The translations under genes and the position numbers were made by a program. A stretch of 56,095 nt of DNA. It comes from a virus (Duplodnaviria > Caudoviricetes). The DNA is taken from positions 1 through 56,095 of the IMG/VR virus record IMGVR_UViG_3300038549_000050, one strand, 5' to 3'. Below the pieces are notes generated by a model. That model was given only the letters and a program-made list of their open reading frames with translations. It did not search any database and was not told the origin of the DNA. Shown one piece after another: positions 1-56,095 of this stretch; within the stretch, counting starts at the first letter, position 1; every line of letters starts with the position of its first letter.

Positions 1-214
1 AGCTCAGGTTGGCGGAGCGCAGGTTGGCGGAGCGCAGGTCGGCGGAGCGCAGGTCGGCGGAGCTCAGGTCGGCGGAGCTCAGGTCGGCGGAGCTTTTTAA
101 TGCCAACCTTATAGCCATGCCAAGTTTTAGGCTATAAGATGCGTTATCATCACATTCGATGTCGCATTCAAATGCAACTTCTCCAGAAAATCTGTTTTTT
201 ATTCGAAATTTCAT
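1..214 (-). CDS. Pentapeptide-repeat protein (3' end runs off window)
   Basis: Manual translation from ATG at 214: MKFRIKNRFSGEVAFECDIE...LKSSADLSSADLSSADLRSADLRSANLRSANLS; A(D/N)LxS pentapeptides encoded by 15-bp tandem repeats at 1-92. Confidence 0.85.
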   Translation of the reverse strand, partial: MKFRIKNRFSGEVAFECDIECDDNASYSLKLGMAIRLALKSSADLSSADLSSADLRSADLRSANLRSANLS

Positions 215-419
215 TTGTGTTTCCTTTCAATAGGCTTGGTGGAGCCGCGCACCGAGATTTGCAGCGGGTGTGTGGCGGGCCGCTTGGGAGCGAGATCTAA
301 ACCCCCCGGCGCGCGACTCCTCGAAGCCTACCTTAGAAAAATAAAGTATGCGTATGCACAGAGGGCGACGAAATCGATGATGCAGACGATCGACCAAGCG
401 ACGTTGCCAGCAGCGCGGT

Positions 420-638
420 TCATGACGTCGACTGCTGTTTGATAGCGTCGTACAGTTCTGCCAGTGCCTGATGGCGGTTGATGTCGTAGGACCAGTGACG
501 CGTCTTGCCGCGCCGCCGCTCACCGACGAGCGAATGGGCGACGATTTTGCGGATCTGCGCTGGCGTCAGATCGAGACACCGGCTGTAGGACGGGCAGAGC
601 TTGTGGAACTGGCCGAGGATATCGATTGGGCGTGTCAT
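420..638 (-). CDS. Small conserved alphaproteobacterial hypothetical protein (ERRRG..HWSYDINRH motif)
   Basis: 72-aa ORF with purine-rich RBS (AGGAGAGAGA); motif resembles a known Rhizobiales hypothetical family. Confidence 0.6.
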   Translation of the reverse strand: MTRPIDILGQFHKLCPSYSRCLDLTPAQIRKIVAHSLVGERRRGKTRHWSYDINRHQALAELYDAIKQQSTS

Positions 639-660
639 CTCTCTCTCCTAGTTTAATATC

Positions 661-688
661 GGAGCCAGACTCTTTACCCTCTGGCTCC
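661..688. terminator. Intergenic hairpin GGAGCCAGA-N10-TCTGGCTCC
   Basis: 9-bp inverted repeat between two leftward genes; no clear U-tract. Confidence 0.4.
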
Positions 689-718
689 GGGATGCTGACA
701 TAGTGAACGCAAGTTTAT

Positions 719-1057
719 TTAGCCGGAGCCGGCGCCATCGCCGTAGCCGGAGCCGGAGCCGTAGCCGACGCCGGAGCCATCGCCGGCGCCATCGCCGTAG
801 CCGGAGCCGTAGCCGACGCCGGAGCCATCGCCGTAGCCGTAGCCATCGCCGTAGCCGGAGCCGGAGCCATCGCCGGAGCCGTAGCCGTAGCCGTAGCCAT
901 CGCCGTCGCCGGAGCCGGAGCCATCGCCGGAGCCGGCGCCATCGCCGTAGCCGGAGCCGTAGCCGACGCCGGAGCCATCGCCGGAGCCATCGCCGTAGCC
1001 GGAGCCGACGCCGGAGCCATCGCCGGAGCCGGAGCCGGAGCCATTATTTCGATTCAT
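719..1057 (-). CDS. Gly-X low-complexity repeat protein (GSGYGDG)
   Basis: ATG at 1057 preceded by GAGG; ~100 aa of G-S/G-Y/G-D/G-V dipeptides; overlaps the end of the upstream gene. Confidence 0.7.
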   Translation of the reverse strand: MNRNNGSGSGSGDGSGVGSGYGDGSGDGSGVGYGSGYGDGAGSGDGSGSGDGDGYGYGYGSGDGSGSGYGDGYGYGDGSGVGYGSGYGDGAGDGSGVGYGSGSGYGDGAGSG

Positions 1058-1352
1058 TTGTCGCGGCCTCAATGGAGGCAATAGCTGCCTCAGTTGCGGG
1101 GGTAAACTCGATGGCATCCTCGACGAAGTGCACAGGTATATTTATGTGCACCTGTGATTTGTTGGTATTGATGCCATTGATGGCGACTTCAGAGAGCGAG
1201 CGCGCACCGTACCAATAGCGGATACGGCGAGCATCCCGTAGAACGCAGCGGCTGAACTTCCCGCCATTCTCTACGCTTTCGACAGTCCCGAGATGGACGC
1301 CGCTTGCGTAGGTGCGGACAATGCACCGCTTTCCAACTGCACCATGTGTCAT
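1044..1352 (-). CDS. Phage protein, DUF6948-like
   Basis: CIVRTYASGVHLG...ARRIRYWYGARSLSEVA motif; this type of gene is typically adjacent to GDGYG-repeat genes. Confidence 0.7.
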   Translation of the reverse strand: MTHGAVGKRCIVRTYASGVHLGTVESVENGGKFSRCVLRDARRIRYWYGARSLSEVAINGINTNKSQVHINIPVHFVEDAIEFTPATEAAIASIEAATNESK

Positions 1353-1377
1353 TTGAGTTTCCTTTCTTTGGTTGAAA

Positions 1378-1554
1378 TCAGTCGCCGCTGGCAAACGCTC
1401 CGTTCCAACAGTCGATTGGAGGGTTATTCCTGACGTTGACGCAGCCGAGTTCGTACCCTTTGGACTGCAGCGCCGAATGATGCGGGATATTGATCCCGTG
1501 AGCCTGGCAGGCTGAGAGCGCCATGGCGATGGCGATGATGGAGGCGATGCGCAT
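1378..1554 (-). CDS. Small lipoprotein (58 aa)
   Basis: Manual translation MRIASIIAIAMALSAC-QAHG...; signal peptide with LSAC lipobox and two more Cys; below the ORF-track cutoff. Confidence 0.65.
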   Translation of the reverse strand: MRIASIIAIAMALSACQAHGINIPHHSALQSKGYELGCVNVRNNPPIDCWNGAFASGD

Positions 1555-1588
1555 TGATGTTCTCTCTGTTGCCCGTTGGAAAGGCCGG

Positions 1589-2146
1589 CTAAGAAACAGG
1601 CTTTACTTCCGGGTGCCGACTGTATCCGTCTTTGAGTTTCATATCGTCTATGCTTTTGACATGAAATGTGCCGCTCAGAAGTTCATTGACCGTCTTGTGC
1701 AATTGATCGCGTAAGCCGTCTTTCAGACCGCCAGTGATGTTGACGACGTGTTGTTTCATTGCGTCTTTGAAATCAGCAGCGACGAGCTGCATCATCAGCC
1801 ATTCGGCGCGTGTTGTGCCTTCCGAGTAAGTCGTTTCCTTGCCGTTACGATCAACTTTTGCATTCCAATAGTTTCCAATGAGCCTCTCCAGCTCCTTGCT
1901 GATCGTCGTCGGGTTGTCTTCGCGTTGACCCCATGAATTAACTTTACAATACTCACGTTCAAAACTGTTGCGAATGGCGTCGTCGATGGCCCCCTTGATT
2001 TGCGCATCGGCGTGTGTTTTGAAGTGAAAGTCTATCCGCCTTTTGACTTCACTGTTTATTTGTTCGGAAAGATTTTCCTCGTTAATGAAATCGGATGCAA
2101 CTTTTTCGACGATTGCATCCTCAATGCGCTCTTTGTTGATTTCCAT
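1589..2146 (-). CDS. Hypothetical phage protein (first gene of the leftward operon)
   Basis: Long ORF; AAGGAAAG RBS before ATG 2146. Confidence 0.7.
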   Translation of the reverse strand: MEINKERIEDAIVEKVASDFINEENLSEQINSEVKRRIDFHFKTHADAQIKGAIDDAIRNSFEREYCKVNSWGQREDNPTTISKELERLIGNYWNAKVDRNGKETTYSEGTTRAEWLMMQLVAADFKDAMKQHVVNITGGLKDGLRDQLHKTVNELLSGTFHVKSIDDMKLKDGYSRHPEVKPVS

Positions 2147-2274
2147 TTCAGCTTTCCTTCGGCGTTTGGCATTGGAGATGCCGGCTAAGGGGGTAACCGG
2201 CATCTCTTAGGGGGACTACAGCCAGCCTCGGCGGTGATTGGGTGAGTGGAGCCCGTCGCTGCTGACGAGATGGT

Positions 2275-2345
2275 TATTGCATATTTCCAATATCGACGCA
2301 AGCGCTATTTTTGGTGTTGACATTATTGCCAATTCCCAATATCAC
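2275..2345. promoter_or_regulatory. Divergent promoters with two TATTG-N8-CAATA operators
   Basis: Operators at 2275-2292 and 2324-2341; rightward TTGACA(2317)-17 bp-TATCAC; leftward TTGCGT-17 bp-AATAAC; each operator overlaps a promoter spacer and -10. Confidence 0.7.
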
Positions 2346-2352
2346 CTTGCCC

Positions 2353-2574
2353 ATGGATGATCAAGACTTTAAGAAGTGCGTCGAGGCGTTCCTCACCCGA
2401 CACTCAATGGCTCCGTCGAGATTCGGAGTTCTAGCGATCGGTGACAGCGCATTCGTCCTCAGGCTGCGCAACGAAAAACGCAGCCCGCGGTTAAAGACGG
2501 TATCGAGGATCTTGAAGTTCATGGCTGAGTATGAGTGTAAGCGTTGCGTTCAGCGTTGTGGATTTCCTCCCTAA
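2353..2574 (+). CDS. Cro-like HTH regulator
   Basis: FLTRHSMAPSRFGVLAIGDSAFVLRLR..RSPRLKT motif typical of alphaproteobacterial Cro-like proteins; first rightward gene. Confidence 0.75.
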   Translation: MDDQDFKKCVEAFLTRHSMAPSRFGVLAIGDSAFVLRLRNEKRSPRLKTVSRILKFMAEYECKRCVQRCGFPP

Positions 2575-2624
2575 AACTGGCGGGCAGGTCTCGCGTCCCG
2601 CCTTTTTCGCCACGAGAGAAAACA

Positions 2625-3137
2625 ATGGCTGAGGTCAAGCTCTGGACCGACGACGAAGACAAGCTGTTGGCTGAGATGTACGAGAAGGGTCTCAGCGCGT
2701 CTCAGATCGCGAAGAAAATTCCAGGCCGCAGCAGCCGGAATGCCATCATTGGACGCATCCATAGACTCAAGCTGCCGCCGAGAGCGCCGCGGCCGGTGAC
2801 CGGAAAGCGAGATGGCCTCATTGCTCGCCCGTCACGGTCTTTCCGCCAGCCTCAGCTCAGCAAAGAAGCGACGCGCATTCTTCGCGAACTCGCCGCGCAG
2901 ATGAAGGAAACGGCAACTGTGGTTGAGAAGCCAGATGTCGCTGGACCGGTGGGCGGTGTTGCTCTTCTCGACTTGACACCGTCATCTTGCCGCTGGCCGA
3001 TCAACTCGCCGCCGCGCTTCGGCGAATTTCGCTTCTGCGGCGCCCATCGAGCTGAAGGTAGGCCTTACTGTCAACGCCACGCAGATATCGCCTATACGCC
3101 CTTACATGGACGTAAACGCCGGGAAATGGCGGCATGA
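2625..3137 (+). CDS. gcrA: GcrA cell-cycle regulator homolog
   Basis: WTDDE...GLSASQIA...SRNAIIGRIHRL N-terminus; LLDL...CRWP...FCG...PYC..H C-terminus. Confidence 0.9.
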   Translation: MAEVKLWTDDEDKLLAEMYEKGLSASQIAKKIPGRSSRNAIIGRIHRLKLPPRAPRPVTGKRDGLIARPSRSFRQPQLSKEATRILRELAAQMKETATVVEKPDVAGPVGGVALLDLTPSSCRWPINSPPRFGEFRFCGAHRAEGRPYCQRHADIAYTPLHGRKRREMAA

Positions 3138-3286
3138 ACTCGCTTAAGATCCGCATGGCGGCAAAACTCTGGCGCGACGGTAAGGGCACGCTTGAGATCG
3201 CCAATTATCTCGCGGTAAAGGAAAGCGTGATTTATAATTATATCGAAATCATAAGGGCAGAAGCCAGGAGAGACAATGGCCGATAA
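3134..3286 (+). CDS. Small HTH-like protein (50 aa)
   Basis: Manual translation MNSLKIRMAAKLWRDGKGTLEIANYLAVKESVIYNYI; ATGA overlap with gcrA. Confidence 0.55.
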   Translation: MNSLKIRMAAKLWRDGKGTLEIANYLAVKESVIYNYIEIIRAEARRDNGR

Positions 3287-3551
3287 ATCCAAGATCGAAT
3301 GGCAGCCGATAGAAACCGCCCCGCGAGACGGCACCAGCGTCATTCTGGCGGTCACTGGCGGCAAAAATGGCCCAGTCGTCGGTGAAGCAAGATGGTGGGA
3401 GGAGTGGGAGGAGCACGGCGGGGATTGGTATTGGGCAGGCAATACGCCCGGCGATTATCACGGCGGGCCAATCAGCGAGATCAATTTCGGCACGCCGAGC
3501 CACTGGATGCCAATGCCCGAACCTCCGATGTCGGAGATAGCCAATGGCTGA
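3276..3551 (+). CDS. DUF551-like phage protein
   Basis: WQPIETAPRDG...PSHWMPMPEPP signature. Confidence 0.8.
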   Translation: MADKSKIEWQPIETAPRDGTSVILAVTGGKNGPVVGEARWWEEWEEHGGDWYWAGNTPGDYHGGPISEINFGTPSHWMPMPEPPMSEIANG

Positions 3552-3822
3552 TGCAGGTGCGACAATCATAGACGCTCTCAATGTGATGCCGACAGCATGG
3601 GCCCGAACTCTGATGGAGGTAGTAGCATCGGAGGGCAACAACACAGAAAAGTGCCTTCACCACCTTCAAGGGCTAACCGTTGCCGTTGCCGCGCTAACTG
3701 GCGTGCCGTGGGAGAAGCTGGCGGATGGCTTGGCGGCTCACATTGAGAATTTCAATTCTCACCTCGCAAATGCCAAGCTGGAGGCACCCGATGAGCATCT
3801 GGAGAGACGCTGCCGGCAATGA
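3544..3822 (+). CDS. Hypothetical protein
   Basis: ORF coupled to the previous gene, GGAG RBS. Confidence 0.55.
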   Translation: MADAGATIIDALNVMPTAWARTLMEVVASEGNNTEKCLHHLQGLTVAVAALTGVPWEKLADGLAAHIENFNSHLANAKLEAPDEHLERRCRQ

Positions 3823-3994
3823 GGTCGTGGTTTGCGACATGTGCGGCATCACCGAAACTGGCTGGTTCATTCATGACGCGACGGGTTTCACCAAAGTCGA
3901 CCTGACGGCAGAGATGCTTAAGGCCGGATTCCCAAAAGGCACTGAACTTCAGTGCTGTGATACATGTCCGAGCTGCGCGGGAAAAACCAGATGA
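3791..3994 (+). CDS. Small Cys-rich (zinc-binding) hypothetical protein
   Basis: CDMC...CCDTCPSC; GGAGG RBS before ATG 3791. Confidence 0.55.
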   Translation: MSIWRDAAGNEVVVCDMCGITETGWFIHDATGFTKVDLTAEMLKAGFPKGTELQCCDTCPSCAGKTR

Positions 3995-4173
3995 CCAAGC
4001 CTATAGACATAGGCGGCCACTACAAGATCACCACCACATCTGACGGTAAGACGCGGATTGTCGCGGATGAAAACTCACGGATGAAGAAGCTTGACGTCAG
4101 CACTCGTATCAAGATGAAGAAATCGAAGCGCATTCGGTACAAGCCGGCTAAATCTGTTAACAGGCCGATTTAG
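3991..4173 (+). CDS. Small basic hypothetical protein
   Basis: ATGA overlap; Lys/Arg-rich. Confidence 0.5.
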   Translation: MTKPIDIGGHYKITTTSDGKTRIVADENSRMKKLDVSTRIKMKKSKRIRYKPAKSVNRPI

Positions 4174-4281
4174 TGGATACTTGATTTTACCTATTGACAC
4201 GGTTATAGTGGATGCGGCCGGCGGAGGGAATGCGTCCCTCTGCGCCGCGCCTCAACATCAAACGCAAGGGAGTTGCGTTCC

Positions 4282-4986
4282 GTGTCTGACAACAATCTAC
4301 CTGTTTCTACCACCAAAGGCAAGCCTGTCCTTCTCCAACATGACGGCAAAATTCTCGCCGACAGCCGGGAGATCGCACTGCATTTCGAGAAGCGCCACGA
4401 TCACGTTTTGGCAAGTATCGATGCCTTGATTTCCCATTCCCCAATTCTCGGGGATGGGACTTTCATTGAAAACAAGGTGCCGCATCCGGTTATATCAGGC
4501 CGAATGGACCGGTTCTTTGAAATGAATCGCGACGGCTTCTCACTTCTCGCTATGGGGTTCACAGGATCCAGGGCTTTGAAGTGGAAGATTGATTACATCA
4601 CGGCCTTCAATCTTATGGAAGACGCTTTCAGGAAGGTCCCTGATAAGACTCCATACGCCTGGATGCGCGCTGTGGTCGACGACATGGAAGCGCAGGATAA
4701 ACGCCTGTTCAGCGTCGAGAAGTCAGTGGAGCGTATTGAGAAAGTCGTCGACAACCTCGGCGGACATGAAGATTTCATGTCAATCAAGCGTTATGCTGCC
4801 CATAAAGGACTTCGTCTATCTACGGCCAAATCGTCAGAGCTCGGGCGTCTGGCAACAAAACTAACGCGGCAGCGCAAAATGAAAATGGGCACCCAGCCCG
4901 ACGAAACATATGATCATGTCAATACCTATCACCGCGATATTCTCGCAGAGGTTTTTGAACCGCTCTTGAGGGAAACAAAGCCGTGA
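4282..4986 (+). CDS. rha: Rha-family phage regulatory protein
   Basis: DSREIALHFEKRHDHVL...MNRDGFSLLAMGFTG..ALKWKIDYITAFNLME; GGGAG RBS before GTG 4282. Confidence 0.9.
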   Translation: MSDNNLPVSTTKGKPVLLQHDGKILADSREIALHFEKRHDHVLASIDALISHSPILGDGTFIENKVPHPVISGRMDRFFEMNRDGFSLLAMGFTGSRALKWKIDYITAFNLMEDAFRKVPDKTPYAWMRAVVDDMEAQDKRLFSVEKSVERIEKVVDNLGGHEDFMSIKRYAAHKGLRLSTAKSSELGRLATKLTRQRKMKMGTQPDETYDHVNTYHRDILAEVFEPLLRETKP

Positions 4987-5175
4987 GGTTTCTTGGTCTT
5001 ACCGATGGTGTCGGTACTGCCGACGGTATCCTTTGCGGAACTACCGCAGCCGTCCAGACAAAGAAAAAGGCCTGTCAAGCAAAAACCTGACAGGCCGTGT
5101 GGCTCCCTTGCCATATGCCGATTGCCCGAAAGCCGATATAGTGAGCGCGTTTACTTAACCAGGAGATAATATCTC

Positions 5176-6183
5176 ATGCTGAAGAAAAGCGCAATTTCGA
5201 TTCTCGCCGTGCTGGCTGGAATTTCGTCGGCGCGTGCGGCTGATCCTTTTGATCGTGGCGGATTGAAAGATACGCCGGCTACCGCTGGAGAGCGCGCCGT
5301 TAGCTGGAGCGGCTTCTACATCGGCGGCCAGATCGGCTATGGCAACGCCAATCATGATCTGACGGTGCAGCGCTATAACGGCGCGTATTGCTGGGATCAG
5401 TTCGGAAATCAACTGTCTAACGACGTCAACAGCACGAAATTGGATGATTCTACGGCGCTCACTGATGGGTTGAATTTTAATTTCGGCCCTGACAGCTTCA
5501 TTAAAAGCAACAGCGGCGCAACGAATGATGGAGATCCAGTTGGCGGCCTTGTGTATGGTCGCAATGATGATGGCGACTGCACGGATACAATTTCAAATCA
5601 AACACCGGCCGTAAACGATTCAATTGCTGTCGATCCATCCAGCCGCAACATCGCCAATCTCGACGGTCTGAACAGCCACGGCATCATCGGCGGCGTCCAG
5701 GTCGGCGCTGATTACCAGATGGGCCGATTTGTCGCCGGCGTCTTTGGCTCCTACAATCTATCGGCCATGAAAAGCGAGGGCAGCCTCGCCGATTTCGACG
5801 CCGGCTTCGAGGTCGAGAAGGGCGATGAATGGTCGCTCGGTGGCCGCGTCGGCTTCCTCGCCACGCCGCGCACCATGGTCTATGCTTTGGCCGCTTATAC
5901 GCAGACCGAATATGATTTCAGCGGCTATATCGGCACTGATGTCGGCAAGAAGACGGTCGATTTCGACGGAGTTACGGTCGGCGGCGGCATCGAAGTCGCT
6001 CTGACCAACAATGTCTTCCTAGGTGCCGAATACACGCATACGTTCTACGGCGAGGAGACGATTTTTGATACCGGCGCGTCCGATGTCGGCGGCTTCGGCC
6101 ATCGCGTGATCGACGACCTCGACGAAGACAAGATCATGGCCACGCTGAAGGTCAAGCTCAACGGCGGCCTCCTGGGCGACTAA
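5176..6183 (+). CDS. Outer-membrane beta-barrel protein, Omp25/RopB-like, with a large inserted loop
   Basis: Sec signal ending ARA-AD; GGLKD; SWSGFYIGGQIGYG; GGVQVGADYQMG; GGRVGF; GGGIEVAL...LGAEYTH. Confidence 0.85.
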   Translation: MLKKSAISILAVLAGISSARAADPFDRGGLKDTPATAGERAVSWSGFYIGGQIGYGNANHDLTVQRYNGAYCWDQFGNQLSNDVNSTKLDDSTALTDGLNFNFGPDSFIKSNSGATNDGDPVGGLVYGRNDDGDCTDTISNQTPAVNDSIAVDPSSRNIANLDGLNSHGIIGGVQVGADYQMGRFVAGVFGSYNLSAMKSEGSLADFDAGFEVEKGDEWSLGGRVGFLATPRTMVYALAAYTQTEYDFSGYIGTDVGKKTVDFDGVTVGGGIEVALTNNVFLGAEYTHTFYGEETIFDTGASDVGGFGHRVIDDLDEDKIMATLKVKLNGGLLGD

Positions 6184-6185
6184 TC

Positions 6186-6323
6186 ATGTTCACCATGTCA
6201 ATCATCGGCATCATCTGTACGGCGTTATTCATTCTGGTGGCTGGCATGACTTTCGGCTATTGGCTCGGTTATGAGTCCGCAATGGACGACATGAGCAAGT
6301 ATCCGATGTCCGATGATGACTGA
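6186..6323 (+). CDS. Small single-pass membrane protein (45 aa)
   Basis: Manual translation MFTMSIIGIICTALFILVAGMTFGYWLG... Confidence 0.5.
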   Translation: MFTMSIIGIICTALFILVAGMTFGYWLGYESAMDDMSKYPMSDDD

Positions 6324-6339
6324 GTGATTTAAAAACCAA

Positions 6340-6370
6340 AGAGCCGGAACGGGGGAAGACGTTCCGGCTC
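6340..6370. terminator. Strong hairpin GAGCCGGAACG...CGTTCCGGCTC
   Basis: 11-bp inverted repeat after the Omp operon. Confidence 0.55.
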
Positions 6371-6439
6371 CAAATATCCCCGCAGACGTGCCAATGCCCT
6401 GCACTGTAGTCAATATCTCACATTAGCGGGGCCAAGTCA

Positions 6440-7801
6440 ATGATGTGGTTTACCAGGATAACCGGCGGCATCCTATGGCTCGCCGCCATCGCGCTGACGA
6501 TCGCGCTCGTCTATGAGTTCACCAGTTCCGAGACTGCCAACAGCGTGGTGACGGGCATTGCCGGCCTCGCTATCGCCATTTCTGCGATCGGGCTGGCATT
6601 CGCGCGCTACGCCTGGCAGCGTCGGGCCTATCCAGAGATCGCCCTTGGCGTCGCCATGTGGCTGGCCGGCTTCGTCTGCCTCTCCTTCATTGAGGTCAGC
6701 TATTGGGTCAGTTCCTATCAGGAGCGCTACGCCCAATATCTGCAGGACAAGAAGGCAAGAGAAAGGCATGAAGTCAAGAGCGACCGTGCCTGGAATGCGC
6801 TGATGAGCGGCGACATGCCAGCGACGTCCGCGCAGCTCGCCGCCCAGATCGAAGCTAAGAAACTGGAATATCCGATTGTCCGTTCGGCTATGTGCGCCCA
6901 GATCACGAGGGGAGACAGCCGCCAGGCGTGCCAGGAGCTGTTCAGCCTGCAGGCGCAGTTCGCCAAGGCCAAAGAGCGTGAGCGCCTTGAAGGCATGAGC
7001 ACTGCGGTCCCGCAAGCTGTCGCCGGCAAACATATCGCCAACAACGTCTTTGCCTTCGCCGAAATCCTCGCCAAATGGCGCGGCGGAGAAGTCCTAGACT
7101 GGGCATACGTCATCATGCTCTGGAACTGGATCTTGCTCACGCTGGTCCGCGACGCCGGGTTTTTGGTGATGAACCCATTGGGGCGCGTTAGGAAGCCCGT
7201 AGCGGCCGAAAGGCCTGAAGCTATACTACCATCGGAGAAAGTAGGACAACGGGCTCCCAGGCCAGCTCTGACGCCACGGGAAGACGTCCTTGCTCTGATG
7301 GCGGGAACCGTCAAACAGAATTTGACAGTTGAACCGACACCAGAGGAAATCACCCCTCCAGACGGAGGCGGAACGAAAGCGCCTGAGCCCCTGCAGGTCC
7401 CAGATGCAGAAAGTAACCCAGTCGTTGCACAGAACGCAACGACTGTGGTCGCCGGCCCGTGGCCAGAAAAGCCGACGCGTAAAGCCAAGTCCGGCCTCAG
7501 GAAGCTTGATGAGCAGCATCAGAGCATCATGGATGCATTCATCGAGTCGCGTTACGTCGAGGATGAGATGACCATCGAATACGGCAAGCGCGTGGCTGGT
7601 GGCATCTCGGCGTCTGATTTCAGACACGAGTATGAGCGGTATTGCAAGGACAGTGGTCATCCCTTCGTGAGGGGATCGCATGCTGGCCGCTATGTCGCCG
7701 CCGCGGGGTTCGAGGCTGTTCTCAATCGTTCGAACAACAAACCATATTATCCGCTTACCAAAAGAGTTATAATTCCTCAGAAGAAAAGGGCATCGGCCTG
7801 A
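6440..7801 (+). CDS. Multi-pass membrane protein with coiled coil, Pro-rich linker and possible C-terminal winged helix
   Basis: Three N-terminal TM segments, a CxxxxxxxxxxxC pair, a fourth TM segment, then ASDFRHEYERYCKDSG reminiscent of D5/RFX-like wHTH. Confidence 0.65.
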   Translation: MMWFTRITGGILWLAAIALTIALVYEFTSSETANSVVTGIAGLAIAISAIGLAFARYAWQRRAYPEIALGVAMWLAGFVCLSFIEVSYWVSSYQERYAQYLQDKKARERHEVKSDRAWNALMSGDMPATSAQLAAQIEAKKLEYPIVRSAMCAQITRGDSRQACQELFSLQAQFAKAKERERLEGMSTAVPQAVAGKHIANNVFAFAEILAKWRGGEVLDWAYVIMLWNWILLTLVRDAGFLVMNPLGRVRKPVAAERPEAILPSEKVGQRAPRPALTPREDVLALMAGTVKQNLTVEPTPEEITPPDGGGTKAPEPLQVPDAESNPVVAQNATTVVAGPWPEKPTRKAKSGLRKLDEQHQSIMDAFIESRYVEDEMTIEYGKRVAGGISASDFRHEYERYCKDSGHPFVRGSHAGRYVAAAGFEAVLNRSNNKPYYPLTKRVIIPQKKRASA

Positions 7802-7926
7802 TCGCCGTTGACGCCAAAAGCCCAATGTGGCACAAATGAGAACGGGACCTGGCAGGGTCCCGTTTCTTGAATTCAGTTGCGTTGTTCGGTCGTTTCAATC
7901 CACGCCACACAAAAGGCGACTTCATC

Positions 7927-8238
7927 ATGAACATTACCCCCACCTTCCATACCCGTCAAGCGGTTTTGACTGCGCCGATCTTCGACGCTACGCCGCCGCT
8001 CCCGGAAGACGAGCCTTTCCTTCTTTCCGAGGACGACATTGTCGCTTCCACAGGGGAGGCCTGCGAGTTTCAGCGCAAGCTCGACGCTTCGCCCTATCTC
8101 CAGATCACCGGAGATCTCTCCATGGATGCAGTCGCTGCGTGCCATTGGGTGGTGGAGGCACGCAAGATCATTGGCGATCAGGGCATCCGCCAGTTGCTCG
8201 ACAATATCTCCTGGAACGAGGAGAAGATTAATGTCTGA
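7927..8238 (+). CDS. Hypothetical protein
   Basis: Acidic ~103-aa ORF. Confidence 0.5.
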   Translation: MNITPTFHTRQAVLTAPIFDATPPLPEDEPFLLSEDDIVASTGEACEFQRKLDASPYLQITGDLSMDAVAACHWVVEARKIIGDQGIRQLLDNISWNEEKINV

Positions 8239-8252
8239 CCGTAGGCGGCTTC

Positions 8253-8480
8253 TCAGGAGCGTTCGGTGGATTTCGTGATAACCATCTTGCGGGTAACTCC
8301 TGACCCGACAATTTTTCGCTTGATCGCACCCATCTTCTCCAGGGCGTCAATCGTGCGCATTTCTATACCAAGACGGGGGCGCCAACCATTACCGTAAATC
8401 TTGGCGTAAATATGCAGGGGGCCTCGCTCAAGCTCTTCCATGACGCGAGCCTGCGCGAATGACATTTTTTTCTGCGGCAT
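8253..8480 (-). CDS. Left-array cassette 8: small basic hypothetical protein
   Basis: GGAGG RBS; ends within junction motif (KSTERS*). Confidence 0.65.
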   Translation of the reverse strand: MPQKKMSFAQARVMEELERGPLHIYAKIYGNGWRPRLGIEMRTIDALEKMGAIKRKIVGSGVTRKMVITKSTERS

Positions 8481-8510
8481 AGCGCCCTCCGGGCGTTAGG
8501 TGGATAAGAT

Positions 8511-8711
8511 TCAGTCAATTTCGTTCGGCCGAACCCTGCCGCGCCCATTGCACATAGGACAGCAGACAGTCCTGATCTTCTTCGTATTCAGGCGCTCAAG
8601 ATGATACTGGACGACAGATGGAGATGATATGTCGCAAGCTGCCTGAATGGCCCGTACTGTGGCCTCTGGGTGTCGCTCTACGTAGGCGGCGATCCTTTCG
8701 CGAGTGGTCAT
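8511..8711 (-). CDS. Left-array cassette 7: LexA-type winged HTH plus CxxCxGxG motif
   Basis: ATVRAIQAACDISSPSVVQYHLERL resembles the LexA DNA-binding domain; CPMCNGRG; GGAG RBS before ATG 8711. Confidence 0.7.
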   Translation of the reverse strand: MTTRERIAAYVERHPEATVRAIQAACDISSPSVVQYHLERLNTKKIRTVCCPMCNGRGRVRPNEID

Positions 8712-8737
8712 GTTCGCTCCGGGACGTTGGTTGGATT

Positions 8738-9352
8738 TTACGACAGCGGAATTTCTTCGGGCGATGCGAAGCCGAACATCGGCAGGAAAAAGAATGGTTG
8801 CCCACACTCGCGCATGACTGAAGCGCCCTGGATTTCTGAATAGGCCAAGGCGGCGTCCCAAGCGGCGTCCAAGGCGGCGTTCCAGGCGGCGGCGGCGGCG
8901 GAGGAGGCGGCGGCGTTCCGGGCGACGTCCCGGGCGGCGTTTCGGGCGGCGATCACTTTCTGCCAATCCTCGTGCGTCATGCGATCAATGTGTTTCCAGA
9001 ACGCGAGGATGATATGCGCCTGATCTCCGAGGATTTTCTCGGGATTGGTCAGCACGATTGACGGCGCACCGTCGACGCTGTCGTTCACGCGCCGCAATAT
9101 GACCGCATGCGCAATGCTGATGCCCAGGAGCTTTGCCGTTTCCTTGTCGGCTTCGCGCTGTTCGGTTCCGTTCAGCTTGCGCGGCGACCAGCCACCAAGC
9201 AAATGGAGCACCTGCCCCTGTGCGCACATGCAGCCGATATTGGTCGGCGGCTCCTCCCCGTCGCCCTCATACTCGCTCCAGTCGATGAGCCGGCCTTTGT
9301 AAGGCTTTCCTTCATTGCTGTCCCAGAGCGAGATAAGTTCTTTAAGTTCCAT
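8738..9352 (-). CDS. Left-array cassette 6: hypothetical protein with an Ala/Trp (AARNAA/AAWDAA) repeat
   Basis: 204-aa ORF; 12-bp GCC-rich repeats near 8845-8950. Confidence 0.75.
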   Translation of the reverse strand: MELKELISLWDSNEGKPYKGRLIDWSEYEGDGEEPPTNIGCMCAQGQVLHLLGGWSPRKLNGTEQREADKETAKLLGISIAHAVILRRVNDSVDGAPSIVLTNPEKILGDQAHIILAFWKHIDRMTHEDWQKVIAARNAARDVARNAAASSAAAAAWNAALDAAWDAALAYSEIQGASVMRECGQPFFFLPMFGFASPEEIPLS

Positions 9353-9393
9353 TAGGATATTCCTTCGGGTCTGTGGGTGGGCGTTAGGTGGAT

Positions 9394-9753
9394 TCAGACT
9401 TGGTGCGTGCCTTCGACGCCGCGCGCCATGCGCTCACGGGTGCGCGAAAGCAGCTCCGCTTGAGCCGTCTGCAGATGGAACAGCGCCGACGCATTCGCCT
9501 CGCAGGCGTAGGGGCCGGCCTGGAAGCCTTCGAGGCGATCCATCAGAATTGCCAGCAACGCCTCGTGAGTGATGCCATTCACGCCGGCCTCATTGATCGG
9601 CCCGTTCTGGAACGAGAGGCGCACGCCGCTGCCGTCCGGAAGGGCGATCTCATATTCGTGGGAAGCGCCGCCGGGGCCGGGGCCGTCCAGAGCGCTCACG
9701 CGCAGTACGTCGTTGGCGGGGTTGACTTTGTGGACGGTAAGCTCTCTGCGCAT
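9394..9753 (-). CDS. tad1: Left-array cassette 5: Tad1-like anti-defence nucleotide sponge
   Basis: GPGGASHEYEI...FQNGP...GVNG...LLAILMDRLEGFQAGPY...NA.AL.H...RTRERMARGVEGT parallels the Tad1 family along its whole length. Confidence 0.85.
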   Translation of the reverse strand: MRRELTVHKVNPANDVLRVSALDGPGPGGASHEYEIALPDGSGVRLSFQNGPINEAGVNGITHEALLAILMDRLEGFQAGPYACEANASALFHLQTAQAELLSRTRERMARGVEGTHQV

Positions 9754-9800
9754 GATTTTCTCCGTTGGTGGGCGGTTGATGGATTCAGATTGGAGGCCGC

Positions 9801-10406
9801 TTAGGCGGCCTCCTCCTCGTCGTCTTCTCTCGGGAAAATTCGACTTTCCCAATCGTCCGGGAGCTCGTTGAGCGGCAGCGTTCCGACGAGGGCGACCGGA
9901 TAGTATTGTGCAGCGCGGCGCTCTTTCTCAAAGGGCAGCGATGCATAACGCCCCTTCTCGTGCGGCTCCTTCTGAAAGCCGCGATAGAATTCCAGAACAC
10001 CGTCATCGAGATTGATGATGTAGGCATATTCGCAGAACAGGCTGTCGCCCATGAAGGCTTCGCCGCCCTCCTCCATGAACTCCGCTTCGATGTAGTCTTC
10101 GATGTCGCCCTGCATCTTGCGAGAGAGAACATAAACCTCGGCCACATCGCGAGTGCTGACGCTGGTGTCGGCATACTTCTTGAGCTTTTCGATAAGCTCC
10201 GGAGTAGCGCGCTGGTCTTGTGGCCACATTTGAATGGCGCGCGCCTTGGTCTTGAGCCAGTCCATGCCGCGTTCTGGATCGCCCAAAATGTTGCGAACCG
10301 CCGCTACCACGTCAGCGCCGAGGCCGTCCGGATAGCTGTCGAAATGGTTGTAAGTGGCCTTGGTCTTGCCGTCGATAAAGACGCCGAGCGCTCCGCGCGT
10401 TCCCAT
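9801..10406 (-). CDS. Left-array cassette 4: conserved phage hypothetical protein
   Basis: MGTRG...YNHFDSYPDGLG...EYAYIINLD motifs common in phage early proteins. Confidence 0.75.
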   Translation of the reverse strand: MGTRGALGVFIDGKTKATYNHFDSYPDGLGADVVAAVRNILGDPERGMDWLKTKARAIQMWPQDQRATPELIEKLKKYADTSVSTRDVAEVYVLSRKMQGDIEDYIEAEFMEEGGEAFMGDSLFCEYAYIINLDDGVLEFYRGFQKEPHEKGRYASLPFEKERRAAQYYPVALVGTLPLNELPDDWESRIFPREDDEEEAA

Positions 10407-10448
10407 GGTGTTTTCTCCTCGGTTGATAGGTGGGGCGTTAGGTGGATT

Positions 10449-10691
10449 TCAGTCTTCGTCGTCCATGTCAATGCCGCAGTGGCGGCAGATGTAGCCAGAG
10501 CCGTCTTCATAAACGCGCTCGTGGGCGTTGCAGGTCAGTACGAACTTTTCCAGTCCAAGTCGCTCAACTTCGGCGTCGCATGTGCGCATATCCTGCCCGC
10601 GCCGAAATGGATCGTTCTGCTCGCGACGCCGCTGCAAGAGGCAAGCACCATCGCAGGTAATGCAATCAAAATTGGTCACAGGACATTGCAT
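10449..10691 (-). CDS. Left-array cassette 3: Cys-rich hypothetical protein
   Basis: CP...CITC...C and C.HE...CRHCG; GGAG RBS. Confidence 0.65.
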   Translation of the reverse strand: MQCPVTNFDCITCDGACLLQRRREQNDPFRRGQDMRTCDAEVERLGLEKFVLTCNAHERVYEDGSGYICRHCGIDMDDED

Positions 10692-10706
10692 AAGGCGCTC
10701 CGGGCG

Positions 10707-11021
10707 TTAGATGGATTTGGGTTGCTTCTGAAGAGACGCCGCCAGTTTCTCGGCTTCCTCCTCGCTAATTTCGTCGATGCCGAACGCGCCTTGTTCGACA
10801 GCCGTAAGCACGGCTTTATCGATGACGCGGTGAAGGGGCGTCGTGCCTTCTTCGTTTTCGTCATTCAGCGCGCGGCAAAGGTCCTTGGCGAACCCGCCTG
10901 AGTCCGTGACCTTCAATGGCGGCAAGGCGTTGCACGCCCATCCGCCGCTCACGATGACCGGCAATGCCGAGATATCCAACCGGATGATGATTTGGTCGCC
11001 CTCAATTTTTGCTTCGCTCAT
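10707..11021 (-). CDS. Left-array cassette 2: hypothetical protein
   Basis: Stop codon lies inside the junction motif (PKSI*); GGAG RBS. Confidence 0.7.
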   Translation of the reverse strand: MSEAKIEGDQIIIRLDISALPVIVSGGWACNALPPLKVTDSGGFAKDLCRALNDENEEGTTPLHRVIDKAVLTAVEQGAFGIDEISEEEAEKLAASLQKQPKSI

Positions 11022-11056
11022 GGGTGCTCCGGGCTCCGGGCGGTTTCAGGATTGGA

Positions 11057-11269
11057 TCAACGAACTTCAATAGGGTAATCAGTCGGAACGAGTATAGAAT
11101 CGCGCTTGGCGGTCTCAATTGAGACCATGCCCCGATACAGCTTCTCGCTCACATCCCAGACTTCGCGATACCAGCCCGTTTCCGGGTCTTTGATGCGGGC
11201 CTCGTCATATCCGTCTTCCGGATCTTCTCCGAGACGGTATTGATCAGCGGTGATTTTGCGCCATGGCAT
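11057..11269 (-). CDS. Left-array cassette 1: hypothetical protein
   Basis: GAGGAG RBS; first gene left of the divergence. Confidence 0.65.
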   Translation of the reverse strand: MPWRKITADQYRLGEDPEDGYDEARIKDPETGWYREVWDVSEKLYRGMVSIETAKRDSILVPTDYPIEVR

Positions 11270-11341
11270 ATTGCGATCTCCTCTTGACGCAATGCTCTTC
11301 GCATGTCAGAGTACTCAAGTCAATCACAAAGCGCAGACTAT

Positions 11342-11791
11342 ATGCCCGAAAATACCAGAACGTGGGGCTACATCCTTAGAACGCCCCGCACGCCGACACT
11401 GAAAAAGCAGTTGGAAATCTTGGCGCACTTGCGACTGGACACGCACGAGACCGGCCCGGTTTGGCGCGACGTGCTCGACAAGATCCCACGCGGCCCCAAG
11501 ACCGAAGAGACCGTGTTGGCAATGCGGGGCGACTTGCTGGAGATTGCCGAGCCTGGCGATTGCGTCGCGGTCGCAAGCCCTGCTTGCCTTGGCGTCTCGG
11601 CGGAGGATGCGCGCGCGTTCATCCTCGCGCTTCAGCGTAAGGGTGTGCGGCTGATGGTGTGGGACGAGTGTTGGAGCATTCAACCTGACGGCGACCCGAG
11701 CGAGCTGATCGCAGAGGTGAAGCGGCGCCATAATCGCGAGTACCAGCGCCGATCACGCGCCAAGGCAAGAAAACGTAAATCTCAATCCTAA
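11342..11791 (+). CDS. Degenerate serine-recombinase (resolvase) catalytic domain without HTH
   Basis: WGYILRT..Q...VWRD...LL...PGDCVAVAS...LGVSAED...L..KGVRL followed by an E-helix-like AEVKRRHNREYQRRSRAKAR; canonical YxRVS and DRLGR are altered. Confidence 0.7.
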   Translation: MPENTRTWGYILRTPRTPTLKKQLEILAHLRLDTHETGPVWRDVLDKIPRGPKTEETVLAMRGDLLEIAEPGDCVAVASPACLGVSAEDARAFILALQRKGVRLMVWDECWSIQPDGDPSELIAEVKRRHNREYQRRSRAKARKRKSQS

Positions 11792-11806
11792 TGGAGCAAC
11801 TATGCA

Positions 11807-12079
11807 ATGATTGAGGGAGTGTTGGTTCCAATGAAGGTCTGGCGGCCAGACGAAAGCGTTATCACCGTTGTGTGGATCGCTGGCGCTGAAGATCACTACG
11901 GCAATCTTGTTGCGGAAAACAGGCTTTCAAAAGAAGAATACTGGCCGCGTCTATACCGAGACGCGCGAGCAGACGAATCGCGCGTTCGCGGGCTTTATCT
12001 CACGCTGCGCGACGAAGTCGAAAAATGCGCCTACCGTCGCGCATGGGAAACGCTTTACCTCGACTACATGCAATCCTAA
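11807..12079 (+). CDS. Right-array cassette: hypothetical protein
   Basis: Ends QS* in the motif; start could be 11831. Confidence 0.6.
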   Translation: MIEGVLVPMKVWRPDESVITVVWIAGAEDHYGNLVAENRLSKEEYWPRLYRDARADESRVRGLYLTLRDEVEKCAYRRAWETLYLDYMQS

Positions 12080-12089
12080 TGGAGCCAAA

Positions 12090-12395
12090 ATGAGGTACTT
12101 AAGCGAAGAGCAAAAAGACGCATCTTTGCTGGCTTTGCGGTTGCTGAGTAGCGCTCGTGTGCGAGAGAGGAACGCAGATTACAACCGCCGCTTGACTGAT
12201 GCTCGCCGAGTGGCAGACGGCCTTTCGCCTGCCGAGATCATAGAACAATTGATCGCGCACAATCCAGCCTACATCCGGACCTTACTTGAAACCGAAGATG
12301 CCCGCTTTGGGACGGGCTCTTTGCGGGAGAGATACGCTCGCACCTTCGCAAATCAGCAGCTTTCCAAGGGAGCAACCAATGCAGACATGGAATAA
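12090..12395 (+). CDS. Right-array cassette: hypothetical protein
   Basis: ATG follows the junction RBS; reads through a degenerate junction at 12361. Confidence 0.65.
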   Translation: MRYLSEEQKDASLLALRLLSSARVRERNADYNRRLTDARRVADGLSPAEIIEQLIAHNPAYIRTLLETEDARFGTGSLRERYARTFANQQLSKGATNADME

Positions 12396-12600
12396 AGGCG
12401 AACCCCTCGCGAGCGTCGAAGTTGCTTGGCTACGGATCGAAGAGCCTGACGGTGATGGCGGTTGTTCCCTAAAAGTCGTCCTCGCCGTTCATGATGGCGA
12501 ATGGTGGTCTGAAGCCGGAGACTACAAAGGCGAAAGCTACACAGATCGCATTGATGGCAACATCACCGGATGGCTGCCGTTTGAAATCCCGTCCACCTAA
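12379..12600 (+). CDS. Right-array cassette: hypothetical protein (DUF551-like ITGWLP end)
   Basis: GGGAG RBS; ends PST* in the motif. Confidence 0.6.
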   Translation: MQTWNKGEPLASVEVAWLRIEEPDGDGGCSLKVVLAVHDGEWWSEAGDYKGESYTDRIDGNITGWLPFEIPST

Positions 12601-12612
12601 GGAGGCTGCGTG

Positions 12613-12762
12613 ATGCCAAGCAACCGGACATTGGGCTGGCTTTGGCTTGTGACCATGGCCGCTATGATTTCCACATTCGGCCTGACGGGGCAGAGAATGT
12701 TTTTAGAAATTGCGCTGGCTGGCGGGATAGGCTTTTTCGTCGGCCGCCTGCCTCAATCCTAA
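12613..12762 (+). CDS. Right-array cassette: 49-aa two-TM membrane protein
   Basis: Manual translation MPSNRTLGWLWLVTMAAMISTFGLTGQRMFLEIALAGGIGFFVGRLPQS*; exactly fills the gap between two junctions. Confidence 0.65.
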   Translation: MPSNRTLGWLWLVTMAAMISTFGLTGQRMFLEIALAGGIGFFVGRLPQS

Positions 12763-12770
12763 TGGAGCGA

Positions 12771-12941
12771 ATGATGCCGATATGCGTCGAGGTTGACGGA
12801 CAATTTGAAACTCGGGAAGAAGCATCGCAAGCGCTGCGCGAGGCAGCCCGCATGGTTGATTCGGGCATGTGGATCGCTTCGCAGCCGAGCCGGGCAAACC
12901 CGATGATCTTTATCACCGAAGTGGACGAAGACGAATCCTAA
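12771..12941 (+). CDS. Right-array cassette: small acidic protein
   Basis: Between junctions; ends ES*. Confidence 0.6.
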   Translation: MMPICVEVDGQFETREEASQALREAARMVDSGMWIASQPSRANPMIFITEVDEDES

Positions 12942-12952
12942 AGGAGCGGCCT

Positions 12953-13285
12953 ATGACCGCAATAACTGAGGAGTGGCTTGCTTCGGTCGGGTTCAAATAC
13001 CGTGACCCATTAGAACGCCAGCCGTTCCGGCACTGGAAGCTCACTTTCAACGAGCCGGACGACTATGGGCTTTATCTTGAAACCACGATGCCGGGGTGGC
13101 TGAACGGCGCGGGCGAACACGTCAACGCAGATGGCGGCTGGTTTCTGTGGGTGGGGCGCGAGAGCCATTATTTTCATCTGCGCCATGTCCACGAACAGTC
13201 TGAGATTGTCGCCCTTGTAGAGGCGCTGACAGGGTTGCCGTGGGAGCCAACGAAGATGGGCAATGTGCTCGTGAAGAAATCCTAA
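12953..13285 (+). CDS. Right-array cassette: hypothetical protein
   Basis: MTAITEEWLASVGF...; ends KS*. Confidence 0.7.
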   Translation: MTAITEEWLASVGFKYRDPLERQPFRHWKLTFNEPDDYGLYLETTMPGWLNGAGEHVNADGGWFLWVGRESHYFHLRHVHEQSEIVALVEALTGLPWEPTKMGNVLVKKS

Positions 13286-13296
13286 AGGAGGGGAAG

Positions 13297-13671
13297 ATGA
13301 GGAGAATTGAAAACCCAATGGATGACTTTCGGAATCGAAAGGTCACCTATGAGTTGGATGACGGCAGGCGAGTAGACGTAGACCCGCGCCTAATTCAGGA
13401 AATTGGCCTCCGAAAGGTCATGGAGAGACTTGGCGTCGAGATGCCAGCCGAGCGAATTCCTGTCTTCCATCATGGTGAGCGCGTCGGCACGGTGCCAGCC
13501 GAGTTCGATCCGGCGTTCATCAAGTCGAAGAGCTTCTTTTACGATCCGCGCCCTGGTGATTTCACCCGAATAGCCGAGGGCTGGCAGGTCAGTCACACGA
13601 TGGGACCGGGCGACGTTGCGTCGGTTCCTGGCTTCCAGGCTGAAGTGCGAACGCATCGTGAGCACTGGTAG
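13297..13671 (+). CDS. Right-array cassette: hypothetical protein
   Basis: ATG after the junction RBS. Confidence 0.65.
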   Translation: MRRIENPMDDFRNRKVTYELDDGRRVDVDPRLIQEIGLRKVMERLGVEMPAERIPVFHHGERVGTVPAEFDPAFIKSKSFFYDPRPGDFTRIAEGWQVSHTMGPGDVASVPGFQAEVRTHREHW

Positions 13672-13698
13672 AAACACGATCCAGAAAGGGAGGGAGCG

Positions 13699-13917
13699 AT
13701 GAAACGGAGACAGCGCCTGATCACGGTATGCGATGCCTGCCTGCGGGCATCGTGCTGGCACATGACTTTCCCGTGCCAGGATCACCAAACTGCCGGCACC
13801 ACGAAGAAAACAGCGCGAGAGCTGCGCAAGCTGGATCTGGAGCACCTGGACCATTACAGCCGCAAGGAAGTCGAGCGCGTCTGCGGCGGAACTGAATACG
13901 CAACACCGTCCATCTAG
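13699..13917 (+). CDS. Right-array cassette: Cys/His-rich small protein
   Basis: CDAC..SCW...C...LEH; ends PSI* in the motif. Confidence 0.65.
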   Translation: MKRRQRLITVCDACLRASCWHMTFPCQDHQTAGTTKKTARELRKLDLEHLDHYSRKEVERVCGGTEYATPSI

Positions 13918-13928
13918 GGAGCATTTGA

Positions 13929-14117
13929 ATGCAATCAGCACCTCTTAGTGGTCTCCGCGGCGAAAGCCCGCGCGACTCTTGGCAAAGGCAATACATCCGC
14001 AACGCCCTTGCAGCCCTCGGCCAGGTCAAGACGGAAGACAAGACGCTGGCAGAACACCTTCTGGCCGCAGAGCAGGCGCTGCGCAAGGCCGGCTCGTATC
14101 TCGACAGCAAATCCTAA
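13929..14117 (+). CDS. Right-array cassette: small helical protein
   Basis: Ends KS* in the motif. Confidence 0.6.
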   Translation: MQSAPLSGLRGESPRDSWQRQYIRNALAALGQVKTEDKTLAEHLLAAEQALRKAGSYLDSKS

Positions 14118-14128
14118 AGGAGCGGCCT

Positions 14129-14350
14129 ATGACGAAGCGCAAAATTGATCAAGGCAATGAGTTTCTTCTCTCTGGTTCGCTGAGAATGGAGGACGGCAAG
14201 ATGTATGCGCCGAAGGACGATGATCCGGTGCATTGCCCTGACCACAATGTGACTGTGCGGTGGGGTGACCTTGACGGCATTCAACAACTCGCTGTGGCCG
14301 ATGGAATCGACATCGCAGGTGATGATTGCATTCTGAAACTAAAATCCTGA
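14129..14350 (+). CDS. Right-array cassette: hypothetical protein
   Basis: ATG inside the 24-bp repeat; ends KS*. Confidence 0.65.
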   Translation: MTKRKIDQGNEFLLSGSLRMEDGKMYAPKDDDPVHCPDHNVTVRWGDLDGIQQLAVADGIDIAGDDCILKLKS

Positions 14351-14368
14351 AAGCGAGGAAATATCGGA

Positions 14369-14569
14369 ATGACCGCCGCCTTTTCCCTCTGTAACGACAA
14401 TCGTTGTCTTCGCCGTCTTCTCTGCGCCAGATACATGCTAAAACGAACGGACGACACCGGATTCGCTCGATTTCCAGGCGGCGAAGATTGCAATGGATAT
14501 ATTTCCCTTGCCGGATATATGCAGGGGGAAGCTATCGAAAGAGTGAAGGAACTGACCAAATGTTCATAA
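14369..14569 (+). CDS. Small Cys-rich phage protein
   Basis: C....C.....CARY...C pattern. Confidence 0.55.
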   Translation: MTAAFSLCNDNRCLRRLLCARYMLKRTDDTGFARFPGGEDCNGYISLAGYMQGEAIERVKELTKCS

Positions 14570-14928
14570 CAGCCGATCAACTCCTAGCCCACGCCATCGG
14601 GGATTATATCCTGCAATCTCATTGGATGGCCACTGAGAAGACCAAGAACAGCGTTGCGGCGGCGATTCACGCCGTGACCTACACAATCCCCTTCCTCTTG
14701 CTGACGCAAGACTGGGAGCCCCTGGCGGTCATTTGCGGCACGCATTTTCTTGTCGATCGGTTCAGGCTGGCGCGCTTCGTCGTCTGGTTCAAGAACGGTC
14801 CATGGAAGCCTCTAACGTCGACCGGATATCAAGGCGACGTGCCGTCATGGCTCTCGGTATGGCTCCTGATCGCGGCTGATAATATCTGCCACATTGCAAT
14901 AAATGGCGCTGCGCTGAAGTTTCTCTGA
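14560..14928 (+). CDS. DUF3307-like membrane protein
   Basis: HAIGDYILQSHWMA..K...H...Y...HFLVD...DN..H. Confidence 0.8.
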   Translation: MFITADQLLAHAIGDYILQSHWMATEKTKNSVAAAIHAVTYTIPFLLLTQDWEPLAVICGTHFLVDRFRLARFVVWFKNGPWKPLTSTGYQGDVPSWLSVWLLIAADNICHIAINGAALKFL

Positions 14929-15152
14929 TTGCAAAATTGCAATCATTTACCTCTTGACATTTCAGAAATGCCATTAAGACGGCGAAGAAAAAGCTTGACC
15001 CCCCGATAGGGGGTAGCTTATGCTTGGCATTGGAGAGTTCTGCGTTTTACCGGAACGACCACAGTCTCTTGGCGGGGACGGTCGTATCCTCAATCTGGCG
15101 GCGAAATCAACGTTTCGCTGAAGCCCTTTGCACGTCCGGAGCAACGCCGAAC

Positions 15153-16340
15153 ATGAGCTACCTTATCTCATCGCAAGCGGGTACGCAAGAAGAAAAATTA
15201 ATTCCTTCCTCAAATTCGCAAGGAGCTGAGGTCATTCCCTTCACTGGCTCCCGAGATGTTGTGTCAAGAGGCGAGATTGCTGATGCAGTCAAGCTCTGGA
15301 GACTCGAACGCGACCTGTCTGATGCGCTGACGCGGCAAGAAATCGGGGCGATGAGGATGCTTGACCGCATCGATGCCCAACGCAAGGCGCTCATCATAGG
15401 CTTTGCCGAATATCTTCGCAAGCATGAACGCTCTGATGTCGCCATGGGCGTGTATCTCGTATCGGTGCTCATGAGTGATAACGATCAGGGCATGTCTACG
15501 GTTTCACAGCCGACACTGGCGAAACTGTTTAAGCGGTCCGTGTCATCGATTGCCGATGCTCAGCGGCGGCTTCGCGAGGATAAGCTCATCACCATGTCGC
15601 GAGGCAGGAAGGCCGGAACGGTCCCGGTAATACCGCGCTTTGTCGCCAAGCAGTACAACCATCTGACGTGGGTTCTAGCGGCGCTTTGTGATGACGCGGC
15701 CCCCGTTAATCATCTACTCCCACCGGATGATTGTCAATCATCCGGCCAGACCGGATGTATTTCGAAATCCCTAGGCGGGACCGGATGTATTCCGAATGGA
15801 AATCATCCGGTCGAGGCTCCGGAAATCATCCGGCCGGACCCTATGCAATTTCAGTCTTCTAATTCAACTATATTGGAGAAAGCGGTTTCAGCCGTCGCGG
15901 TCGGCCTAGCATCGACGCTTGCCGTCATGCCGGCGGCTGCTAAACCAGAAGACCCCCCTGCCATCGTTCTGAAGGCAAAGCCATCTCTGGCGGAGATGTC
16001 AGACCGAATGATGAGGGCCAGCGGAAAAGCTCTCGCAAGCCCGGCGACGAATCCGTCGCTTCTGGTCATGTCGGAACTTCAATGCTGGCTTTCGAACGGT
16101 TGCGATTTCGAACTCGATATCATACCGACGATCGAGGCGATCTCGCGCCGCGCCAATGGCGGATCGATCGGGACATGGCGGTACTTTACGAAGGCGATAG
16201 CCAATGCGAAGGCAACCAGGCTGGCGCCGATGCCGGCTGGCGAAGCACAAACAAAAACACGGCCAAGCTGGCGTCCAAAAACCAAGGACGAAATGACCCT
16301 CGAAGAACTCCAAATCCATTACGACCGAGGCGGGGTCTGA
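15153..16340 (+). CDS. Phage replication initiator (central HTH, DnaD-like C-terminus)
   Basis: VSQPTLAKLFKRSVSSI HTH; WRYFTKAI C-terminal motif; directly upstream of the helicase; contains iterons; start uncertain. Confidence 0.7.
   Translation: MSYLISSQAGTQEEKLIPSSNSQGAEVIPFTGSRDVVSRGEIADAVKLWRLERDLSDALTRQEIGAMRMLDRIDAQRKALIIGFAEYLRKHERSDVAMGVYLVSVLMSDNDQGMSTVSQPTLAKLFKRSVSSIADAQRRLREDKLITMSRGRKAGTVPVIPRFVAKQYNHLTWVLAALCDDAAPVNHLLPPDDCQSSGQTGCISKSLGGTGCIPNGNHPVEAPEIIRPDPMQFQSSNSTILEKAVSAVAVGLASTLAVMPAAAKPEDPPAIVLKAKPSLAEMSDRMMRASGKALASPATNPSLLVMSELQCWLSNGCDFELDIIPTIEAISRRANGGSIGTWRYFTKAIANAKATRLAPMPAGEAQTKTRPSWRPKTKDEMTLEELQIHYDRGGV
15723..15876. repeat. Probable replication origin: six CCGGATG/CATCCGG iterons plus an AT-rich tract
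   Basis: Copies at 15723, 15737, 15750, 15780, 15798 and 15821 in both orientations, followed by AT-rich 15845-15875. Confidence 0.65.
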
Positions 16341-17737
16341 TGTCGCTTGAGCTCTACAACGAGCGTGCTGAACAGATCGTGCTCGCCACGGTGCTTTTCG
16401 ATGCCGACAGCCTGCATGCCATCGGAGAGCTTCGAGCTGACGACTTCGTGCATTTTTTTCATGCCGACGTGTTCCGCTACATGGTCGCCGAAGTCCAGGC
16501 GGGACGCAAACCGACTGCGGTAAGCGTTGGGCATTTCGTCTCCGGGCATAATCTGGACGGTATATCCGCGCAGCAATATCTGACCAATCTTGCAGCCTTG
16601 CGGGACCGCCAGACGCTTCGCGAGATGATCGCCCTCATCAAGGGACTGTCAGCCCGCCGGGCAATGATCCAGATCGGCGTTGGATTGCAGGAGCATGGTG
16701 CTTTGAGCGATAGCCCGCCGCGGCAAATGTGCTTGGACGCGGTTCGGGCCCTAAACGACGTCTTGGCGATGGAGCGCAAGCCGGCTCCGGCTGCGCAGTT
16801 CATCGGCGAAATCGCTGAACATCTGGTGGCGTCGCTTGATTTGCCTGACGATGACAGCTTCATCTCGACTGGCCTGAGGACGCTTGACCGTTTCATAGGC
16901 GGCTGGCCGCGCGGGGAACTCTCGATGGTTGCCGGCCGGCCATCCATGGGCAAGAGCGCCCTTCTCAGCGCCTTGGCGCGCCGCGGGGCACGACAGGGAA
17001 AGAACATGATGATTTTCTCCCTAGAGATGCCGCGCAAGGCGCTCGCGGCGCGCATGATGTCGGATTATGCCTACGGGGCCCGTGAAGACCAACGCATCCC
17101 CTATGCCGATATTCTGCGTCGCCGGATCGAGCCGCACCAGAAGGAACGCCTCAAGGTCGCGGCGCGCGCGTTTGGTGATTATCCGCTGAAGATCGACGAT
17201 CAACGCGGCCTGACAATGCCTGAGATTCACATCAGGGCACTGCGCTATGCCGATGAGCTCGACAAGCAGGGGAAGCGCCTCGATGTCGTTATGGTGGATC
17301 ATGTCGGAAAGGTCCGCTCCAGCGACCGCTACAAAGGCAATGTCACAGCGGAAACGACGGAGAAGTCAGACGCCCTGATGGTATCTGCCTACGAACTCGA
17401 CGCGGCTGTCGTCGCGGCCTGCCAACTCAACCGAGGGCCTGAGGGACGGGAGGACAAACACCCTGGCCCGGCCGATCTGCGCGATAGCGGAGCGCTTGAA
17501 CAGGATGTCAATACGCTGCTTTTTCCCTATCGTCCAGCGTATTACCTTGAACGGCAGAAGCACGATGATCTAGAAAAGGATAGAATACGTATTAATGCGT
17601 TGGAAAAGAAAAAAAATTTGATGGAAATTCTCGTATCGAAGAGTAGAAATGGAGCGTGCGGAAATGTTGATTTGTTTGTCGACATCGCTTCCAATCATGT
17701 CGAAGATCTAGCGCAGGAGGTCTACGGTGTTTCTTGA
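16340..17737 (+). CDS. dnaB: DnaB-like replicative helicase
   Basis: AGRPSMGKS Walker A, FSLEM, VMVDH, CQLNR, DLRDSGALEQD, KSRNG. Confidence 0.95.
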   Translation: MSLELYNERAEQIVLATVLFDADSLHAIGELRADDFVHFFHADVFRYMVAEVQAGRKPTAVSVGHFVSGHNLDGISAQQYLTNLAALRDRQTLREMIALIKGLSARRAMIQIGVGLQEHGALSDSPPRQMCLDAVRALNDVLAMERKPAPAAQFIGEIAEHLVASLDLPDDDSFISTGLRTLDRFIGGWPRGELSMVAGRPSMGKSALLSALARRGARQGKNMMIFSLEMPRKALAARMMSDYAYGAREDQRIPYADILRRRIEPHQKERLKVAARAFGDYPLKIDDQRGLTMPEIHIRALRYADELDKQGKRLDVVMVDHVGKVRSSDRYKGNVTAETTEKSDALMVSAYELDAAVVAACQLNRGPEGREDKHPGPADLRDSGALEQDVNTLLFPYRPAYYLERQKHDDLEKDRIRINALEKKKNLMEILVSKSRNGACGNVDLFVDIASNHVEDLAQEVYGVS

Positions 17738-18506
17738 CGCAGCTCTTGATCTTTGTCAATTTTCATTCAAGGTCTTCCCATTGCTTCCAGGAGAGAAGAC
17801 GCCGGCTATCTCCAGCAAAAAGGGCGGCAAGGGTTGCCTCGATGCAACTGATGATGAGGAGATTATAGCTGGATGGGCCAAGCGGTTCCCCAGGGCCAAC
17901 ATCGGAATTCATTGCGGCGAGGCATCCGGGATCGTGGTGATCGATCTAGATCCACGGAATGGATCGGACGCATCCGTCGCCGAGCTTGCCAAGCGCAGGC
18001 AGACATTTTTGCCGACAGCGACAGTTAGAACAGCCAATGGCGGGACCCATCTCTATTACGCTTTTGAGCCGTCGATCAAGAATTCCAAATCCGTCCTCGG
18101 CGCTGGCATCGATGTGAAAACGACGGGAGGCTATGTTGTTGCGCCGCCGTCGCGTCTTAGCTCTGGAAAAAACTATGCCTGGATCAACAGGCCGATGAGC
18201 GAGAACCTGCCGCGCTTGCCTCATTGGGTTGTCCAGGCACTGCGTCCAAAGCCGCAGCCCATCGTTGCCTACGATCAGAGCAGAGCACCGAAGGACATCA
18301 AGAAACTAACTGAATTCCTTGCTATGTCAGGCGAAGGTTCGCGGAACAATATCCTGTTTTGGGCAGCCTGCCGTCTTGCGGAGAGCGGACAGCTCAGCCC
18401 GACGAACGAAACGGTGCTCATAAATGCCGCTGTGTCCGCTGGTCTCAATCGCGTCGATGCACAGAAGACCGTGGTGAGCGCAGGAAAGAAAGGAAAACAT
18501 GTATGA
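17727..18506 (+). CDS. Bifunctional DNA primase/polymerase (Prim-Pol) with C-terminal PriCT-like domain
   Basis: VFPL...KTP, NIGI, VIDLD, TANGGTHLYY, GIDVK..GGYVVAPPS; G.RNN.LF..AC. Confidence 0.9.
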   Translation: MFLDAALDLCQFSFKVFPLLPGEKTPAISSKKGGKGCLDATDDEEIIAGWAKRFPRANIGIHCGEASGIVVIDLDPRNGSDASVAELAKRRQTFLPTATVRTANGGTHLYYAFEPSIKNSKSVLGAGIDVKTTGGYVVAPPSRLSSGKNYAWINRPMSENLPRLPHWVVQALRPKPQPIVAYDQSRAPKDIKKLTEFLAMSGEGSRNNILFWAACRLAESGQLSPTNETVLINAAVSAGLNRVDAQKTVVSAGKKGKHV

Positions 18507-18754
18507 CAAAGACAGTTGATGTGTTCGTTCTGGAAGTCCGAGAGAATTCTTTGAAATGTTCTATGGCCTCGGATGGCGACCAACCATTTTACCTTGGCAT
18601 GAAAACAATTGAGACGGCCGGAGAATTTAAGGCTGGCGAATTCAACACTTTGGATATCACAGATTTCGGTTGGAAATCTCATCGACAATTATGCGGAGAT
18701 GAGATATTTGAAAAAGAAAAAGCGCGCCGCGCAGAATGGAAGAAAAGCAAATGA
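18503..18754 (+). CDS. Hypothetical protein
   Basis: ATGA-coupled ORF. Confidence 0.6.
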   Translation: MTKTVDVFVLEVRENSLKCSMASDGDQPFYLGMKTIETAGEFKAGEFNTLDITDFGWKSHRQLCGDEIFEKEKARRAEWKKSK

Positions 18755-19740
18755 GCCGCGACGAGAAACAAACCTGCGCCAATTGCAAATGGTGGGATGC
18801 CCACGAAGGGCAGAGGATCGCGCAATGCCGCGTCGATAGCCCAAAGATCGACGCTGAGGGCGAGGCCATCTGGCCGTCATCAGAAAATGGCGACTGGTGC
18901 AGCAAGTTCGTCGCTCGCGAGCCGGCGCTCTCCGATCAAGACAGGAAATTCCTAGGGGCAATGCATCAGGGCGAATGCTTGGGCGCATCGGCTGACGCCG
19001 ACCTGGCCCTGTGCCATCTCGGTAACGTCCTGTACATTCTTGCCGACCTCGATCCAGATCATCGCTGCTACGCCTTGGACGATGCGCAAGCCTATTACAA
19101 CGCTCGTTGTCCAGATGCCAGGATCGCCCCGACACGTGCCGTCGTCACCAAGCTCATTCAGACACATCCACTCCTGACGCCGTTGGAAGTCCAAGGAGCG
19201 CCGTTACCTGATACTGCCACCAAGGTATCGGAAGATACGTCTTCTGCCGCGCACGGTGTCATCAGGCGTATCATCGAGCCGGAAACGCTCGGCGAATACG
19301 ACATGATGTTCAGCGAGCTGGTCGATGCCAAGGGATTTTCTCCGGAGGGAGCCAATTCCTATGTCGTCGCGCGGGCGACCGCTGATCATTTTCAGAGGAT
19401 CAGCGAACTCGAAGCCGCCAACGCTTCAGCACATGAAGCCGTTATTGAAGCCCTCTCCCTATGCCAGCATACGCCGGAAGAGTGGCTTGTGATGAAGAAC
19501 CGCAATGATGAGCTATGCGAGTTCAAGTGCAAGATGTTTTCGACGCTGGAGAAGCGAAGCCTGAACCTTTCTCCGCTTCGAAAAAGTGATCGAAGCCCGA
19601 AGGGCGGAAACGCCGAAGGTGGCTCCGTTCACGAGAGCACGGTCGGCAAAGCCGACTTTCCCGAAACTTTCATTTCCCTCGGAGATGCCGCCAGCAATGT
19701 TATCCAGGAGCTTGCATCCAAACGGAACTCACAGTCATGA
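18751..19740 (+). CDS. Mosaic hypothetical protein with an N-terminal Cys motif
   Basis: CANCKWW...C...WP.....WC..F N-terminus; ATGA coupling. Confidence 0.6.
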   Translation: MSRDEKQTCANCKWWDAHEGQRIAQCRVDSPKIDAEGEAIWPSSENGDWCSKFVAREPALSDQDRKFLGAMHQGECLGASADADLALCHLGNVLYILADLDPDHRCYALDDAQAYYNARCPDARIAPTRAVVTKLIQTHPLLTPLEVQGAPLPDTATKVSEDTSSAAHGVIRRIIEPETLGEYDMMFSELVDAKGFSPEGANSYVVARATADHFQRISELEAANASAHEAVIEALSLCQHTPEEWLVMKNRNDELCEFKCKMFSTLEKRSLNLSPLRKSDRSPKGGNAEGGSVHESTVGKADFPETFISLGDAASNVIQELASKRNSQS

Positions 19741-19762
19741 AACACCCCAACAAATCCACAAT

Positions 19763-20119
19763 ATGGGCATCCGCGACATCGAACGCCACGAGGTCAACGT
19801 TGGCGTTTACAACCGCGTCCGTTCGACATTACCGGCCGATCCGAGGACACCGTCAGTCGACGACATCATCGAGGCGATGTGCAAACGCCTCGCAGAAGCC
19901 TTAGAATACGACTACGACGCGCCTAAATACGGCTGCCGCCCTAACTACCCCAGGGACAAGAAAAGACGCCCACGGCCTCGCACGGAGGCCGCGCGGCGTC
20001 TTGTTCTGGAGAATCCAGGCTTGCGCAACATCGACATATCGCGGAAGTACGATATTCCCGCCCAGACGATATCGAGGGCGCGCGTGGAGCTCCTGCAATC
20101 TGGAGACCTGAAACGGTAA
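19763..20119 (+). CDS. HTH protein; stop codon supplied by the IS right end
   Basis: NPGLRNIDISRKYDIPAQTISRAR HTH. Confidence 0.6.
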   Translation: MGIRDIERHEVNVGVYNRVRSTLPADPRTPSVDDIIEAMCKRLAEALEYDYDAPKYGCRPNYPRDKKRRPRPRTEAARRLVLENPGLRNIDISRKYDIPAQTISRARVELLQSGDLKR

Positions 20120-21344
20120 CCGATCCCCGCCCTGAAGGACGGGGCTTTTCCCTAGGCCGCAAGCTGTGCGGCCTGAGAACTCAAGGCAGGGTTACATAGT
20201 GCTGCCTCTGCTCGGGACTTGATGTTCCGAGCTGCGTTAATGTCCGCGACCTCAGCATGGCCGCAGGAAACACAGAAGAAGGTGGCTTGATCCGGTCTGT
20301 TCTTTTTGTCGATTGTGCCGCAGGACGAGCATCCTTGGCTCGTGTGGCGCGGATCGACGAGCAACACGGGAATTCCAGCGCGCTTGGCCTTATAGGCCAC
20401 AAACGCCTGAAGCTGCCAAAAGGACCAATTTCCAAGCCTCGCACGGTGGGAACGTCTGGCCTTGACCCGCGTGCGGATGTGCTTGAGGTCTTCAAGCCCA
20501 ATGCCACGCCCGGAGCGTTGCGCTTCCACGACGATTGCCTTCGAAATGCAGTGGTTGGTGTGGGTCTGGAATCTCCGTTGCTTGCCAGAAAGGATGCGCA
20601 GCCGGCGCTTTGCTGCCTTGCTGCCGCATCGCTGAAGCCCTTTACGGCGATTGCTCAGGCACTGACGAGTGGCTTCAACAGCCGCGCCACTGTGCATTTT
20701 GCCGTCGCTGTCGGTGGCGATATTGACGATGCCCAAATCGACGCCGAGAACCTTTGTCGTCAGGATTGGGTCGGCCTCGTCGATGTCGCACACGCAGGCG
20801 AGGTAGAATTCGCCGCGCACCAGCATCAGATCGACTTCGCCCTTGCGGAAAGCCAAAAGCTCCCGCTGACGCTTGCCCATCACGGATTGGACCTTGATGC
20901 GACCGCCGAGCGTCCAGATCGAAACGATATCGCGCGGCTTAAAACTGACGATCCGGTCGTCATAGGGCTGAGCGGCGTGCTTGCGGAACGACCGCTTAAC
21001 CTTCTTGTCGAGTTTGTAGGCATCCGCCGTTTTGGCGATGCAGCGCACCGCGACTTGCGCCGCGAGCCCGAAGCGCTCGCGAATGTCCGCGTAGCCGAGC
21101 TTGTGCAGGTCGAAGGTACGCAGAATGCCAGCCTCAAAACCCTTCGCCGACAGGTAGTCGCACGCCTTATTGCAGCACTCAAGCGTCTCTTTCAGCGCTT
21201 GAAACTGCTCTGGCGTAGGCTGCAATTTAATGTTGGCAACGAGCTTCATTTCTTCTATATAGGAAGAACCAAAAGGGAAGTCAACACGAAAAGGCAGAGC
21301 TTCCTCCCCGGCCTGAACGCCGGGGTATCCGCTCTGAACAGAGG
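20116..21344 (-). mobile_element. TnpB-only IS200/IS605 (IS1341-type) element
   Basis: Subterminal hairpins CCCCGCCCTGAAGGACGGGG (20125-20144) and CCCCGGCCTGAACGCCGGGG (21306-21325); right end TTAC and left flank TCAT on the minus strand; no TSD and no tnpA. Confidence 0.85.
20152..21249 (-). CDS. tnpB: TnpB RNA-guided endonuclease
   Basis: RuvC motifs LGVDLG, GLEDL and ADINAARNI intact; CSSC/CVSC zinc finger. Confidence 0.95.
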   Translation of the reverse strand: MKLVANIKLQPTPEQFQALKETLECCNKACDYLSAKGFEAGILRTFDLHKLGYADIRERFGLAAQVAVRCIAKTADAYKLDKKVKRSFRKHAAQPYDDRIVSFKPRDIVSIWTLGGRIKVQSVMGKRQRELLAFRKGEVDLMLVRGEFYLACVCDIDEADPILTTKVLGVDLGIVNIATDSDGKMHSGAAVEATRQCLSNRRKGLQRCGSKAAKRRLRILSGKQRRFQTHTNHCISKAIVVEAQRSGRGIGLEDLKHIRTRVKARRSHRARLGNWSFWQLQAFVAYKAKRAGIPVLLVDPRHTSQGCSSCGTIDKKNRPDQATFFCVSCGHAEVADINAARNIKSRAEAALCNPALSSQAAQLAA

Positions 21345-21812
21345 ATGACCATCATCTGCTGGAGAGACGGCATACTGGCTGCCGACAGCCTCATGCTCAT
21401 GGGCTCTTTCAAGGCTAAGGCGACATTCAAGAAAATCCGTTACGAAGGCAACGGCCAGACATTTGCCTGCACAGGCACGGCAGCGCTCTTTGAGCCCATG
21501 ATAGCTTGGATCAAAGCTGGAGCCAAGCCGGGTGATGTCCCGAAGCCAGCGGATCGACACTGCGACACGCGCGTATTGCTGTTCGAGAACGGCCGCTGTT
21601 TTTCATATACGCCGAACTTACCCTATCCTGACGAGCAATTTGCGCCAGATGCCTGGGGCTCGGAAGCAGAATTTGCCCTCGGGGCGATGGCGGCCGGCGC
21701 AACTGCTGAAGAGGCTGTGGCCCTTGCCATTGAGAATACCAATACGGTCGGAGGCCCCATTGAAGTCATCGACCTTCACCAGATCGAGCAAATCAAGACG
21801 AGGGCGGCATGA
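21345..21812 (+). CDS. Ntn-hydrolase (HslV/proteasome-beta-like) phage protein
   Basis: M-T-I-I...AADS N-terminus; AWGS...ALGAM..GATAEEAV..A. Confidence 0.7.
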   Translation: MTIICWRDGILAADSLMLMGSFKAKATFKKIRYEGNGQTFACTGTAALFEPMIAWIKAGAKPGDVPKPADRHCDTRVLLFENGRCFSYTPNLPYPDEQFAPDAWGSEAEFALGAMAAGATAEEAVALAIENTNTVGGPIEVIDLHQIEQIKTRAA

Positions 21813-22114
21813 CCTCATTCACCGACATCACCCCCGTTCATCTCCGTTGCTCGATGTCGATGGCCTGTCCATCCGTCTCCATAAGCGAAGACGGTAAGAC
21901 GTATCGGATAACTGGTGCGAATGTACCAACTGATCCGTATGTCGCCGGAGAGGCCACCATTGATATCCCAGCTGAACTCCTTGAACGTGCTCTGCAGGAG
22001 GCCGCACATCGCTGGCACGAGATCGCGGATCAACGCGCAGCGCGGATTATAGAGTTGGAAGCTGCGCTTGCGGATCGACGAGCTGTCTTGTCACCCGCCA
22101 TAAAATCAGATTAG
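21809..22114 (+). CDS. Hypothetical protein
   Basis: ATGA-coupled ORF. Confidence 0.55.
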   Translation: MTSFTDITPVHLRCSMSMACPSVSISEDGKTYRITGANVPTDPYVAGEATIDIPAELLERALQEAAHRWHEIADQRAARIIELEAALADRRAVLSPAIKSD

Positions 22115-22124
22115 CATCACCCGC

Positions 22125-22916
22125 ATGAAAGCAGCACGCCTCCCCTCAGCAACTGTCATCCTAGACGATGACGGCCGCGTCCAGCGCGTCTCCGGTGTTT
22201 ATCCCAAGCCAAAACCAAAAATCGAATCCACCCCGGAGATGCGAGACGCCCACCGCGCTGCCTATGAGCGCGAGGAAGAGCTCCGCTCACAAATCGAGAT
22301 CGTCACCCGCCAGGAGACGACCAAGCGTCGGATCAAGAACAAATTGGAGGAGATCGAGCGCGTCGAGCAGACCCGGACGACGCAGATCGAGACATTCGTC
22401 AGGCGCACCGAACGCTTGGTGCTCTCGACGGACGGCCACACGCGCGAGGTCCGCAAAGTCGCAACCACTGCGGCGCATTTGGAGAAGCACGGCAATCTTA
22501 CCCGGGACCTCGCGATCTACCTGCACCAATTCGCGCAGCGCGTTGCTGAGGGCCACGGCGCGGCGACCGAGGACGGCCACGACAGCACGTCTCGCATGAC
22601 CTGCAGCTACGAGCCGTCGGGAGGCGGCGGATTCGGCTCAAAGACTCCATCCGATCGCCAGCTTAACGGCCTGGCCTGCCTGCAGCAAATGCGCAAGCAG
22701 ATCCCCCGCGAACTCATCCCGGTCTTTGACCAGATCGTCAATGAAGAGGTCTCCGGCTGGCATGACCGCAAGATGACGCTCGCTGAAATCGGCGCGATGA
22801 TCGGCTACAAGCACAAGCAATCGAGCGCGGCCGGCGGTGCCCTGGTCTATGCCGTGTGCACCATGGTGGCTCATTTTCTTCGGAATTCTCGCTATTTAGC
22901 GCTTGATTCGGCTTGA
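22125..22916 (+). CDS. Possible late-gene regulator with C-terminal HTH
   Basis: Last early gene before an AT-rich promoter region; MTLAEIGAMIGY HTH-like segment; function inferred from position. Confidence 0.5.
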   Translation: MKAARLPSATVILDDDGRVQRVSGVYPKPKPKIESTPEMRDAHRAAYEREEELRSQIEIVTRQETTKRRIKNKLEEIERVEQTRTTQIETFVRRTERLVLSTDGHTREVRKVATTAAHLEKHGNLTRDLAIYLHQFAQRVAEGHGAATEDGHDSTSRMTCSYEPSGGGGFGSKTPSDRQLNGLACLQQMRKQIPRELIPVFDQIVNEEVSGWHDRKMTLAEIGAMIGYKHKQSSAAGGALVYAVCTMVAHFLRNSRYLALDSA

Positions 22917-23295
22917 ATATGTTGCATTCAAGCAACAAAAAAGGCTTTTATCAAAAAAAATATCTTGACTTTGAAAAAAAGCTTGCGAATCAGTCAGAAA
23001 AAGCCTAACTGAACCCAGGCCCGAATTGCGCCTTCAGCCGGCTGGCATCCCTCCCCCAATCAGATGATCTTGAGCAAAGCGGATTGACCTCTCGCTCGGC
23101 TGATGCGAATTCTGCCTGGAACAATCCCGGAAAGTCTTAAACATCATGGCCAAAGTCCCCCAGAAACCGGCTCCAAAGCCGGCACAGTCACCACGCATGG
23201 ACAAGCCGTCCGGCAAGTCTGGCAAGAAATGCTAACAGACAGGTCACGGATGAATGTTCCTGCACCTGCAGCTGCTCTTCAATCCAGGGGCTGAC

Positions 23296-24072
23296 ATGGC
23301 CACTCCGCACGATAGTTATTTTTTCCACGGTTTTGCCGGCAATCAGATCGTCGGTGACCCGGCGTTCTACGATCTCTCCGGAAATCAGGCAGATGCGCTC
23401 CCTGGAACCAACCTCTCGAACGCCAACCTCTGGACCAATGCCGGATATGCATCGACGGTCGACCCGGCTGGCGGCGCTACCGACAGTGTTCTGCGGTTCC
23501 CGAACCTGAATTTTGATTACAACGGCGGTGAAAAGCTCATCGTCTGGTGGCTTGGAAAGGTCACGGCGGAAGGCGCTGCCGCCGAGATGATGGGAGACGG
23601 CACCTCCACGTCAGGAGCCGGTGTCGCGCTTCGCGTCAATACCAACGCAACGCATCAGCTTGTCCTGTCTGACGGCACGACAACGACGTTCTCAGGCTCA
23701 TCCACCACGGCTGTCCTCAGCGGCAGCTTGAAGGCGCTGGCCTTCGCCATTGATGGCAGTGCACGCAAATACTGCCTCTGGTCCGAAGAGACGGACGGCC
23801 TCATTCAGCCGTTCACCAATGCCGCCGCTCTTGAATACGCAACGCTCTCCTCCGGCGAGGATCGCGACACCCGCAACCCGAACACCTTCAACATCGGCTG
23901 CGCTAGGCCGGAATCTGCGGCGTCAACGGCCGGAATCGCCGTGCAAACGCGTGGTCTGGTCATCCTGCGGCTGTCTCCGACAAAAACCATGCCGTCAGTT
24001 ACCAAGCTGACGCAAATCTTCCAGGCGCTTCGCCGCAATCCATCTCATCTCATTCGCTTGGGTGCATTCTGA
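23296..24072 (+). CDS. Beta-sandwich (LamG/ConA-like) virion-associated protein
   Basis: YDLSGN motif; Ser/Thr/Ala-rich beta-strand pattern. Confidence 0.55.
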   Translation: MATPHDSYFFHGFAGNQIVGDPAFYDLSGNQADALPGTNLSNANLWTNAGYASTVDPAGGATDSVLRFPNLNFDYNGGEKLIVWWLGKVTAEGAAAEMMGDGTSTSGAGVALRVNTNATHQLVLSDGTTTTFSGSSTTAVLSGSLKALAFAIDGSARKYCLWSEETDGLIQPFTNAAALEYATLSSGEDRDTRNPNTFNIGCARPESAASTAGIAVQTRGLVILRLSPTKTMPSVTKLTQIFQALRRNPSHLIRLGAF

Positions 24073-24809
24073 TGGCGCTCGTTTATGCTAATACCTTCTC
24101 GACCTCGTTCGCTGGCGTCACGGGGCTGCAGAGCCAGGGGATCATCACTACAGGCGCTGCAAGCCCTTCTGGCATCAGTGATGGCATCAGCATCGTCAAT
24201 GGCGTCTATCGGGCCAAGATCACCGACGCCGACACGCAGACGGCGTCCGGCATCCGTTCTGAGCTTGTTTTTGCCGACAATGCGCTTGGCGACAATGAGT
24301 TCATTGATTTCGAGCTTCTGATCAAGGACGCCGAATGGGCTGAGACAGGCTCGACGTCTGACCGCATGGTGGTGTTCCAGGTCCATAATGAGGATTCGAT
24401 CACTGCGGCTGTCAACTTCCTACTCTGGGTTGAAGACAGGACGCTCGTCGCTTGGTATCCGTCGTCGGAGCCTCCAACTGAAGGATCGACCTATATCGCC
24501 CGATCTCTTGCTCCGTTCATCTTCGACACTTGGCACCGCATCACCTTGCGAGTGCGCTGGGTCAACGCCTCGACGGGTTTCTTGGATCTCTACCTCAACC
24601 AACGCCCAATCTTCCGTGTCCAGAGCCGCGGCACGGCCTACAATAGCGATACGCCATATCCGAAACTTGGTCTCTATGCCTCAGGTTCAACTGGCTTTGG
24701 CACGCGCATGGCCTATTACCGCAATTTCGCGCATTACCGCGGGGCCGCGGAAAGTTTCGCGACAGTCATGAGCACGACGCCTCGCCCGACGGCAGCACTT
24801 TTAGCTTAA
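24072..24809 (+). CDS. Polysaccharide lyase-like (beta-jelly-roll) protein
   Basis: RSEL, VFQVH, WHRITLRVRW, G.LDLYLN, YPKLGLY motifs of the Polysacc_lyase/heparin-lyase-type fold. Confidence 0.75.
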   Translation: MALVYANTFSTSFAGVTGLQSQGIITTGAASPSGISDGISIVNGVYRAKITDADTQTASGIRSELVFADNALGDNEFIDFELLIKDAEWAETGSTSDRMVVFQVHNEDSITAAVNFLLWVEDRTLVAWYPSSEPPTEGSTYIARSLAPFIFDTWHRITLRVRWVNASTGFLDLYLNQRPIFRVQSRGTAYNSDTPYPKLGLYASGSTGFGTRMAYYRNFAHYRGAAESFATVMSTTPRPTAALLA

Positions 24810-24898
24810 ATCACGCATATAAGCATAGTATGCTGTGAGCGCTCTCCGCGGGCATAACGCCAGCCTGACACCATCAAAATATCAAGGATACACGGTCA

Positions 24899-25024
24899 AT
24901 GCTGCTTGCTCATATGGTGGGGCTGATGTCTGGGGGCGGCGGCGGTGCTCCCGTTATGTCGCTTGAATGGGGCGCAGGTAATGCGTTTGAATGGGGTTCC
25001 GGCAATTTTCTTACATGGGGCTGA
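24899..25024 (+). CDS. 41-aa peptide with three (E/T)WG repeats
   Basis: Manual translation MLLAHMVGLMSGGGGGAPVMSLEWGAGNAFEWGSGNFLTWG*; AAGGA RBS. Confidence 0.5.
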   Translation: MLLAHMVGLMSGGGGGAPVMSLEWGAGNAFEWGSGNFLTWG

Positions 25025-25027
25025 TAC

Positions 25028-25849
25028 ATGGCTTTCGATCTTAAGAGCGCAACTCCAGATGTGACATTTGCCCCATCAACAGCATTTCTGTTTGGGGCCG
25101 ATTCGCAATCAGCCACTGATCCAAGCATTTATCAGGGTTCGACGATCTTCAATGCCCTTCTGGCGCTTGCCAATACATGGACAGCGCAGCAAACATTCGC
25201 TCCCGCTACCAATAAATTGGTAGCCATTGCTGCTGCTGTCGGCGGTACCGCAAACATTCCGTCAGTTTCCAATCTCTCCGGGATGATCACGCTTTCAAGG
25301 GCGTCAGATGGCGCACTCGGAAGCGGCAATATTTTTTGTTTCTCCGAGGCGGCTGGCGGCATTAACTCCACTCTTGGAATTTCCGCCTCGAATGGCATAG
25401 CCTTTTATCCGGGCGCATCGCTTGCTTTTGTTATGTCCAGCACAACCGTGTCAGTGGCATCTGGTGCCACGTTTGGTTTTTCAACAGACGTGGTTCTGGC
25501 GCGTGACGCCGCCAACGTCCTGGCCCAGCGCAACAGCACAAGTGGTCAGGAGCATCGCTGGTATAATACTTTTACGGACTCCAGCAATTATGAACGCATG
25601 AGCCTGGCGTGGTCCAGCGATGTGGCGATCATGAAGCCACAGAATGCGGGAACCGGATCGGCCAGACTCTTCGTTCCTGTCACTGGCGCCACGACGGTTG
25701 CAGGTCTCCCGTCCGCATCGACGATGGGAGCTGGCGCCCGCTCATTTGTCACCGACGCCAATGCAACAACATTCAATTCTACGGTTGAAGGCGGCGGAGC
25801 GAATACCGTGCCCGTGGTATCAAATGGCACCAATTGGCTTATTGGTTAG
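25028..25849 (+). CDS. Fibre-like virion protein
   Basis: ANTWTAQQTF, LARDAANVLAQRN and C-terminal TVAGLPSA...VTDA...VPVVSNGTNW motifs seen in fibre proteins. Confidence 0.7.
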   Translation: MAFDLKSATPDVTFAPSTAFLFGADSQSATDPSIYQGSTIFNALLALANTWTAQQTFAPATNKLVAIAAAVGGTANIPSVSNLSGMITLSRASDGALGSGNIFCFSEAAGGINSTLGISASNGIAFYPGASLAFVMSSTTVSVASGATFGFSTDVVLARDAANVLAQRNSTSGQEHRWYNTFTDSSNYERMSLAWSSDVAIMKPQNAGTGSARLFVPVTGATTVAGLPSASTMGAGARSFVTDANATTFNSTVEGGGANTVPVVSNGTNWLIG

Positions 25850-25864
25850 AGGAAAGCAAGAAAG

Positions 25865-26173
25865 ATGGGCGTTATTTCGCTGATTGTTGAGGGCTCGACC
25901 GTAGGCACTGTGGCCGAAGGCCGCGGCGTTGTCATCAGACGCTCGGTTTCAGAGGCCGACAGCGCACGCCTTATCAAGGCATATGCGCATAGTTATGCCG
26001 AAAATTTTGTTGATGAGAACGGCAAACCACGTCCGCCCTCCATCGAAGAGGTGCTGGGCGCATGGTTCGATGGTATCGTCGGCGGTTCCGTTGCGCGCGT
26101 GCTTTCTGTCGAGCGCGAGCTTGCCGCACAAGGCGCCCGCGACGCAGTAAAGCCGATTGAGGTGGGCGCATGA
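25865..26173 (+). CDS. Hypothetical protein (possible fibre chaperone)
   Basis: ORF immediately after the fibre gene. Confidence 0.6.
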   Translation: MGVISLIVEGSTVGTVAEGRGVVIRRSVSEADSARLIKAYAHSYAENFVDENGKPRPPSIEEVLGAWFDGIVGGSVARVLSVERELAAQGARDAVKPIEVGA

Positions 26174-26349
26174 AGTTGGAGCTGAATGACAAAGAGATTG
26201 GCGCACTTGTCGCCGTCCTAGACCTGGCGTTGAAAGCAGGTGGACTCCAGGCGAGTCCCGCCGTGAACTTGATCTTCGGCAAGTTAGAAGCCGCCAAGCG
26301 GGATGAGGCCGATTTGACGGCCAATCCTGATAGCGACGCCGCGCAATAA
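26170..26349 (+). CDS. Small hypothetical protein (59 aa)
   Basis: Manual translation MKLELNDKEIGALVAVLDLALKAGGL...; GAGGT RBS and ATGA overlap. Confidence 0.6.
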   Translation: MKLELNDKEIGALVAVLDLALKAGGLQASPAVNLIFGKLEAAKRDEADLTANPDSDAAQ

Positions 26350-27023
26350 TCTCTTGCCAAATCCTCCATCCATCACTATGATGAGACGGCAATAAGTCAG
26401 CGGGACACTTGGGAGATTCAGTAGAATATCATGGCACTTGCCATCCTTTACCGAGCATGTGAGCTTTGAAGCGTTTGATGCCTTCGGTCTTACAAGAGGA
26501 CCACAGGGCAGCTTCGAGGAAGTCTGGGACTTTGACATTGATCCGTGGCATAGGCTGGTTAACGAGGCACAGTGTCACCATCCCAAGGCACAAGACACCG
26601 TTAAACCGGTGGCAGACGCGAGACAACGCTTTACGCATGGCACGATACGCGGTATAAAGTTTTCGGGATGCGGTGAAACCACTCGGATTGATCACCGGGA
26701 AGTAGCTTGACTAATGACAACCTATACGGTCTCGATGGGATCGACTGCGACGTCGCCATCGGTCTATGCAAGGACATTCAGGAAGAAGAAAATCCCTGCG
26801 CAGTGGGACCAGTATTCGCAGAGCCTTCGGGCTTGCATCCCAACCTTACATCATCCACTCGAACGCTCCATAACGTTCAAACCCCAGCGTCTTAAGCGCC
26901 ACCAGTAAAAACAGGGTGCCGACGCAACACCAGTAGGCACCCCAAGACACGAACTTACGCATACGCAACTACATGCGCGCCCGCCGCGCCAAACTCAAAG
27001 AGAACGCTTCAGCGTAAGACCCC

Positions 27024-27221
27024 ATGGCCTACAGCCTAAAAGAAAAGATCGCCACCGGCCTTACCGCTCTCGGTCTTCCAAATGCCAAAGTCTCCGACAA
27101 GGACGGAGGCGGCTTCGTCGTCACCTTCTCAGCTTCTGAAAACGATGAGCCAAAAACCTTCACTCTCGAAGGTGTCGTCACTCAGAAAAAGCTAGAGGAA
27201 ATTGCGGAGGAGATGCGGTAG
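27024..27221 (+). CDS. Hypothetical protein
   Basis: 65-aa ORF. Confidence 0.5.
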   Translation: MAYSLKEKIATGLTALGLPNAKVSDKDGGGFVVTFSASENDEPKTFTLEGVVTQKKLEEIAEEMR

Positions 27222-27287
27222 TGGCCGCGCCTGAGGGAAACAAACGAACACGTGACTGCATGCGCAAGCTCAGAGCAGCGAAGTCCA

Positions 27288-27509
27288 ATGGCTGAACCAT
27301 CACAATGGCCAACGGCAACCGGCCTCACGCCATTCTGCCAAATCCCAGATGAGTATGGTTCTATCAAGGAGATGCGCGTCATCGGCGACGGTCTCTGCGT
27401 CATAACGAAAGAGCACAAGGTCCTACTGATTTCGCCCGAAGGAAACATCGCCGTCGTCGATCCGTGTGAGATCAATCGGCTGCCGGCTCTAACCAAGAAA
27501 CTCAAATGA
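27288..27509 (+). CDS. Hypothetical protein
   Basis: ATGA-coupled to terS. Confidence 0.5.
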
Positions 27510-27979
27510 GCGCGCCAAAGGGCAATCGTTTCTGGCAGGCGAGGAGTTCACATGGTCGCAAGCCGATTTTTGGCTCTCCTGAGGAGCTATGGTTTGCCTG
27601 CGAAGAGTACTTCGAGTGGGTGGAAAACAATCCGCTCTGGGAAGCCAAGCCCTTCGCATACCAAGGTGTCATCACCATAGCAGAGATGCCTAAGATGCGG
27701 GCCATGACAATCGGTGGCTTGTGCATCTTCCTCGACATCGACCGCACAACTTGGCTTGAGTACTCAAGACGTGAAGATTTTTCCAATGTCGCATTGCGAG
27801 TGGACGAAATCATTCGGGATCAAAAGTTCACGGGCGCGGCTGCGGACCTGCTTAACCCGAACATTATCGCCCGCGATCTTGGATTGGCGGATAAGTCGGA
27901 ACTATCCGCAACAGAGGGCTCAGCAATAGCGATAATCAATGTCAGCACGTCACCGGCAAGCAAAGGAAGTCCCTCTTAA
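27506..27979 (+). CDS. terS: Terminase small subunit (P22 gp3-like)
   Basis: [20 protein letters not shown]...MTIGGLC.FL...[22 protein letters not shown]. Confidence 0.95.
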
Positions 27980-29477
27980 CATTCACCTGCACGAAAGGCA
28001 GTTCATTGCCTTCACGAGCGTCGCCAATGAGATTCTTTATGGCGGCGCTGCAGGCGGTGGGAAAAGCTTTCTAATGCGCTGTGCCGCCGTCATATGGTGC
28101 GCGGCGATCAGCGGTCTCCAGATCTATCTTTTCCGGCGAGAACACAACGATCTGATCAAGAACCACATGGAGGGGCCGAAGGGTTTCCGCAACCTTCTGG
28201 CGCCATGGGAACAAGCCGGCCTCGTCAAGATCGTAGAAGACGAGATCAGATTTTGGAACGGCTCGAAAATCTATCTCTGCCACTGTCAGCACGAAAAACA
28301 CAGGTTCAAATATCACGGAGCTGAAATCCACGTTCTGCTCATGGACGAACTGACGCATTTCAGCGAGGTCATATACCGATATCTTCGCAACCGCGTTCGT
28401 ATGGTCGGTATCGATGTTCCGGCGCAATATGCCGGTATGTTTCCGCGCATTCTGTGTTCATCGAACCCGGGTAACATCGGTCATGGTTGGGTTAAAGCGA
28501 CGTTTGTCGATAATGCCGACGATCTAGCCATCAGGCAGATGAGCAAGTCCGAAGGCGGCATGCGGCGCCAGTTCATTCGTGCCAGACTCGAAGACAATCC
28601 ATCAATGATGGAGGATGATCCGACCTACGAGGATCGCCTCGAAGGCCTCGGCAGCGCTGAACTGGTCAAAGCGATGCGTTGGGGGGATTGGGATGTTATC
28701 GAGGGGGCGTTCTTCGATAATTTCGACGCCAAACGCCATGTGTTGAGGCCAGTAGGCTTGCCTAATCACTGGCTTAAGTTCAGGGCTGGCGACTGGGGCA
28801 GCGCCAAGCCATTTTCGATCGGCTGGTATTCCGTCGCATCAGATGACTGGCTTCATCCGGACGGCTTTGTCATTCCAAGGGGCGGAATGATCAAATACCG
28901 CGAATGGTACGGCGTCAAGACCAACCCTGATGGAACGTTTCAGGCAGACGTTGGCGTAAAGCTGACATCACTGCAAGTCGCGCAGGGTATTCTTGAGCGC
29001 GAAGGTGCTTTGTTCGACGATCGTGGCCTCATGGTGAGCGGGCCGACAGAGGCAATAGAGTACGGCGTTCTTGACCCAGCAGCTTTTCACGTCGTCAGTG
29101 GACCATCGATCGCCGAAGAGATGTCCATGAAAGGCGTTTATTTCATGGAAGCCGACAACAAACGCGTTCCTCTCAGGGGCGCAATCGGGGGCTGGGATCA
29201 AGTGAGGGCAAGGCTGAACGGAGATGGTGACGGCAAACCAATGCTGTTTTTCTTCTCTAATTGCAAACATACGATCAGAACACTGCCAGCGCTACAGCAT
29301 GATCCGAACCGCCCCGAGGACGTCATGACCGACAGCGAAGACCATGCTGGTGATGAAACCAGATATGCATGCATGTCGCGCCCATGGATACCGCCACAGA
29401 AAAACGCTCAAATAGACAGCTTATCAGATTACACCAATTCCCATGAAAGAGAACCCGATGAGTGGAGAGTGATCTAG
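27939..29477 (+). CDS. terL: Terminase large subunit
   Basis: [10 protein letters not shown] Walker A, LMDELTHF Walker B, SNPG, DWG and [10 protein letters not shown] nuclease motifs. Confidence 0.95.
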
Positions 29478-29480
29478 CCC

Positions 29481-31616
29481 ATGCTAGACCCCTACAACTA
29501 CCAACCCGCAGCGGCGTATGGCAACTATGCTTCGCCCGAGGACCTGACGGCGACGCCGGATCAGGCTATCAGATCGGGGCTGGTGTCGCTCGAAAACTTG
29601 CCGCGCATGACGATGCCGTCGCCTCGTCTCGACGGCACGACGCTTGACGCAAAATACCAATCCTGGGAGCAGGCCAAGACATCGAGCGGAGAGATCCACG
29701 AGCAGTTCATAGCATCGCGCTATTATCACGGTAAGCAGTGGACGGAAGCAGAAATCCGCGAACTTCGCAAGCGCAAGCAGCCTGTCACCACAAAGAACCG
29801 GATCAAGCGCAAGGTGGATTTCCTCGTCGGCGTCGAACAGCGTCTGCGCCGTGATCCCAAATGCTTTCCTCGTACGCCGATGGCAGAGCAGGCGGCCTAT
29901 GTAGCAACAGCGGCTTTGCGTTCAGTCGAGGATGAGACCAAGTGGCAATCGATCTCATCGGCGGCGACGAAGGATGCTCTGATCAGAGGCATTGGCGTCG
30001 TCTGGCAGGGCGTCAAGGTCGTTCGCGGGCGTCCTGAAGTCAGGAAGTCGCATATTCCAAGCGATCGGTTCTTTTACGATCCATGCTCGGAGGCATGGGA
30101 TTTTGGTGACGCCAGATTCTTGGGCGAGTGGCAATGGCTCGATATTGATCAAGCTGCAGAGATGATGCCGTTTGCGGCTCCCATTATCAAGGAGCTCGCT
30201 CGGAACGGCCATGACGGCTCGCTGACGACAGTGCCGCAGGAATTCGCCAAGGTCAATAACCGCACCAATTGGATCGACGCCAGGCGCAATCTGATCCGCA
30301 TTACGCATATCTGGTATCGCTACGCCGGCAATTGGATGTACGAGTATCTGAGCGGTCCCATTTGCCTTTGCCCTGAGGATTGGGATTGCAAATCGCCTTA
30401 CATCGGCGAGGACGACGAGACCCAACATCCTTACAACGCATGGTCGCCATATGTCGACGAGAGCGGCAACCGCTACGGCGTCGTTCGCGACATGATCCCA
30501 TTGCAGGATGGCATCAACAAGCGTTCATCGAAGATGATGCATCTGCTCACGGTCCGCCAGACCATGGGCACTAAAGGCGCTGTCGATGACGTCGACCGCA
30601 TGAAGCAGGAGATGGCCAAGCCTGATGGCCATGTTGAGGTCAACCCGAGCCCGTCGCATCGTTTTGAGGTCATTGACCAATCCGCGCAGACGCAAGGTCA
30701 ATTCGAACTTCTGCAGGAAGACAAAGCCGAGATAGAAAATCTCGGTCCGAACCCAGGTTTAATCGGCCGCGGCGTCGAAAATCAATCCGGCCGCGCGATC
30801 CTTGCCCAGCAGAACAGCGGCATGACGGAACTTTCCCCGGTCTTCGAGATGAAGCGGGAATGGGAGCTTGGCGTCTATCATAAGGATTGGCGTTTGATCC
30901 GTCAGTTCTGGAATGGAGAACGCTATATTCGGGTCACGGCTGATCCAAAGGCCGTCGAATTCCTGTCGATCAACCGCATCGTCGAAGATCCGCAGACCGG
31001 TCAAGTCTACGTCGAGAATGCCATCATCGAAATGGATGTTGATGTGCTGCTCGATCAAGGTCCTGATACCGTCACGATGCGCGAGGAACTTCTTCAGGCA
31101 ATCGCTGATCGGCCCGACGTTCCGCTTGAGCTGGTGCTTGAATTGTCGACGTTGCCGGACAAGGAGATCGTGCTCAAGCGTCTTCAGGAAGCCAGGGAAC
31201 CGCCAGCAGAGCTCATCGCCATGCAGGATAGAATGGCGAAGCTGGAGGCGGCGCTCCAGGCGGCAAAGATCGATGAGAGCATCGCCAATGTCGAAAACAA
31301 GCGCGCCACCACGATCAAGACCATGGTTGAAAGCGGTGCTGACCCACGCATCATTACCCAGCTCTTCCCGATTCGCTACCGCGAGCCGACGACTTTAGAC
31401 AGGCTGCAGAGTGCAACAGCCTCATCTCAGAACACGCTTCTGCAAGGCGAGACGGAAGACAATGGCCAAATGTCCGGACCAGAAGGCGCCATGCCATCAG
31501 GCGGCCAGCAGAATGCGCTTATGGGGCCGCAACAGCCGCCGGCACTGCCTGGACAGGAAGCAGAAATTGGCGCGCCTGGCGGTCTTCCATTAGGCCCAGG
31601 CGTCATGCCGCAGTGA
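29481..31616 (+). CDS. Portal protein (P22-like)
   Basis: YYHGKQWT, NRIK, YGVVRDMIPLQDGINKRSSK and SGRAI motifs; follows terL. Confidence 0.9.
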   Translation: MLDPYNYQPAAAYGNYASPEDLTATPDQAIRSGLVSLENLPRMTMPSPRLDGTTLDAKYQSWEQAKTSSGEIHEQFIASRYYHGKQWTEAEIRELRKRKQPVTTKNRIKRKVDFLVGVEQRLRRDPKCFPRTPMAEQAAYVATAALRSVEDETKWQSISSAATKDALIRGIGVVWQGVKVVRGRPEVRKSHIPSDRFFYDPCSEAWDFGDARFLGEWQWLDIDQAAEMMPFAAPIIKELARNGHDGSLTTVPQEFAKVNNRTNWIDARRNLIRITHIWYRYAGNWMYEYLSGPICLCPEDWDCKSPYIGEDDETQHPYNAWSPYVDESGNRYGVVRDMIPLQDGINKRSSKMMHLLTVRQTMGTKGAVDDVDRMKQEMAKPDGHVEVNPSPSHRFEVIDQSAQTQGQFELLQEDKAEIENLGPNPGLIGRGVENQSGRAILAQQNSGMTELSPVFEMKREWELGVYHKDWRLIRQFWNGERYIRVTADPKAVEFLSINRIVEDPQTGQVYVENAIIEMDVDVLLDQGPDTVTMREELLQAIADRPDVPLELVLELSTLPDKEIVLKRLQEAREPPAELIAMQDRMAKLEAALQAAKIDESIANVENKRATTIKTMVESGADPRIITQLFPIRYREPTTLDRLQSATASSQNTLLQGETEDNGQMSGPEGAMPSGGQQNALMGPQQPPALPGQEAEIGAPGGLPLGPGVMPQ

Positions 31617-31645
31617 TTTCAGTAACCGCGTAAAGTTTGCCGTCC

Positions 31646-31675
31646 GGCCCGCAATCGTTCTAGCGGGCTTTTTGT
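31646..31675 (+). terminator. Rho-independent terminator
   Basis: GGCCCGC-loop-GCGGGC followed by TTTTTGTT. Confidence 0.65.
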
Positions 31676-31784
31676 TGTGCGTCAGAGCGTTCTCGTTCCA
31701 GCCACGTCACGGCTGTCTTTCGGTCATCGCACGCCACCGTAAACGGCGTCGTTTCGTCACCTCCAACGATATCAGGAGATCAAA

Positions 31785-32600
31785 ATGGACACCATGAACG
31801 GTGAAGCCACTACTACGATCGCGGATTTGTTCGCGCCCGATCCAGCGCCTCAGATGCCGGCCAGCACGCAGGCCAGTGAACAGCCGACGCCTCCCGATCC
31901 AGATTATGGCTATCAACCCCCAGTACAAGAGGTCATCCCGCCTGCCCAGACGCAGCAGCCCCAAGGCCAGGAGCCGCCCGTCCAGCAGCAGCCTCACATG
32001 GTTCCACTCGGAGAGCTGATCGACACTCGCAAACGCGCCCAGGCCGCTGAGGAAGCGGCAAGACAGACCCAGCGCGAAATGCAACAGCTCAAAGAAATGA
32101 TGATGAGGCAATCCCAGCCTCAGCAGCCTCAGAACCAGCCGCAGCCTATCGATCCGGTCGAAGACCCGCAGGGCTTTGCCAATGCACTTATTCACCAGAT
32201 CGAAGAGCGGTTTCTCAATGAACGCCTCAATGACAGCGAGCGCCGCGCCCGCGCGGAATTCGGGTCAGCCAACGTTGATGCAGCACTGCAGGCTGCGCAA
32301 CAGGCAGGGTTTTCATCGGCCTTTGCCTCCAGACCTGACGCTTACCGCGAAATGGTCGAATGGCATCAAGCCCAGCAATTGAGAGCAACGATCGGAGCCA
32401 ACCCAACCGCTTATCAAGAGCAGTTGAAAGCTCAGATCAGAGCACAGGTTCTGGCTGAACTGAAGCAGGGGACTCCGCCTCCGTCAAATCTCCCGCCGTC
32501 TTTGTCCGGCGCGACCAAGGCCAACATGCAGCCTGAAGTCATTGGCTCGGACAAGGATTGGTTCAACGAAACGCTGAACGGAAGAAAGCGACGAGGATAA
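31785..32600 (+). CDS. Scaffolding protein
   Basis: Gln/Pro-rich, VPLGEL..RKR coiled coil, between portal and capsid. Confidence 0.75.
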   Translation: MDTMNGEATTTIADLFAPDPAPQMPASTQASEQPTPPDPDYGYQPPVQEVIPPAQTQQPQGQEPPVQQQPHMVPLGELIDTRKRAQAAEEAARQTQREMQQLKEMMMRQSQPQQPQNQPQPIDPVEDPQGFANALIHQIEERFLNERLNDSERRARAEFGSANVDAALQAAQQAGFSSAFASRPDAYREMVEWHQAQQLRATIGANPTAYQEQLKAQIRAQVLAELKQGTPPPSNLPPSLSGATKANMQPEVIGSDKDWFNETLNGRKRRG

Positions 32601-32605
32601 TTTAA

Positions 32606-33784
32606 ATGGCTACGACCACGACCCCCGCCGATCTGATTGAAATCAGGTATCGGCGGCAGTACTGGCGGGAATATGTCCGCCAGTCCGGTTTCCTGCCCTA
32701 CATGGGCGGCGGCAATGAAGGCGTCAAATCCATCATTCATTCGGCGATGGAATTGACGACAAGCGGCAAGTCTCTTACCATCCCGCTGGTGTCAAGCCTG
32801 CGCGGCGGCGGCGTCCGCGGCAATACCAGGCTCTCCGGCGCTGAAGAGAAGCTCGGCAAGCACACACACAGCGTTGCTGTCCAGATCGCCCGACATGGTG
32901 TCGAGCTTTCTGAGCAGGATGAGCACTATGATTTCTCCAATGCCCGCGAGGCGGTTCGCCCCTTGCTGCAGGAGTGGTCGCGCGTGCTTCTGCGCGATCG
33001 CATCATCGATGCGTTAGGCACGGTTGCCTATTCTTCGACCGCTGCACCGCAGTGTGCGACGTTCTTCACGCCGTTGAACACGGCTGAAAACGTTGCCGCG
33101 ACTTCGACCCAGAACAACACCTGGAATGCGGCGAACTCCGACCGCGTGCTTTATGGTTCGGCTGTCGCAAACTACAATGCCACCTTTGCCACCGCTCTGG
33201 CGAACGTCGATTCTTCGGCCGACAAGCTGACGACAAGCGTGATTTCGCTCCTGAAGGAGCGGGCCAAGGGAACGGTGACGAACGCCCGCGTGAATGGCAC
33301 GCCTGCTATTCGTCCCGTTATCGACGAGTACAGCGACAACGGACGGGAATATTTCGTGCTGTTCACCGGCTCAAGGCCGTTCCGTGACCTGAAGGCGGAT
33401 AGCGCCATGCAACAGGCCAACCGCGACGCCCGCGCTCGCGAAGGCAGCGGCATGGACAAAAATCCGCTCTTCCAGGATGGCGATCTGATCTGGGACGGCG
33501 TCATCATCCGCGAAATTCCGGAAATTCCGGTCATTGCCGGGGCCGGTGCGGCTGGCATCGACGTTGGTCCAGTCTTCCTCTGCGGTGCTCAGTCCGTCTG
33601 CGTTGCCTGGGGCAATATGCCCGAGTTCCGCGCCAAGAAAGAGGATGACTACGGCCAGTTCACCGGCATCGGCATTTCCGAAATGGCCGGCGCAAACAAG
33701 ATCATGCGCAAAGACGGCGAGTCTTCGACGCTGGTTGATAACGGCATGGTTACCGGCTTCGTCTCGGCAGTTGCCTCGGCGTAA
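32606..33784 (+). CDS. Major capsid protein (DUF4043/N4-gp56-like)
   Basis: L.GAEE, NPLF.DG..WDGVIIRE, LCGAQ, DDYG motifs; position after scaffold. Confidence 0.9.
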   Translation: MATTTTPADLIEIRYRRQYWREYVRQSGFLPYMGGGNEGVKSIIHSAMELTTSGKSLTIPLVSSLRGGGVRGNTRLSGAEEKLGKHTHSVAVQIARHGVELSEQDEHYDFSNAREAVRPLLQEWSRVLLRDRIIDALGTVAYSSTAAPQCATFFTPLNTAENVAATSTQNNTWNAANSDRVLYGSAVANYNATFATALANVDSSADKLTTSVISLLKERAKGTVTNARVNGTPAIRPVIDEYSDNGREYFVLFTGSRPFRDLKADSAMQQANRDARAREGSGMDKNPLFQDGDLIWDGVIIREIPEIPVIAGAGAAGIDVGPVFLCGAQSVCVAWGNMPEFRAKKEDDYGQFTGIGISEMAGANKIMRKDGESSTLVDNGMVTGFVSAVASA

Positions 33785-33809
33785 TCTGGACCTGAAAGGA
33801 TAAACTGAA

Positions 33810-34274
33810 ATGGCTACCTACGAAACTTCCAGGTCTGGTCTTCGCGGTCCTCTAGTCAGTGAAGGGCACGTCCGCAATATCTATTGCCACACGGCAATCG
33901 TTGCCATGACTACGGCGATGTTGGACAACGCCAACGATGACGTTGGTCTGTTCTATGTCCCGGCCGGCTTTGTCGTTACCGGCATTCTGGCTTCAGCGTC
34001 GGATATGGATACGAACGGCTCTCCTGCCCTTGCCATCGATATTGGTGATAGCGGCGATGAGGATCGTTTCCTGGCCGCATCGACGATTGGTCAGGCCGGC
34101 ACGGTGAGTACGGCCCTGGCAGCGGCTGGCGTCCTGTACAAGTTCACCGCGCGCACGCAGGTTCGGGCCTATATTCAGACGGCAGCGGCAACGGCTGCCG
34201 CAGGTACTCTGAAAGTGTCCCTGTTCGGGTTCATGGACCCGGACTACGACACGACGGCCCTTGTGGCAGCGTAA
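33810..34274 (+). CDS. Capsid decoration/cement protein
   Basis: DMDTNGSP.LAIDIGD..D.DRF motif; follows the capsid gene. Confidence 0.7.
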   Translation: MATYETSRSGLRGPLVSEGHVRNIYCHTAIVAMTTAMLDNANDDVGLFYVPAGFVVTGILASASDMDTNGSPALAIDIGDSGDEDRFLAASTIGQAGTVSTALAAAGVLYKFTARTQVRAYIQTAAATAAAGTLKVSLFGFMDPDYDTTALVAA

Positions 34275-34280
34275 TGAAGT

Positions 34281-34305
34281 GGGCGGGGCTCCGGTCCCGC
34301 CTCCC
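34281..34305 (+). terminator. GC hairpin after the capsid operon
   Basis: GGCGGG..CTCCGG..CCCGCC. Confidence 0.45.
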
Positions 34306-34331
34306 TACCACTGGGGCAGCAAGAGACAGCG

Positions 34332-34712
34332 ATGAAAATTCTAAGCGGCAACGAGCTCGTCGATCAGCTTGGCAAGGTCTCGGATATCTTCAAAATCCCG
34401 TCAGGCGTGCCGAATATTTACACCGATAGCACGTCTCTTGCTATAGAAGACTATGGCAAGATCGTCGCCATGGATTCTGCCGGCAGCAACAATTACACGT
34501 TTCTTTCCGCGTCGAACATGGTGTCTCCATATCCGCTCTATCATCAGGTGATCATTCTCCAGGCTGGAACGGGTCTGACGACGCTGGTTGCTGGATCTGG
34601 CGTTACGCTGGTTGGCGTCAACGGCTTGGTGTCGATGGGGCAAGGCTCCTGGCTTGGCGCATACCAATATTCCCGCGACGTCTGGTATGCGTTCGGCAAT
34701 CTGACACTCTAA
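34332..34712 (+). CDS. Virion protein resembling a fibre-tip domain
   Basis: Q.GTG..T..AGSGVTL...W...G.L. Confidence 0.6.
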   Translation: MKILSGNELVDQLGKVSDIFKIPSGVPNIYTDSTSLAIEDYGKIVAMDSAGSNNYTFLSASNMVSPYPLYHQVIILQAGTGLTTLVAGSGVTLVGVNGLVSMGQGSWLGAYQYSRDVWYAFGNLTL

Positions 34713-34721
34713 GGCGAGACG

Positions 34722-35054
34722 ATGAAATATAGGTACATCGGCGATTATCCGGAAGGACGATCTGAAATAATGGCGTTCGGCTGCATTTTTGCTCCCGGTC
34801 TATCTCTTGAAGTTCCGGAGCGGTTCGCCAAGAAATTCGAAGGCAATCGCTTTTTTGAGCTAGTCGAAGATCGCGGCCAAACCACAGCGGATGAAGATCC
34901 GATCGCCGTCGATGGCGATTATGATCCTTATCAGGGAATGGAAAAATCCGCATTGGTGCAGCTTGCCTCCGAACGCAACATTGAAATCGATGGAAGGTGG
35001 GGCGCAAAGCGCATCATCGAAGAGTTAAAGGCTGGAGGAAGAACCGATGGCTGA
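34722..35054 (+). CDS. Phage hypothetical protein with a C-terminal Rho-N/HeH-like motif
   Basis: KFEGNRFFE; L..LA.ERNIEIDGRWG..RI. Confidence 0.65.
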   Translation: MKYRYIGDYPEGRSEIMAFGCIFAPGLSLEVPERFAKKFEGNRFFELVEDRGQTTADEDPIAVDGDYDPYQGMEKSALVQLASERNIEIDGRWGAKRIIEELKAGGRTDG

Positions 35055-35295
35055 CTTGACGCCACGCAGAAAAACGAACCTGAACACAGCTATCAAGGGC
35101 GTGGTGATGGCCGATAACACGGCGCTCAGTGAGCCGTGCGTCGCCGTGAATGCATCGACTGCAGGATCCGTCAATGTCGTCTGGCTGGATGGCACAACAA
35201 CGACGTATTACTTCAAGCAAGGCGATAACCCCGTTCAGATCCAGCAATGCGGAACCGGTGGTGCAGCTCTCGGTCTCGTTGCATTATACAATTGA
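35047..35295 (+). CDS. Small virion protein (spike-base-like)
   Basis: AG.V.V...DG...T......G.NP motif; coupled ORF. Confidence 0.6.
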   Translation: MADLTPRRKTNLNTAIKGVVMADNTALSEPCVAVNASTAGSVNVVWLDGTTTTYYFKQGDNPVQIQQCGTGGAALGLVALYN

Positions 35296-35483
35296 TGCTC
35301 GGTTTTTCTCCGATAGCGGCCATGCCAATCGCAGATGACGCGCCTGCAGTCATTCAGGCCTCCGCAACGAGCGCACAGATGTCCGTCAAGATCACCGGAT
35401 CAACGCCGATATCGTCGACCAGCAGCGGCACCCAGCGTATCGGAGCGACAATGACGGCAACCGTGCGCATAAGGGCTCTCTGA
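35295..35483 (+). CDS. Small virion protein (MLGFSPIA..PIADD)
   Basis: TGATG coupling; recurring phage N-terminal motif. Confidence 0.55.
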   Translation: MLGFSPIAAMPIADDAPAVIQASATSAQMSVKITGSTPISSTSSGTQRIGATMTATVRIRAL

Positions 35484-35485
35484 TC

Positions 35486-35827
35486 ATGCTGTCTCCAGGG
35501 AAATACTACCACGACACGCTGATCAGGATCGAGGTTTCCTTTACCGACAGTGCCGGCGCGGCTGTCGATCCGGCAACGGTTGTGTTCAGGGCTAAATCCC
35601 GCTTTGGAACCGAGGTAACGTATACATACGGCACGGACGCCCAGCTTGGCAAGGAATCGACAGGAAATTACTATGCCGATCTGACGCCAGATGCGCCAGG
35701 CCGCTGGCATTATCGCTGGCAAACGACGGGGACCGGGACGACCCTTCGCACAGAGGGCGATTTCGTCGTTCAGGACAGCAAGTTCTATGAGTGGGATTAC
35801 ATCTGGGATTATAACACGCCGTGGTGA
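35486..35827 (+). CDS. Ig-like virion protein
   Basis: F.D..G..VDP...TGNYYAD....G.W.YRW. Confidence 0.65.
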   Translation: MLSPGKYYHDTLIRIEVSFTDSAGAAVDPATVVFRAKSRFGTEVTYTYGTDAQLGKESTGNYYADLTPDAPGRWHYRWQTTGTGTTLRTEGDFVVQDSKFYEWDYIWDYNTPW

Positions 35828-36186
35828 AATCGACAGCCGATCTTGCAATCGAGGTCATGCGCCTGCCTGGCTGGCTTGATGCCAATGAGGAGCCTGATAG
35901 CGAGGACGCAGCCCACATCGTGCGCACCTATACCGCCTACTTCAACGAATGGGTGCTGCGCGATGTCGCTTACTGGCCGCTTGCCGAGATCCCCGAAGAG
36001 GTTTTCATTCACATTGTGCGCATCATTGCGGACTCCGTCGCGCCGTCATTCGGCGATGCCGCGCCGCAAGAGATAGATATCGAGAGTGGCCAACCCGTTT
36101 CCATGGGTCATAAGGGCTGGCTTGGTCTCAAGCGTGTGACTTCAAGAGACAAAACCGGAGTTCCGACAGAGGTGAGCTACTTCTGA
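35821..36186 (+). CDS. Head-tail adaptor (P22 gp4-like)
   Basis: Helical 121-aa protein ending YF, immediately before the gp10-like gene. Confidence 0.65.
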   Translation: MVKSTADLAIEVMRLPGWLDANEEPDSEDAAHIVRTYTAYFNEWVLRDVAYWPLAEIPEEVFIHIVRIIADSVAPSFGDAAPQEIDIESGQPVSMGHKGWLGLKRVTSRDKTGVPTEVSYF

Positions 36187-37619
36187 TGGGCGAACCCGTA
36201 CCGATCAGCCTTGGCCTGAGAACCAATCCGGCTAAGAACCAGCAAGCCGGAAATGCTCAGCTCATCAATTGCTACGCAGAAGAGCATGGCGATGACGGCA
36301 AGGTAAGTTGGATCATCTATGCTACCGAAGGATTGACGGCTCTGGGATCAGAGCTTGCCGGTGGTGGCATCAGGGCGATGATCGTCGTCGGTAACACACT
36401 CTACGCCGTCGCAGGGCGCAATGTCTACTCCGTCAACAACGCAGGCTCATCGACGCTTCTCGGCGGCATCCCGACAGAGGAGCCGGTCTATATGGAGCGA
36501 AATCGCAAGGTCCCCGCTCAGATCGGCATTGTCTCCGGCGGTCTGTATTACGTCATCGACACACTGGCCAATACGCTTACGGAAATCGTCGATCCGGACT
36601 TACCGGCTCCAATATCGATCTCGACGCTAGACGGCTATGGCATTATCCCCGTGACAAATGGGGAGTTCATGTTGACCGGCCTCGATGAGTTCACCATCAT
36701 CGACGGCATCGATGTCGGCACCGCTGAGGCCTACCCTGACGAGATCATCCGGTCAATGGTACTGGAGCGAGAGCTTGTGCTGTTCGGAGAGGACAGCATC
36801 GAATGGCATCAGAATACCGGAGATCCTGATTTCCCCTTTACCAGGGTTCACGCGCTCGAACTCGGCTGTCTGTCAGGAGACGCCGTTTCCAAGGTCGACA
36901 CGCCCGACCGCAAAACGTTGATCTGGGTAGCGCCTGATCACACCGTGCGTCGCATGAACGGCTATGGCGGTCAGGTGATTTCAACCAACGAGATCCATGA
37001 ACTTATCAAAACGCTGGAGCGCGCCGGCAACATCTCCCAACTGAAATCATGCTCATGGGCCTATGAAGGCAATTACTTCTACGCGCTCACCTGCGAAAGC
37101 TGGACGCGGGTTTATAACTCGAAGACTGGTCACTGGCATACGCGCAAATCCTATCTGAAGGATCGCTGGCGCGTCGGTTCCGTCGTCCGGTTCGGTGATA
37201 AGTTGGTGGCCGGTGACTACGAGACCGGCCAGCTCTACATCATGGAGCTTGGTGTGTTCGAAGAGGCCGGAGACTATCTCATCAGCGAGATCATCACGCC
37301 AGATATCGGCGCATTTCCCTATGGGATCAAGGTCTCAGGGCTGTTCATCGAGGCGGCGACAGGCGTCGGCCTGAACTCAGTGGATGAGCATGCTGCCGAT
37401 CCGAAAATCATGGTGTCGTGGTCGAAGGACAGCGGCCATAGCTGGTCGAACGAACGCGAGCGGACGCTGCACCGAACCGCTCAATATAAGCGTGTAAAGC
37501 CGATTTACCGTCTTGGCAAGGCTTCTTCGCGCGGAATGCAGTTGCGGTTCAGGATCTCATCACCGGTTGAGCGGGTGATGATGCAGGCCTCGATTGCGTT
37601 CGATCAGTTGAAGGCGTGA
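36186..37619 (+). CDS. Tail hub / packaged-DNA stabilization protein (P22 gp10-like)
   Basis: AEAYPD, LFGEDSIEW..TG..DFPF, WH.R, WSKDSG.SWSNE, RLG...R..RFRIS. Confidence 0.9.
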   Translation: MGEPVPISLGLRTNPAKNQQAGNAQLINCYAEEHGDDGKVSWIIYATEGLTALGSELAGGGIRAMIVVGNTLYAVAGRNVYSVNNAGSSTLLGGIPTEEPVYMERNRKVPAQIGIVSGGLYYVIDTLANTLTEIVDPDLPAPISISTLDGYGIIPVTNGEFMLTGLDEFTIIDGIDVGTAEAYPDEIIRSMVLERELVLFGEDSIEWHQNTGDPDFPFTRVHALELGCLSGDAVSKVDTPDRKTLIWVAPDHTVRRMNGYGGQVISTNEIHELIKTLERAGNISQLKSCSWAYEGNYFYALTCESWTRVYNSKTGHWHTRKSYLKDRWRVGSVVRFGDKLVAGDYETGQLYIMELGVFEEAGDYLISEIITPDIGAFPYGIKVSGLFIEAATGVGLNSVDEHAADPKIMVSWSKDSGHSWSNERERTLHRTAQYKRVKPIYRLGKASSRGMQLRFRISSPVERVMMQASIAFDQLKA

Positions 37620-37622
37620 CCT

Positions 37623-39269
37623 ATGGCTGACAATCCGTTGCTTCGATGGCTCTCAGGGGAAAGACCAGCGCCAAGCGCTGATCGCAACCCACTCTTGCGG
37701 ACATCCTCAGAGCAGGATTATCTGCAAAGCATGTCTCCTGTGGACGCGATGAGGTTCCGCTGGGAGCTCGGTCAGCGCAACGCCAAGCGGCTGACCGAGG
37801 AAGAGAAGCAGGCCATCGGCCGCAAGAACATGTGGGACCTGCTCTACATGACGCCGATCGTCGGCAATGTGCTGTCGGGGATGGATGTGCCGGGATATTT
37901 CCGCGCCGCTTCGCAGCACGCCGGGGCTGGCGACAAGAGCGAGGCGCGCAAGAACATGCTGCTCGCCGAACTGTCGGCGCTGGGCGCCATCAGCGGGTTG
38001 CCACTGGCACGGTTTATGGGGCGCCCGTCTGGCGCAACACGCGATGCGTCGCGGTCGATGAATACATTTGCCGGGCCGACGGCAAAGAAGCCCAACGAAG
38101 TTACTGTCTATCACGGCACGGCAAACGAATTCGAGCGGTTCGACCCGAACTATTTCGGCCAGCGGACGCAAGGGCGTGGTCCTGGCGAGAAACCGAACAG
38201 GACCACGGAACGGGCTTTCGCTTTTTCCGACGATCCTGCTCAATCCAGCGGATACGCCATCGAGCACCAAGGCGATCTCGCGTCCACAGGACTTGATCCC
38301 GAAAAGATGCGGCAGGCCTATCAAGCGTCTTTGAACGACAGTGGACAGATGATCCCCGAAATCTTTCAACGAGAACGCCAGAAACTCTTGGATGAAAACT
38401 TCAAGAGCGGGGCACGCGTATTCAAGGCGCATATAGACATCGGCGGCATGAAAAACGTCGACATGTCCGGCTATCGTTGGAATGCCGACGAAGGCAAGCG
38501 GTTGCGCAAAGCGCTGAATGACGCTCGCAAGGAGGGCTATAAAGGGCTGATCGTCAAGGGCATGACTGATGGTGACGGATCAACGGCGACGCAATATCTG
38601 ACGTGGACGCCGGGAACCGTGCGCAGCGCGCTGTCCGACAACCAGTTGTTCAGCTTCACCGGCATCCCGGCAGACAAGAAACATGCCGGCGCGGCGGTGC
38701 GCGGGACGGGCGAGAAATTGCCCGCGGACGAGGCCTCGCGCATGGCCCGTGCGAAGCAGATGGGTTTCCGCACGGGCATGGATCTCTACCACGGTACGAA
38801 CCAGGATATTAACGCTTTTGATCTCGGGAAAGGCGGTCGTACGTCGGGAAGCTCAGCGGCCTCGCGCGGAGTATCCGTGGCGCTTGATCCTCAGACGGCT
38901 GGTGAGTTTGCCGATCTTGCGGCCGGCAAACAGGGTAGTGGGCAAAATATCCTTCGACTGCTCCATCGGGCAGATCGTCCGGCTGTATTGTCGTTGGATG
39001 GGACGGAGCGGAATCACGAGATTGCTGCGACATTGGATGACCTCTGGTCTCGCGGCTACGACGCCGTGATGATGAAGAATTACACAACGCCCGGTGGAGA
39101 AAAGGGCCGGACGATCCTGGTGGTCAAGGACCCCTCGCAGCTTCGCTCGCCGAATGCGCAATTCGATCCGGCGAAGCGTAGCAGCGCCGACCTGCTGGCA
39201 GGGATTGCCGGCGCTACCGTTGGCGGCCCCGCAATATATGGGGCCACTCAGGGGGGCGATAGCCGCTGA
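37623..39269 (+). CDS. Probable ejected protein with two ADP-ribosyltransferase-like (ART-PolyVal-type) domains
   Basis: Two YHGT...F..FD / FSDD or ALDP / GYKG or GYDA modules; C-terminal QLRSPNAQFDP. Confidence 0.7.
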   Translation: MADNPLLRWLSGERPAPSADRNPLLRTSSEQDYLQSMSPVDAMRFRWELGQRNAKRLTEEEKQAIGRKNMWDLLYMTPIVGNVLSGMDVPGYFRAASQHAGAGDKSEARKNMLLAELSALGAISGLPLARFMGRPSGATRDASRSMNTFAGPTAKKPNEVTVYHGTANEFERFDPNYFGQRTQGRGPGEKPNRTTERAFAFSDDPAQSSGYAIEHQGDLASTGLDPEKMRQAYQASLNDSGQMIPEIFQRERQKLLDENFKSGARVFKAHIDIGGMKNVDMSGYRWNADEGKRLRKALNDARKEGYKGLIVKGMTDGDGSTATQYLTWTPGTVRSALSDNQLFSFTGIPADKKHAGAAVRGTGEKLPADEASRMARAKQMGFRTGMDLYHGTNQDINAFDLGKGGRTSGSSAASRGVSVALDPQTAGEFADLAAGKQGSGQNILRLLHRADRPAVLSLDGTERNHEIAATLDDLWSRGYDAVMMKNYTTPGGEKGRTILVVKDPSQLRSPNAQFDPAKRSSADLLAGIAGATVGGPAIYGATQGGDSR

Positions 39270-39432
39270 GCATCCAGGTGATGACGCGACAGGCGATCGG
39301 ATTGGGCGGCCGCATGCTGCTGTCGTCCTCCCAGCGGCGGACTGTCCTCGGGTCGGTATTCAGGATGACCCCGAGCTGGGAAGATGAAAGGCCCAACTTT
39401 TGCCGGGCCTGCTTGAATTCAGTGGGGGTCAT
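39214..39432 (-). CDS. XRE-family HTH protein
   Basis: MTPTEFKQARQKLGLS..QL...L....RTVRRWE. Confidence 0.85.
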   Translation of the reverse strand: MTPTEFKQARQKLGLSSSQLGVILNTDPRTVRRWEDDSSMRPPNPIACRVITWMLSGYRPPEWPHILRGRQR

Positions 39433-40025
39433 GCCGCTTGGTCGATCAGATGATCGACCAGCATTTGGATGGCCTCATCCACGTCTTTGATGAGCACGTT
39501 GTCGCCTTTTGCCCAGCTGAGCAGCGACTGGGCAGCACGATTTTTGTCGGCGTCCGTTGCGTCAGCAGTCAGGCCCAACTCCTCGGCCGTGGTATCCATG
39601 GCCGCCGAAACCCATTCCGAGGCGTCCCACACCTCTTTGTTGGAGGTCCAGCGATACTCCTCAACGAGGCGGTTGATCTCCTCCTGCGCCTCACTGGCGT
39701 CGTCATCGAGCGCGCCACGCATGTTGGAGCCGTCCCACTTAACGCTGTGCCCGGCATGCACGCGCTCCAGCAGCGGGCGGATTTTCTCGGCCAGAGCCTC
39801 AACAGCCGCGCGGTCCGCGACCACCAGGGTCCCCTGGGAGAGGCTGTTGCCCCAGGTCAAAGTGCGCATATGCCACTCGTCTATTGGCGTGCCGTTGTTG
39901 GAATTGTGCCGATCGGAGGTGATGATGGCTGCATCGCCGTCCTCGTTCAGCGAGATCTCAAGGTAGGCGATATAGTTAGCGCCACCGAGGATTTCGGACT
40001 CGTCGGATATGATTTCGATGTTCAT
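39429..40025 (-). CDS. Acidic hypothetical protein (moron)
   Basis: 198-aa ORF, GGAG RBS, own promoter. Confidence 0.7.
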   Translation of the reverse strand: MNIEIISDESEILGGANYIAYLEISLNEDGDAAIITSDRHNSNNGTPIDEWHMRTLTWGNSLSQGTLVVADRAAVEALAEKIRPLLERVHAGHSVKWDGSNMRGALDDDASEAQEEINRLVEEYRWTSNKEVWDASEWVSAAMDTTAEELGLTADATDADKNRAAQSLLSWAKGDNVLIKDVDEAIQMLVDHLIDQAA

Positions 40026-40070
40026 TTATGTCTCCAATTTGGCGGGCGTCATTGCCCTCTCGATGATCTG

Positions 40071-40099
40071 AATATAGGGCATATGGCCCTAGATGTCAA
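40071..40099 (-). promoter_or_regulatory. Sigma70 promoter with a palindromic operator
   Basis: TTGACA-17 bp-TATATT on the minus strand; TAGGGC-ATATG-GCCCTA at 40075-40091. Confidence 0.75.
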
Positions 40100-40138
40100 C
40101 AGATAGAATGCATCCGTCAAGAGGTTTCTTCAAAAAAA

Positions 40139-40285
40139 ATGGCCAACCTTACGCTCCCTAACCCTGAGGTCCCCGTGGGCAAGATGAAATGCCCGCACTG
40201 CGGACAGGAGCACGAAGTGAAGATCGATCCGATCTGGTTTCGAAAGCTTCAGGAGCTCCTGAAGCTGATCAATGACAGCCTATAG
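40139..40285 (+). CDS. 48-aa protein with CPHCG
   Basis: Manual translation MANLTLPNPEVPVGKMKCPHCGQEHEVKIDPIWFRKLQELL... Confidence 0.5.
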   Translation: MANLTLPNPEVPVGKMKCPHCGQEHEVKIDPIWFRKLQELLKLINDSL

Positions 40286-40296
40286 GAGAGCGTGTT

Positions 40297-41085
40297 ACGG
40301 GATTCCTTCAGGATCTGACCGGGGCAACGGCGCGCAAGCAGCTCAAGGCCTCGAAGAAAGCCGCCGACAAGGCCCTGACGGAGGGCTACCAGGGCGGCAA
40401 TGCTTTTTACGAGCGGGGCATTGACGTCCTGTCTCCGATTGCGCAAGAAGGCCGTGCCGATACGCAGGTCTATCGCCAGGCGCTTGGCCTTGGAACGCCA
40501 GAGGAAGCGACGGCGGCACAAGACCGGTATTTCAGCGACCCGGCGCAACAGCGGCTGCTCGATCAAAAATCCAACGCGCTCCTGCGTCAACTGAATGCCA
40601 GAGGCAGCGCCTATAATGCTCGGGCTCCTCTGGCCGGTGCGCGCGTCGCGACCGAGAACTACAACAACTGGCTTGATCGCGTCGGCGCTCTCGGCGGACG
40701 CGGCGACAACGCGCTGATGAAAACGGCTGACATCAGGCTCGGTCAGGGCGACATGCGCTATGGTTTCGGCGCGACCATGGCTGGCAATAACATTAATTAT
40801 GGTGGAGCCAGGGCACAGGCTTCAACTCTGGGTGTGAATAACCTGTTAAACGCTGCTGGAACCGCGGCGAAAGCGGCCGCAGCTTTTTCGGATGTTCGAT
40901 TAAAGCGTGACATGAAACGCGTGGGTATCCTGTCGTCAGGACTGCCTGTTTATGAGTTCTCGTATATCTGGAGCCCAGAGCGTTATACTGGCGTTGTTGC
41001 TCAAGAAGCTCTCTCTTATGCGCCATGGGCCGTTGAGGTCGATGAAAGCGGCTATCTCAAGGTTCGGTACGATCTTCTAGTCTAA
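40297..41085 (+). CDS. Ejection/DNA-transfer protein with C-terminal peptidase-S74-like chaperone domain; apparent ACG start
   Basis: Frame open from 40276 to 41085; AGGAG 8 nt before ACG-GGA-TTC-CTT (xGFLQDLTG); SDVRLKRD...GLPVYEFSY...GVVAQE...V.Y. Confidence 0.7.
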   Translation, partial: TGFLQDLTGATARKQLKASKKAADKALTEGYQGGNAFYERGIDVLSPIAQEGRADTQVYRQALGLGTPEEATAAQDRYFSDPAQQRLLDQKSNALLRQLNARGSAYNARAPLAGARVATENYNNWLDRVGALGGRGDNALMKTADIRLGQGDMRYGFGATMAGNNINYGGARAQASTLGVNNLLNAAGTAAKAAAAFSDVRLKRDMKRVGILSSGLPVYEFSYIWSPERYTGVVAQEALSYAPWAVEVDESGYLKVRYDLLV

Positions 41086-41802
41086 CCACCCCCACGCTCT
41101 TCTATTGCGAATTGCTGAGATATGCGATGGGTTAACACAAAAGCGTTTAGCAAGATCATTGACTGGTTTTGTTGACGATCGAATGTAGCGAACATCATTT
41201 TCTGTTAATTTAGTGTAGTAATTTCGGATGCCTCTGTTATGCGTTCCGTGAATGAGTTTGTCAGCATTGTTTTGTATTGGTGTCTTCCAAACACAATGTT
41301 TCGGTGAGCAGCATCCAAGATGACCATTGCCACATATATGCGCAGCTTGGTGTGTGTCTGTTGGGGCAGGTCCATGAATATCTTCACAAACTAACCTGCA
41401 AACCAGCCGAGAAGATCGTTCTGGCATCCAGATTTTGGCGTATCCAGCCTTGCTGCGATAGTATGGCCATATGAGACATTTATCTTTAGAGTATGGCAAT
41501 ACCGTTTCGATATAGAATTTTGCCGCATCGCCAAAAAGACTACGCAATCCACCTTCTGGATTTCCATATATTCTTGATCTTCTTAGATGACCAACGCAAA
41601 AACCATGTCCGTAATGCGGACGATTGCATCCATCTATGTTGCATTGCGGTCTAGTTATTTTCTTTGAAACAAGCGGATCACCATAAACCAAGAATTTATC
41701 ATAGTGGGCTATGCACCAGCCGCGCGCCTTATGTTTCTTGCCACATCCTGGAATAGAGCATAAACGTTGTGTAGCCAAAGTGGCCTCCTGATTAGGTCGC
41801 AT
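41077..41802 (-). CDS. Free-standing HNH homing endonuclease
   Basis: Two CxxxGC..H..GxC..H repeats; CLIW; HICGNGHLGCCSPKH.VW...N; AT-rich. Confidence 0.85.
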   Translation of the reverse strand: MRPNQEATLATQRLCSIPGCGKKHKARGWCIAHYDKFLVYGDPLVSKKITRPQCNIDGCNRPHYGHGFCVGHLRRSRIYGNPEGGLRSLFGDAAKFYIETVLPYSKDKCLIWPYYRSKAGYAKIWMPERSSRLVCRLVCEDIHGPAPTDTHQAAHICGNGHLGCCSPKHCVWKTPIQNNADKLIHGTHNRGIRNYYTKLTENDVRYIRSSTKPVNDLAKRFCVNPSHISAIRNRRAWGWLD

Positions 41803-41884
41803 GGTTAGAACCCGTCGCTGCGCAGCAACGCTCGACGGGTTTGCTATTTCTAGCGCTAGAAAAGGTTAGAGACAAGAGCCGAAC

Positions 41885-43702
41885 ATGGCAGCTTTCTACG
41901 TTCCCCTCCCCGCCTATCGTCCTGGCGGACAGATCGACTTCTCGCCTTTGAATGAAGGCTTGGACGCGCTTGGCCGCACGGTGGAGAAAAATCGCTTGCT
42001 GTCTGAGGCCAAGCAGATCGGCGAAGCCATGCGCTCCGGCGCCACGACCGACGCCAGCGGCGCAACCGTCCCCAATCCGCAGGTCAACCGCCTTCTTGAG
42101 CGGATCTATCCTTCCGAAGGCGCGCCATCCCCAGCGCAGGCCTCGGCGGCGGCAGCGGGGAGAGGGTTTCCGGCTACCTCGCCCGGGGGCTCCTCCCTGC
42201 CTGCAGCCAATGGTAACATGTCGCAATATGCAAGGTCCATTGCGAACATCGAGAGCGGCGGTGACTATGGCGTTCGCGGCCCGGTGACGCGCTCCGGCGA
42301 CCGCGCCTATGGCAAATATCAGGTGATGGGGGCAAATGTTGGCCCATGGACGCAACAGATCCTCGGCAGGGCGATGACGCCAGACGAATTTCTGGCCGAT
42401 CCGCAGGCGCAGGAAAAGGTGTTTGAGGCCAAGTTCGGCGAATATGTCAACCGGACTGGAAGCCCCCAGGATGCCGCCTCGATGTGGTTCACCGGGAGGC
42501 CGGCTGCAGAAGGCGCCAACCGTCGCGCGCGTGACGTCAACGGCAGACCTCTCGGTATCACGGGGCAGGAATACGTCAATCAGTTCAATTCAGGAATTGG
42601 GCAGTCTGGCCAGCCGATGGCGCAAACTGCTTCAGCCCAGCCGCGACCTGCTGGTATCAACTACGCCGCCGGTATCGATGCGGCCTTGAAACAAGGCAAC
42701 ATCCCGCTGGCTCAGCAACTTATTGAGCAGCAGCGTCTGTCGGAGAACGCACCGTTGCAGACGGAGCGCATGACGCAGGACGTGCAGAAAGGCCGCGCTG
42801 AGCTTGAGAGGGCGGCGGAAGTGCGGCTTGCGACACTGGCCAATACGATCCAGTCGGCTACGCCGGAAACGCAGTCAGCGATGTGGCAGAGATTGCTGCA
42901 GACGCATCCAGAAATGGCGGCGCAACTCCAAGCCTACGGCGTCGATCCGCGTGATGTCAAGTCTGGGACCGATTTCTTCATCAATCAGGTTCGCGGGCTG
43001 CCTTCAGCGAAGGAAATCAAGTCCTTTAAGGAAGACGAAGGCCTTTATGTCCCAGGCGGCCCCGGTGGGGTCACCGTATTGCGCGAGCCTGGAGTCAAAC
43101 AGGATACCAAAAACGAGGCCGCGAAATTCGAGCAGTCGCTTCGCAAGGAATATACATCACTCACTGCCGACATGCGTACTATCAACGACAGTTATAGCCG
43201 CTTGCAGGCAAGCTCGAAGCTCGACAGCGGGCCGGCCGACATCGCAATGGTCTACTCATACATGAAGATCCTTGACCCGACTTCGGTCGTTCGAGAGGGT
43301 GAGTACGCAACTGCTGAGCAGACGGCCGGCTTGCCTGAACAGATCGTTGGAACTTACAACAAGCTGATGAGCGGCCAACGCCTGACACCACAGCAAAGGT
43401 CTCAGTTTGTGGACGCTGCAGCCAATCTCGTCAAGGACAAGAATGTCCGTCTCGATATGCTTCGCCGTCAGTTTGGCAACATCGCGACGAATGCCGGCGT
43501 CAGCCCTGAACGGGTTATGCTCGATGAAGGCGCGGCGACTGATGGAAGCGTTCCTCCGCCAGATCAGAAGGTCACTCTAGCGCCGCGTCCGCAGGGCGCG
43601 ACAGATGAGCAGATCATCCGTGAAGCCAATCAGGCGATCAGAGATGGCACAGATCCCGCCGCAGTCAGACAACAGCTCGAAGCATGGGGAATTCGCTTCT
43701 GA
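41885..43702 (+). CDS. Ejection protein with a lysozyme-like/transglycosylase domain
   Basis: IANIESGGDY...AYGKYQVM...FLADPQAQE; later KILDPTSVVREGE motif. Confidence 0.8.
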   Translation: MAAFYVPLPAYRPGGQIDFSPLNEGLDALGRTVEKNRLLSEAKQIGEAMRSGATTDASGATVPNPQVNRLLERIYPSEGAPSPAQASAAAAGRGFPATSPGGSSLPAANGNMSQYARSIANIESGGDYGVRGPVTRSGDRAYGKYQVMGANVGPWTQQILGRAMTPDEFLADPQAQEKVFEAKFGEYVNRTGSPQDAASMWFTGRPAAEGANRRARDVNGRPLGITGQEYVNQFNSGIGQSGQPMAQTASAQPRPAGINYAAGIDAALKQGNIPLAQQLIEQQRLSENAPLQTERMTQDVQKGRAELERAAEVRLATLANTIQSATPETQSAMWQRLLQTHPEMAAQLQAYGVDPRDVKSGTDFFINQVRGLPSAKEIKSFKEDEGLYVPGGPGGVTVLREPGVKQDTKNEAAKFEQSLRKEYTSLTADMRTINDSYSRLQASSKLDSGPADIAMVYSYMKILDPTSVVREGEYATAEQTAGLPEQIVGTYNKLMSGQRLTPQQRSQFVDAAANLVKDKNVRLDMLRRQFGNIATNAGVSPERVMLDEGAATDGSVPPPDQKVTLAPRPQGATDEQIIREANQAIRDGTDPAAVRQQLEAWGIRF

Positions 43703-46089
43703 TGGGAATGTTCGATCATCTGCCAAGCTCACGTGAGGATGCTGGCGGCAGAATGTTCGGCCACTTGCCGAAGGCGGCGCCTCTTGCGCAGCCAAAAACT
43801 TTTGAGCGCAATGAGGACGAGGCTTTGTATCGGCAATATCTGGACGAGGAAACGAAACGCTACGCCGGGCCTCGCGTTCCGCTCTCTGGCGTTGAGGAGC
43901 CAAAAACGGCTGAAGAGGCGGCAATCCTTCGTGTTCAGGAACAGCGCTCGAAGGAACAGGAGCAGGCCGCATTCGATGCAAGCCGGACACCGCTAAAACG
44001 CGCCTCAGATGCTTCAGTCTTTGCCTTATCAGCACCGATCAGAGCATTGACGCGCGGCGAATATGGCTTTGGCGATGTCGTCGGCGCGGCTATTCCAAGT
44101 TCTGGAGATTATTACAAGCAGGCAGAAAGGGAATTCGTTCGCGCCAACAGATCGTGGCTTGAGCCGGTCGCGGCAGCCGGTGAAATCTCCATGGGCATCC
44201 CCGCTTTGCAATCCATGGGCGCGGTTCCTGGTCAGATGCTGCGGACAAGCGCTGCGGCAACGAATAAGGCGCTTGCTCCGATCGCCAACCGTCTTTTGCC
44301 GGCGGCTCCCAGAGCGACACCTGCCCAGGCTTACGGCCCTGCTCAACGCATTATCGACCGGCAAGCCTTCATTGATGAAGGCATTCCGGAATTTGCTCCT
44401 GCGTTCACGTCGAAAGGAACCGCGCGCGCCGCTCGTACTGTCGAAGAGCTTCCTATCGTTGGCGGCACGGTGAAAACGCCGAAGCTGGCGACTGAACAAG
44501 CGATGGCCGCAAGGCAGAAGACAATTGCACAGGGAATTGGAGCAGCCGCAAGCCCGGAAGATGTTGGCCTTATCGCGCAACGTGGCCTTGATCGCTTCCG
44601 CACCGCTGATCTTGAAGATTTGGATCGTTCGACAGTTCAATCCTTCGGTATAAGCCCGAATAAGCCGCCTGCGAAGGTTAGCGGGACGGTCAATGTCAAT
44701 AAGCCGGGGCAACTCAATACGGCTGCAATGAGCGCTCAGGAGCTTGACCAAGCCGCACAATCCCGTGTAACTTTGCCAGGATCGACGCGCACTGCCATTG
44801 ATGATCTATCGCCTGCCGCTATTGAGCGCATTGTACGCAGGCCAGCGCGTGATACCAGTTTCCAGACCAAATCGGCGGCACTTTATCGACAAGCCGAGGA
44901 CTCCAGGCCATCGCTGATGCGGGCCAATGATACCAAAAATTCCGATCTGCTGGCAACGCGGAATTCTGCGCTTGTGGCGCGTGGCCTCATGCAACAGGAA
45001 CAGTCTGCTGCGATTTCCGGAGGCGTGCTTGAAGGCAGGTTCGGCAGGCTGGTAACGGATCTGGCCAATGGTCGGCGCAATTTTACGCTCGATAGTTTGA
45101 GGGCAGCCAGAACCGAGGTTGGGCGGGCTCTATCGAACTTTGGCCAATATGACGCCAGGCTTGACCGCACTCAATTGAAACAGCTTTACGGAGCGATATC
45201 TGACGATTATCAGTCCGGCCTTGTGGCGCTTGCGGCGCGGGCTCGCAAGGCGTCCAGGCTTTCGCCTCGTGACAAGAATTACATTGCCCCGTCTATCGCT
45301 GATGCTGCGGATAAGGCGCTTCAGAAGTACCGGCTTGCCGATCGCTATTATCGGCAGGGTATTGAGCGCATGGATCGTTTCATGCAGGTTCTTGGCGCCG
45401 ATACGCTTGAGCAGGCCTCGCGCCGCATCGGGCAATATCTGCGCGAGAACACACAGAACGTCCGCGCAGTCGAGAGCATCGTATCGTCGCTCAGGCCAGA
45501 GGAGGCAAAGGCCATCCTCGGCAATGTCATTGAAAATCTTGGCAAGTTGACGCCCGGAGCCAGAGAGGCGGAACGGGTGTTTTCATTCGAGCGCTATGCG
45601 ACGGATTGGAACAAGATCAATCAGAGCCAGAGGGTCAGAGGACTTTTTGTAAAAGCACTTGGCCCTGAAGTCGTACAGTCTCTCGATAATCTCGGGCGCA
45701 TCGCCGAGAGAATGAAATTTTATGAGACTACGAAGAACTATTCCGGTTCGGCATACACTGGAGCGCTAAGCGCAGGCGCGGCTGTTTTCCTGAACCCAAA
45801 ACTATGGCCGGCTCTGATCGCAACCGTTGCAGGAACGGCGGCGATGGGCAAGGTGCTGACTTCAAAGAGCTTTGCGACGTGGGTTAATTCGCTTAACAGG
45901 GCGCAGGTAAAGATGGGGGGCTCCATGTCGTCGACCGGCGCCACTGCGCGTCAGCATTTGCGCCGCCTGACAGCTCTAGCAAGGCAAGAGCCCGATCCTG
46001 AGATTGCGGCAGCCCTTACAGCCTTGGCTTATCAGATCGGTCAACAGGTAGACGCATCTGGAGAAGGTGGAGAGCCTTCCAATCGTTAG
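43702..46089 (+). CDS. Large internal virion/ejection protein
   Basis: ~795 aa, Ala/Arg-rich helical, in the ejection-gene position. Confidence 0.7.
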   Translation: MGMFDHLPSSREDAGGRMFGHLPKAAPLAQPKTFERNEDEALYRQYLDEETKRYAGPRVPLSGVEEPKTAEEAAILRVQEQRSKEQEQAAFDASRTPLKRASDASVFALSAPIRALTRGEYGFGDVVGAAIPSSGDYYKQAEREFVRANRSWLEPVAAAGEISMGIPALQSMGAVPGQMLRTSAAATNKALAPIANRLLPAAPRATPAQAYGPAQRIIDRQAFIDEGIPEFAPAFTSKGTARAARTVEELPIVGGTVKTPKLATEQAMAARQKTIAQGIGAAASPEDVGLIAQRGLDRFRTADLEDLDRSTVQSFGISPNKPPAKVSGTVNVNKPGQLNTAAMSAQELDQAAQSRVTLPGSTRTAIDDLSPAAIERIVRRPARDTSFQTKSAALYRQAEDSRPSLMRANDTKNSDLLATRNSALVARGLMQQEQSAAISGGVLEGRFGRLVTDLANGRRNFTLDSLRAARTEVGRALSNFGQYDARLDRTQLKQLYGAISDDYQSGLVALAARARKASRLSPRDKNYIAPSIADAADKALQKYRLADRYYRQGIERMDRFMQVLGADTLEQASRRIGQYLRENTQNVRAVESIVSSLRPEEAKAILGNVIENLGKLTPGAREAERVFSFERYATDWNKINQSQRVRGLFVKALGPEVVQSLDNLGRIAERMKFYETTKNYSGSAYTGALSAGAAVFLNPKLWPALIATVAGTAAMGKVLTSKSFATWVNSLNRAQVKMGGSMSSTGATARQHLRRLTALARQEPDPEIAAALTALAYQIGQQVDASGEGGEPSNR

Positions 46090-46248
46090 AAATTCCTGCT
46101 CATGAACTCGTGGAATCCCCAAGCCGCAAGGCAAAACAGACCAGCGCCTATCACTATCTCCGCAAGACGCAATGCATCGTCGAATGAAATTCGCGGGGCC
46201 GTTCGGCGGCTTCTTACAACCTCGTAATCCACATCAATAGGCTTGAGC

Positions 46249-48027
46249 ATGGCCGATAAGCTTTCTGATATCATAAAGCAGCAGATCAATGATCTCCGCC
46301 AGAATGCGCCGAAGCCGCTGACGCAGGCGGAGCGCGACAAGATCATGTCCGGCCGTAAAAAACAGGCCGACATCGATGCCGGGCGCGCCGCCATTGCCGC
46401 CAGGGCAAAGGAAGTCGATGACTACAATAAAGCACTTGGTGATCTGAATGACAAGCTGGAAAAAGCCATCAGCAACGAAGGAACTGAAGCCAGGCGGGCG
46501 GAGAAGGAAGAAAATACCAATCCGCTGACGCAAAAGGCACTGCCGTTCGCAGGCGGGGCAGTTGCGGGCGGAATTTATGGTGAGTTGGCCAATCGAAGGC
46601 TGGATCGTTTCGAGAAGGGCAACGCTAAGGCTCTGAATGAGATCGCGAGAGAGATCGGCCCGACATCGAAGCTGACCAACTCGCAGATGAACCGGTCGCG
46701 CGCTGTCGGCGCCGCCAAGGCGGCAGAGAAGTTCATGCCGGCAACCGGGCTTGGCAAGGCCGCGGCGGTCACCGGTCGCGCGCTGTCCTATGGCATTCCA
46801 GCCGCAGCGATCTTCAACGAATATGAGCGCTATGTCGATCAAGCCAACGATCCGAACGCTTCTGAGAGCGACAAGGCAATGTCTCGCTCGATTGCCAATG
46901 GTCTCCTCGGCGGGGGAACCGGCATAGCCGTCGAGGGCGGCGGGCGGTTTTTCTTCCCGGCGCGGCAACCAGGCATCGGTCAGGCAATGATGCGCATCGA
47001 GGCTGCGCGCGATTTTGCCAATCGGATGGATTCGAAAGACATCGGAACGGAAAATCGTCTTTTGCAAGGGATCAAAGAGCCTGCGGCTTCGAAAGCGCTC
47101 ACGACAATTGATGCGGAAGCCGTTCCAGTCGCGGAACCTCAGAAGACGTTGCCGCCATCGGAGCCTGCGGCCGCAGCGCCAGCCTCAAAGGCCAAGACAG
47201 CGCGACCTGGAGATCTCGCCTGGTACAAAGAGCAAGCTCGGGCCTTGGAGATTCCCGGCCGCAGCAAGTTGCGCAACAAGGAACAATTGATTGACGCCAT
47301 CGAGTCCGCGAACCGCGATAAAGCCAGGAAGCGCGTCAGAGGGCCAAAAGGTGGCGGGAAAAGCGCTATCCTGGCACCGCTTCTTGCAGGCGGCGCGACC
47401 TATGCCATGCAGGGTGATCCGGCGGAAGCTGGGAATGAAGGATCGTTTGCCTCGAATGCCGTCAACAAGCTTCAGGCTCCAGCCATCGCAGCCGGAACGG
47501 CATACGGCACGAATAGACTACTCTCTGCGTTGAAGGCAGCTGGTCAAGCCGCTGGCGGCGCTCTGGAGCCTACCGGGGCCATGGGCATCGATCCTTTGGA
47601 GGGCGCAGACCGTGCGAGCACCGCTGAGAACATCGGCACGGCTCGCGGTCAAGCCTCGTATTACGCGCCGTGGCTCGCCGAGAACGTCATGGGCATCCCG
47701 CGCTCCGAGGGGACAGCCTATGACGTCACGCAAAATCCAGGCAATATGCCCGTGCCTTCGCCGCGCCGTCCGGCTCCAGGCAATATGGACTATCCGCTCT
47801 CTGGCGACATGGCTAACGCTGAATCCCTGACCGTAGCGCCGCCATCTGGACAACCCGCCGAGATGGATTTCGATGCACAGCTCGCCGATTTGGAGCGCAT
47901 CTTCGCCGAACTCGGCGGACAGGAGGAAGAAGCCCCGCCTCCTGTTCAGCGCGCCGCTCAGAGTTTCCAAATCGCCCAACTCCCGCCGTCGCGGTTCCCG
48001 CAAAATCCCCTGCTTCAGAGGTATTAA
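46249..48027 (+). CDS. Internal virion/ejection protein
   Basis: Ala/Gly-rich with glycine-zipper segments; IPGRSKL.NKEQLI Rho-N-like motif. Confidence 0.65.
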   Translation: MADKLSDIIKQQINDLRQNAPKPLTQAERDKIMSGRKKQADIDAGRAAIAARAKEVDDYNKALGDLNDKLEKAISNEGTEARRAEKEENTNPLTQKALPFAGGAVAGGIYGELANRRLDRFEKGNAKALNEIAREIGPTSKLTNSQMNRSRAVGAAKAAEKFMPATGLGKAAAVTGRALSYGIPAAAIFNEYERYVDQANDPNASESDKAMSRSIANGLLGGGTGIAVEGGGRFFFPARQPGIGQAMMRIEAARDFANRMDSKDIGTENRLLQGIKEPAASKALTTIDAEAVPVAEPQKTLPPSEPAAAAPASKAKTARPGDLAWYKEQARALEIPGRSKLRNKEQLIDAIESANRDKARKRVRGPKGGGKSAILAPLLAGGATYAMQGDPAEAGNEGSFASNAVNKLQAPAIAAGTAYGTNRLLSALKAAGQAAGGALEPTGAMGIDPLEGADRASTAENIGTARGQASYYAPWLAENVMGIPRSEGTAYDVTQNPGNMPVPSPRRPAPGNMDYPLSGDMANAESLTVAPPSGQPAEMDFDAQLADLERIFAELGGQEEEAPPPVQRAAQSFQIAQLPPSRFPQNPLLQRY

Positions 48028-48029
48028 AA

Positions 48030-49361
48030 GTGGTCGATAGCATCAATACGATTGGTCCCGGCTGGCGGGCGACGGACAGTTCAGGCAATATCATCACCGA
48101 TGGCATCCTGGCTTACTTCGATGCCGGGACGTCAAACGCCAGGATAGTGTATTCCGACAAGGATCTCTCATCCTCTCTCGGCACAACGGTCAATTGCAAC
48201 TCCGCCGGTTATCCGATCACATCAGGCAACGCCAAGACGCTCGTCTATACCGGCAATACGCCATATAAAGTCAGGCTGACGTCAGTTCTATATGGCGGAA
48301 CGGTGTTTGAACATGACAACGTTCGCGGCGCTCTAGATACGTCAATCTTCCTGACGTCATCGACACCCTACGACGAAAGCGTCGTCAACACATCGACCAA
48401 TCTCTCGTTGGATGCAACACACCATGGTCATTTGATCAACGCCAATTGTACGGCTGGCACAATTACGATGACAATCGCCGACGCATCCGCGCTTGGCGAT
48501 GGCTGGTTCGTTGGCATCAGCCATGCCGGCACGGCAAATCAGGTCAAGGTGATTGGCGATGGTGTCGATACGTTCAGGCTGCCTGGCGTTGTCACAGCGG
48601 CGTTCTCGCTGACCGGGTTTGGTGAAACTGTCTGGCTCGTTTGTGATGGGACCAAGTTCCTCGTCCGCGCCATTTCACCGGCATTGATCGGCAATACGAC
48701 CGGGATGATAAAAATTGCAGACCGGCTTTCAACGCCTCCCGGGTCACCGACGCCAGGCGCGCGCTATATCCTGACAGCAGCCCCGACTGGGGCGTGGTCG
48801 ACATTCGCGGAACATGACATCGCCGAAGCCAATGGTCAAGGCGGGTGGTTTCGATATACACCCGTCGCCGATTGCGGCTGGATCGCCTATGTGCAGGATG
48901 AAGACCGCTATTATACGTTCAGAAACTCGGCGTGGGCACTAGGGCTTGAACCTGACGCGTCGACGTCGGTCAAGGGCTTGATCCAGATCGCTGCGCAATC
49001 GGACCAGGAAACAGGTACCAGCACGACGCTGGCTGTCACGCCGGGGACGCAACATTTTCACCCGTCTGCCGCAAAATTCTGGGTGTATTCCATTGTTTCC
49101 GGCGGTGTCCCGCAGCTCACAGCAAGCTATAATGTCACATCATTGACAGACACGGCAGTTGGACAGTTGACAGTCGTGATAGCGAATGATTTTTCAAGCG
49201 CATTCTGGCCTGGCTTCGTTACAGGTGAACACACGGGGGCAAATCGTTTCGCGCAAGGTGAAACCAAGAATGCAGGATCATGGCAGGTAGCAACGAAAGA
49301 TGCTGGAGGAACATTGCAAGATCCAACAGCCTGGAATATCGTCGGATATGGAGACCTGTAG
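48030..49361 (+). CDS. Tail fibre/spike with P22-type head-binding N-terminus and DUF2793-like domain
   Basis: G.L.YFDAGTS....YSD; PPGSPTPGARYI...PTGAW...GW.RYTP..GW.AYVQDE; ASTSVKGLIQIA. Confidence 0.8.
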   Translation: MVDSINTIGPGWRATDSSGNIITDGILAYFDAGTSNARIVYSDKDLSSSLGTTVNCNSAGYPITSGNAKTLVYTGNTPYKVRLTSVLYGGTVFEHDNVRGALDTSIFLTSSTPYDESVVNTSTNLSLDATHHGHLINANCTAGTITMTIADASALGDGWFVGISHAGTANQVKVIGDGVDTFRLPGVVTAAFSLTGFGETVWLVCDGTKFLVRAISPALIGNTTGMIKIADRLSTPPGSPTPGARYILTAAPTGAWSTFAEHDIAEANGQGGWFRYTPVADCGWIAYVQDEDRYYTFRNSAWALGLEPDASTSVKGLIQIAAQSDQETGTSTTLAVTPGTQHFHPSAAKFWVYSIVSGGVPQLTASYNVTSLTDTAVGQLTVVIANDFSSAFWPGFVTGEHTGANRFAQGETKNAGSWQVATKDAGGTLQDPTAWNIVGYGDL

Positions 49362-49362
49362 C

Positions 49363-49650
49363 ATGCTTCAGCACGTCTGGGTAGCACTTACCTACGAGAA
49401 AGGCCAATTGGGCCGCATGCAGTTTTACACGCATCTGCCCTATAGCCGTCTCGGCACAGATGCTGCGGCAACCGCCGGCTTTTCCGACAACGGCGAATGT
49501 TGGGAACGGCCAGCGTCGGACGAACTGGTCCAGCGCGAGGTCTCTAGACTCGCGTTCAAGCCGATCACAAACGAAGCCTTGCCAAATGAAACAGGGCCTG
49601 TCATCTCGTGGCAGATTGTTGCTGACGATCCATTCAAAGACAGGCTCTGA
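49363..49650 (+). CDS. Hypothetical protein (possible fibre assembly factor)
   Basis: GGAG RBS; between the two fibre genes. Confidence 0.55.
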   Translation: MLQHVWVALTYEKGQLGRMQFYTHLPYSRLGTDAAATAGFSDNGECWERPASDELVQREVSRLAFKPITNEALPNETGPVISWQIVADDPFKDRL

Positions 49651-49652
49651 TC

Positions 49653-51230
49653 ATGGTTTCATTCGCCAACCGCGTCAGAGTATCGACTGCGACGACAGGA
49701 ACGGGAACGATCATTCTAGGATCGGCGCAAACAGGCTATGCCTCGTTCGCCGAGGGCGGCATCGCCAATGGCGCGACTGTTGGTTATTGTATTGAGGACG
49801 GCAACAATTTCGAGGTTGGACGCGGGACATATAATTCATCTCTCCAAACTCTGACGCGAACCGTTCTGTTGTCAAAGCTCAACGATGAAGCCGCGAGCTC
49901 TTCGCCTCTCAGCCTGTCCGGAAGCGCCAAGGTTTTCGTAACCGCGGTCGCCGAGGACATCGTCAACCCGGATCTGGCCATCGTCGATCTCCTTGGCATT
50001 AATGCCACACCTGACGCCACCAACAAGCTTTCCGTCAATTCTCCGGCTGTTCTCCTCAATCACGCTGGATCCAACAGCCAGGTCAAGGTCAACAAAGCAG
50101 CGGCTGGTGACACGGCGAGTTTCCTGTTTCAGGACAATTTCTCGACGCGCGCCGAGGTCGGTCTTGTCGGAAACGACGATTTCCAGTTCAAAGTATCGCC
50201 GGACGGATCGACGTTCTACACTGGTATCAGCATAGACAAGGATGATGGGGTAGTCAGCATACCTATTCGACTTGTTCCAGCAGCAGACGATGGCGCGGCG
50301 CTTGGCAGCGCGGGCACGGCATGGGCTGACCTTTTTTTGGCATCCGGCGGTACTCTCAATTGGAACGCCGGCGATGTAACCGTAACGCATGCCGCAAATG
50401 CATTGGCTTTTGCGGGCGCGTCAATTGGATATTCTTTTGACGCGGTAATCACTCCGGCGGCGCAAGATGGCGCGGCCATCGGTTCAGCATCATTGATGTG
50501 GTCTGATCTGTTCCTGGCTTCAGGCGGAGTTATTAATTGGAATAATGGTGATGTTACAATTACGCACAGTTCTAATTTTCTAAACTTTTCTGGTGCAGAT
50601 GGAGGTTACGCATTTTCGTCAGACCAAGGCAATGGAACAACGATTGTAAGGGCGTTTAATTCTTCTAACGCATCAACGACAACAAAGTTAGCTGCATTTC
50701 AATATGTTGGCGTTGACACTGTCGGGACAGTTAAAGAGACTGGCAGAATAACATGCTCTCCGGGTGATAGCGACCTTATTAACTCTACTATCATCTTTTA
50801 TAGCAGACAATCTAATGTTGTAACGATTGCTCTGCAAATCGGAACAGAAGTTACATCTCCATTAGCTATTAAATCTACATCAGCAACTGGTGGTGTCGGT
50901 TATGCCACCGGTGCCGGAGGGGCTGTCACCCAGATCACCAGCAAATCAACTACGGTCACGTTGAACACGGTCTGTGGTCAGATTGCGACGCATAATGCAT
51001 CCCTCGGGGCCGGCGCATCCGTGGTGTTCAATCTTCAGAACTCGACTATTGCCGCCAGCGATTTCGTTGGCGTGAGCATCCAAGGCGGCGGAACCGCAAA
51101 CGTTTACACAGTCTCTGTCGTTGCAACCGGAGCAGGCGGCGCAAATATTCGCCTGACCAACACATCAGGCGGGGCGCTTGGCGAAGCTGTGATCATCAAC
51201 TTCGCCGTGATCAAGGCCGTCGCTTCTTAG
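49653..51230 (+). CDS. Tail fibre protein
   Basis: ANRVRVSTATTGTGTI.LG N-terminus; NKLSV.SPAVL...AE.GL.G.DDF..KVSPDGS; internal 59-aa duplication. Confidence 0.85.
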   Translation: MVSFANRVRVSTATTGTGTIILGSAQTGYASFAEGGIANGATVGYCIEDGNNFEVGRGTYNSSLQTLTRTVLLSKLNDEAASSSPLSLSGSAKVFVTAVAEDIVNPDLAIVDLLGINATPDATNKLSVNSPAVLLNHAGSNSQVKVNKAAAGDTASFLFQDNFSTRAEVGLVGNDDFQFKVSPDGSTFYTGISIDKDDGVVSIPIRLVPAADDGAALGSAGTAWADLFLASGGTLNWNAGDVTVTHAANALAFAGASIGYSFDAVITPAAQDGAAIGSASLMWSDLFLASGGVINWNNGDVTITHSSNFLNFSGADGGYAFSSDQGNGTTIVRAFNSSNASTTTKLAAFQYVGVDTVGTVKETGRITCSPGDSDLINSTIIFYSRQSNVVTIALQIGTEVTSPLAIKSTSATGGVGYATGAGGAVTQITSKSTTVTLNTVCGQIATHNASLGAGASVVFNLQNSTIAASDFVGVSIQGGGTANVYTVSVVATGAGGANIRLTNTSGGALGEAVIINFAVIKAVAS

Positions 51231-51631
51231 TGTTCCTGGGCGAGCGCTTTTATCATCCGGATCAGGACACGGCGTGTCTCGGCGCTTTTGATCTTGGCGA
51301 AGGCGACGTTGAGTTCATAGCCGTCCTTTGTCCGTATTGTCTCAGCAATGCATTTGAAATAATCTTCTTTCTCTTCGCCGCTTCTTTGATCTTTCAATTC
51401 GAAGAAGAAGTTTGGCGTGACGCCGAATATGTCAGAAATTTTTGCCAAGATCACCGGATTGACACGATTTTTTCCATCTTCATACTTCTGGATCTGTTGA
51501 AACGTGAGGCCGAGCTTGTGTCCAAGCTCCATCTGGCTCATCTTCTTGTTCTGTCTGATGATCCGCAATCTCTCGCCGACTTTCTTGTCGATCTCCGTTG
51601 CTGAGCGCCCGTTGCTCTCGTCCATTGGCAT
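51227..51631 (-). CDS. XRE regulator of the PraR/PhrR type
   Basis: VGERLR..R....MSQ.ELG..LGLTFQQIQKYE.G.NRV...F..I.....RR. Confidence 0.8.
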   Translation of the reverse strand: MPMDESNGRSATEIDKKVGERLRIIRQNKKMSQMELGHKLGLTFQQIQKYEDGKNRVNPVILAKISDIFGVTPNFFFELKDQRSGEEKEDYFKCIAETIRTKDGYELNVAFAKIKSAETRRVLIRMIKALAQEH

Positions 51632-51955
51632 CCCTTTCTTTTATCCGTTCGACGATGCGGATTAGGACTTGCCATCCGTCCATATTCGCCCCTGTGGTGT
51701 ATTATTTATTTTGTGAACTTCGCAATAGCAATCTCTACCTATTGCGCATTTTTCGGCGCGCTATCGCAGCAAATCGCGGATGATCCCGATGATCAGAGGA
51801 TCGCGCTCCGGGCTGGCCTCTGAGACGGCGAGCAGGAGGATGCAGAGCAGGATGGCGAAGGCATGGGGCGTGTAGTTCATGGCGTGTCTCTCTTGGTTGG
51901 ATAGGGAGATCTTACAGGAGGCGGGTTGACGCCAGGTTAAACGAAGCGGGGACTT

Positions 51956-52777
51956 ATGGTTGATATCAGCGCAAGAGGCATAAGGTTCATCAAGGATTTT
52001 GAGGGGGCCAAGACGCTTCTGCCCGATGGGCGCTACAAATCCTATCTCGACACGCTTGCATATCCGCCTGTATGGACTGTATTCACTGGTTTGACGCGAG
52101 GTGTTACCAAAGATACGTGCTGGACACTCGAAGAGTGCGAAGAACGCTTCAGAAAAGAGGTAACGATATACGAGGACGCAATAGATCGACTCGTTACGGT
52201 TCCACTAAATCAAAACCAAGCAGATGCGCTCATTTCCTATGTCTACAATTGCGGCCCTGGCGCTCTAGCAAAATCTACCCTTCTAAAAGTCTTGAATCAA
52301 GGTAAATATGAGCAGGTTCCTGCGCAATTGATGCGCTGGACCAAAGCTGGCGGCAAGGAATGGCCGGGCCTCGTAAGGCGTCGCAAAGCTGAAGGCGCCT
52401 TATTCATGGAGCCAGTCGACGAAGATCATATGATCGTCGAGAAGGAAGGTGATGTGCCCGTGTTGCCGCCCATGCCGCAACGGGTTGAGGAAAAGCCTGT
52501 CGTTCCGGTCGGCGAAGTGGTGGCGAAGTCCTGGACCATCCGTTCAGCGCTGGCAGCGATTGGCGGCGCGATCATCCAGGGCTATAACTGGCTCACTGAG
52601 ACGGCCATAGAGGCCGGCAAGGAGGCAGGAAGCGTCAAGACGGCTCTTGGCCCGTTCGATGCCCTCTTTGCGTCTCTGAAGGCAAATGTGGGGCTCCTGG
52701 CTACTATTGCCATCATTGTCGGTTGTGCAGTCGTGATCTCGCGCCGGATTTCTGACGCCAAAGAAGGAATGAGGTGA
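51956..52777 (+). CDS. Endolysin (GH24 lysozyme) with a hydrophobic C-terminal extension
   Basis: IKDFEG...YLD.....VWT, LNQNQ.DAL.S..YN.G, STLLK.LN, RW..AGGK...GL.RRR.AE. Confidence 0.92.
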   Translation: MVDISARGIRFIKDFEGAKTLLPDGRYKSYLDTLAYPPVWTVFTGLTRGVTKDTCWTLEECEERFRKEVTIYEDAIDRLVTVPLNQNQADALISYVYNCGPGALAKSTLLKVLNQGKYEQVPAQLMRWTKAGGKEWPGLVRRRKAEGALFMEPVDEDHMIVEKEGDVPVLPPMPQRVEEKPVVPVGEVVAKSWTIRSALAAIGGAIIQGYNWLTETAIEAGKEAGSVKTALGPFDALFASLKANVGLLATIAIIVGCAVVISRRISDAKEGMR

Positions 52778-52781
52778 TGAC

Positions 52782-53102
52782 ATGCCTTTCGCAATCATGC
52801 CCGTCATCGGCGCGATATGGGGAAGCCCCATCGCCCGCACCGCGCTCCTCATCGCCGGGGCCTTTGTCTTCGGATGGTACAAGGGCTGGGCGTCGGTTCC
52901 TCGGGTGGATATTCCGGCTATCGTCCGCAATGCGGAGAGCGCTTGCGATGCTCACTGGGAGGGTAAGATGCGGGAGACAGAGGATCAAGCCCGCAAAGCT
53001 ATTGATGCCGCCATCGAAGCTGGTAATAGCGCTGCCGTTGCTTCTGACGCTGACCTCTTGCAGCTCTGTCGAGCCTCAAAGTCCTGCCGTGATCGTCAAT
53101 AA
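52782..53102 (+). CDS. Inner-membrane spanin (Rz-like)
   Basis: N-terminal TM plus coiled coil; GAGG RBS; overlapped by a lipoprotein gene. Confidence 0.65.
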   Translation: MPFAIMPVIGAIWGSPIARTALLIAGAFVFGWYKGWASVPRVDIPAIVRNAESACDAHWEGKMRETEDQARKAIDAAIEAGNSAAVASDADLLQLCRASKSCRDRQ

Positions 53103-53217
53103 GACGTATTCTGGGTGCAAAGTGTTCAGACCGATAACTTGGTCGCCAAAAGACACGAGGCAGACGGTGGCTCAGATCGAGCGCTATTCGGCGGCGCGCG
53201 AAAAACTTTGTAAGTGA
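53005..53217 (+). CDS. Outer-membrane spanin lipoprotein (Rz1-like)
   Basis: MPPSKLVIALPLLLTLTSC lipobox; C..FRPITWS.KDT.QT motif; +1 overlap with the i-spanin. Confidence 0.75.
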   Translation: MPPSKLVIALPLLLTLTSCSSVEPQSPAVIVNKTYSGCKVFRPITWSPKDTRQTVAQIERYSAAREKLCK

Positions 53218-53293
53218 TGGTCTGGGTGGCTGGACTTGAACCAGCGACCCCCGCACTCCAAATGCGGTGCGCTACCAACTGCGCTACACCCAG
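53218..53293 (-). tRNA. tRNA-Pro(UGG)
   Basis: CTGGGTG/CACCCAG acceptor stem plus ACCA; anticodon arm CCGCA-TT-TGG-AG-TGCGG; T loop GGTTCAAGTCC. Confidence 0.95.
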
Positions 53294-53459
53294 ACAAAGA
53301 CGTGCCGCTTATTAGCGGATCGTCGGTCGTGGATGTGGCAGATGGAAATATGTTCGAAGTTTCTCATCGGCAGGGCCGAAGTTCGGCGGAAACATCGAAT
53401 TCCGCCGGAATTTCAATGTATTCCGGCCGGGCCGAACGTATGCCGAAAGAGACTGTGTA

Positions 53460-53622
53460 AGTAGGAAGGGCCGGGCGCTACACCGGCTTGGCATATCAGA
53501 GTTAACGCTTGCCATAGAAACGTCAGCGGGTGCCCTGACCAAGGGGTTCTCTGACAGGCGCCGACATTGATCTGCATTGCCGCATCTTCGTTTCGCGCTT
53601 CTGCTTTCAGCGCCGCCTTCCT
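53460..53622 (-). ncRNA. tRNA-like structured RNA with a long insertion
   Basis: 7-bp AGGAAGG/CCTTCCT closing stem; GCGCT-N9-AGCGC D-like arm; GCCGG-N8-CCGGC T-like arm. Confidence 0.5.
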
Positions 53623-53789
53623 GTTCGTATTCTTAACATGTCCCGCGGACGCGTCAAGAAAATCCAATTTTGTTAACACGACAATCCCCTAGTCGAGACG
53701 TGCTACAGAGCAACCCGTTGATAATCAAGTCTTTATCCGCTTAACGTAGGAATTTCGTACCTTTTCGGGTAATCCCAATGAATTCATCG

Positions 53790-54192
53790 ACTTCAGTTCA
53801 TGAAGTGGGTAAATGGTGGTGGTAGACGTGCCGGCCGGGCTACGGCAGAGCTTGTTAACCACCCTCGGGTAAGCGCGTTCCGGCACCGCCACGAGTTCAG
53901 TCCGCGAATGAGAAAGCGCCTAACCAGCGCCCCGCTGTCCAGGGGATGACACGGCCTTGCTGGCGAAGCCCTATGGTGGGGCTTCGCGCTCTTCGGGGCG
54001 AACAGCAAGGTGGGCCGAATGTGATGTGGGATGGTTCCCCCGTGTAGGCCCTTAAAATCGCGGACAGGCGGGCTGATTTTCTTCTACGCAGTCTTTGGGA
54101 GGGGACCGGCTGGGCTACGGTCACGCATACGACTTCCCAAGGGGCAACGCTTTCCAGGGCGCTACGCAGAAGAAAAGGCCCTAGAGGGGCCT
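53790..54192. ncRNA. Candidate multi-domain structured RNA (~400 nt)
   Basis: Nested helices 53828/53880, 53900/54058, 53955/54003, 53963/53979 and 54077/54168; C-UUCG-G loop; no convincing ORF. Confidence 0.5.
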
Positions 54193-54363
54193 CTACCGTT
54201 TCCCGCCTTCGATCACTGAGAGCCTTGCCTTCGGCCGAGGCCAGCGCATGTTTACGCTGAACTTCGCCTTGGCGATCATCCGGTCATAATCGCTGTTGAT
54301 CTGGTTATGCTCGGCGATGGCTTTGGCGATGATAGTCTTGATGGCGGACATGTCAATCTGCAT
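54193..54363 (-). CDS. Small hypothetical protein
   Basis: AAGGAG RBS; ends LSVIEGGKR; leftward TTGCTT/TATATT promoter-like sequence at 54392-54419. Confidence 0.6.
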   Translation of the reverse strand: MQIDMSAIKTIIAKAIAEHNQINSDYDRMIAKAKFSVNMRWPRPKARLSVIEGGKR

Positions 54364-54506
54364 GGGTGTTCTCCTTCGTTGCTGTTGAACGAATATAGTC
54401 GAAGCGACGATAAAAGCAAGCGCCTTTTTGTAGGCAGCGCTACTTATCAACAGTCGCTGCGAATATAACCTTGCGCGCTGACATCATCGCGGCGTATATA
54501 TGCCTC

Positions 54507-54719
54507 ATGAAGGATCAAGATCAAACTAAGCGCTTCCGGGCTCTGCTCAATCGCATCGGCATCAATCAAGCCCAGCTCGCTAGAGACACCGGCATGAACA
54601 TCAACACCATCAGCCGTTGGGCGCGCGGATGGCAGCAAGCTCCTGGGATTTTGTGGGCTTACATGGAGATGCGCGCTGAGCAGAAAGAGTTCGCGGACAG
54701 GGTGCTGCGAAATAAGTGA
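54507..54719 (+). CDS. XRE-family HTH protein
   Basis: FRALL..IGINQAQLARDTGMNINTISRW. Confidence 0.8.
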   Translation: MKDQDQTKRFRALLNRIGINQAQLARDTGMNINTISRWARGWQQAPGILWAYMEMRAEQKEFADRVLRNK

Positions 54720-54981
54720 TCGAACCTGTAAGGATTGCTTACAGGTTGCGTTCGACGTGTCAAAGGAAACGGCTTTCCTTAACGTGTCTCTTTGCGTAAA
54801 TCTCTACCTAATAGACAAACATTCGGGGCGCCGTCCGGTCTTCAGCCGAGCGACGCCCCTAACCATAGCAGCGAAGGGATGTTCGCCGATGATGGCTGAT
54901 TCGATTAAGAGCCGATCGATTCAATAATCAACGCAAGTGGAGCCAAGGGAAGAATGAACAGTTTCGCCGGAGCGCGAGCTA

Positions 54982-55257
54982 ATGAGCTTGAGTTCAGACT
55001 ACGAAGTTCTGAGGGGAATAGACAGGGCGCTGGCGGACCTCAGGGAAGAGTCCAGGATGTTCGCCCTAGAATCGAGACATTACCGGCGGTCAATCCTGGC
55101 TCGCCTCGACAAACTGGAAGCACAAGCGTCAAAACCGGCCATCGACATTCCTGGAGCCTTGAGGAATGGATGGGTGCAGATCGCCATCTTTTTAGTGCTC
55201 CTGATGTCGAATATAAAGGCCTGGGACGCCGCGCAGCTTGCCTTTGGGGTAAAGTAA
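54982..55257 (+). CDS. Coiled-coil plus C-terminal TM protein
   Basis: GGAG RBS; LARLDKLE coiled coil; WVQIAIFLVLLM. Confidence 0.55.
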   Translation: MSLSSDYEVLRGIDRALADLREESRMFALESRHYRRSILARLDKLEAQASKPAIDIPGALRNGWVQIAIFLVLLMSNIKAWDAAQLAFGVK

Positions 55258-55388
55258 GGCGATGCTCGCCGCGGTGCATCACCTTTGTGAATATCGTCAT
55301 GCTGGCGTCTCTTGGGTTTCTGGCTCCGATACTGATTGTGGCGTGGCTGCTTGGAAAAATATCGATTGGGATTTTCCATTAGAAATGA

Positions 55389-55607
55389 TCAATGCGCCTC
55401 CGCTCTCCACGCCTCACTCACATGCGCCTTTACTGACGCTGCGAAATTGCTCAAAGCTCTGTCCATCAGCTCATGATTTCCAGGGTGCTTGACGAGCTCT
55501 CTCACCACCATAGCAACGGCTGCGTTCATGCAGACCTGTGGACAATAGGGATCTGAAAGTTCGAAGATCGCGTCTACTAGGCGTTCTAATTCCAGTTCTG
55601 GCGTCAT
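55389..55607 (-). CDS. Hypothetical protein
   Basis: ATGA-coupled to the upstream leftward gene. Confidence 0.6.
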   Translation of the reverse strand: MTPELELERLVDAIFELSDPYCPQVCMNAAVAMVVRELVKHPGNHELMDRALSNFAASVKAHVSEAWRAEAH

Positions 55608-55894
55608 TCCGATTCTTCCTCAGCAAGGGAGCGGATGGAAGCAGCAGCTTCTTTCCAGTGGATCTTGCGTGCGCTTTCATATACGTACGACGCAAGGTCT
55701 AGGTTATTGTCGGGCGCAGAGACTTCCAAAGCTGAAGCACACATCTCTATGATGGCGCAAGCAGCGGCTTCCCAGTGGCCCTTAGTTCCAGGAAGCTGAC
55801 AATCCCATGGATCCTGGTCTTCTAGATACTTCGATGCGAGGTAAAGCCCGCTGGCTTCATAGGCAACCTGCCCCGGCGTCTTATCCATTGGCAC
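55604..55894 (-). CDS. Phage hypothetical protein (TPGQVAYEA...W..L....K..WEAAA)
   Basis: Recurring phage motif; coupled to its neighbours. Confidence 0.65.
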   Translation of the reverse strand: MPMDKTPGQVAYEASGLYLASKYLEDQDPWDCQLPGTKGHWEAAACAIIEMCASALEVSAPDNNLDLASYVYESARKIHWKEAAASIRSLAEEESE

Positions 55895-56095
55895 CCTCTA
55901 TCTCTAGGATCTTTATGAGTTCATTTGCAAAGTAATCGTATCTTTGCGCCCGCGCCGCCGCCGCCCACGCCGCCGCCCCCGCCGCCCACGCCGCCGCCCC
56001 CGCCGCCCCCGCCGCCCCCGCCGCCGCCTCCGCCGCCGCCCCCGCCGCCCACGCCGCCTCCGCCGCCGCCCACGCCGCGCATGCCGCCGGCCACG
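55881..56095 (-). CDS. Ala/Trp-repeat protein (5' end off window)
   Basis: ...AAWAAAEAAWAAGAAA...RAQRYDYFANELIKILEIEGANG*. Confidence 0.7.
   Translation of the reverse strand, partial: WPAACAAWAAAEAAWAAGAAAEAAAGAAGAAGAAAWAAGAAAWAAAARAQRYDYFANELIKILEIEGANG

Follow-up and report, generated by a model that had tools for sequence, protein, structure and literature searches.

A strand-specific word at the gene boundaries of a phage early operon, possibly a composite junction for the exchange of small gene cassettes

What does a short word do that recurs, once per gene and always in the same orientation, at the boundaries of the small early genes of a phage? The question is raised by the window analysed here, a stretch of 56,095 bases that covers positions 1 to 56,095 of the IMG/VR virus record IMGVR_UViG_3300038549_000050, and it touches a wider one: how the small early genes of phages, a group with very fast turnover to which host-takeover and anti-defence genes belong, move between phages. 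According to the open reading frames, the leftward early operon of this phage (8253–11269, minus strand) is made up of eight small genes, from right to left g8 (11057–11269), g7 (10707–11021), g6 (10449–10691), g5 (9801–10406), g4 (9394–9753), g3 (8738–9352), g2 (8511–8711) and g1 (8253–8480), all on the minus strand. The products of g7, g5, g4 and g3 match PHROGs of unknown function and g2 has a weak winged-helix match; no paralogy was found among the eight genes.

The initial annotation had described eight genes with eight copies of an end motif, one per gene, three of them identical (8491, 9379 and 10433) and two overlapping coding ends, and all of this was borne out: 8 of 8 copies lie at gene boundaries, and the two overlapped genes end in PKSI (g7) and KSTERS (g1), each followed by its stop. 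The motif scan of both strands that had been proposed there was run with ATCCACCTAACGCCC at up to three mismatches and returned seven matches in the 56,095 bases, all on the minus strand between 8257 and 10716 and none outside the leftward array; 100 shuffles gave a mean of 1.14 and a maximum of 5, and none reached seven. The eighth copy, near 11040, was missed by this 15-mer and fits exactly, at 11038–11053, a bipartite word AATCC-N6-CGCCC that accommodates all eight copies, five exactly and three with one mismatch. A one-mismatch scan for the bipartite word found 12 matches in total versus a shuffle mean of 6.75, the four further matches elsewhere in the window being at chance level. The leftward word is specific to one strand and consists of two halves separated by a fixed 6-nt spacer; its centre is variable, the half-site centres are 11 nt apart, and there is no dyad symmetry. 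All eight copies are co-oriented on the minus strand, in the sense of transcription, and every gene has one at its 3′ boundary.

The position of the word ranges from within the last codons to 15 nt past the stop codon, and it lies 0–12 nt ahead of the Shine–Dalgarno sequence of the next gene, CGCCC adjoining GGAG in four of the seven junctions and standing 6–12 nt from the Shine–Dalgarno sequence in the other three. Followed along the minus strand, copy c8 (11038–11053), between g8 and g7, has exact outer pentamers and a different centre; in c7 (10702–10717) the TAA of the word is the stop codon of g7, and the copy adjoins the GGAG of g6; c6 (10433–10448), between g6 and g5, begins directly 3′ of a TGA stop; c5 (9770–9785), between g5 and g4, lies 15 nt past the stop; c4 (9379–9394), between g4 and g3, has as its first A the final base of a TGA stop; c3 (8722–8737), between g3 and g2, begins directly 3′ of a TAA stop; and c2 (8491–8506), between g2 and g1, adjoins GGAGG, with the ATG 10 nt past CGCCC. 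Copy c1 (8257–8272), which reads AATCC-N6-CGCTC, lies inside the 3′ end of g1 with no following gene on the strand, and its TAA position reads GAA, so that the g1 frame continues to a TGA. The distances from word to ATG at the seven junctions are 10, 10, 10, 16, 16, 26 and 26 nt, and because seven of the eight copies are in this way also 10–26 nt upstream of the next ATG, an “end motif” and a “start-associated motif” are inseparable within the window alone.

The rightward operon uses a short junction form, AATCC-TAA-W-GGAG, in which TAA is the stop codon of the upstream gene and GGAG the Shine–Dalgarno sequence of the next, with the ATG 5–7 nt further on. Six exact copies of AATCCTAAWGGAG (11784–14122; starts at 11784, 12072, 12755, 12934, 13278 and 14110) are found within 2.4 kb, all on the plus strand, a count matched in 0 of 100 shuffles. 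They are accompanied on the same strand by variant junctions, namely TCC-ACC-TAA then GGAGG (12591–12605), TCC-ATC-TAG then GGAGC (13908–13922) and AATCC-TGA (14343–14354). The rightward operon retains only the AATCC half of the word, and the short form is not C-rich.

The structure of the RNA at the junctions was followed by folding with RNA parameters. In centroid folds of short junctions the word is unpaired in 8 of 8 cases, which agrees with the absence of an attC hairpin as originally annotated, and in minimum free energy folds it is unpaired in five of eight, with two to three bases paired at 8257, 8722 and 10433; no stem-loop was found within the word at the eight junctions. Junction fold z-scores range from −0.85 to +1.28, the sole exception being a separate G+C-rich hairpin (9790–9815, minus strand; z −3.1) that carries the g5 stop codon in its loop and lies just upstream of c5, outside the repeated word. 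In 215-nt contexts the seven gene-preceding copies have mean unpaired probabilities of 0.53–0.97, compared with context means of 0.43–0.49 and with 0.45 (sd 0.14) for a comparison set of 39 late-gene ends; c1 is the least unpaired copy (0.28).

Conservation in related phages, on which the motif had been staked beforehand, was found in that the junction pattern is kept in four other phage elements, AmM-1, a Sulfitobacter element and the loci L123 and L206. Two of these modules were found via the motif and two via r1, the first gene of the rightward operon (11342–11791, plus strand), so that each contributes one independent observation to the five modules known. A homologue of r1 is the sole gene common to all five word-bearing modules, which strengthens the earlier interest in the r1 protein as a binding candidate. 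The pattern RTCCAHCNAAC matches six times in the window, twice in AmM-1 and once in the Sulfitobacter element (the three r1-bearing genomes), in all cases at gene ends of an operon divergent from r1, and has no match in four of four r1-less structural relatives; the cross-phage core is RTCCAHCTAAC followed by a C-rich tract. The L123 and L206 modules, whose gene ends come from a crude gene caller, have the same layout. In-frame TCC-(NNN)-stop gene ends occur in 27 of the 52 genes of the five modules, in 4 of the 213 further genes in these sequences and in 5 of 386 in the r1-less relatives, and the proteins whose genes bear the word are mutually unrelated. In L206 the 5′ leader of the first gene holds a copy that has no open reading frame upstream and contains no stop codon, and the Sulfitobacter operon has a perfect copy past its last gene. 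Among 118 loci found with a 14-mer, three (L115, L123 and L206) have a divergent r1-family gene within 2 kb of the word, compared with none of 94 unrelated loci; in a fourth, L217, a canonical recombinase is weakly matched at a distance of 4.2 kb.

The r1 protein (149 aa) has the fold of a serine-recombinase catalytic domain. Its predicted model (pLDDT 93.6) contains the long E helix, and Foldseek places γδ resolvase first (1zr2_A; E 2.8e-8, TMq 0.72) among 33 matches at E ≤0.001, those listed being serine recombinases in every case; Atlas TM values are 0.63–0.78. Of 26 aligned family members, 24 have GY(I/A/V/M)L where serine recombinases have GYxRVS, the outliers being P0062, which keeps GYVRVS, and P0050, which reads LYLL. 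Most rows show A, G, T or M in the serine column, the arginine column reads L, and, P0062 aside, the family lacks both the catalytic serine and the Arg8 that serine recombinases have. A helix-turn-helix was not found in r1 with Pfam, and the C-terminal part of the protein is a helix with a basic tail. Nine long family members were scanned, of which six carry a C-terminal GIY-YIG domain (three above Pfam's cut-off) and one NUMOD4 plus HNH_3; the L206 protein (264 aa) has a weak GIY-YIG match. The r1 of the window is without a nuclease domain, and GIY-YIG, HNH and HNH_3 have no match in the record. Open reading frames similar to r1 are also present on four Sulfitobacter plasmids, in a non-phage context and with no word. 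The divergent promoter region between the two operons (11270–11341) has no word at up to three mismatches to the 15-mer or one to the bipartite word; a single one-mismatch bipartite site at 11371–11386 (plus strand), inside r1, is at chance level.

The suggestion that the motif is a crossover site stood at the evolutionary level, with gene loss and replacement in a related phage population (X2; contig data, breakpoints taken from the best-supported rows) and exchange between distant modules. One X2 contig joins 14123 to 14355, skipping a 231-nt stretch whose right end is the AATCC-TGA variant, and thus lacks the gene at 14129–14350 and one junction copy; the deletion lies at a 12-nt imperfect repeat. 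The X2 homology boundaries at 8486 (where homology to an X2 contig stops 5 nt from c2), 13916 and 14110 each lie no more than 6 nt from a junction copy and have different genes beyond, and at 13908–13922 an X2 contig has, upstream, a different gene whose end takes the AATCC-TAA form. Over a longer distance, AmM-1 gp40 is 71% identical to L123 5409–5708 and AmM-1 gp43 71% identical to L206 7652–7912, in phages whose r1 genes are only 34–35% identical. The DNA homology of the gp40 pair spans junction to junction between unrelated flanks; that of the gp43 pair runs from the ATG to inside the gene, short of the 3′ junctions, because gp43 is longer.

These observations are best explained, in an estimate that we put at about even, by a composite cassette junction, which would act on the mRNA as the region between two cistrons and on the DNA as a short homology for cassette exchange. 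Each copy would then delimit one small early gene without a promoter of its own (the cassette), providing on the mRNA an unstructured stretch of stop, G-poor spacer and ribosome site, and closely spaced cassette genes would probably be translationally coupled. Since the word is the only sequence common to all cassettes, it would offer a short stretch of homology for the gain, loss and swapping of cassettes among related phages. The one-strand array of 7 of 7 leftward matches and the six exact rightward copies (both 0 of 100 shuffles) argue for this reading, as do the conservation of the word in four other phage elements, the mostly unpaired word with adjoining stop and Shine–Dalgarno positions, which may influence translation, and the gain, loss and replacement of genes with breakpoints at the word. 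The crossovers presumably occur inside the word rather than merely being filtered to gene boundaries; however, selection for intact genes would also leave boundary breakpoints, and every array boundary carries the word. Further points against a composite junction are that the homology shared at junctions is only 11–25 nt, that ERF, RecT and YqaJ recombination genes were not found in the record, and that the association with r1 is left unaccounted for. A purely translational role, on the other hand, leaves three things unexplained: c1, where no gene follows, the perfect copy past the last gene of the Sulfitobacter operon, and the conserved outer pentamers around a variable centre, a pattern more like that of a binding site.

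The association with r1 is central to a reading that we consider possible and clearly less probable than the composite junction, in which r1 or a complex containing it recognises the word on DNA or nascent RNA and switches the operon at each boundary, either as a roadblock like the stoperators of mycobacteriophages or as a translational operator beside each ribosome site, with cassette exchange as a by-product. It fits with r1 as the one gene that all five modules have in common, with the lack of the word in the four r1-less relatives, with the divergent r1-family genes at 3 of 118 versus 0 of 94 loci, with the bipartite conservation around a fixed 6-nt spacer, and with a site that is asymmetric and oriented with transcription, as in stoperators; the GIY-YIG and HNH fusions of the r1 domain in relatives suggest action on DNA. 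Yet r1 has only a basic tail and no recognisable DNA-binding domain, the divergent promoter region has no copy, the rightward operon has one half of the word, and the plasmid homologues occur without it. In a further reading, for which those nuclease fusions speak (GIY-YIG in 6/9, NUMOD4 plus HNH_3 in one, the weak match in L206), the word would be the target of r1-linked cutting or marking, a nick or break would stimulate gene conversion between co-infecting phages and cassettes would be actively mobilised, a process that would resemble intronless homing or, functionally, an integron. A recombinase-fold anchor gene beside promoter-less cassette arrays with conserved 3′ sites, the site before the first cassette in L206 and the exchange between distant modules point the same way; the absence of a nuclease domain from the window's r1 and of nuclease matches from the record, the missing catalytic serine and Arg8 and the lack of dyad symmetry argue against it, and the fusions could be homing-endonuclease genes that landed behind r1. 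Cutting is an unlikely explanation. We hold it similarly unlikely that the arrays are a gene-capture platform, where an r1-type protein would recognise the word, the protein or a partner would nick or mark it, and promoter-less early-gene cassettes would be actively moved between co-infecting alphaproteobacterial phages; if true, the arrays would form a system like an integron that relies on a serine-recombinase fold and on homing-type nucleases in place of a tyrosine integrase and attC hairpins.

An RNA signal read by the host, for which the chances seem slimmer still, would be either a site of endoribonuclease processing, at which the polycistronic mRNA is split into messages for single genes, or a Rho-loading patch, rich in C and poor in G, through which transcription of the operon would come to depend on translation. 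A single-stranded, C-rich and G-poor word at every cistron boundary, with terminal copies at the operon ends in the window and the Sulfitobacter element, would suit either; however, the short rightward form is not C-rich, a general host factor should not limit the word to r1-bearing modules, and the word is absent from four of four related phages, all of which encode a GcrA homologue. That each copy is a promoter for a host or phage RNA polymerase, giving a separate start per gene, is very improbable: a TTGACT word does stand 13 nt upstream of CTAACG at the copy at 8491, but the other seven copies have no conserved upstream element, a consensus scan found no promoter-like site at any copy and a regional count at shuffle level (4 versus a mean of 3.1), and none of the 20 larger open reading frames scanned against PHROGs matches an RNA polymerase. 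Integron cassettes, for their part, are promoter-less genes that all point the same way, and the conserved attC site at the 3′ end of each has a core/inverse-core pair, folds into a hairpin and is recombined by the tyrosine integrase IntI. The arrays resemble them in their promoter-less, same-orientation cassettes with a conserved 3′ site, in lying beside a recombinase-fold gene, and in that otherwise unrelated elements have cassettes in common. The RYYYAAC-like core that had been read into the motif is present in five of the eight copies and not in the remaining three, and the GTTRRRY partner, annotated as absent, has no consistent place, although the word occurs on the same strand within 150 nt downstream of two of eight copies and upstream of one. 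The hairpin, the inverted repeat and the core/inverse-core pair are missing, the anchor protein has a serine-recombinase fold minus its catalytic serine where integrons use a tyrosine recombinase, and PF00589 has no match in the record (93% complete), 14 of 14 control genomes being positive. Membership among integron attC sites is ruled out on the hairpin, the partner and the recombinase, and recombination of the copies by an integron integrase has a probability close to nil.

T4-type phages carry free-standing homing endonucleases, Seg (GIY-YIG) and Mob (HNH), and the same domains are joined to the anchor domain in some relatives of r1; gene conversion of neighbours in co-infection would yield the pattern seen, whereas the window has no nuclease domain. 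The stoperators of mycobacteriophages are situated in short intergenic spaces, oriented with transcription, and the identical site doubles as an operator at the early promoter. All eight copies of the word fit an asymmetric, multi-copy site in short intergenic spaces and in one orientation; unlike stoperators, the word has no copy at the early promoter region 11270–11341. In the passages of PMC9283540 and PMC3203893 on cluster A mycobacteriophages, the immunity repressor binds these sites and elongation terminates there; by comparison, the copies here are confined to one 3-kb operon, and no repressor has been identified.

Closer in arrangement are the PeSLs of T4-type phages, described in the sections of Arbiol et al. 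(2010, PMC2839356) on these elements as being ~100 bp long with a sigma-70 promoter and a terminator stem-loop. By that description both are short conserved repeats in the intergenic spaces of variable early regions, where the small genes they surround have no known function, both take in the upstream stop codon and the downstream Shine–Dalgarno sequence, and in both a gene between two copies in one genome corresponds to a single copy in another (here the gene at 14129–14350). The phage word differs from PeSLs in its length of 13–25 nt, in having neither sigma-70 promoter nor stem-loop, and in its promoter-less cassettes, which are arranged in operons and linked to one conserved anchor gene. 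The word marks the boundary of nearly every small early gene in five otherwise unrelated alphaproteobacterial phage elements, gene gain, loss and replacement map to it, and it travels with one conserved protein, so that word and r1 together offer a concrete, testable handle on the movement of small genes. If r1 acts on the word, the arrays would represent a cassette system of a new kind; if it does not, they would still provide a clear second case, beyond the T4-type phages, in which a regulatory junction also serves as a recombination linker.

In kind, the word is also related to the start-associated sequences (SAS) that cluster K mycobacteriophages carry, for which the relevant part of Pope et al. 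(2011, PMC3203893) gives the consensus GGGATAGGAGCCC, 3–7 bp upstream of starts, and whose function is stated in a passage of PMC12699233 to be still untested in 2025. As far as these accounts go, SAS is likewise an asymmetric 13-bp word in a single orientation, near the start codons of non-structural genes only, that contains or adjoins the Shine–Dalgarno core, sometimes includes the upstream stop, and serves genes of different families. The phage word is alike in kind and not a member: its sequence is other than GGGATAGGAGCCC, the host phylum is another, an anchor protein and cassette exchange are unreported for SAS in the relevant parts of PMC3203893 and PMC12699233, and the left word stands 10–26 nt from the start, the right form 5–7 nt from its ATG.

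In the window, the 15-mer scanned with up to three mismatches gave seven matches, all on the minus strand and between 8257 and 10716, against a mean of 1.14 in a shuffle control of which none of 100 replicates reached seven. Its copies belong to the leftward operon (8253-11269, minus strand), whose eight genes, g8 to g1, are all small; four of them match phage protein families without known function. In an alignment of the copies, conservation falls on the outer pentamers, and all eight, the degenerate copy at 11038-11053 included, fit AATCC-N6-CGCCC (five exactly, three with one mismatch), hereafter the word; the window has four other one-mismatch matches, no more than chance would give. The initial annotation had described one motif copy per gene of this array, three of them identical and two overlapping coding ends, and this description stands: every gene has one copy at its 3′ boundary, the three identical copies reappear in the alignment, and two copies overlap the last codons of genes ending in PKSI* and KSTERS*. 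Five copies begin 0-4 nt downstream of the stop codon or take in its last base; one is found 15 nt past the stop, with a separate hairpin ahead of it. For seven copies a next gene follows, and here CGCCC abuts the GGAG of the ribosome site in four junctions and precedes that site by 6-12 nt in three, with word-to-ATG distances of 10, 10, 10, 16, 16, 26 and 26 nt. The last copy, c1, is degenerate and has no gene after it; its TAA position reads GAA, so that g1 extends for two more sense codons before a TGA.

The divergent rightward operon, whose first gene is r1 (11342-11791, plus strand), has a shorter form, AATCCTAAWGGAG, in six exact copies, a count reached by none of 100 shuffles. Here, the TAA is the stop codon and the GGAG the next ribosome site; three variant junctions with an extra codon or a different stop are also present, and the short form was never found at late-gene ends in the window. 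The centroid folds left the word of the left array unpaired at all eight junctions; in three of the minimum free energy folds, just 2-3 of its bases are paired. In longer contexts, the mean unpaired probability was 0.53-0.97 for the seven gene-preceding copies and 0.45 for late-gene ends. Several known elements were compared with the word and set aside: a likeness to the 16S rRNA 3′ end and one to the complement of that end are both arguable, neither exceeding chance, only copy c2 comes near a DnaA box, CcrM/GcrA GANTC sites overlap or abut just three of the eight left copies, and the folds revealed no pairing with the downstream Shine–Dalgarno sequence.

The r1 protein gave only a weak resolvase match in Pfam, no match besides itself in a word-index search and none in a sequence search of the PDB; an exhaustive HMMER search found 62 representatives (window 11342-11791 and P0002-P0062). 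A model of r1 built from 26 of these (pLDDT 93.6) has the gamma-delta and Tn3 resolvases as its best matches, and is predicted to adopt the resolvase catalytic fold. In 24 of the 26 aligned rows, GY(I/A/V/M)L followed by xxPGRP stands where resolvases have GYxRVS, so that Serine 10, the catalytic serine, and arginine 8 are gone. Most members stand alone at 120-165 residues (44 of the 62 have at most 165, and 18 have more than 200). To our knowledge, this family of serine-less resolvase-fold proteins, some fused to nucleases, has not been described. The parts of the literature retrieved on Aurantimonas and AmM-1 (without the original AmM-1 genome paper) and on serine recombinases lacking the catalytic serine yielded nothing about the word or about any resolvase-fold phage protein without that serine.

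The word and r1 occur together in other elements. Searching with r1 by tblastn led to one cultured phage, Aurantimonas phage AmM-1, and to a 46-kb circular phage-like Sulfitobacter replicon; four Sulfitobacter plasmids carry r1-like ORFs in a non-phage context without the word, and further searches with the family members P0007 and P0020 returned AmM-1 and the same plasmids only. AmM-1 has no protein in common with the window besides r1. In both AmM-1 and the Sulfitobacter element, the r1 homologue heads one operon and genes of the divergent operon end in RTCCAACTAAC followed by a C-rich tract (two copies and one copy, respectively, the sole matches in 47.8 and 46.4 kb), and the proteins carrying the word are unrelated to one another. 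A 14-mer search of IMG/VR yielded 118 loci, mostly A+T-rich chance matches, of which three (L115, L123 and L206) have a divergent r1-family gene less than 2 kb from the word; a fourth, L217, matches a canonical recombinase weakly, 4.2 kb from the word, and no r1-family gene was found in 94 other loci. L123 and L206 repeat the whole pattern, with AATCC-AAC-TAA-CCCC-GGAGG in the divergent operon and RRTCC-NNN-TAG-GAGC in the operon on the r1 side; L206 has a further copy, without a stop codon, in the leader of its first gene. In the five modules (window, AmM-1, Sulfitobacter element, L123 and L206), 27 of 52 genes end in an in-frame TCC-(NNN)-stop, compared with 4 of the 213 remaining genes of those sequences and 5 of 386 in the relatives that lack r1. 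A one-mismatch match to AATCC-N6-CGCCC was also noted at 11371-11386 (plus strand), 29 nt inside r1, and AAATCCAAC immediately before the ATG of the Sulfitobacter r1 homologue; these may be due to chance or may be a site for r1 acting on its own message. In L206, a small ORF (8925-9220, minus strand) directly upstream of the r1–GIY-YIG gene looks ribbon-helix-helix-like by eye, and may encode a regulator of that module.

Cassettes move between these modules. AmM-1 gp40 is 71% identical to L123 5409-5708, and gp43 is 71% identical to L206 7652-7912, while the r1 genes of the same phage pairs are just 34-35% identical. For the gp40 pair, two successive junctions bound the DNA similarity, and the genes beyond them on either side are unrelated; for the gp43 pair, similarity sets in at the ATG and stops within the gene. 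A related phage population in the aquatic metagenome run X2, followed through the best-supported rows of its contigs, covers 6000-8500 and 13682-16000 and almost nothing of 9674-13681, and each event within the arrays lies at a junction copy among the matches listed. One contig joins 14123 to 14355, so that the gene at 14129-14350 and one junction copy are missing there. Elsewhere, homology sets in at 14110, which is the opening base of a junction copy, and another gene lies upstream; it also sets in at 13916, within a variant copy, where the upstream gene of the other phage ends in the AATCC-TAA form; and it breaks off at 8486, at a distance of 5 nt from c2, and another gene begins 5 nt past the shared GGAGG. 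This pattern, two copies around a gene versus one copy, is like that of the PeSLs of T4-type phages, for which Arbiol et al. (PMC2839356) describe a gene between two copies in one phage and a single copy in the other. Separately, one X2 record connects 11483 and 8932 through 30 unmatched letters, in an alanine-codon repeat (8851-8940, inside g3) at which contigs of run X1 are also cut; X1 is probably the source sample of the window and thus not independent.

Other searches for relatives were less productive. The DNA of 7800-12000 had no match among cultured phages, and none were found via the helicase, the 6440-7801 protein, P0002 or the Sulfitobacter r1. The exact left-word 16-mer occurred once each in 22 IMG/VR contigs, the 19-mer with GGAG as two single copies within genes of metagenome contigs, and the right form with spacer and ATG as 22 single IMG/VR copies with no array at any locus (G+C at most 0.40 in 18 of them), all of which were read as chance. 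L027 and L028, relatives of g5, proved to be unrelated phages without the word. A portal search gave 26 loci, and the four full records among them (portal identity 51-69%) have head and tail genes in common with the window, while r1, the word and the genes of 8253-14350 are absent from all four, and ATGA overlaps dominate their gene junctions instead. Three of them (G001-G003, the records behind L029, L030 and L035) share AGCATGA at 6-11 junctions per genome, which is a start–stop overlap with a conserved lead-in and a different junction habit in related phages.

What, then, is the word? It may be a composite junction without a dedicated factor, which would supply, or come after, the stop codon and would keep the stretch before the ribosome site free of structure; since it is the sole sequence common to all cassettes, exchange between phages would resolve there. 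The record showed no recognisable recombination gene, and such short-homology exchange would therefore require host functions or unknown proteins. This composite reading leaves the conservation of the outer pentamers at fixed spacing, and the tie of the word to r1, unexplained, and these two features point to a factor reading the word. For that reason we put the composite junction at about an even chance and judge it unlikely, although worth keeping in mind, that the word is a regulatory site read by r1. The lack of any helix-turn-helix in r1 counts against the latter idea.

Cutting linked to r1 might also drive cassette mobility. Among nine long family members scanned, six have a C-terminal GIY-YIG domain and one has NUMOD4 with HNH_3; the window has no GIY-YIG or HNH match, and we consider this explanation more doubtful still. 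Host RNA signals, promoters and integrons receive small shares. No Rfam family matched within 8000-14500 at E up to 1, and no promoter-like site coincides with any copy of the word. The integron analogy drawn in the initial annotation fails on three defining features despite RYYYAAC in five of the eight copies, since the word forms no hairpin, the GTTRRRY partner is not consistently there, and the record encodes no tyrosine recombinase.

The record itself (56,095 bases, linear, estimated 93% complete in IMG/VR) encodes a terminase, portal, major head protein, DnaB-like helicase and primase-polymerase. A homologue of the cell-cycle regulator GcrA (E 5e-33), a Rha regulatory protein and a 335-residue protein that weakly matches an outer-membrane beta-barrel are encoded in the region listed as 2625-3137, 4282-4986 and 5176-6183. 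Since the regulator GcrA is known from Alphaproteobacteria, the host is probably an alphaproteobacterium. Within the 15153-16340 gene, which adjoins the helicase gene on its upstream side, three 27-nt direct repeats (15736-15850), each with a short inverted repeat, look like replication-origin iterons placed within an initiator gene. Short-period G+C-rich tandem repeats (periods 15 nt and 9-18 nt) lie in minus-strand ORFs at the record ends (1-105, 666-1078 and 55926-56088); a break of the assembly within repetitive glycine-rich genes is probable and would account for its linear, 93% complete status. Two minus-strand genes (39214-40025) stand among the plus-strand late genes and encode a 198-residue protein without known family and a 72-residue Xre-type helix-turn-helix protein, the start of the latter overlapping the stop of the former (ATGA). 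The sole tRNA of the record is a tRNA-Pro with anticodon TGG (53218-53293, minus strand).

Follow-up and report, generated by a model that had tools for sequence, protein, structure and literature searches.

Conserved junction motifs in two divergent accessory operons of a tailed phage, with apparent exchange of single genes at the motifs

Two back-to-back operons of 21 small genes, eight on the minus strand (L8-L1) and 13 on the plus strand (R1-R13), diverge from 11270-11302 in the window, i.e. the whole 56,095-nt stretch of phage DNA that was analysed (Table 1). Promoters are presumed to lie in this divergence region, though a scan for sigma-70-type promoters gave no site within it. With all 21 array proteins compared with each other (blastp, E<=0.01) no paralogues were found, in agreement with the preliminary description of about 20 small, mutually unrelated diverging genes, and the Tad1-like cargo that it singled out is L4.

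Table 1. Genes and junction motifs of the two arms, in order of window position
Feature	Position	Strand	Remarks
L1	8253-8480	-	last gene of left arm
Degenerate left-type copy ATCCACCGAACGCTC	8257-8271	-	within 3' end of L1
Left-type, exact, L2 to L1	8491-8505	-	similarity reaches 29 nt, through L1 start codon; D9
L2	8511-8711	-	winged HTH (Pfam/PHROGs searches of arm)
Left-type variant ATCCAACCAACGTCC, L3 to L2	8722-8736	-	
L3	8738-9352	-	start ATG at 9352
Right-type copy TATCCTAATGGAA	9347-9359	-	2 mismatches; overlaps L3 start codon
Left-type, exact, L4 to L3	9379-9393	-	immediately 3' of L4 TGA
L4	9394-9753	-	Tad1-like, E 1.2e-14 to solved Tad1
Left-type variant ATCCATCAACCGCCC, L5 to L4	9770-9784	-	19 nt past L5 stop
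L5	9801-10406	-	
Left-type, exact, L6 to L5	10433-10447	-	
L6	10449-10691	-	zinc-ribbon-like (Pfam/PHROGs searches of arm)
Left-type, exact, L7 to L6	10702-10716	-	own TAA serves as L7 stop
L7	10707-11021	-	stop is the TAA within motif 10702-10716
Degenerate left-type junction AATCCTGAAACCGCCCGGAGC, L8 to L7	11033-11053	-	D5
L8	11057-11269	-	
Divergence region	11270-11302		CCTCTTGACG at 11280-11289; inverted repeat ATTGCG-N12-CGCAAT at 11270-11293
R1	11303-11791	+	resolvase-fold, stand-alone; 3' end is first right-type motif
Right-type, exact, R1 to R2	11784-11796	+	TAA is R1 stop
R2	11807-12079	+	
Right-type, exact, R2 to R3	12072-12084	+	
R3	12090-12395	+	overlaps R4
R4	12379-12600	+	
Intermediate form TCCACCTAAGGAG, R4 to R5	12592-12604	+	
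R5	12613-12762	+	
Right-type, exact, R5 to R6	12755-12767	+	
R6	12771-12941	+	
Right-type, exact, R6 to R7	12934-12946	+	24 bases identical to copy at 14110; D1
R7	12953-13285	+	
Right-type, exact, R7 to R8	13278-13290	+	
R8	13297-13671	+	
R9	13699-13917	+	
Intermediate form TCCATCTAGGGAG, R9 to R10	13909-13921	+	
R10	13929-14117	+	
Right-type, exact, R10 to R11	14110-14122	+	
R11	14129-14350	+	
Variant AATCCTGAAAGCG, R11 to R12	14343-14355	+	repeat search I10
R12	14369-14569	+	overlaps R13
R13	14560-14928	+	DUF3307 membrane protein

A conserved motif, or a clear variant of it, is present at 7 of the 7 left junctions and 9 of the 12 right ones, the exceptions being R3/R4 and R12/R13, where the genes overlap, and R8/R9. 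The left motif, ATCCAYCTAACGCCC, has four exact copies and three variants with 2-3 mismatches, every one on the minus strand; in the window as a whole, with up to 3 mismatches, there are 9 matches against 2.44 expected (9 was reached in 1 of 100 shuffles), and the remaining two, at 11372 (plus strand) and 25299 (minus strand), look like chance. The right motif, AATCCTAAWGGAG, has six exact copies, all on the plus strand, and 7 matches in the whole window when the 2-mismatch minus-strand copy is included, against 1.57 expected (7 was reached in 0 of 100 shuffles). All 7 occurrences of ATCCTAA in the 56 kb are junction sites, and an unbiased repeat search led to the same motif families (D1, D3, D4, D5, D9, D14). 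Both motifs are strand-specific, on the sense strand, and, those two chance-like matches aside, confined to array junctions within the record. What had been noted at the outset, namely a motif at nearly every gene end, its absence from the replication and virion operons, left-type cores at two right-arm junctions (R4 to R5 and R9 to R10) and a right-type copy over the start of a left-arm gene (L3), is upheld in each particular.

The consensus of the left type is TCCAVC-TRA-C(S)CCC-GGAGGC and that of the right type TCC(AVC)-TRA-(W)GGAGC. Their position rules come from 118 motif instances in non-redundant loci, each followed by an ORF of 35 codons or more: the downstream start codon is ATG in 103, the spacer from GGAG to the start is 5 or 6 nt in 74, and in 80 the motif stop closes the frame that stays open longest upstream (for at least 35 codons), compared with one third by chance. 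We infer a translational role, in which each motif would provide the upstream stop codon, usually after the fixed codons TCC or TCC-AVC, then a short G-poor unstructured spacer, and then a strong Shine-Dalgarno, GGAG(G), 5-6 nt 5' of the next ATG; every unrelated ORF would be terminated, and the next one re-initiated, in one standard context. The motifs are 13-20 nt, asymmetric and unstructured, without dyad symmetry. No conserved RNA structure was found over 59 motif contexts (mean z +0.37), the CTAAC core is predicted to be unpaired, and an Rfam search yielded no family. Promoter-like sites are at chance level (4, with 3.5 in shuffles) and terminator-like sites number 15 against 8.1 +/- 3.4, a total count irrespective of junction.

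Many temperate phages and prophages of Alphaproteobacteria have both junction types as well, each in the corresponding arm, and the phages that bear them differ in their virion modules. Left-type arrays are present at 27 loci in IMG/VR contigs; of 25 left-type loci found in a further search 15 are in genomes titled alphaproteobacterial, e.g. a Salipiger prophage with 7 copies, and in the cultured Aurantimonas phage AmM-1 a left-type motif adjoins an R1 homologue. At 10 loci found via the R1 protein 35 motifs are sense and 1 antisense, with 0.25-0.71 per locus in shuffles. The 13-mer CTAACCCCGGAGG has 7 matches in five whole host genomes, all of them at prophage sites already found (the reversed-pattern control has 0), so the motif is not a host signal. 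The expectation that the junction sequences be common to phages of differing gene content is borne out, R1 alone of the 21 array proteins having any homologue in the fetched loci. Genome-specific flavours of the motif, read by eye, are TAACGCCC in the window, CTGACCCC in locus L128 and TAGCCC in L079 and L085, and would fit homogenisation within a genome.

Comparison of these loci gives the appearance of single genes having been swapped between phages exactly at the junction motifs. Homology ends inside a motif in 84 of 623 cases, against 7.8 under random placement (maximum 18 in 200 trials), and in 23 high-identity matches between non-redundant loci (at least 80% identity over at least 120 bp) 21 of 45 ends lie no more than 8 nt from a motif, where 1.8 would be expected, with a motif at both ends in 7 of the 23, such ends being partly expected under any gene-level mosaicism because the shared motif carries the alignment to the gene boundary. 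Breakpoints of this type had been anticipated in the preliminary description. Three loci, L111, L106 and L119, have one gene end plus motif in common, followed by three different downstream genes, and L111 has a 406-bp duplication with a motif at one endpoint only. No excised circles or deletion joints were found among the contigs of one source run; a low-depth contig of 151 nt from the source sample follows the 3' end of R1 as far as 11797, beyond which it diverges.

Distribution, strand and position rules, phage restriction and the ending of homology at motifs, taken together, incline us, if only just, to regard the motifs as intercistronic junction elements of two divergent polycistronic accessory operons that double as short-homology linkers for single-gene shuffling. 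Sharing of the elements means that some 20-29 near-identical bases recur at every gene boundary, both within a genome and between phages. In co-infection, or with resident prophages, this identity would serve as the linker for short-homology recombination, and single ORFs could be replaced, duplicated, lost or inserted while the operon stays intact. None of the window proteins scanned could be recognised as a RecT-, Erf- or Rad52-type recombinase, so host RecA, or a phage protein that escaped recognition, would act on only 20-29 bp.

On our best reading, the known systems closest to these elements are the SAS of mycobacteriophages, for the junctions, and the PeSLs of T4, for the gene-shuffling linkers. 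PeSL (promoter-early stem-loop) cassettes of T4-type phages are described as short, conserved regulatory motifs that recur between small non-essential ORFs in hyperplastic regions, with recombination between PeSLs shuffling, deleting and replacing single genes (Arbiol et al. 2010, PMC2839356). Going by that account, what is alike is a proposed cassette behaviour without a dedicated site-specific recombinase. The PeSL, however, is transcriptional, being a sigma-70 promoter plus terminator stem-loop, whereas the present elements appear translational, are inside polycistronic operons and have neither promoter nor stem-loop; also, mini-circles were demonstrated for PeSLs (PMC2839356), and no circles were found here among the contigs of the source run. 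Homologous recombination at short conserved gene-boundary sequences, giving mosaic junctions, is likewise the idea behind the ‘boundary sequences’ proposed for lambdoid phages, as summarised in PMC3029335, but the elements here punctuate almost all boundaries of two operons, and do so in many phages.

A possibility that we consider unlikely, but to be taken seriously, is that the motifs are sites for a trans-acting regulator, of RNA or DNA, that co-ordinates the accessory operons, with the gene exchange at boundaries being incidental. They would then be the real counterpart of SAS in mycobacteriophages, or of ‘stoperators’, which the L5 repressor binds and which depend on orientation. Stoperators occur many times per genome as asymmetric sites of 13 bp that lie in narrow intergenic gaps and point in the direction of transcription; they are genome-wide and immunity-group-specific, and are not known to include the ribosome-binding site. 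The present elements have the same asymmetry, short intergenic setting and orientation, but are fixed relative to the start codon, restricted to two operons and common to many phages. (PMC3203893 and PMC3029335 both mention the stoperators of Cluster A mycobacteriophages, the L5 gp71 sites.) SAS of Cluster K mycobacteriophages, as presented by Pope et al. 2011 (PMC3203893), are asymmetric repeats of ~13 bp with GGAG, a few bases 5' of mostly ATG starts, and sometimes contain the stop codon of the upstream gene. They are in one orientation, only in the non-structural part of the genome, before genes of unrelated families; related phages have them in conserved form, and host genomes contain hardly any (PMC3203893); in 2025 their function was still described as needing experimental verification (PMC12699233).

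An asymmetric GGAG repeat near ATG starts, a single orientation and phage restriction are shared with SAS as so described, and this common syntax argues for a regulator. So do the strict orientation with transcription (35 sense to 1 antisense), the conservation of two arm-specific types, each as a type, and the conservation of bases that serve no evident purpose in termination or in ribosome pairing, in phages with R1 proteins of just 33-41% identity. These bases (TCCAVC, the C run and the C/G after GGAG), inspected by eye, have no rationale in pairing with the 16S 3' end, and might just as well be where a trans-acting factor binds. Unlike SAS, the elements have another sequence and host phylum, two arm-specific types and a fixed pair of upstream codons, occur in phages with different virion modules and show no ESAS-like inverted repeat; cassette-level exchange, apparent here, is not among the claims for SAS in the part of PMC3203893 considered. 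Against a regulator, no candidate for such a factor is found alongside the arrays, and R1, the only gene seen to be conserved, is lacking in all 10 of the other motif-bearing records; near-identical sequence in many different phages would be unexpected of immunity-specific repressor sites; and a Shine-Dalgarno, at a constant distance from the ATG, is part of the element in every case.

The product of R1 has 162 aa (149 if the ATG at 11342 is the start) and a basic C-terminal tail. The serine-recombinase fold first noted for it holds at that level, as the fold of the catalytic domain, the top Foldseek matches being gamma-delta and Tn3 resolvases and Sin (probability 1.00, E 2.4e-4, TM 0.45-0.60; mean pLDDT of the model 66). 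Its Pfam Resolvase score, 20.0 bits, is under the gathering cut-off of 23.3, and 15 of 48 R1-family members match. In the 48 sequences the loop that follows strand 1 contains no conserved serine (consensus WGYILxxPGRPxxxxQ); the family has Cys and Val at the positions of Tn3 resolvase Arg68 and Arg71, and has no helix-turn-helix or other DNA-binding domain. Fused nuclease domains are present in some of the 48 members scanned, GIY-YIG in 6 and HNH plus NUMOD4 in 1. Co-occurrence with the arrays, also expected, is one-sided: both junction types flank R1 homologues at 9 of 10 loci found through R1, AmM-1 included, and R1 is the first right-arm gene wherever present, but it is absent from the 10 other motif-bearing records searched whole (positive control 5 of 5). 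R1 is the conserved first right-arm gene in one sub-lineage, and probably acts without catalysis, in nucleic-acid binding or in regulation, rather than as the engine of exchange.

T4 Seg and Mob enzymes provide a precedent for break-driven exchange, with gene conversion from a co-infecting phage. A comparable course here, in which a homing-endonuclease-like activity would break both strands at the junctions or close to them, with the R1-type domain as targeting module, is improbable: the fused nuclease domains, and the direct adjoining of R1 to the arrays in those 9 loci, are in its favor, but a nuclease domain is lacking in the R1 of the window and in most of the family, arrays exist without R1, and binding of R1 to the motif is hypothetical.

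Integrons are arrays of unrelated promoter-less ORFs, with a conserved site after each and expression from one end; their attC sites are imperfect palindromes of 57-141 nt, and IntI is a tyrosine recombinase. Of the integron-like ORF-plus-site platform originally envisaged, the array of unrelated ORFs, each with its junction, survives, and the recombinase-driven mechanism centred on R1 does not. That R1 captures, excises and reorders cassettes by site-specific recombination at the motifs is very improbable, and largely refuted, despite its fold, the Resolvase matches in its family and its place at the head of the right arm, since R1 has neither the catalytic residues nor a DNA-binding domain, falls short of the Pfam cut-off and is lacking in those 10 records. 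Moreover, the record encodes no tyrosine recombinase, has neither an IntI nor an active recombinase, and the sites are short, asymmetric and unstructured, in two divergent arrays. Least credible is that these are ordinary strong ribosome-binding sites beside stops, alike by chance or compositional bias, for though TAA and GGAG are both common at bacterial gene junctions, this is ruled out by the ATCCTAA, shuffle and host-genome counts, the element being absent from the rest of the phage and, prophages aside, from the five host genomes, yet recurring in unrelated phages.

The block at 8253-14928 comprises eight minus-strand genes (L8 to L1, the left arm) and 13 plus-strand genes (R1 to R13, the right arm) that diverge from 11270-11302, and its gene boundaries are punctuated by two types of short element. 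Read junction by junction, an element or clear variant of it is present at 7/7 left and 9/12 right junctions, which upholds the preliminary description in placing motifs at nearly every array gene end; two of the three right-arm exceptions are overlapping gene pairs. Copies of the left motif, ATCCAYCTAACGCCC, lie exclusively on the minus strand (8257-10716; four exact, three variant), and the six exact copies of the right motif, AATCCTAAWGGAG, exclusively on the plus strand (11784-14122). The earlier observations that a right-type copy sits at the start of a left-arm gene and that left-type-looking cores occur in the right arm also stand, the former being a two-mismatch minus-strand copy at the start of L3 and the latter intermediate forms, TCCACCTAAGGAG (12592) and TCCATCTAGGGAG (13909), that bridge the two types. 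Junction lengths in the window are 8-47 nt. Upstream genes in the right arm invariably use the motif's own stop codon, so that their proteins end Gln/Lys/Glu-Ser; GGAG directly follows the stop and the next ATG lies 8-15 nt past it. The left-arm element, (C)TGA-A-ATCCAYC-TAA-CGCCC, is mostly found after the gene stop and 0-23 nt ahead of GGAG.

The window, one entire IMG/VR virus record (56,095 bp, with a completeness estimate of 93%), codes for a GcrA-like regulator, Rha, DnaB, a primase-polymerase, terminase, a P22-type portal and a capsid protein. To our knowledge GcrA is restricted to Alphaproteobacteria, and all seven cultured-phage records matching the cargo protein R3 are Sinorhizobium phages; together these point to an alphaproteobacterial host. 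The array proteins include no paralogues of one another, and most lack an annotated family, with PHROGs and Pfam giving only families of unknown function. Those that can be placed include L2 (a small winged-helix protein), R13 (a DUF3307 membrane protein) and R1 (a weak match to the resolvase catalytic domain), and among solved structures no informative match was found for L5, L3, R8 or R7. The cargo previously singled out as Tad1-like, L4, is by sequence similarity a putative Tad1: phmmer matches it to solved Tad1 over residues 6-118 (E 1.2e-14 for 8kbb, 4.6e-13 for 7uav and 8kbh) and it matches phrog_2428 at E 1.7e-30. A further match, to gp184 of entry 8y6v (E 1.5e-12), covers the last 73 residues of L4. 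In L3 the C-terminal half, rich in Ala, Trp and Asp, contains a 12-nt periodic repeat, within the region of which contigs of the source run in Logan break.

Close relatives of the phage were not found by blastn of the block against cultured phages, in IMG/VR through R1, the 395-aa protein encoded at 15153-16337 and DnaB, or with the R1 alignment and P0003, one of the nearest R1 homologues, against metagenome contigs and with P0003 against IMG/VR. The window portal is at most 35% identical to anything in cultured phages, and the nearest R1 homologues (P0002-P0004) are 60-68% identical to R1, P0003 being encoded on a 44-kb contig. Searched as a 16-mer and a 15-mer, the exact window motifs gave 13 and 60 loci in IMG/VR, single chance-like matches only. 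A ten-member R1-family alignment, in turn, led to eight IMG/VR loci with homologues at 33-41% identity, and a ninth homologue is gp42 of the cultured Aurantimonas phage AmM-1 (NC_027334). When a uniform pattern (TCY, 0-4 nt, stop, 0-9 nt, GGAG, 3-12 nt, start) was applied to the arms flanking R1 in ten loci, 35 sense matches and one antisense match were obtained, as against 0.25-0.71 per locus in shuffles. The preliminary description had named, as one thing that would refute it, homologues of the resolvase-like gene that are not flanked by such arrays; nine of the ten loci have at least one match. The arm downstream of R1 carries the short type, e.g. AAATCCTAACAGGAGC, AAGTCCTAAAAGGAGC, AAGTCCTGAAAGGAGC and AAATCTTAGAAAGGAGC, and the opposite arm has TCCAVCTAAC(C)CCGGAGGC, the long type, with an ATG 4-6 nt further on. 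In AmM-1 an unannotated ORF of ~56 codons (~28609-28807, minus strand), located in a gap of 199 nt that separates gp40 from gp39, is bracketed by two left-type junction elements.

The long type extends further, to 27 IMG/VR loci on 26 contigs, mostly of ~37-48 kb, with 3-5 copies in several loci. An 18-base version, sought in one genome per prokaryotic species, is present at 25 loci. Fifteen are in genomes whose titles we take, from their genus or family names, to be alphaproteobacterial (mostly Rhodobacterales, the rest Maricaulaceae, Hyphomonadaceae and Acetobacteraceae), and several of these are arrays, e.g. in Salipiger bermudensis with seven copies. The other ten are single copies in unrelated phyla, about the level of chance (by our own arithmetic ~17 expected for 18 bases in 596 Gb). 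Two MAG contigs (L121 and L136) have both types on opposite strands, divergent as in the window, and no R1 homologue was found in the 8-kb piece of either. The 13-mer CTAACCCCGGAGG is matched seven times in five whole host genomes, only at prophage sites, and its reversed-pattern control not at all, so the element is phage-specific and not a general host translation signal.

Pooling non-redundant loci gave 148 instances, biased towards consensus where the loci were ascertained by motif, of which 118 are followed by an ORF of 35 codons or more. Of these 118, 103 start with ATG and 74 have a spacer of 5 or 6 nt from GGAG to start; TAA serves as the stop in 85, TGA in 26 and TAG in seven, and TCC is separated from the stop by AAC, AGC or ACC in 62 and by no triplet in 25, though such figures describe the class without proving it because the collecting pattern itself demands TCC, stop and GGAG. 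The motif stop is in the frame of the longest upstream open frame in 80/118, from which it follows that it truly ends the upstream gene; the codon ahead of TCC is mostly CAG, AAG, CAA, GAA or AAA. Predicted RNA structure in 59 motif contexts is no better than in shuffled sequence (mean z +0.37), with the CTAAC core the least paired part, and the block has no Rfam family. Promoter-like sites are at chance (4 vs 3.5 in shuffles) and terminator-like sites number 15 vs 8.1 +/- 3.4, a total not broken down by junction. Candidate identities for the motif inspected by eye (DnaA box, CtrA or GcrA/GANTC site, Chi-like site, tRNA 3'-end-like att core, boxA and the alphaproteobacterial promoter -10 element) do not match all copies; pairing of the motif flank with the 16S 3' tail misfits some copies, and a hairpin sequestering the Shine-Dalgarno sequence was seen only at 8490-8502.

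Punctuation is conserved and gene content differs between phages: a single one of the 21 window array proteins, R1, has a homologue in the fetched comparison loci (tblastn E<=1e-4). In all-against-all blastn of the loci, after duplicates of one contig were taken out, 84/623 homology ends fall inside a motif, where random placement gives 7.8 (18 at most over 200 trials). A high-identity set of 23 matches between non-redundant loci (identity 80% or more, length 120 bp or more) has 45 scorable ends, one at a locus edge being dropped, and 21 of them are no further than 8 nt from a motif vs 1.8 expected, where the null for both counts is random placement and not motif-free junctions, and where an alignment reaching a gene boundary will run into the motif because the motif is shared. 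Seven of the 23 are motif-bounded on both sides. A home-made gene tiling, meant to set motif-bearing against motif-free junctions, misses small genes and is too crude for its figures (4/45 and 14/54) to carry weight. In three loci one gene end plus its motif leads into differing genes downstream (L111, twice, L106 and L119). In the sense orientation of L111, its reverse complement, a 406-bp cassette is perfectly duplicated (1103-1508 and 1784-2189) and a small zinc-ribbon-like ORF separates the copies; of the endpoints, one is in the junction motif and the other 27 nt into another reading frame, through which the second copy gains a 9-codon N-terminal extension. Among sequencing runs the block is present in the source run only. 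A 151-nt low-depth contig from the source sample is ~91% identical to the 3' end of R1 up to 11797, where the first right motif ends, and its remaining 51 nt are absent from the window, a single observation and weak as such. Contigs of the source run contain no rearrangement joints, which is no evidence against rearrangements.

Taken together, we think it just about probable that the elements are translational junctions which serve in addition as short-homology linkers in the exchange of single genes. A wider proposition, somewhat less likely than not, is that alphaproteobacterial temperate phages share a recombinase-independent cassette grammar of two linker types and single-ORF cassettes exchanged by short-homology recombination. 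Each linker type would double as a stop/Shine-Dalgarno junction, and each would delimit its own pool of such cassettes, Tad1 and other anti-defence genes included. Cassettes would pass between otherwise unrelated phages and prophages through short-homology recombination at the linkers, possibly with circular intermediates. If true, this would realise the 'linker sequence' model of phage modular evolution at single-gene resolution and constitute a functional analogue of the integron without an integrase.

A rather unlikely alternative, though one to be taken seriously, is that the elements are sites of a trans-acting regulator, in the manner of stoperators or of the mycobacteriophage repeat SAS. 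It bears on the genome-specific flavours of the motif seen by eye (TAACGCCC in the window, CTGACCCC in L128, TAGCCC in L079 and L085), which fit homogenisation within a genome and would also fit co-evolution with such a factor. Much less likely is break-induced conversion by a homing-type activity, a minor rival retained because six of 48 R1-family members have a C-terminal GIY-YIG domain and one has HNH plus NUMOD4.

The preliminary description favoured an integron-like platform, with motif arrays centred on R1; that R1 performs site-specific recombination there is very improbable. A serine-recombinase catalytic-domain fold is indeed predicted, which is what speaks for it: Foldseek places gamma-delta and Tn3 resolvase and Sin as the best structural matches (1gdt, 5cy1, 2rsl, 1zr2 and Sin at probability 1.00, E 2.4e-4 to 1e-3, TM 0.45-0.60) of an AlphaFold model with mean pLDDT 66 and pTM 0.61, built from four sequences only. 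Against Pfam PF00239 R1 scores 20.0 bits (19.6 in the six-frame search), with the gathering cut-off at 23.3. Its family has 62 representatives at E<=1e-3 in a 1.84-billion-protein library, and 15/48 members of one alignment match Pfam Resolvase at E<=0.01. The nucleophile of gamma-delta resolvase is Ser10, in the loop after strand 1. Across 48 aligned R1-family members there is no conserved Ser between G22-Y23 and Q36, in the segment L-x-x-P-G-R-P, the loop being equated with that of Ser10 by its position in the fold and not by a structural alignment. The family consensus here is WGYILxxPGRPxxxxQ, and window R1 has LRTPRTP. Resolvases have their catalytic arginines, Arg68 and Arg71, in a D-R-x-x-R segment; a profile aligned to Tn3 resolvase 5cy1 sets 'pdclgv' opposite 'LDRLGR' in a weak match (E 0.026), giving Cys and Val at these positions. 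The comparison of the catalytic site as a whole depends on profile matches that are weak and a model of medium confidence. Conserved PGRP and CLG motifs particular to the family are seen in its consensus, and the family appears catalytically degenerate. No C-terminal DNA-binding domain (helix-turn-helix or larger) is present in R1, Pfam finds no further domain, and at the C terminus of the 162-aa protein the model has a single long helix and a basic tail. Co-occurrence of the motifs with the resolvase-like gene in phage genomes was among the checks that had been proposed: whole-record searches of ten other motif-bearing records, five of them estimated at least 95% complete, found an R1 homologue in none, and R1 was recovered in 5/5 positive controls by the same search. 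A window-like portal is present in only 1/5 R1-bearing records, so the R1 module travels between phage types. R1 is probably not the engine of exchange.

Nor do the criteria by which integrons are known favour that reading. An integron array adjoins an IntI-type tyrosine recombinase, whereas a six-frame search of the whole window record gave no PF00589 match (the control was positive in 14/14 genomes) and no array protein matches it. The attC sites of integrons are imperfect inverted repeats that fold as single-stranded hairpins; the window motifs are asymmetric, with a core predicted to be unpaired and contexts that fold no better than shuffles. Integron cassettes are also excised as circles and inserted by the recombinase; among contigs of the single source run, no joints of that kind were seen. 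That the motifs are due to chance is scarcely credible, with the right-motif count reached in 0/100 shuffles and all seven occurrences of ATCCTAA in the record at junction sites, which also disposes of the objection that they might be equally common elsewhere in the genome.

For translational junctions that serve as linkers, the pertinent parallels are in other phages. The function of the SAS elements of Cluster K mycobacteriophages is still described as awaiting experimental proof (PMC3203893; PMC12699233). As set out in the former, their syntax, a short asymmetric repeat with a Shine-Dalgarno core 3-7 nt before a mostly ATG start, is common to the present elements, whose usual spacer and start codon agree with it, as do their single orientation, non-structural restriction and rarity in the five host genomes. 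The SAS consensus given there, GGGATAGGAGCCC, differs, only stop-plus-GGAG being in common, and so the present elements are an analogue and not a member. They may count as the second case of this phenomenon, independent of the first and in another phylum, and the analogy suggests that translational punctuation could be a general phage strategy. In T4-type phages, PeSL cassettes shuffle genes at transcriptional elements, a strong sigma-70 promoter plus terminator stem-loop according to PMC2839356, whereas the present junctions have promoter-like sites at chance and no stable structure. The shuffling behaviour described there, with insertions, deletions and replacements bounded by repeats, is the same, subject to the null-model caveat on the 21/45 ends. 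Boundary sequences were long ago proposed for phage mosaicism and, according to PMC3029335, set aside because they are missing from most mosaic joints; the present elements, in contrast, occupy nearly every boundary of two operons in many phages and prophages. Literature searches, with most subscription journals outside their coverage, returned only unrelated primer sequences for the motif strings and nothing relevant on junction motifs of Rhodobacterales prophages. Single genes are common to phages with linkers on both sides, and the old boundary-sequence question is now directly testable in culturable systems, AmM-1 and prophage-bearing strains. Since the motifs mark accessory arrays, one cargo of which is Tad1-like and putatively anti-Thoeris, linker scanning could mine unknown counter-defence and host-takeover genes.

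Positions of features in the window, and matches between fetched comparison loci (L082 and the like) that exemplify the high-identity set
Feature or locus pair	Position	Strand	Details
Tandem repeat	35-95		15-nt unit (CAGGTCGGCGGAGC...)
Repeat-rich ORF	703-1218		hexanucleotides repeated in frame over nearly its whole length (GCCGGAGCC, GCCATCGCC, GCCGTAGCC; as many as 21 copies)
GcrA-like cell-cycle regulator	2544-3137
L3 repeat	8845-8952	minus	five overlapping 24-nt copies
Contig breaks in L3 repeat region	8879-8919		Logan, source run
L4	9394-9753	minus	Tad1-like (Thoeris anti-defence 1)
Inverted repeat	11270-11293		ATTGCG-N12-CGCAAT
Presumed promoter sequence	11280-11288		CCTCTTGAC
Inverted repeat	14928-14943		ATTGCAAAATTGCAAT
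Presumed promoter sequence	14950-14958		CCTCTTGAC
Repeat group	15723-15833		CCGGATGAT, four copies in 110 bp (one forward, three reverse)
HslV-like peptidase	21345-21812		phrog_1040
Polysaccharide lyase	24072-24809
tRNA-Pro (TGG)	53218-53293
G+C-rich repeat tract	55950-56095		GCCGCCCCCGCC and relatives, at least five copies
L082/L136			347 bp at 93.7%; 236 bp at 94.1%
L092/L104			242 bp at 88%
L107/L127			484 bp at 83.9%
L086/L102			323 bp at 84.5%

Other features of the window are more incidental. The two presumed promoters with a sequence in common each have an ATTGC-type inverted repeat beside them, and these paired repeats are candidate operators of one regulator over the right arm and the replication operon. 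The group of four repeats lies within the 395-aa ORF upstream of DnaB and may be an iteron or origin cluster. The G+C-rich tract reaches the very end of the record, and the start and end repeats may be one repetitive gene split by contig linearisation.

Follow-up and report, generated by a model that had tools for sequence, protein, structure and literature searches.

Small serine recombinases and other described relatives

Serine recombinases have long been studied and engineered as enzymes. The small members of this group (gamma-delta/Tn3 resolvase TnpR, Sin, Hin/Gin) combine a catalytic domain (PF00239) with a helix-turn-helix (HTH_7), and in real resolvases this HTH is required for sequence-specific binding. 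The tnpR gene at res lies at a divergent promoter region, and the gene described here, that of a protein called P0001, can be likened to it. P0001 is encoded in the window, that is, the whole stretch of virus DNA that was analysed (56,095 nucleotides). It resembles the small serine recombinases in three respects: (i) the same catalytic-domain fold with a long E helix; (ii) equivalents of GY, Q19, D36, G58-D59, L69-G70 and D75 that are kept in its family; and (iii) a predicted dimer which is likewise formed through the E-helix region. In contrast to them, the P0001 family has no Ser nucleophile, R8, D67, R68, R71, HTH or res-like site, scores below the Pfam cut-off, and is found in phages that carry tyrosine integrases or none.

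One annotated phage protein belongs to the same family: gp42 of Aurantimonas phage AmM-1 (YP_009146979.1, 'hypothetical protein'), which has the same size as P0001 and 37% identity to it over 86% of the query. Its gene is also the first after a divergent junction, but the two gene neighbourhoods, its own and that in the window, are unrelated. The top BFVD structural match of the P0001 model, A0A0A8ILD0 (137 aa, TM 0.87), is probably this same gp42. Stand-alone proteins of similar length (115-150 aa), from both bacteria and viruses, occur in HTH-less ESM Atlas clusters named 'Resolvase, N-terminal domain-containing'; their similarity values of 0.83-0.86 serve as leads only, and most of these clusters match PF00239 in 91-100% of members and look canonical.

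Two further groups of phage proteins are relevant for comparison. GIY-YIG cores are usually joined to a separate DNA-binding domain, for instance KilA-N or Bro-N. The core of phage GIY-YIG endonucleases (phrog_16880 / phrog_3312) and of T5orf172-type proteins is present in relatives of P0001 and absent from P0001 itself; in those relatives, the resolvase-like domain takes the place of the DNA-binding module. As regards the Cro/CI-type early regulators of temperate phages, P0001 is likewise small, basic, dimeric (as predicted) and encoded first at a divergent early region, but it has neither an HTH nor a ribbon-helix-helix fold, and no operator was found, the single dyad at 11270-11293 being non-significant. 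Searches of the full-text literature turned up neither a serine-recombinase family that is inactive and lacks the HTH nor one that is fused to GIY-YIG nucleases. PMC3710099, which deals with Holliday-junction resolvases, has no bearing on the P0001 family.

The gene product and its fold

The gene lies at 11342..11791 on the + strand and encodes 149 aa followed by a TAA stop; a product identical to P0001 is present in the protein collection that was searched. The start agrees with the N-termini of homologues (MPQNPKTWGY in P0002), and no Shine-Dalgarno sequence precedes the 11342 ATG. An in-frame ATG further upstream, the first start of the ORF, would add 13 codons (11303..11341, + strand); since homologues start 2-11 residues ahead of WGY, this extension is probably not translated.

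From the letters alone, the earlier note had proposed a serine-recombinase fold for this product, and the structural comparison bears this out. An AlphaFold2 model built with a 56-sequence alignment reaches pLDDT 94 (a single-sequence model, with pLDDT 56.7, was poor and left unused). When this model is compared with the PDB by Foldseek, the first match is gamma-delta resolvase 1zr2_A (E 3.9e-8, TMq 0.72, 144 columns). There are 33 PDB matches at E <= 1e-3 and, among the matches listed, all are serine recombinases, with gamma-delta, Tn3, Sin and Gin recombinases at the top; the identity of P0001 to solved resolvases in these alignments is 16-20%.

At the sequence level, Pfam gives PF00239 Resolvase on P0001 with E 6e-4 and 20.3 bits, below the gathering cut-off of 23.3 and over profile positions 54-143 only, and the same domain appears at E <= 0.1 in 12 of 33 family members. 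A search of PDB sequences with P0001 alone (phmmer) gave no match, whereas a profile from the 33 family members found Tn3 resolvase (E 2.2e-5) and gamma-delta resolvase (E 4e-5). The likeness of P0001 to resolvases exceeds chance, and in the model the protein is a serine-recombinase catalytic-domain alpha/beta fold followed by a long E helix.

The chain ends directly after this helix, at residue 149. Pfam finds nothing in the ORF that follows (11807-12079), so that P0001 lacks a C-terminal HTH, as the earlier note had claimed. Likewise, HTH_7, N-terminal MerR-like and large recombinase / zinc-ribbon domains are absent, the weak Resolvase match being the only one that Pfam gives on P0001; no nuclease domain was found by Pfam in P0001 itself.

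Family and replacement of the catalytic residues

The family comprises 62 representative matches, of which about 4 are spurious and 3 canonical-like. Two alignments were used, A1 with 33 sequences and A2 with 56. P0047, P0049, P0059 and P0061, with matches in multiple stretches, were dropped from them as spurious; on inspection, P0047 and P0049 are repeat proteins. The family has no Pfam match above cut-off and no NCBIfam, PHROG or PADLOC family: in PHROGs, the best match of P0001 is non-significant (E 0.13) and two other members have no family. A word-index homologue search with P0001 alone returned only P0001 itself, and one for longer homologues with the family alignment returned none, a weak search which also missed the 331-aa P0019. 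A locus search with the single protein gave no viral relatives of P0001, whereas the sub-alignment A3 did find related loci; megablast of window positions 1-25000 against annotated phages gave no match.

In resolvases, R8, D67, R68 and R71 are active-site residues. The earlier note had seen GYILRT and ACLGV where these enzymes have their catalytic motifs, and had suggested an alignment of homologues as a check on the Thr/Ser and Arg positions. In that alignment the resolvase residues of the R8, S10, D67, R68 and R71 columns are replaced family-wide. When the family profile is aligned with PDB resolvases, GYILRT (residues 9-14 in strand beta-1; 11366..11383, + strand) falls opposite GYARVS of the gamma-delta enzyme, with Leu12 in the R8 column and Thr14 in the S10 column. 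The R8 column is Leu in 33/33 sequences of A1. The S10 column holds G15 A12 M4 T2 in A1 and A21 G16 M5 T3 R1 W1 with 8 gaps in A2; Ser is found in 0/33 and 0/56, respectively. ACLGV (residues 81-85; 11582..11596, + strand) aligns with D67-R68-L69-G70-R71, Cys82 standing in the place of R68. This column is Cys in 31/33 sequences of A1 and 50/56 of A2, while that of D67 is variable (Y/L/F/E/T/A/W) and that of R71 hydrophobic (V/L/I/A/M/F). The loop after strand beta-1 has the family consensus PGRP (in A1, R at position 17 and P at position 18, each in 32/33); P0001 has PRTP instead (residues 15-18; 11384..11395, + strand), with Arg16-Thr17 in place of the family Gly16-Arg17.

Other parts of the resolvase pattern are retained, as had been claimed. 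PGDCVAV (residues 71-77, strand beta-3; 11552..11572, + strand) keeps resolvase G58-D59 as Gly72-Asp73, with G in 31/33 and D in 29/33 sequences of A1; GVRL stands at residues 101-104. Across the family, G9, L12 and Q23 are invariant and at least 90% conservation is reached in 12 more columns, in members that are 26-45% identical to P0001.

By alignment, then, all the residues for DNA cutting are replaced throughout the family, and the new positions are conserved. The fold is that of a resolvase and the homologues show constraint, not decay, which were the two points on which the earlier note had staked its reading. Since the new positions are conserved, gene decay does not describe the family; a pseudogene or decaying copy is ruled out by this conservation together with the intact ORF. 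A PIN-like metal nuclease built on the conserved Asp residues was also considered and ruled out, the Asp columns being inherited from canonical resolvases.

Predicted dimer and charge

A homodimer of P0001 is predicted with ipSAE 0.57, the highest value among 3 controls being 0.00; no fewer than 94% of contacts agree between runs, and the partner pLDDT does not fall below 78. Of the proteins used for calibration, 20 of 30 with structures solved as pairs attained this mark, as did 1 of 23 with single-chain structures. The predicted interface lies within residues 80-133 and includes 100-117, 119, 122-123, 125-127, 129-131 and 133. The prediction supports a symmetric homodimer of the resolvase type, paired through the E-helix region, although its score may reflect a memory of solved resolvase dimers in the model.

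The E helix and basic tail (residues 120-148; 11699..11785, + strand) are helical in the AlphaFold2 model, and the N-terminal half lies within the predicted dimer interface. The helix had been described as basic, and residues 120-148 of P0001 indeed carry a net charge of +9. Across the family, helix and tail have a mean net charge of +5.4 (at least +4 in 28/33), while the core is approximately neutral.

Genomic position and upstream region

On the other strand, and divergent from the P0001 gene, lies a gene for 70 aa (11057..11269, - strand), the first of a leftward array, which has no family match. The divergent intergenic region between both genes (11270..11341) contains a dyad, ATTGCG-N12-CGCAAT (11270-11293), and a TTGACG hexamer (11283-11288). 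The dyad was rejected as an operator: it occurs in 1 copy in the window, and 14/100 shuffles also give one. A promoter scan found no consensus site on the + strand, no operator-like motif common to the loci was seen by eye in their upstream regions, and the surroundings of the P0001 gene showed no repeats arranged in the manner of res.

The family gene is the only gene common to all 10 loci compared. In most of 14 distinct loci, as judged from crude ORF calls, it stands directly after the strand switch or one small gene later. In several loci a tyrosine integrase lies 1-4 kb from it; such an integrase is found above cut-off in 3/5 records, and other phages with the family have none. Prophage copies of the gene occur in Pseudooceanicola nanhaiensis DSM 18065 and Alloyangia pacifica DSM 26894.

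Proposed role and significance

The earlier note had left three options: (i) a protein without catalytic activity that has been repurposed for DNA binding or regulation; (ii) a dominant-negative inhibitor of recombinases; and (iii) a divergent recombinase acting on the junction motifs described below. The first is the best supported. In the preferred reading, to which a probability of roughly 55% can be given, the family is an exapted, non-catalytic, dimeric nucleic-acid-binding module: a serine-recombinase catalytic domain with its E helix would have been exapted in a catalytically inert form. P0001 would be unable to cut or rejoin DNA by the serine mechanism and would act through binding instead of catalysis. 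Its resolvase-like homodimer would pair through strands beta-4/beta-5 and the E helix, and would expose two strongly basic E-helix tails, most likely for nucleic-acid binding. The module is thus probably reused for DNA binding or pairing. Its gene would be the first transcribed of a rightward early operon in an alphaproteobacterial phage, and the stand-alone form would bind DNA as a dimer, in an early role that is regulatory or architectural; in the fused forms, the module would give GIY-YIG or HNH nuclease cores dimerisation and DNA targeting.

Among the points against this reading, P0001 has no DNA-binding domain of a known kind, and the loci share no operator-like motif upstream as judged by eye. 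In the alignment, moreover, the polar residues R17, D43, D73, C82, S86 and D89 are conserved along the old pocket; they could point to a new ligand or catalytic site rather than to a mere scaffold.

A more far-reaching version combines both aspects. The family would then be the founder of a class of pseudo-recombinases in which the pairing and DNA-docking geometry is kept and the active site (Leu12, the PGRP loop, Cys82, Ser86) has been rebuilt as a new functional site; it would act as an early regulator of temperate alphaproteobacterial phages and, when fused to GIY-YIG or HNH, as the targeting, dimerising and perhaps two-site synapsing half of a new nuclease class. This is put forward only tentatively, as a minority possibility.

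Among transposases and kinases, inactive derivatives that have been domesticated are a familiar phenomenon. If P0001 does bind or pair DNA without cutting it, the family would reveal which features of resolvases (dimerisation, E-helix docking, synapsis) are reusable apart from catalysis. A function would then also be available for a gene that is conserved although the early regions of these Rhodobacterales and Hyphomicrobiales phages are otherwise mosaic, and the fused forms could turn out to be compact nucleases that act as dimers and are targeted by a module of a new kind. Should the domain be a mere scaffold, the result would still help annotation, with the label 'inactive resolvase-like domain' and the advice to avoid the name recombinase.

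Nuclease fusions in relatives

Nuclease domains are found in the relatives P0010, P0019, P0021, P0029, P0031, P0033, P0034 and P0037, and in P0057 by alignment to P0031. In six long relatives, a GIY-YIG domain forms the C-terminal part (5 at E <= 4e-4 and one at E 0.02; 2/6 above the Pfam cut-off). In PHROGs, P0010, P0021 and P0033 match only the N-terminal core of phage endonuclease families (positions ~4-85 of 162-175) and, in consequence, the resolvase-like part replaces the other domain of those enzymes. P0034 has the opposite order, with an N-terminal GIY-YIG core, and keeps only beta-4/beta-5/E-helix of the resolvase-like part. Finally, P0019 (331 aa) has NUMOD4+HNH, a complete homing-endonuclease architecture, and matches PADLOC 'HEase'. 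In a quick tree with mostly weak forks, 6 of 7 C-terminal fusions cluster (SH-aLRT 81), and their end branches measure 0.7-1.2. In 4 fused loci, the gene immediately upstream is a separate ribbon-helix-helix-like one, so the resolvase-like domain there need not be the regulator.

These fusions also admit another explanation, in which the stand-alone protein acts on a host protein (early take-over or anti-defence) and the fusions are homing-endonuclease genes that landed next to the one conserved gene of mosaic phages. The gene that opens an early operon often serves take-over of the host, a gene conserved in 10/10 loci is an obvious homing target, and the complete architecture of P0019 fits; the HNH fusion, and possibly others, could indeed have arisen by such landing and not as a partnership. 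Nevertheless, the GIY-YIG parts that were compared with PHROGs are bare cores and bring no DNA-binding domain with them, the clade of C-terminal fusions has diversified and yet is still fused, and the basic nature of helix and tail is conserved. A non-DNA role is rather unlikely.

The rewritten pocket

The preferred reading of a binding module must also be weighed against a new enzyme or ligand-binding protein, whose site (for example, a Cys nucleophile or phosphate/nucleotide binding) would be the rewritten pocket: Leu12, the PGRP loop with Arg17, Cys82, Ser86 and Asp89, together with the retained Asp43 and Asp73. The family-specific conserved residues do gather in those three segments from which the active site of resolvases is built, and the Cys is kept in 50 of the 56 sequences; but no known Cys-enzyme motif was recognised by eye, and P0001 itself, with its PRTP loop, does without the near-invariant Arg17. 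Furthermore, part of segment 80-87 lies in the predicted dimer interface, against the partner E helix, which would give a structural reason for its conservation. Such a new activity is considered quite unlikely.

Possible interference with other recombinases

The dominant-negative option survives in a narrower form than that first suggested. P0001 would act as a decoy, forming mixed dimers or tetramers with active serine recombinases and thereby blocking excision, inversion or integration early in infection. Retention of the dimer-forming beta-4/beta-5/E-helix region with loss of all the catalytic residues is what a decoy would show, the gene is an early one, and the family profile still recognises canonical resolvases. 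However, a canonical Pfam Resolvase gene is encoded in 0/6 near-complete virus records with a family member (that of the window and 5 others), so that any target would have to be foreign: an enzyme of the host, of resident prophages or other rival elements, or of defence islands. Mixed dimers look unlikely, given the 16-20% identity to solved resolvases and the family-specific interface residues, and the nuclease fusions are left unexplained. A decoy function is therefore judged improbable.

Junction-motif arrays

The earlier note had placed the gene at the hub of repeated junction motifs, and this holds. The motif ATCCTAAWGGAG occurs in 6 copies on the + strand, from 11785 to 14122, and ATCCACCTAACGCC (<= 2 mismatches) in 5 copies on the - strand, from 8258 to 10716; neither count was reached in any of 100 shuffles, and the P0001 gene lies between the two arrays, at their strand switch. 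The first rightward motif, ATCCTAATGGAG (11785..11796, + strand), shows their composition: its TAA is the stop codon of P0001 and its GGAG the ribosome-binding site of the next gene. A stop codon together with a Shine-Dalgarno sequence accounts for the junction motifs.

That P0001 is an active divergent recombinase which uses Thr14 or another nucleophile on these motifs and so shuffles small early genes is highly improbable: Thr14 sits exactly at the Ser10 column and the gene lies between two arrays (a related one exists in another locus), but only 2/33 or 3/56 sequences have Thr there and not one has Ser, none of R8, R68 and R71 survives, an HTH is missing, the motifs are otherwise accounted for, and their exact forms are missing from 15/15 other fetched loci, 14 of which have a family member. 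The related array mentioned above is that of locus L014, which has a motif array of its own.

Fold and Relatives of the Resolvase-Like Protein

The gene at 11342-11791 (+ strand) encodes a 149-aa protein, P0001, which is very probably a serine-recombinase catalytic domain that has been conserved after losing its catalytic activity. As for its function, the preferred reading, to which a probability of about 0.55 is given, is that P0001 would form a resolvase-like dimer that binds nucleic acid via its basic E helices and has a regulatory or architectural task early in infection; where relatives carry a nuclease fusion, the same domain would contribute targeting and dimerisation to the nuclease. 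Starting from the in-frame ATG at 11303, the product would be 13 residues longer, but translation likely starts at 11342, since the homologues begin 2-11 residues ahead of the WGY motif.

The motifs quoted in the earlier note are all present, i.e., GYILRT (residues 9-14), PGDCVAV (71-77), ACLGV (81-85) and GVRL (101-104), and the C-terminal E helix, described there as basic, is strongly so. Nothing follows this helix in the protein, and Pfam gives no match for the next ORF; hence, the helix-turn-helix (HTH), correctly reported as absent, is neither fused nor split off.

From sequence alone, the likeness to resolvases is marginal: the Pfam Resolvase profile matches P0001 with E 6e-4 and 20.3 bits, under the 23.3 cut-off, and in its second half only. 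A word-index search returned no homologues of P0001; when 1.84 billion cluster representatives were searched exhaustively with HMMER, 62 matches at E <= 1e-3 emerged, mostly of 120-157 aa. Four multi-stretch matches (P0047, P0049, P0059 and P0061) were dropped, and the two inspected, P0047 and P0049, are repeat proteins. Two alignments were used: (i) a full-length alignment of 33 rows; and (ii) a 56-row alignment, from which P0034, P0060 and P0061 were additionally left out. Against PDB sequences, the profile of the 33 full-length members found Tn3 resolvase (E 2.2e-5) and gamma-delta resolvase (E 4e-5). AlphaFold2 modelled P0001 with pLDDT 94 and pTM 0.87 from the 56-row alignment; the single-sequence model was poor (pLDDT 56.7). 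The top Foldseek match of the model in the PDB is gamma-delta resolvase (1zr2_A, E 3.9e-8, TMq 0.72, 144 columns including the E helix), followed by Tn3, Sin, Gin and the large serine integrases, and a viral library gave the same picture. The serine-recombinase fold proposed from the sequence is thus confirmed.

Loss of the Active Site

Residue equivalences were taken from a HMMER alignment to gamma-delta resolvase, which has no gaps at both motifs, and catalytic roles are those of the gamma-delta resolvase residues. Unless the 56-row alignment is mentioned, counts refer to the 33 full-length rows. The column of the nucleophile S10 (T14 in P0001) holds 15 Gly, 12 Ala, four Met and two Thr, without any Ser; in the 56-row alignment it holds A21, G16, M5, T3, R1 and W1, with eight gaps and again no Ser. 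As for the arginines, R8 is replaced by Leu in 33/33 (L12), R68 by Cys in 31/33 (C82; 50/56 in the larger alignment) and R71 by Val, Leu, Ile and others (V85). D67 (A81) has given way to Tyr, Leu, Phe, Glu, Thr and others, and D72 to Ser in 27/33 (S86). Based on these counts, the nucleophile and the arginine triad are missing from the entire family, so the rewritten active site that had been noticed in P0001 is not a peculiarity of this protein.

Other resolvase residues, on the other hand, are retained: G5-Y6 (G9-Y10; G in 33/33, Y in 32/33), Q19 (Q23, 33/33), D36 (D43, 32/33), G58-D59 (G72-D73; 31/33 and 29/33), L69-G70 (L83-G84; 26/33 and 31/33) and D75 (D89, 32/33), of which the Tyr, the Gln and the equivalents of D36, D59 and D75 are counted as second shell. 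Pseudogene-like decay can be ruled out because invariant and near-invariant columns persist among sequences only 26-45% identical to P0001. In a quick tree, the most distant matches (P0062, P0050 and P0054) form the outgroup; P0062 retains GYVRVS, has Arg in the R68 column and is matched by a DNA-invertase PHROG, for which reason the family looks derived from ordinary recombinases.

The family has its fold and ancestry in common with resolvases and invertases. It lacks, however, the catalytic and DNA-binding features by which these are defined, and so it should not be annotated as recombinase. Source databases name the relatives of P0001 'hypothetical protein' or 'Resolvase/invertase-type recombinase catalytic domain-containing protein'. 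It belongs to no family of NCBIfam, PHROGs or PADLOC and to none of Pfam above cut-off, and no description of an inactive or HTH-less serine-recombinase family was found in non-subscription full-text literature.

Nuclease Fusions

A Pfam scan was applied to the ten matches of at least 200 aa. Six carry a C-terminal GIY-YIG domain (P0010, P0021, P0029, P0031, P0033 and P0037), with E <= 4e-4 in five and 0.02 in P0031, two of the six scoring above the Pfam cut-off; P0019 carries NUMOD4 and HNH; P0008 and P0012 have no additional Pfam family; and the tenth is the discarded repeat protein P0047. In addition, P0057 aligns with P0031 end to end. Four of the compared loci (L004, L005, L007/L016 and L015) contain the fused gene as one uninterrupted reading frame. 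In P0010, P0021 and P0033, the GIY-YIG part covers only positions about 4-85 of the 162-175 in phage endonuclease PHROG profiles and is a bare nuclease core, the resolvase-like domain occupying the spot where those endonucleases carry another domain.

The 226-aa chimera P0034 shows a different arrangement: an N-terminal GIY-YIG core, an unmatched middle and only the end of the family domain (the last 50 or so residues, corresponding to beta-4, beta-5 and the E helix). The identity of this end to P0001 residues 97-135 is 62%, and both proteins terminate in ...KRKSQS, which suggests that P0034 stems from a close relative of the window phage whose gene received a different front part. Nuclease fusion took place at least three times in the family, since six of the seven C-terminal fusions cluster in the quick tree (SH-aLRT 81, which is weak), P0019 is placed away from them, and P0034, which lies outside the tree, has its core at the N-terminus.

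These repeated fusions are the main ground for regarding the domain as a module that dimerises and is directed to DNA. They can also be regarded as homing endonuclease genes that landed beside the sole conserved gene, above all in the HNH case; the corresponding explanation, namely a protein-directed role for the domain together with selfish fusions, appears unlikely.

Directly upstream of every GIY-YIG-fused member seen in DNA, and partly overlapping it, lies a small gene of ribbon-helix-helix-like appearance (L004 5744-5989, L005 about 5060-5258, L007 about 5780-5935, L015 4768-4929), recognised by eye from the motif ...KPVNTTLPPDLL..LD.WI...PVPPSRSAVI.AAL..FL. The ORFs of L004 and L005 have no NCBIfam match, and that of L004 no PHROG match. 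The two-gene layout recalls a regulator/nuclease or antitoxin/toxin pair.

Dimer Interface and New Conservation

The two-copy prediction of P0001 passed, with ipSAE 0.57 (runs 0.61, 0.57 and 0.57) versus 0.00 for the best of three controls, at least 94% of contacts in common among runs and partner pLDDT of at least 78; in the calibration of the method, this mark was reached by 20/30 proteins solved as pairs and 1/23 solved as single chains. The predicted interface (residues 80-98 and 100-117, with the first half of the E helix) is resolvase-like and, consequently, the pass may in part be memory of solved resolvase dimers. From residue 120 onward, the family has a mean net charge of +5.4 (at least +4 in 28/33) on an about neutral globular part; such a basic helix and tail would fit nucleic-acid binding.

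Several features are newly conserved in the family: W8, L12, the PGRP loop (R17 in 32/33), R62, P80, C82, S86, W/F92-F93 and the RxQN stretch that opens the E helix. P0001 itself is slightly atypical, with PRTP in place of PGRP and lineage-specific Thr14 and Arg13. Such residues might be read as a new active or ligand site, which is a decidedly unlikely explanation; in the predicted dimer, part of the rewritten 80-87 segment contacts the partner's E helix, and this contact would offer a structural reason for its conservation.

Genomic Context

In a comparison of ten loci (the window, the annotated Aurantimonas phage AmM-1 and eight IMG/VR loci), the resolvase-like gene is the sole gene common to all, almost all other neighbours being different. 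Gene positions come from a crude GC3-based ORF picker, except for AmM-1, where the annotation was used; L006/L014 and L007/L016 have identical ORF patterns and are each counted once, which gives 14 distinct loci. Three arrangements can be distinguished: (i) in six of the 14 (window, L001, L006/L014, L009, L010 and L011), the gene directly follows a minus-strand gene after a gap of 21-163 bp; (ii) in four (L004, L005, L007/L016 and L015), the single ribbon-helix-helix-like gene intervenes, itself placed after the strand switch except in L015, where one extra small + ORF lies between; and (iii) in three (L003, L008 and L012), a strand switch occurs within about 400 bp. L013, the fourteenth, was placed in none of these groups.

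The + strand of the window showed no consensus promoter, and no Shine-Dalgarno sequence precedes the gene, unlike the genes downstream. The divergent intergenic region contains, at 11270-11293, a perfect dyad, ATTGCG-N12-CGCAAT, overlapping a TTGACG hexamer; it may be due to chance, as it is present in a single copy and 14/100 shuffles also yield one.

The window, a whole IMG/VR virus record of 56,095 bp with an estimated completeness of 93%, has neither a tyrosine integrase nor a canonical Resolvase match. Five further near-complete virus records contain a family member; none of them has a Pfam Resolvase match and three have a tyrosine integrase above cut-off; in L014, a weak tyrosine-integrase match (24.1 bits, cut-off 27.1) lies about 3 kb from the family gene. 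Given the lack of Resolvase matches in these records, the protein does not partner or regulate a serine recombinase encoded by the phage. That it acts as a decoy for foreign serine recombinases is very unlikely.

In the IMG/VR phage L003 (6001-8230), the family member heads a same-strand gene run whose last gene, about 0.8 kb downstream, encodes a tyrosine integrase (341-aa ORF, PF00589 75.7 bits in the record), a layout that links the family gene to a lysogeny module at least in this phage.

Junction Motifs

The repeat arrays reported around the gene are real: ATCCTAAWGGAG occurs six times on the + strand (11785-14122) and ATCCACCTAACGCC five times on the - strand (8258-10716, <= 2 mismatches), counts reached by 0/100 shuffles in each case. 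Within each motif, TAA terminates the preceding small gene, whose product accordingly has -Ser or -Ser-Thr at its end, and GGAG serves the next gene as ribosome-binding site; in the first rightward copy, the overlapped stop is that of the resolvase-like gene. None of the 15 other fetched loci, of which 14 have a family member, contains the exact motifs. A variant, ATCCAGCTAACC, occurs six times on the - strand of the Pseudooceanicola prophage L014 (1886-4621, <= 2 mismatches; 0/200 shuffles reach this count), and the four copies checked against ORF ends overlap stop codons. The motifs are probably a translational-coupling or gene-cassette boundary signal of these phages. For this reason, and because the active site is dead, the earlier idea that P0001 is an active recombinase with these motifs as substrates is scarcely credible.

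Phage and Hosts

Phages and prophages of Rhodobacterales and Hyphomicrobiales carry relatives of the gene (Alloyangia, Salipiger, Pseudooceanicola, Antarcticimicrobium, Leisingera and Hoeflea, plus phage AmM-1), with one more in a MAG labelled Mycobacterium. The window phage encodes a GcrA-like cell-cycle regulator (2544-3137), which points to an alphaproteobacterial host. This gene and a Rha regulatory gene (4273-4986) lie upstream of the early region; the phage also encodes a DnaB helicase (16082-17737), a primase-polymerase (17727-18506), a terminase, a P22-type portal, a lysozyme and one tRNA-Pro.

The - strand ORF 8738-9352 contains, at 8825-8963, a 12-nt periodic repeat of nine overlapping GGCGGCGTCC-like copies, coding for the Ala/Trp/Asp-rich repeat AAAWNAALDAAWDAALA within a 204-aa early protein whose sole match is a PHROG of unknown function. 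Regarding two further genes, at 24072-24809 and 5176-6183, one product, with a polysaccharide-lyase domain, is a possible capsule depolymerase; the other, of 335 aa, weakly matches an outer-membrane beta-barrel and is 38% identical to a homologue in L009.
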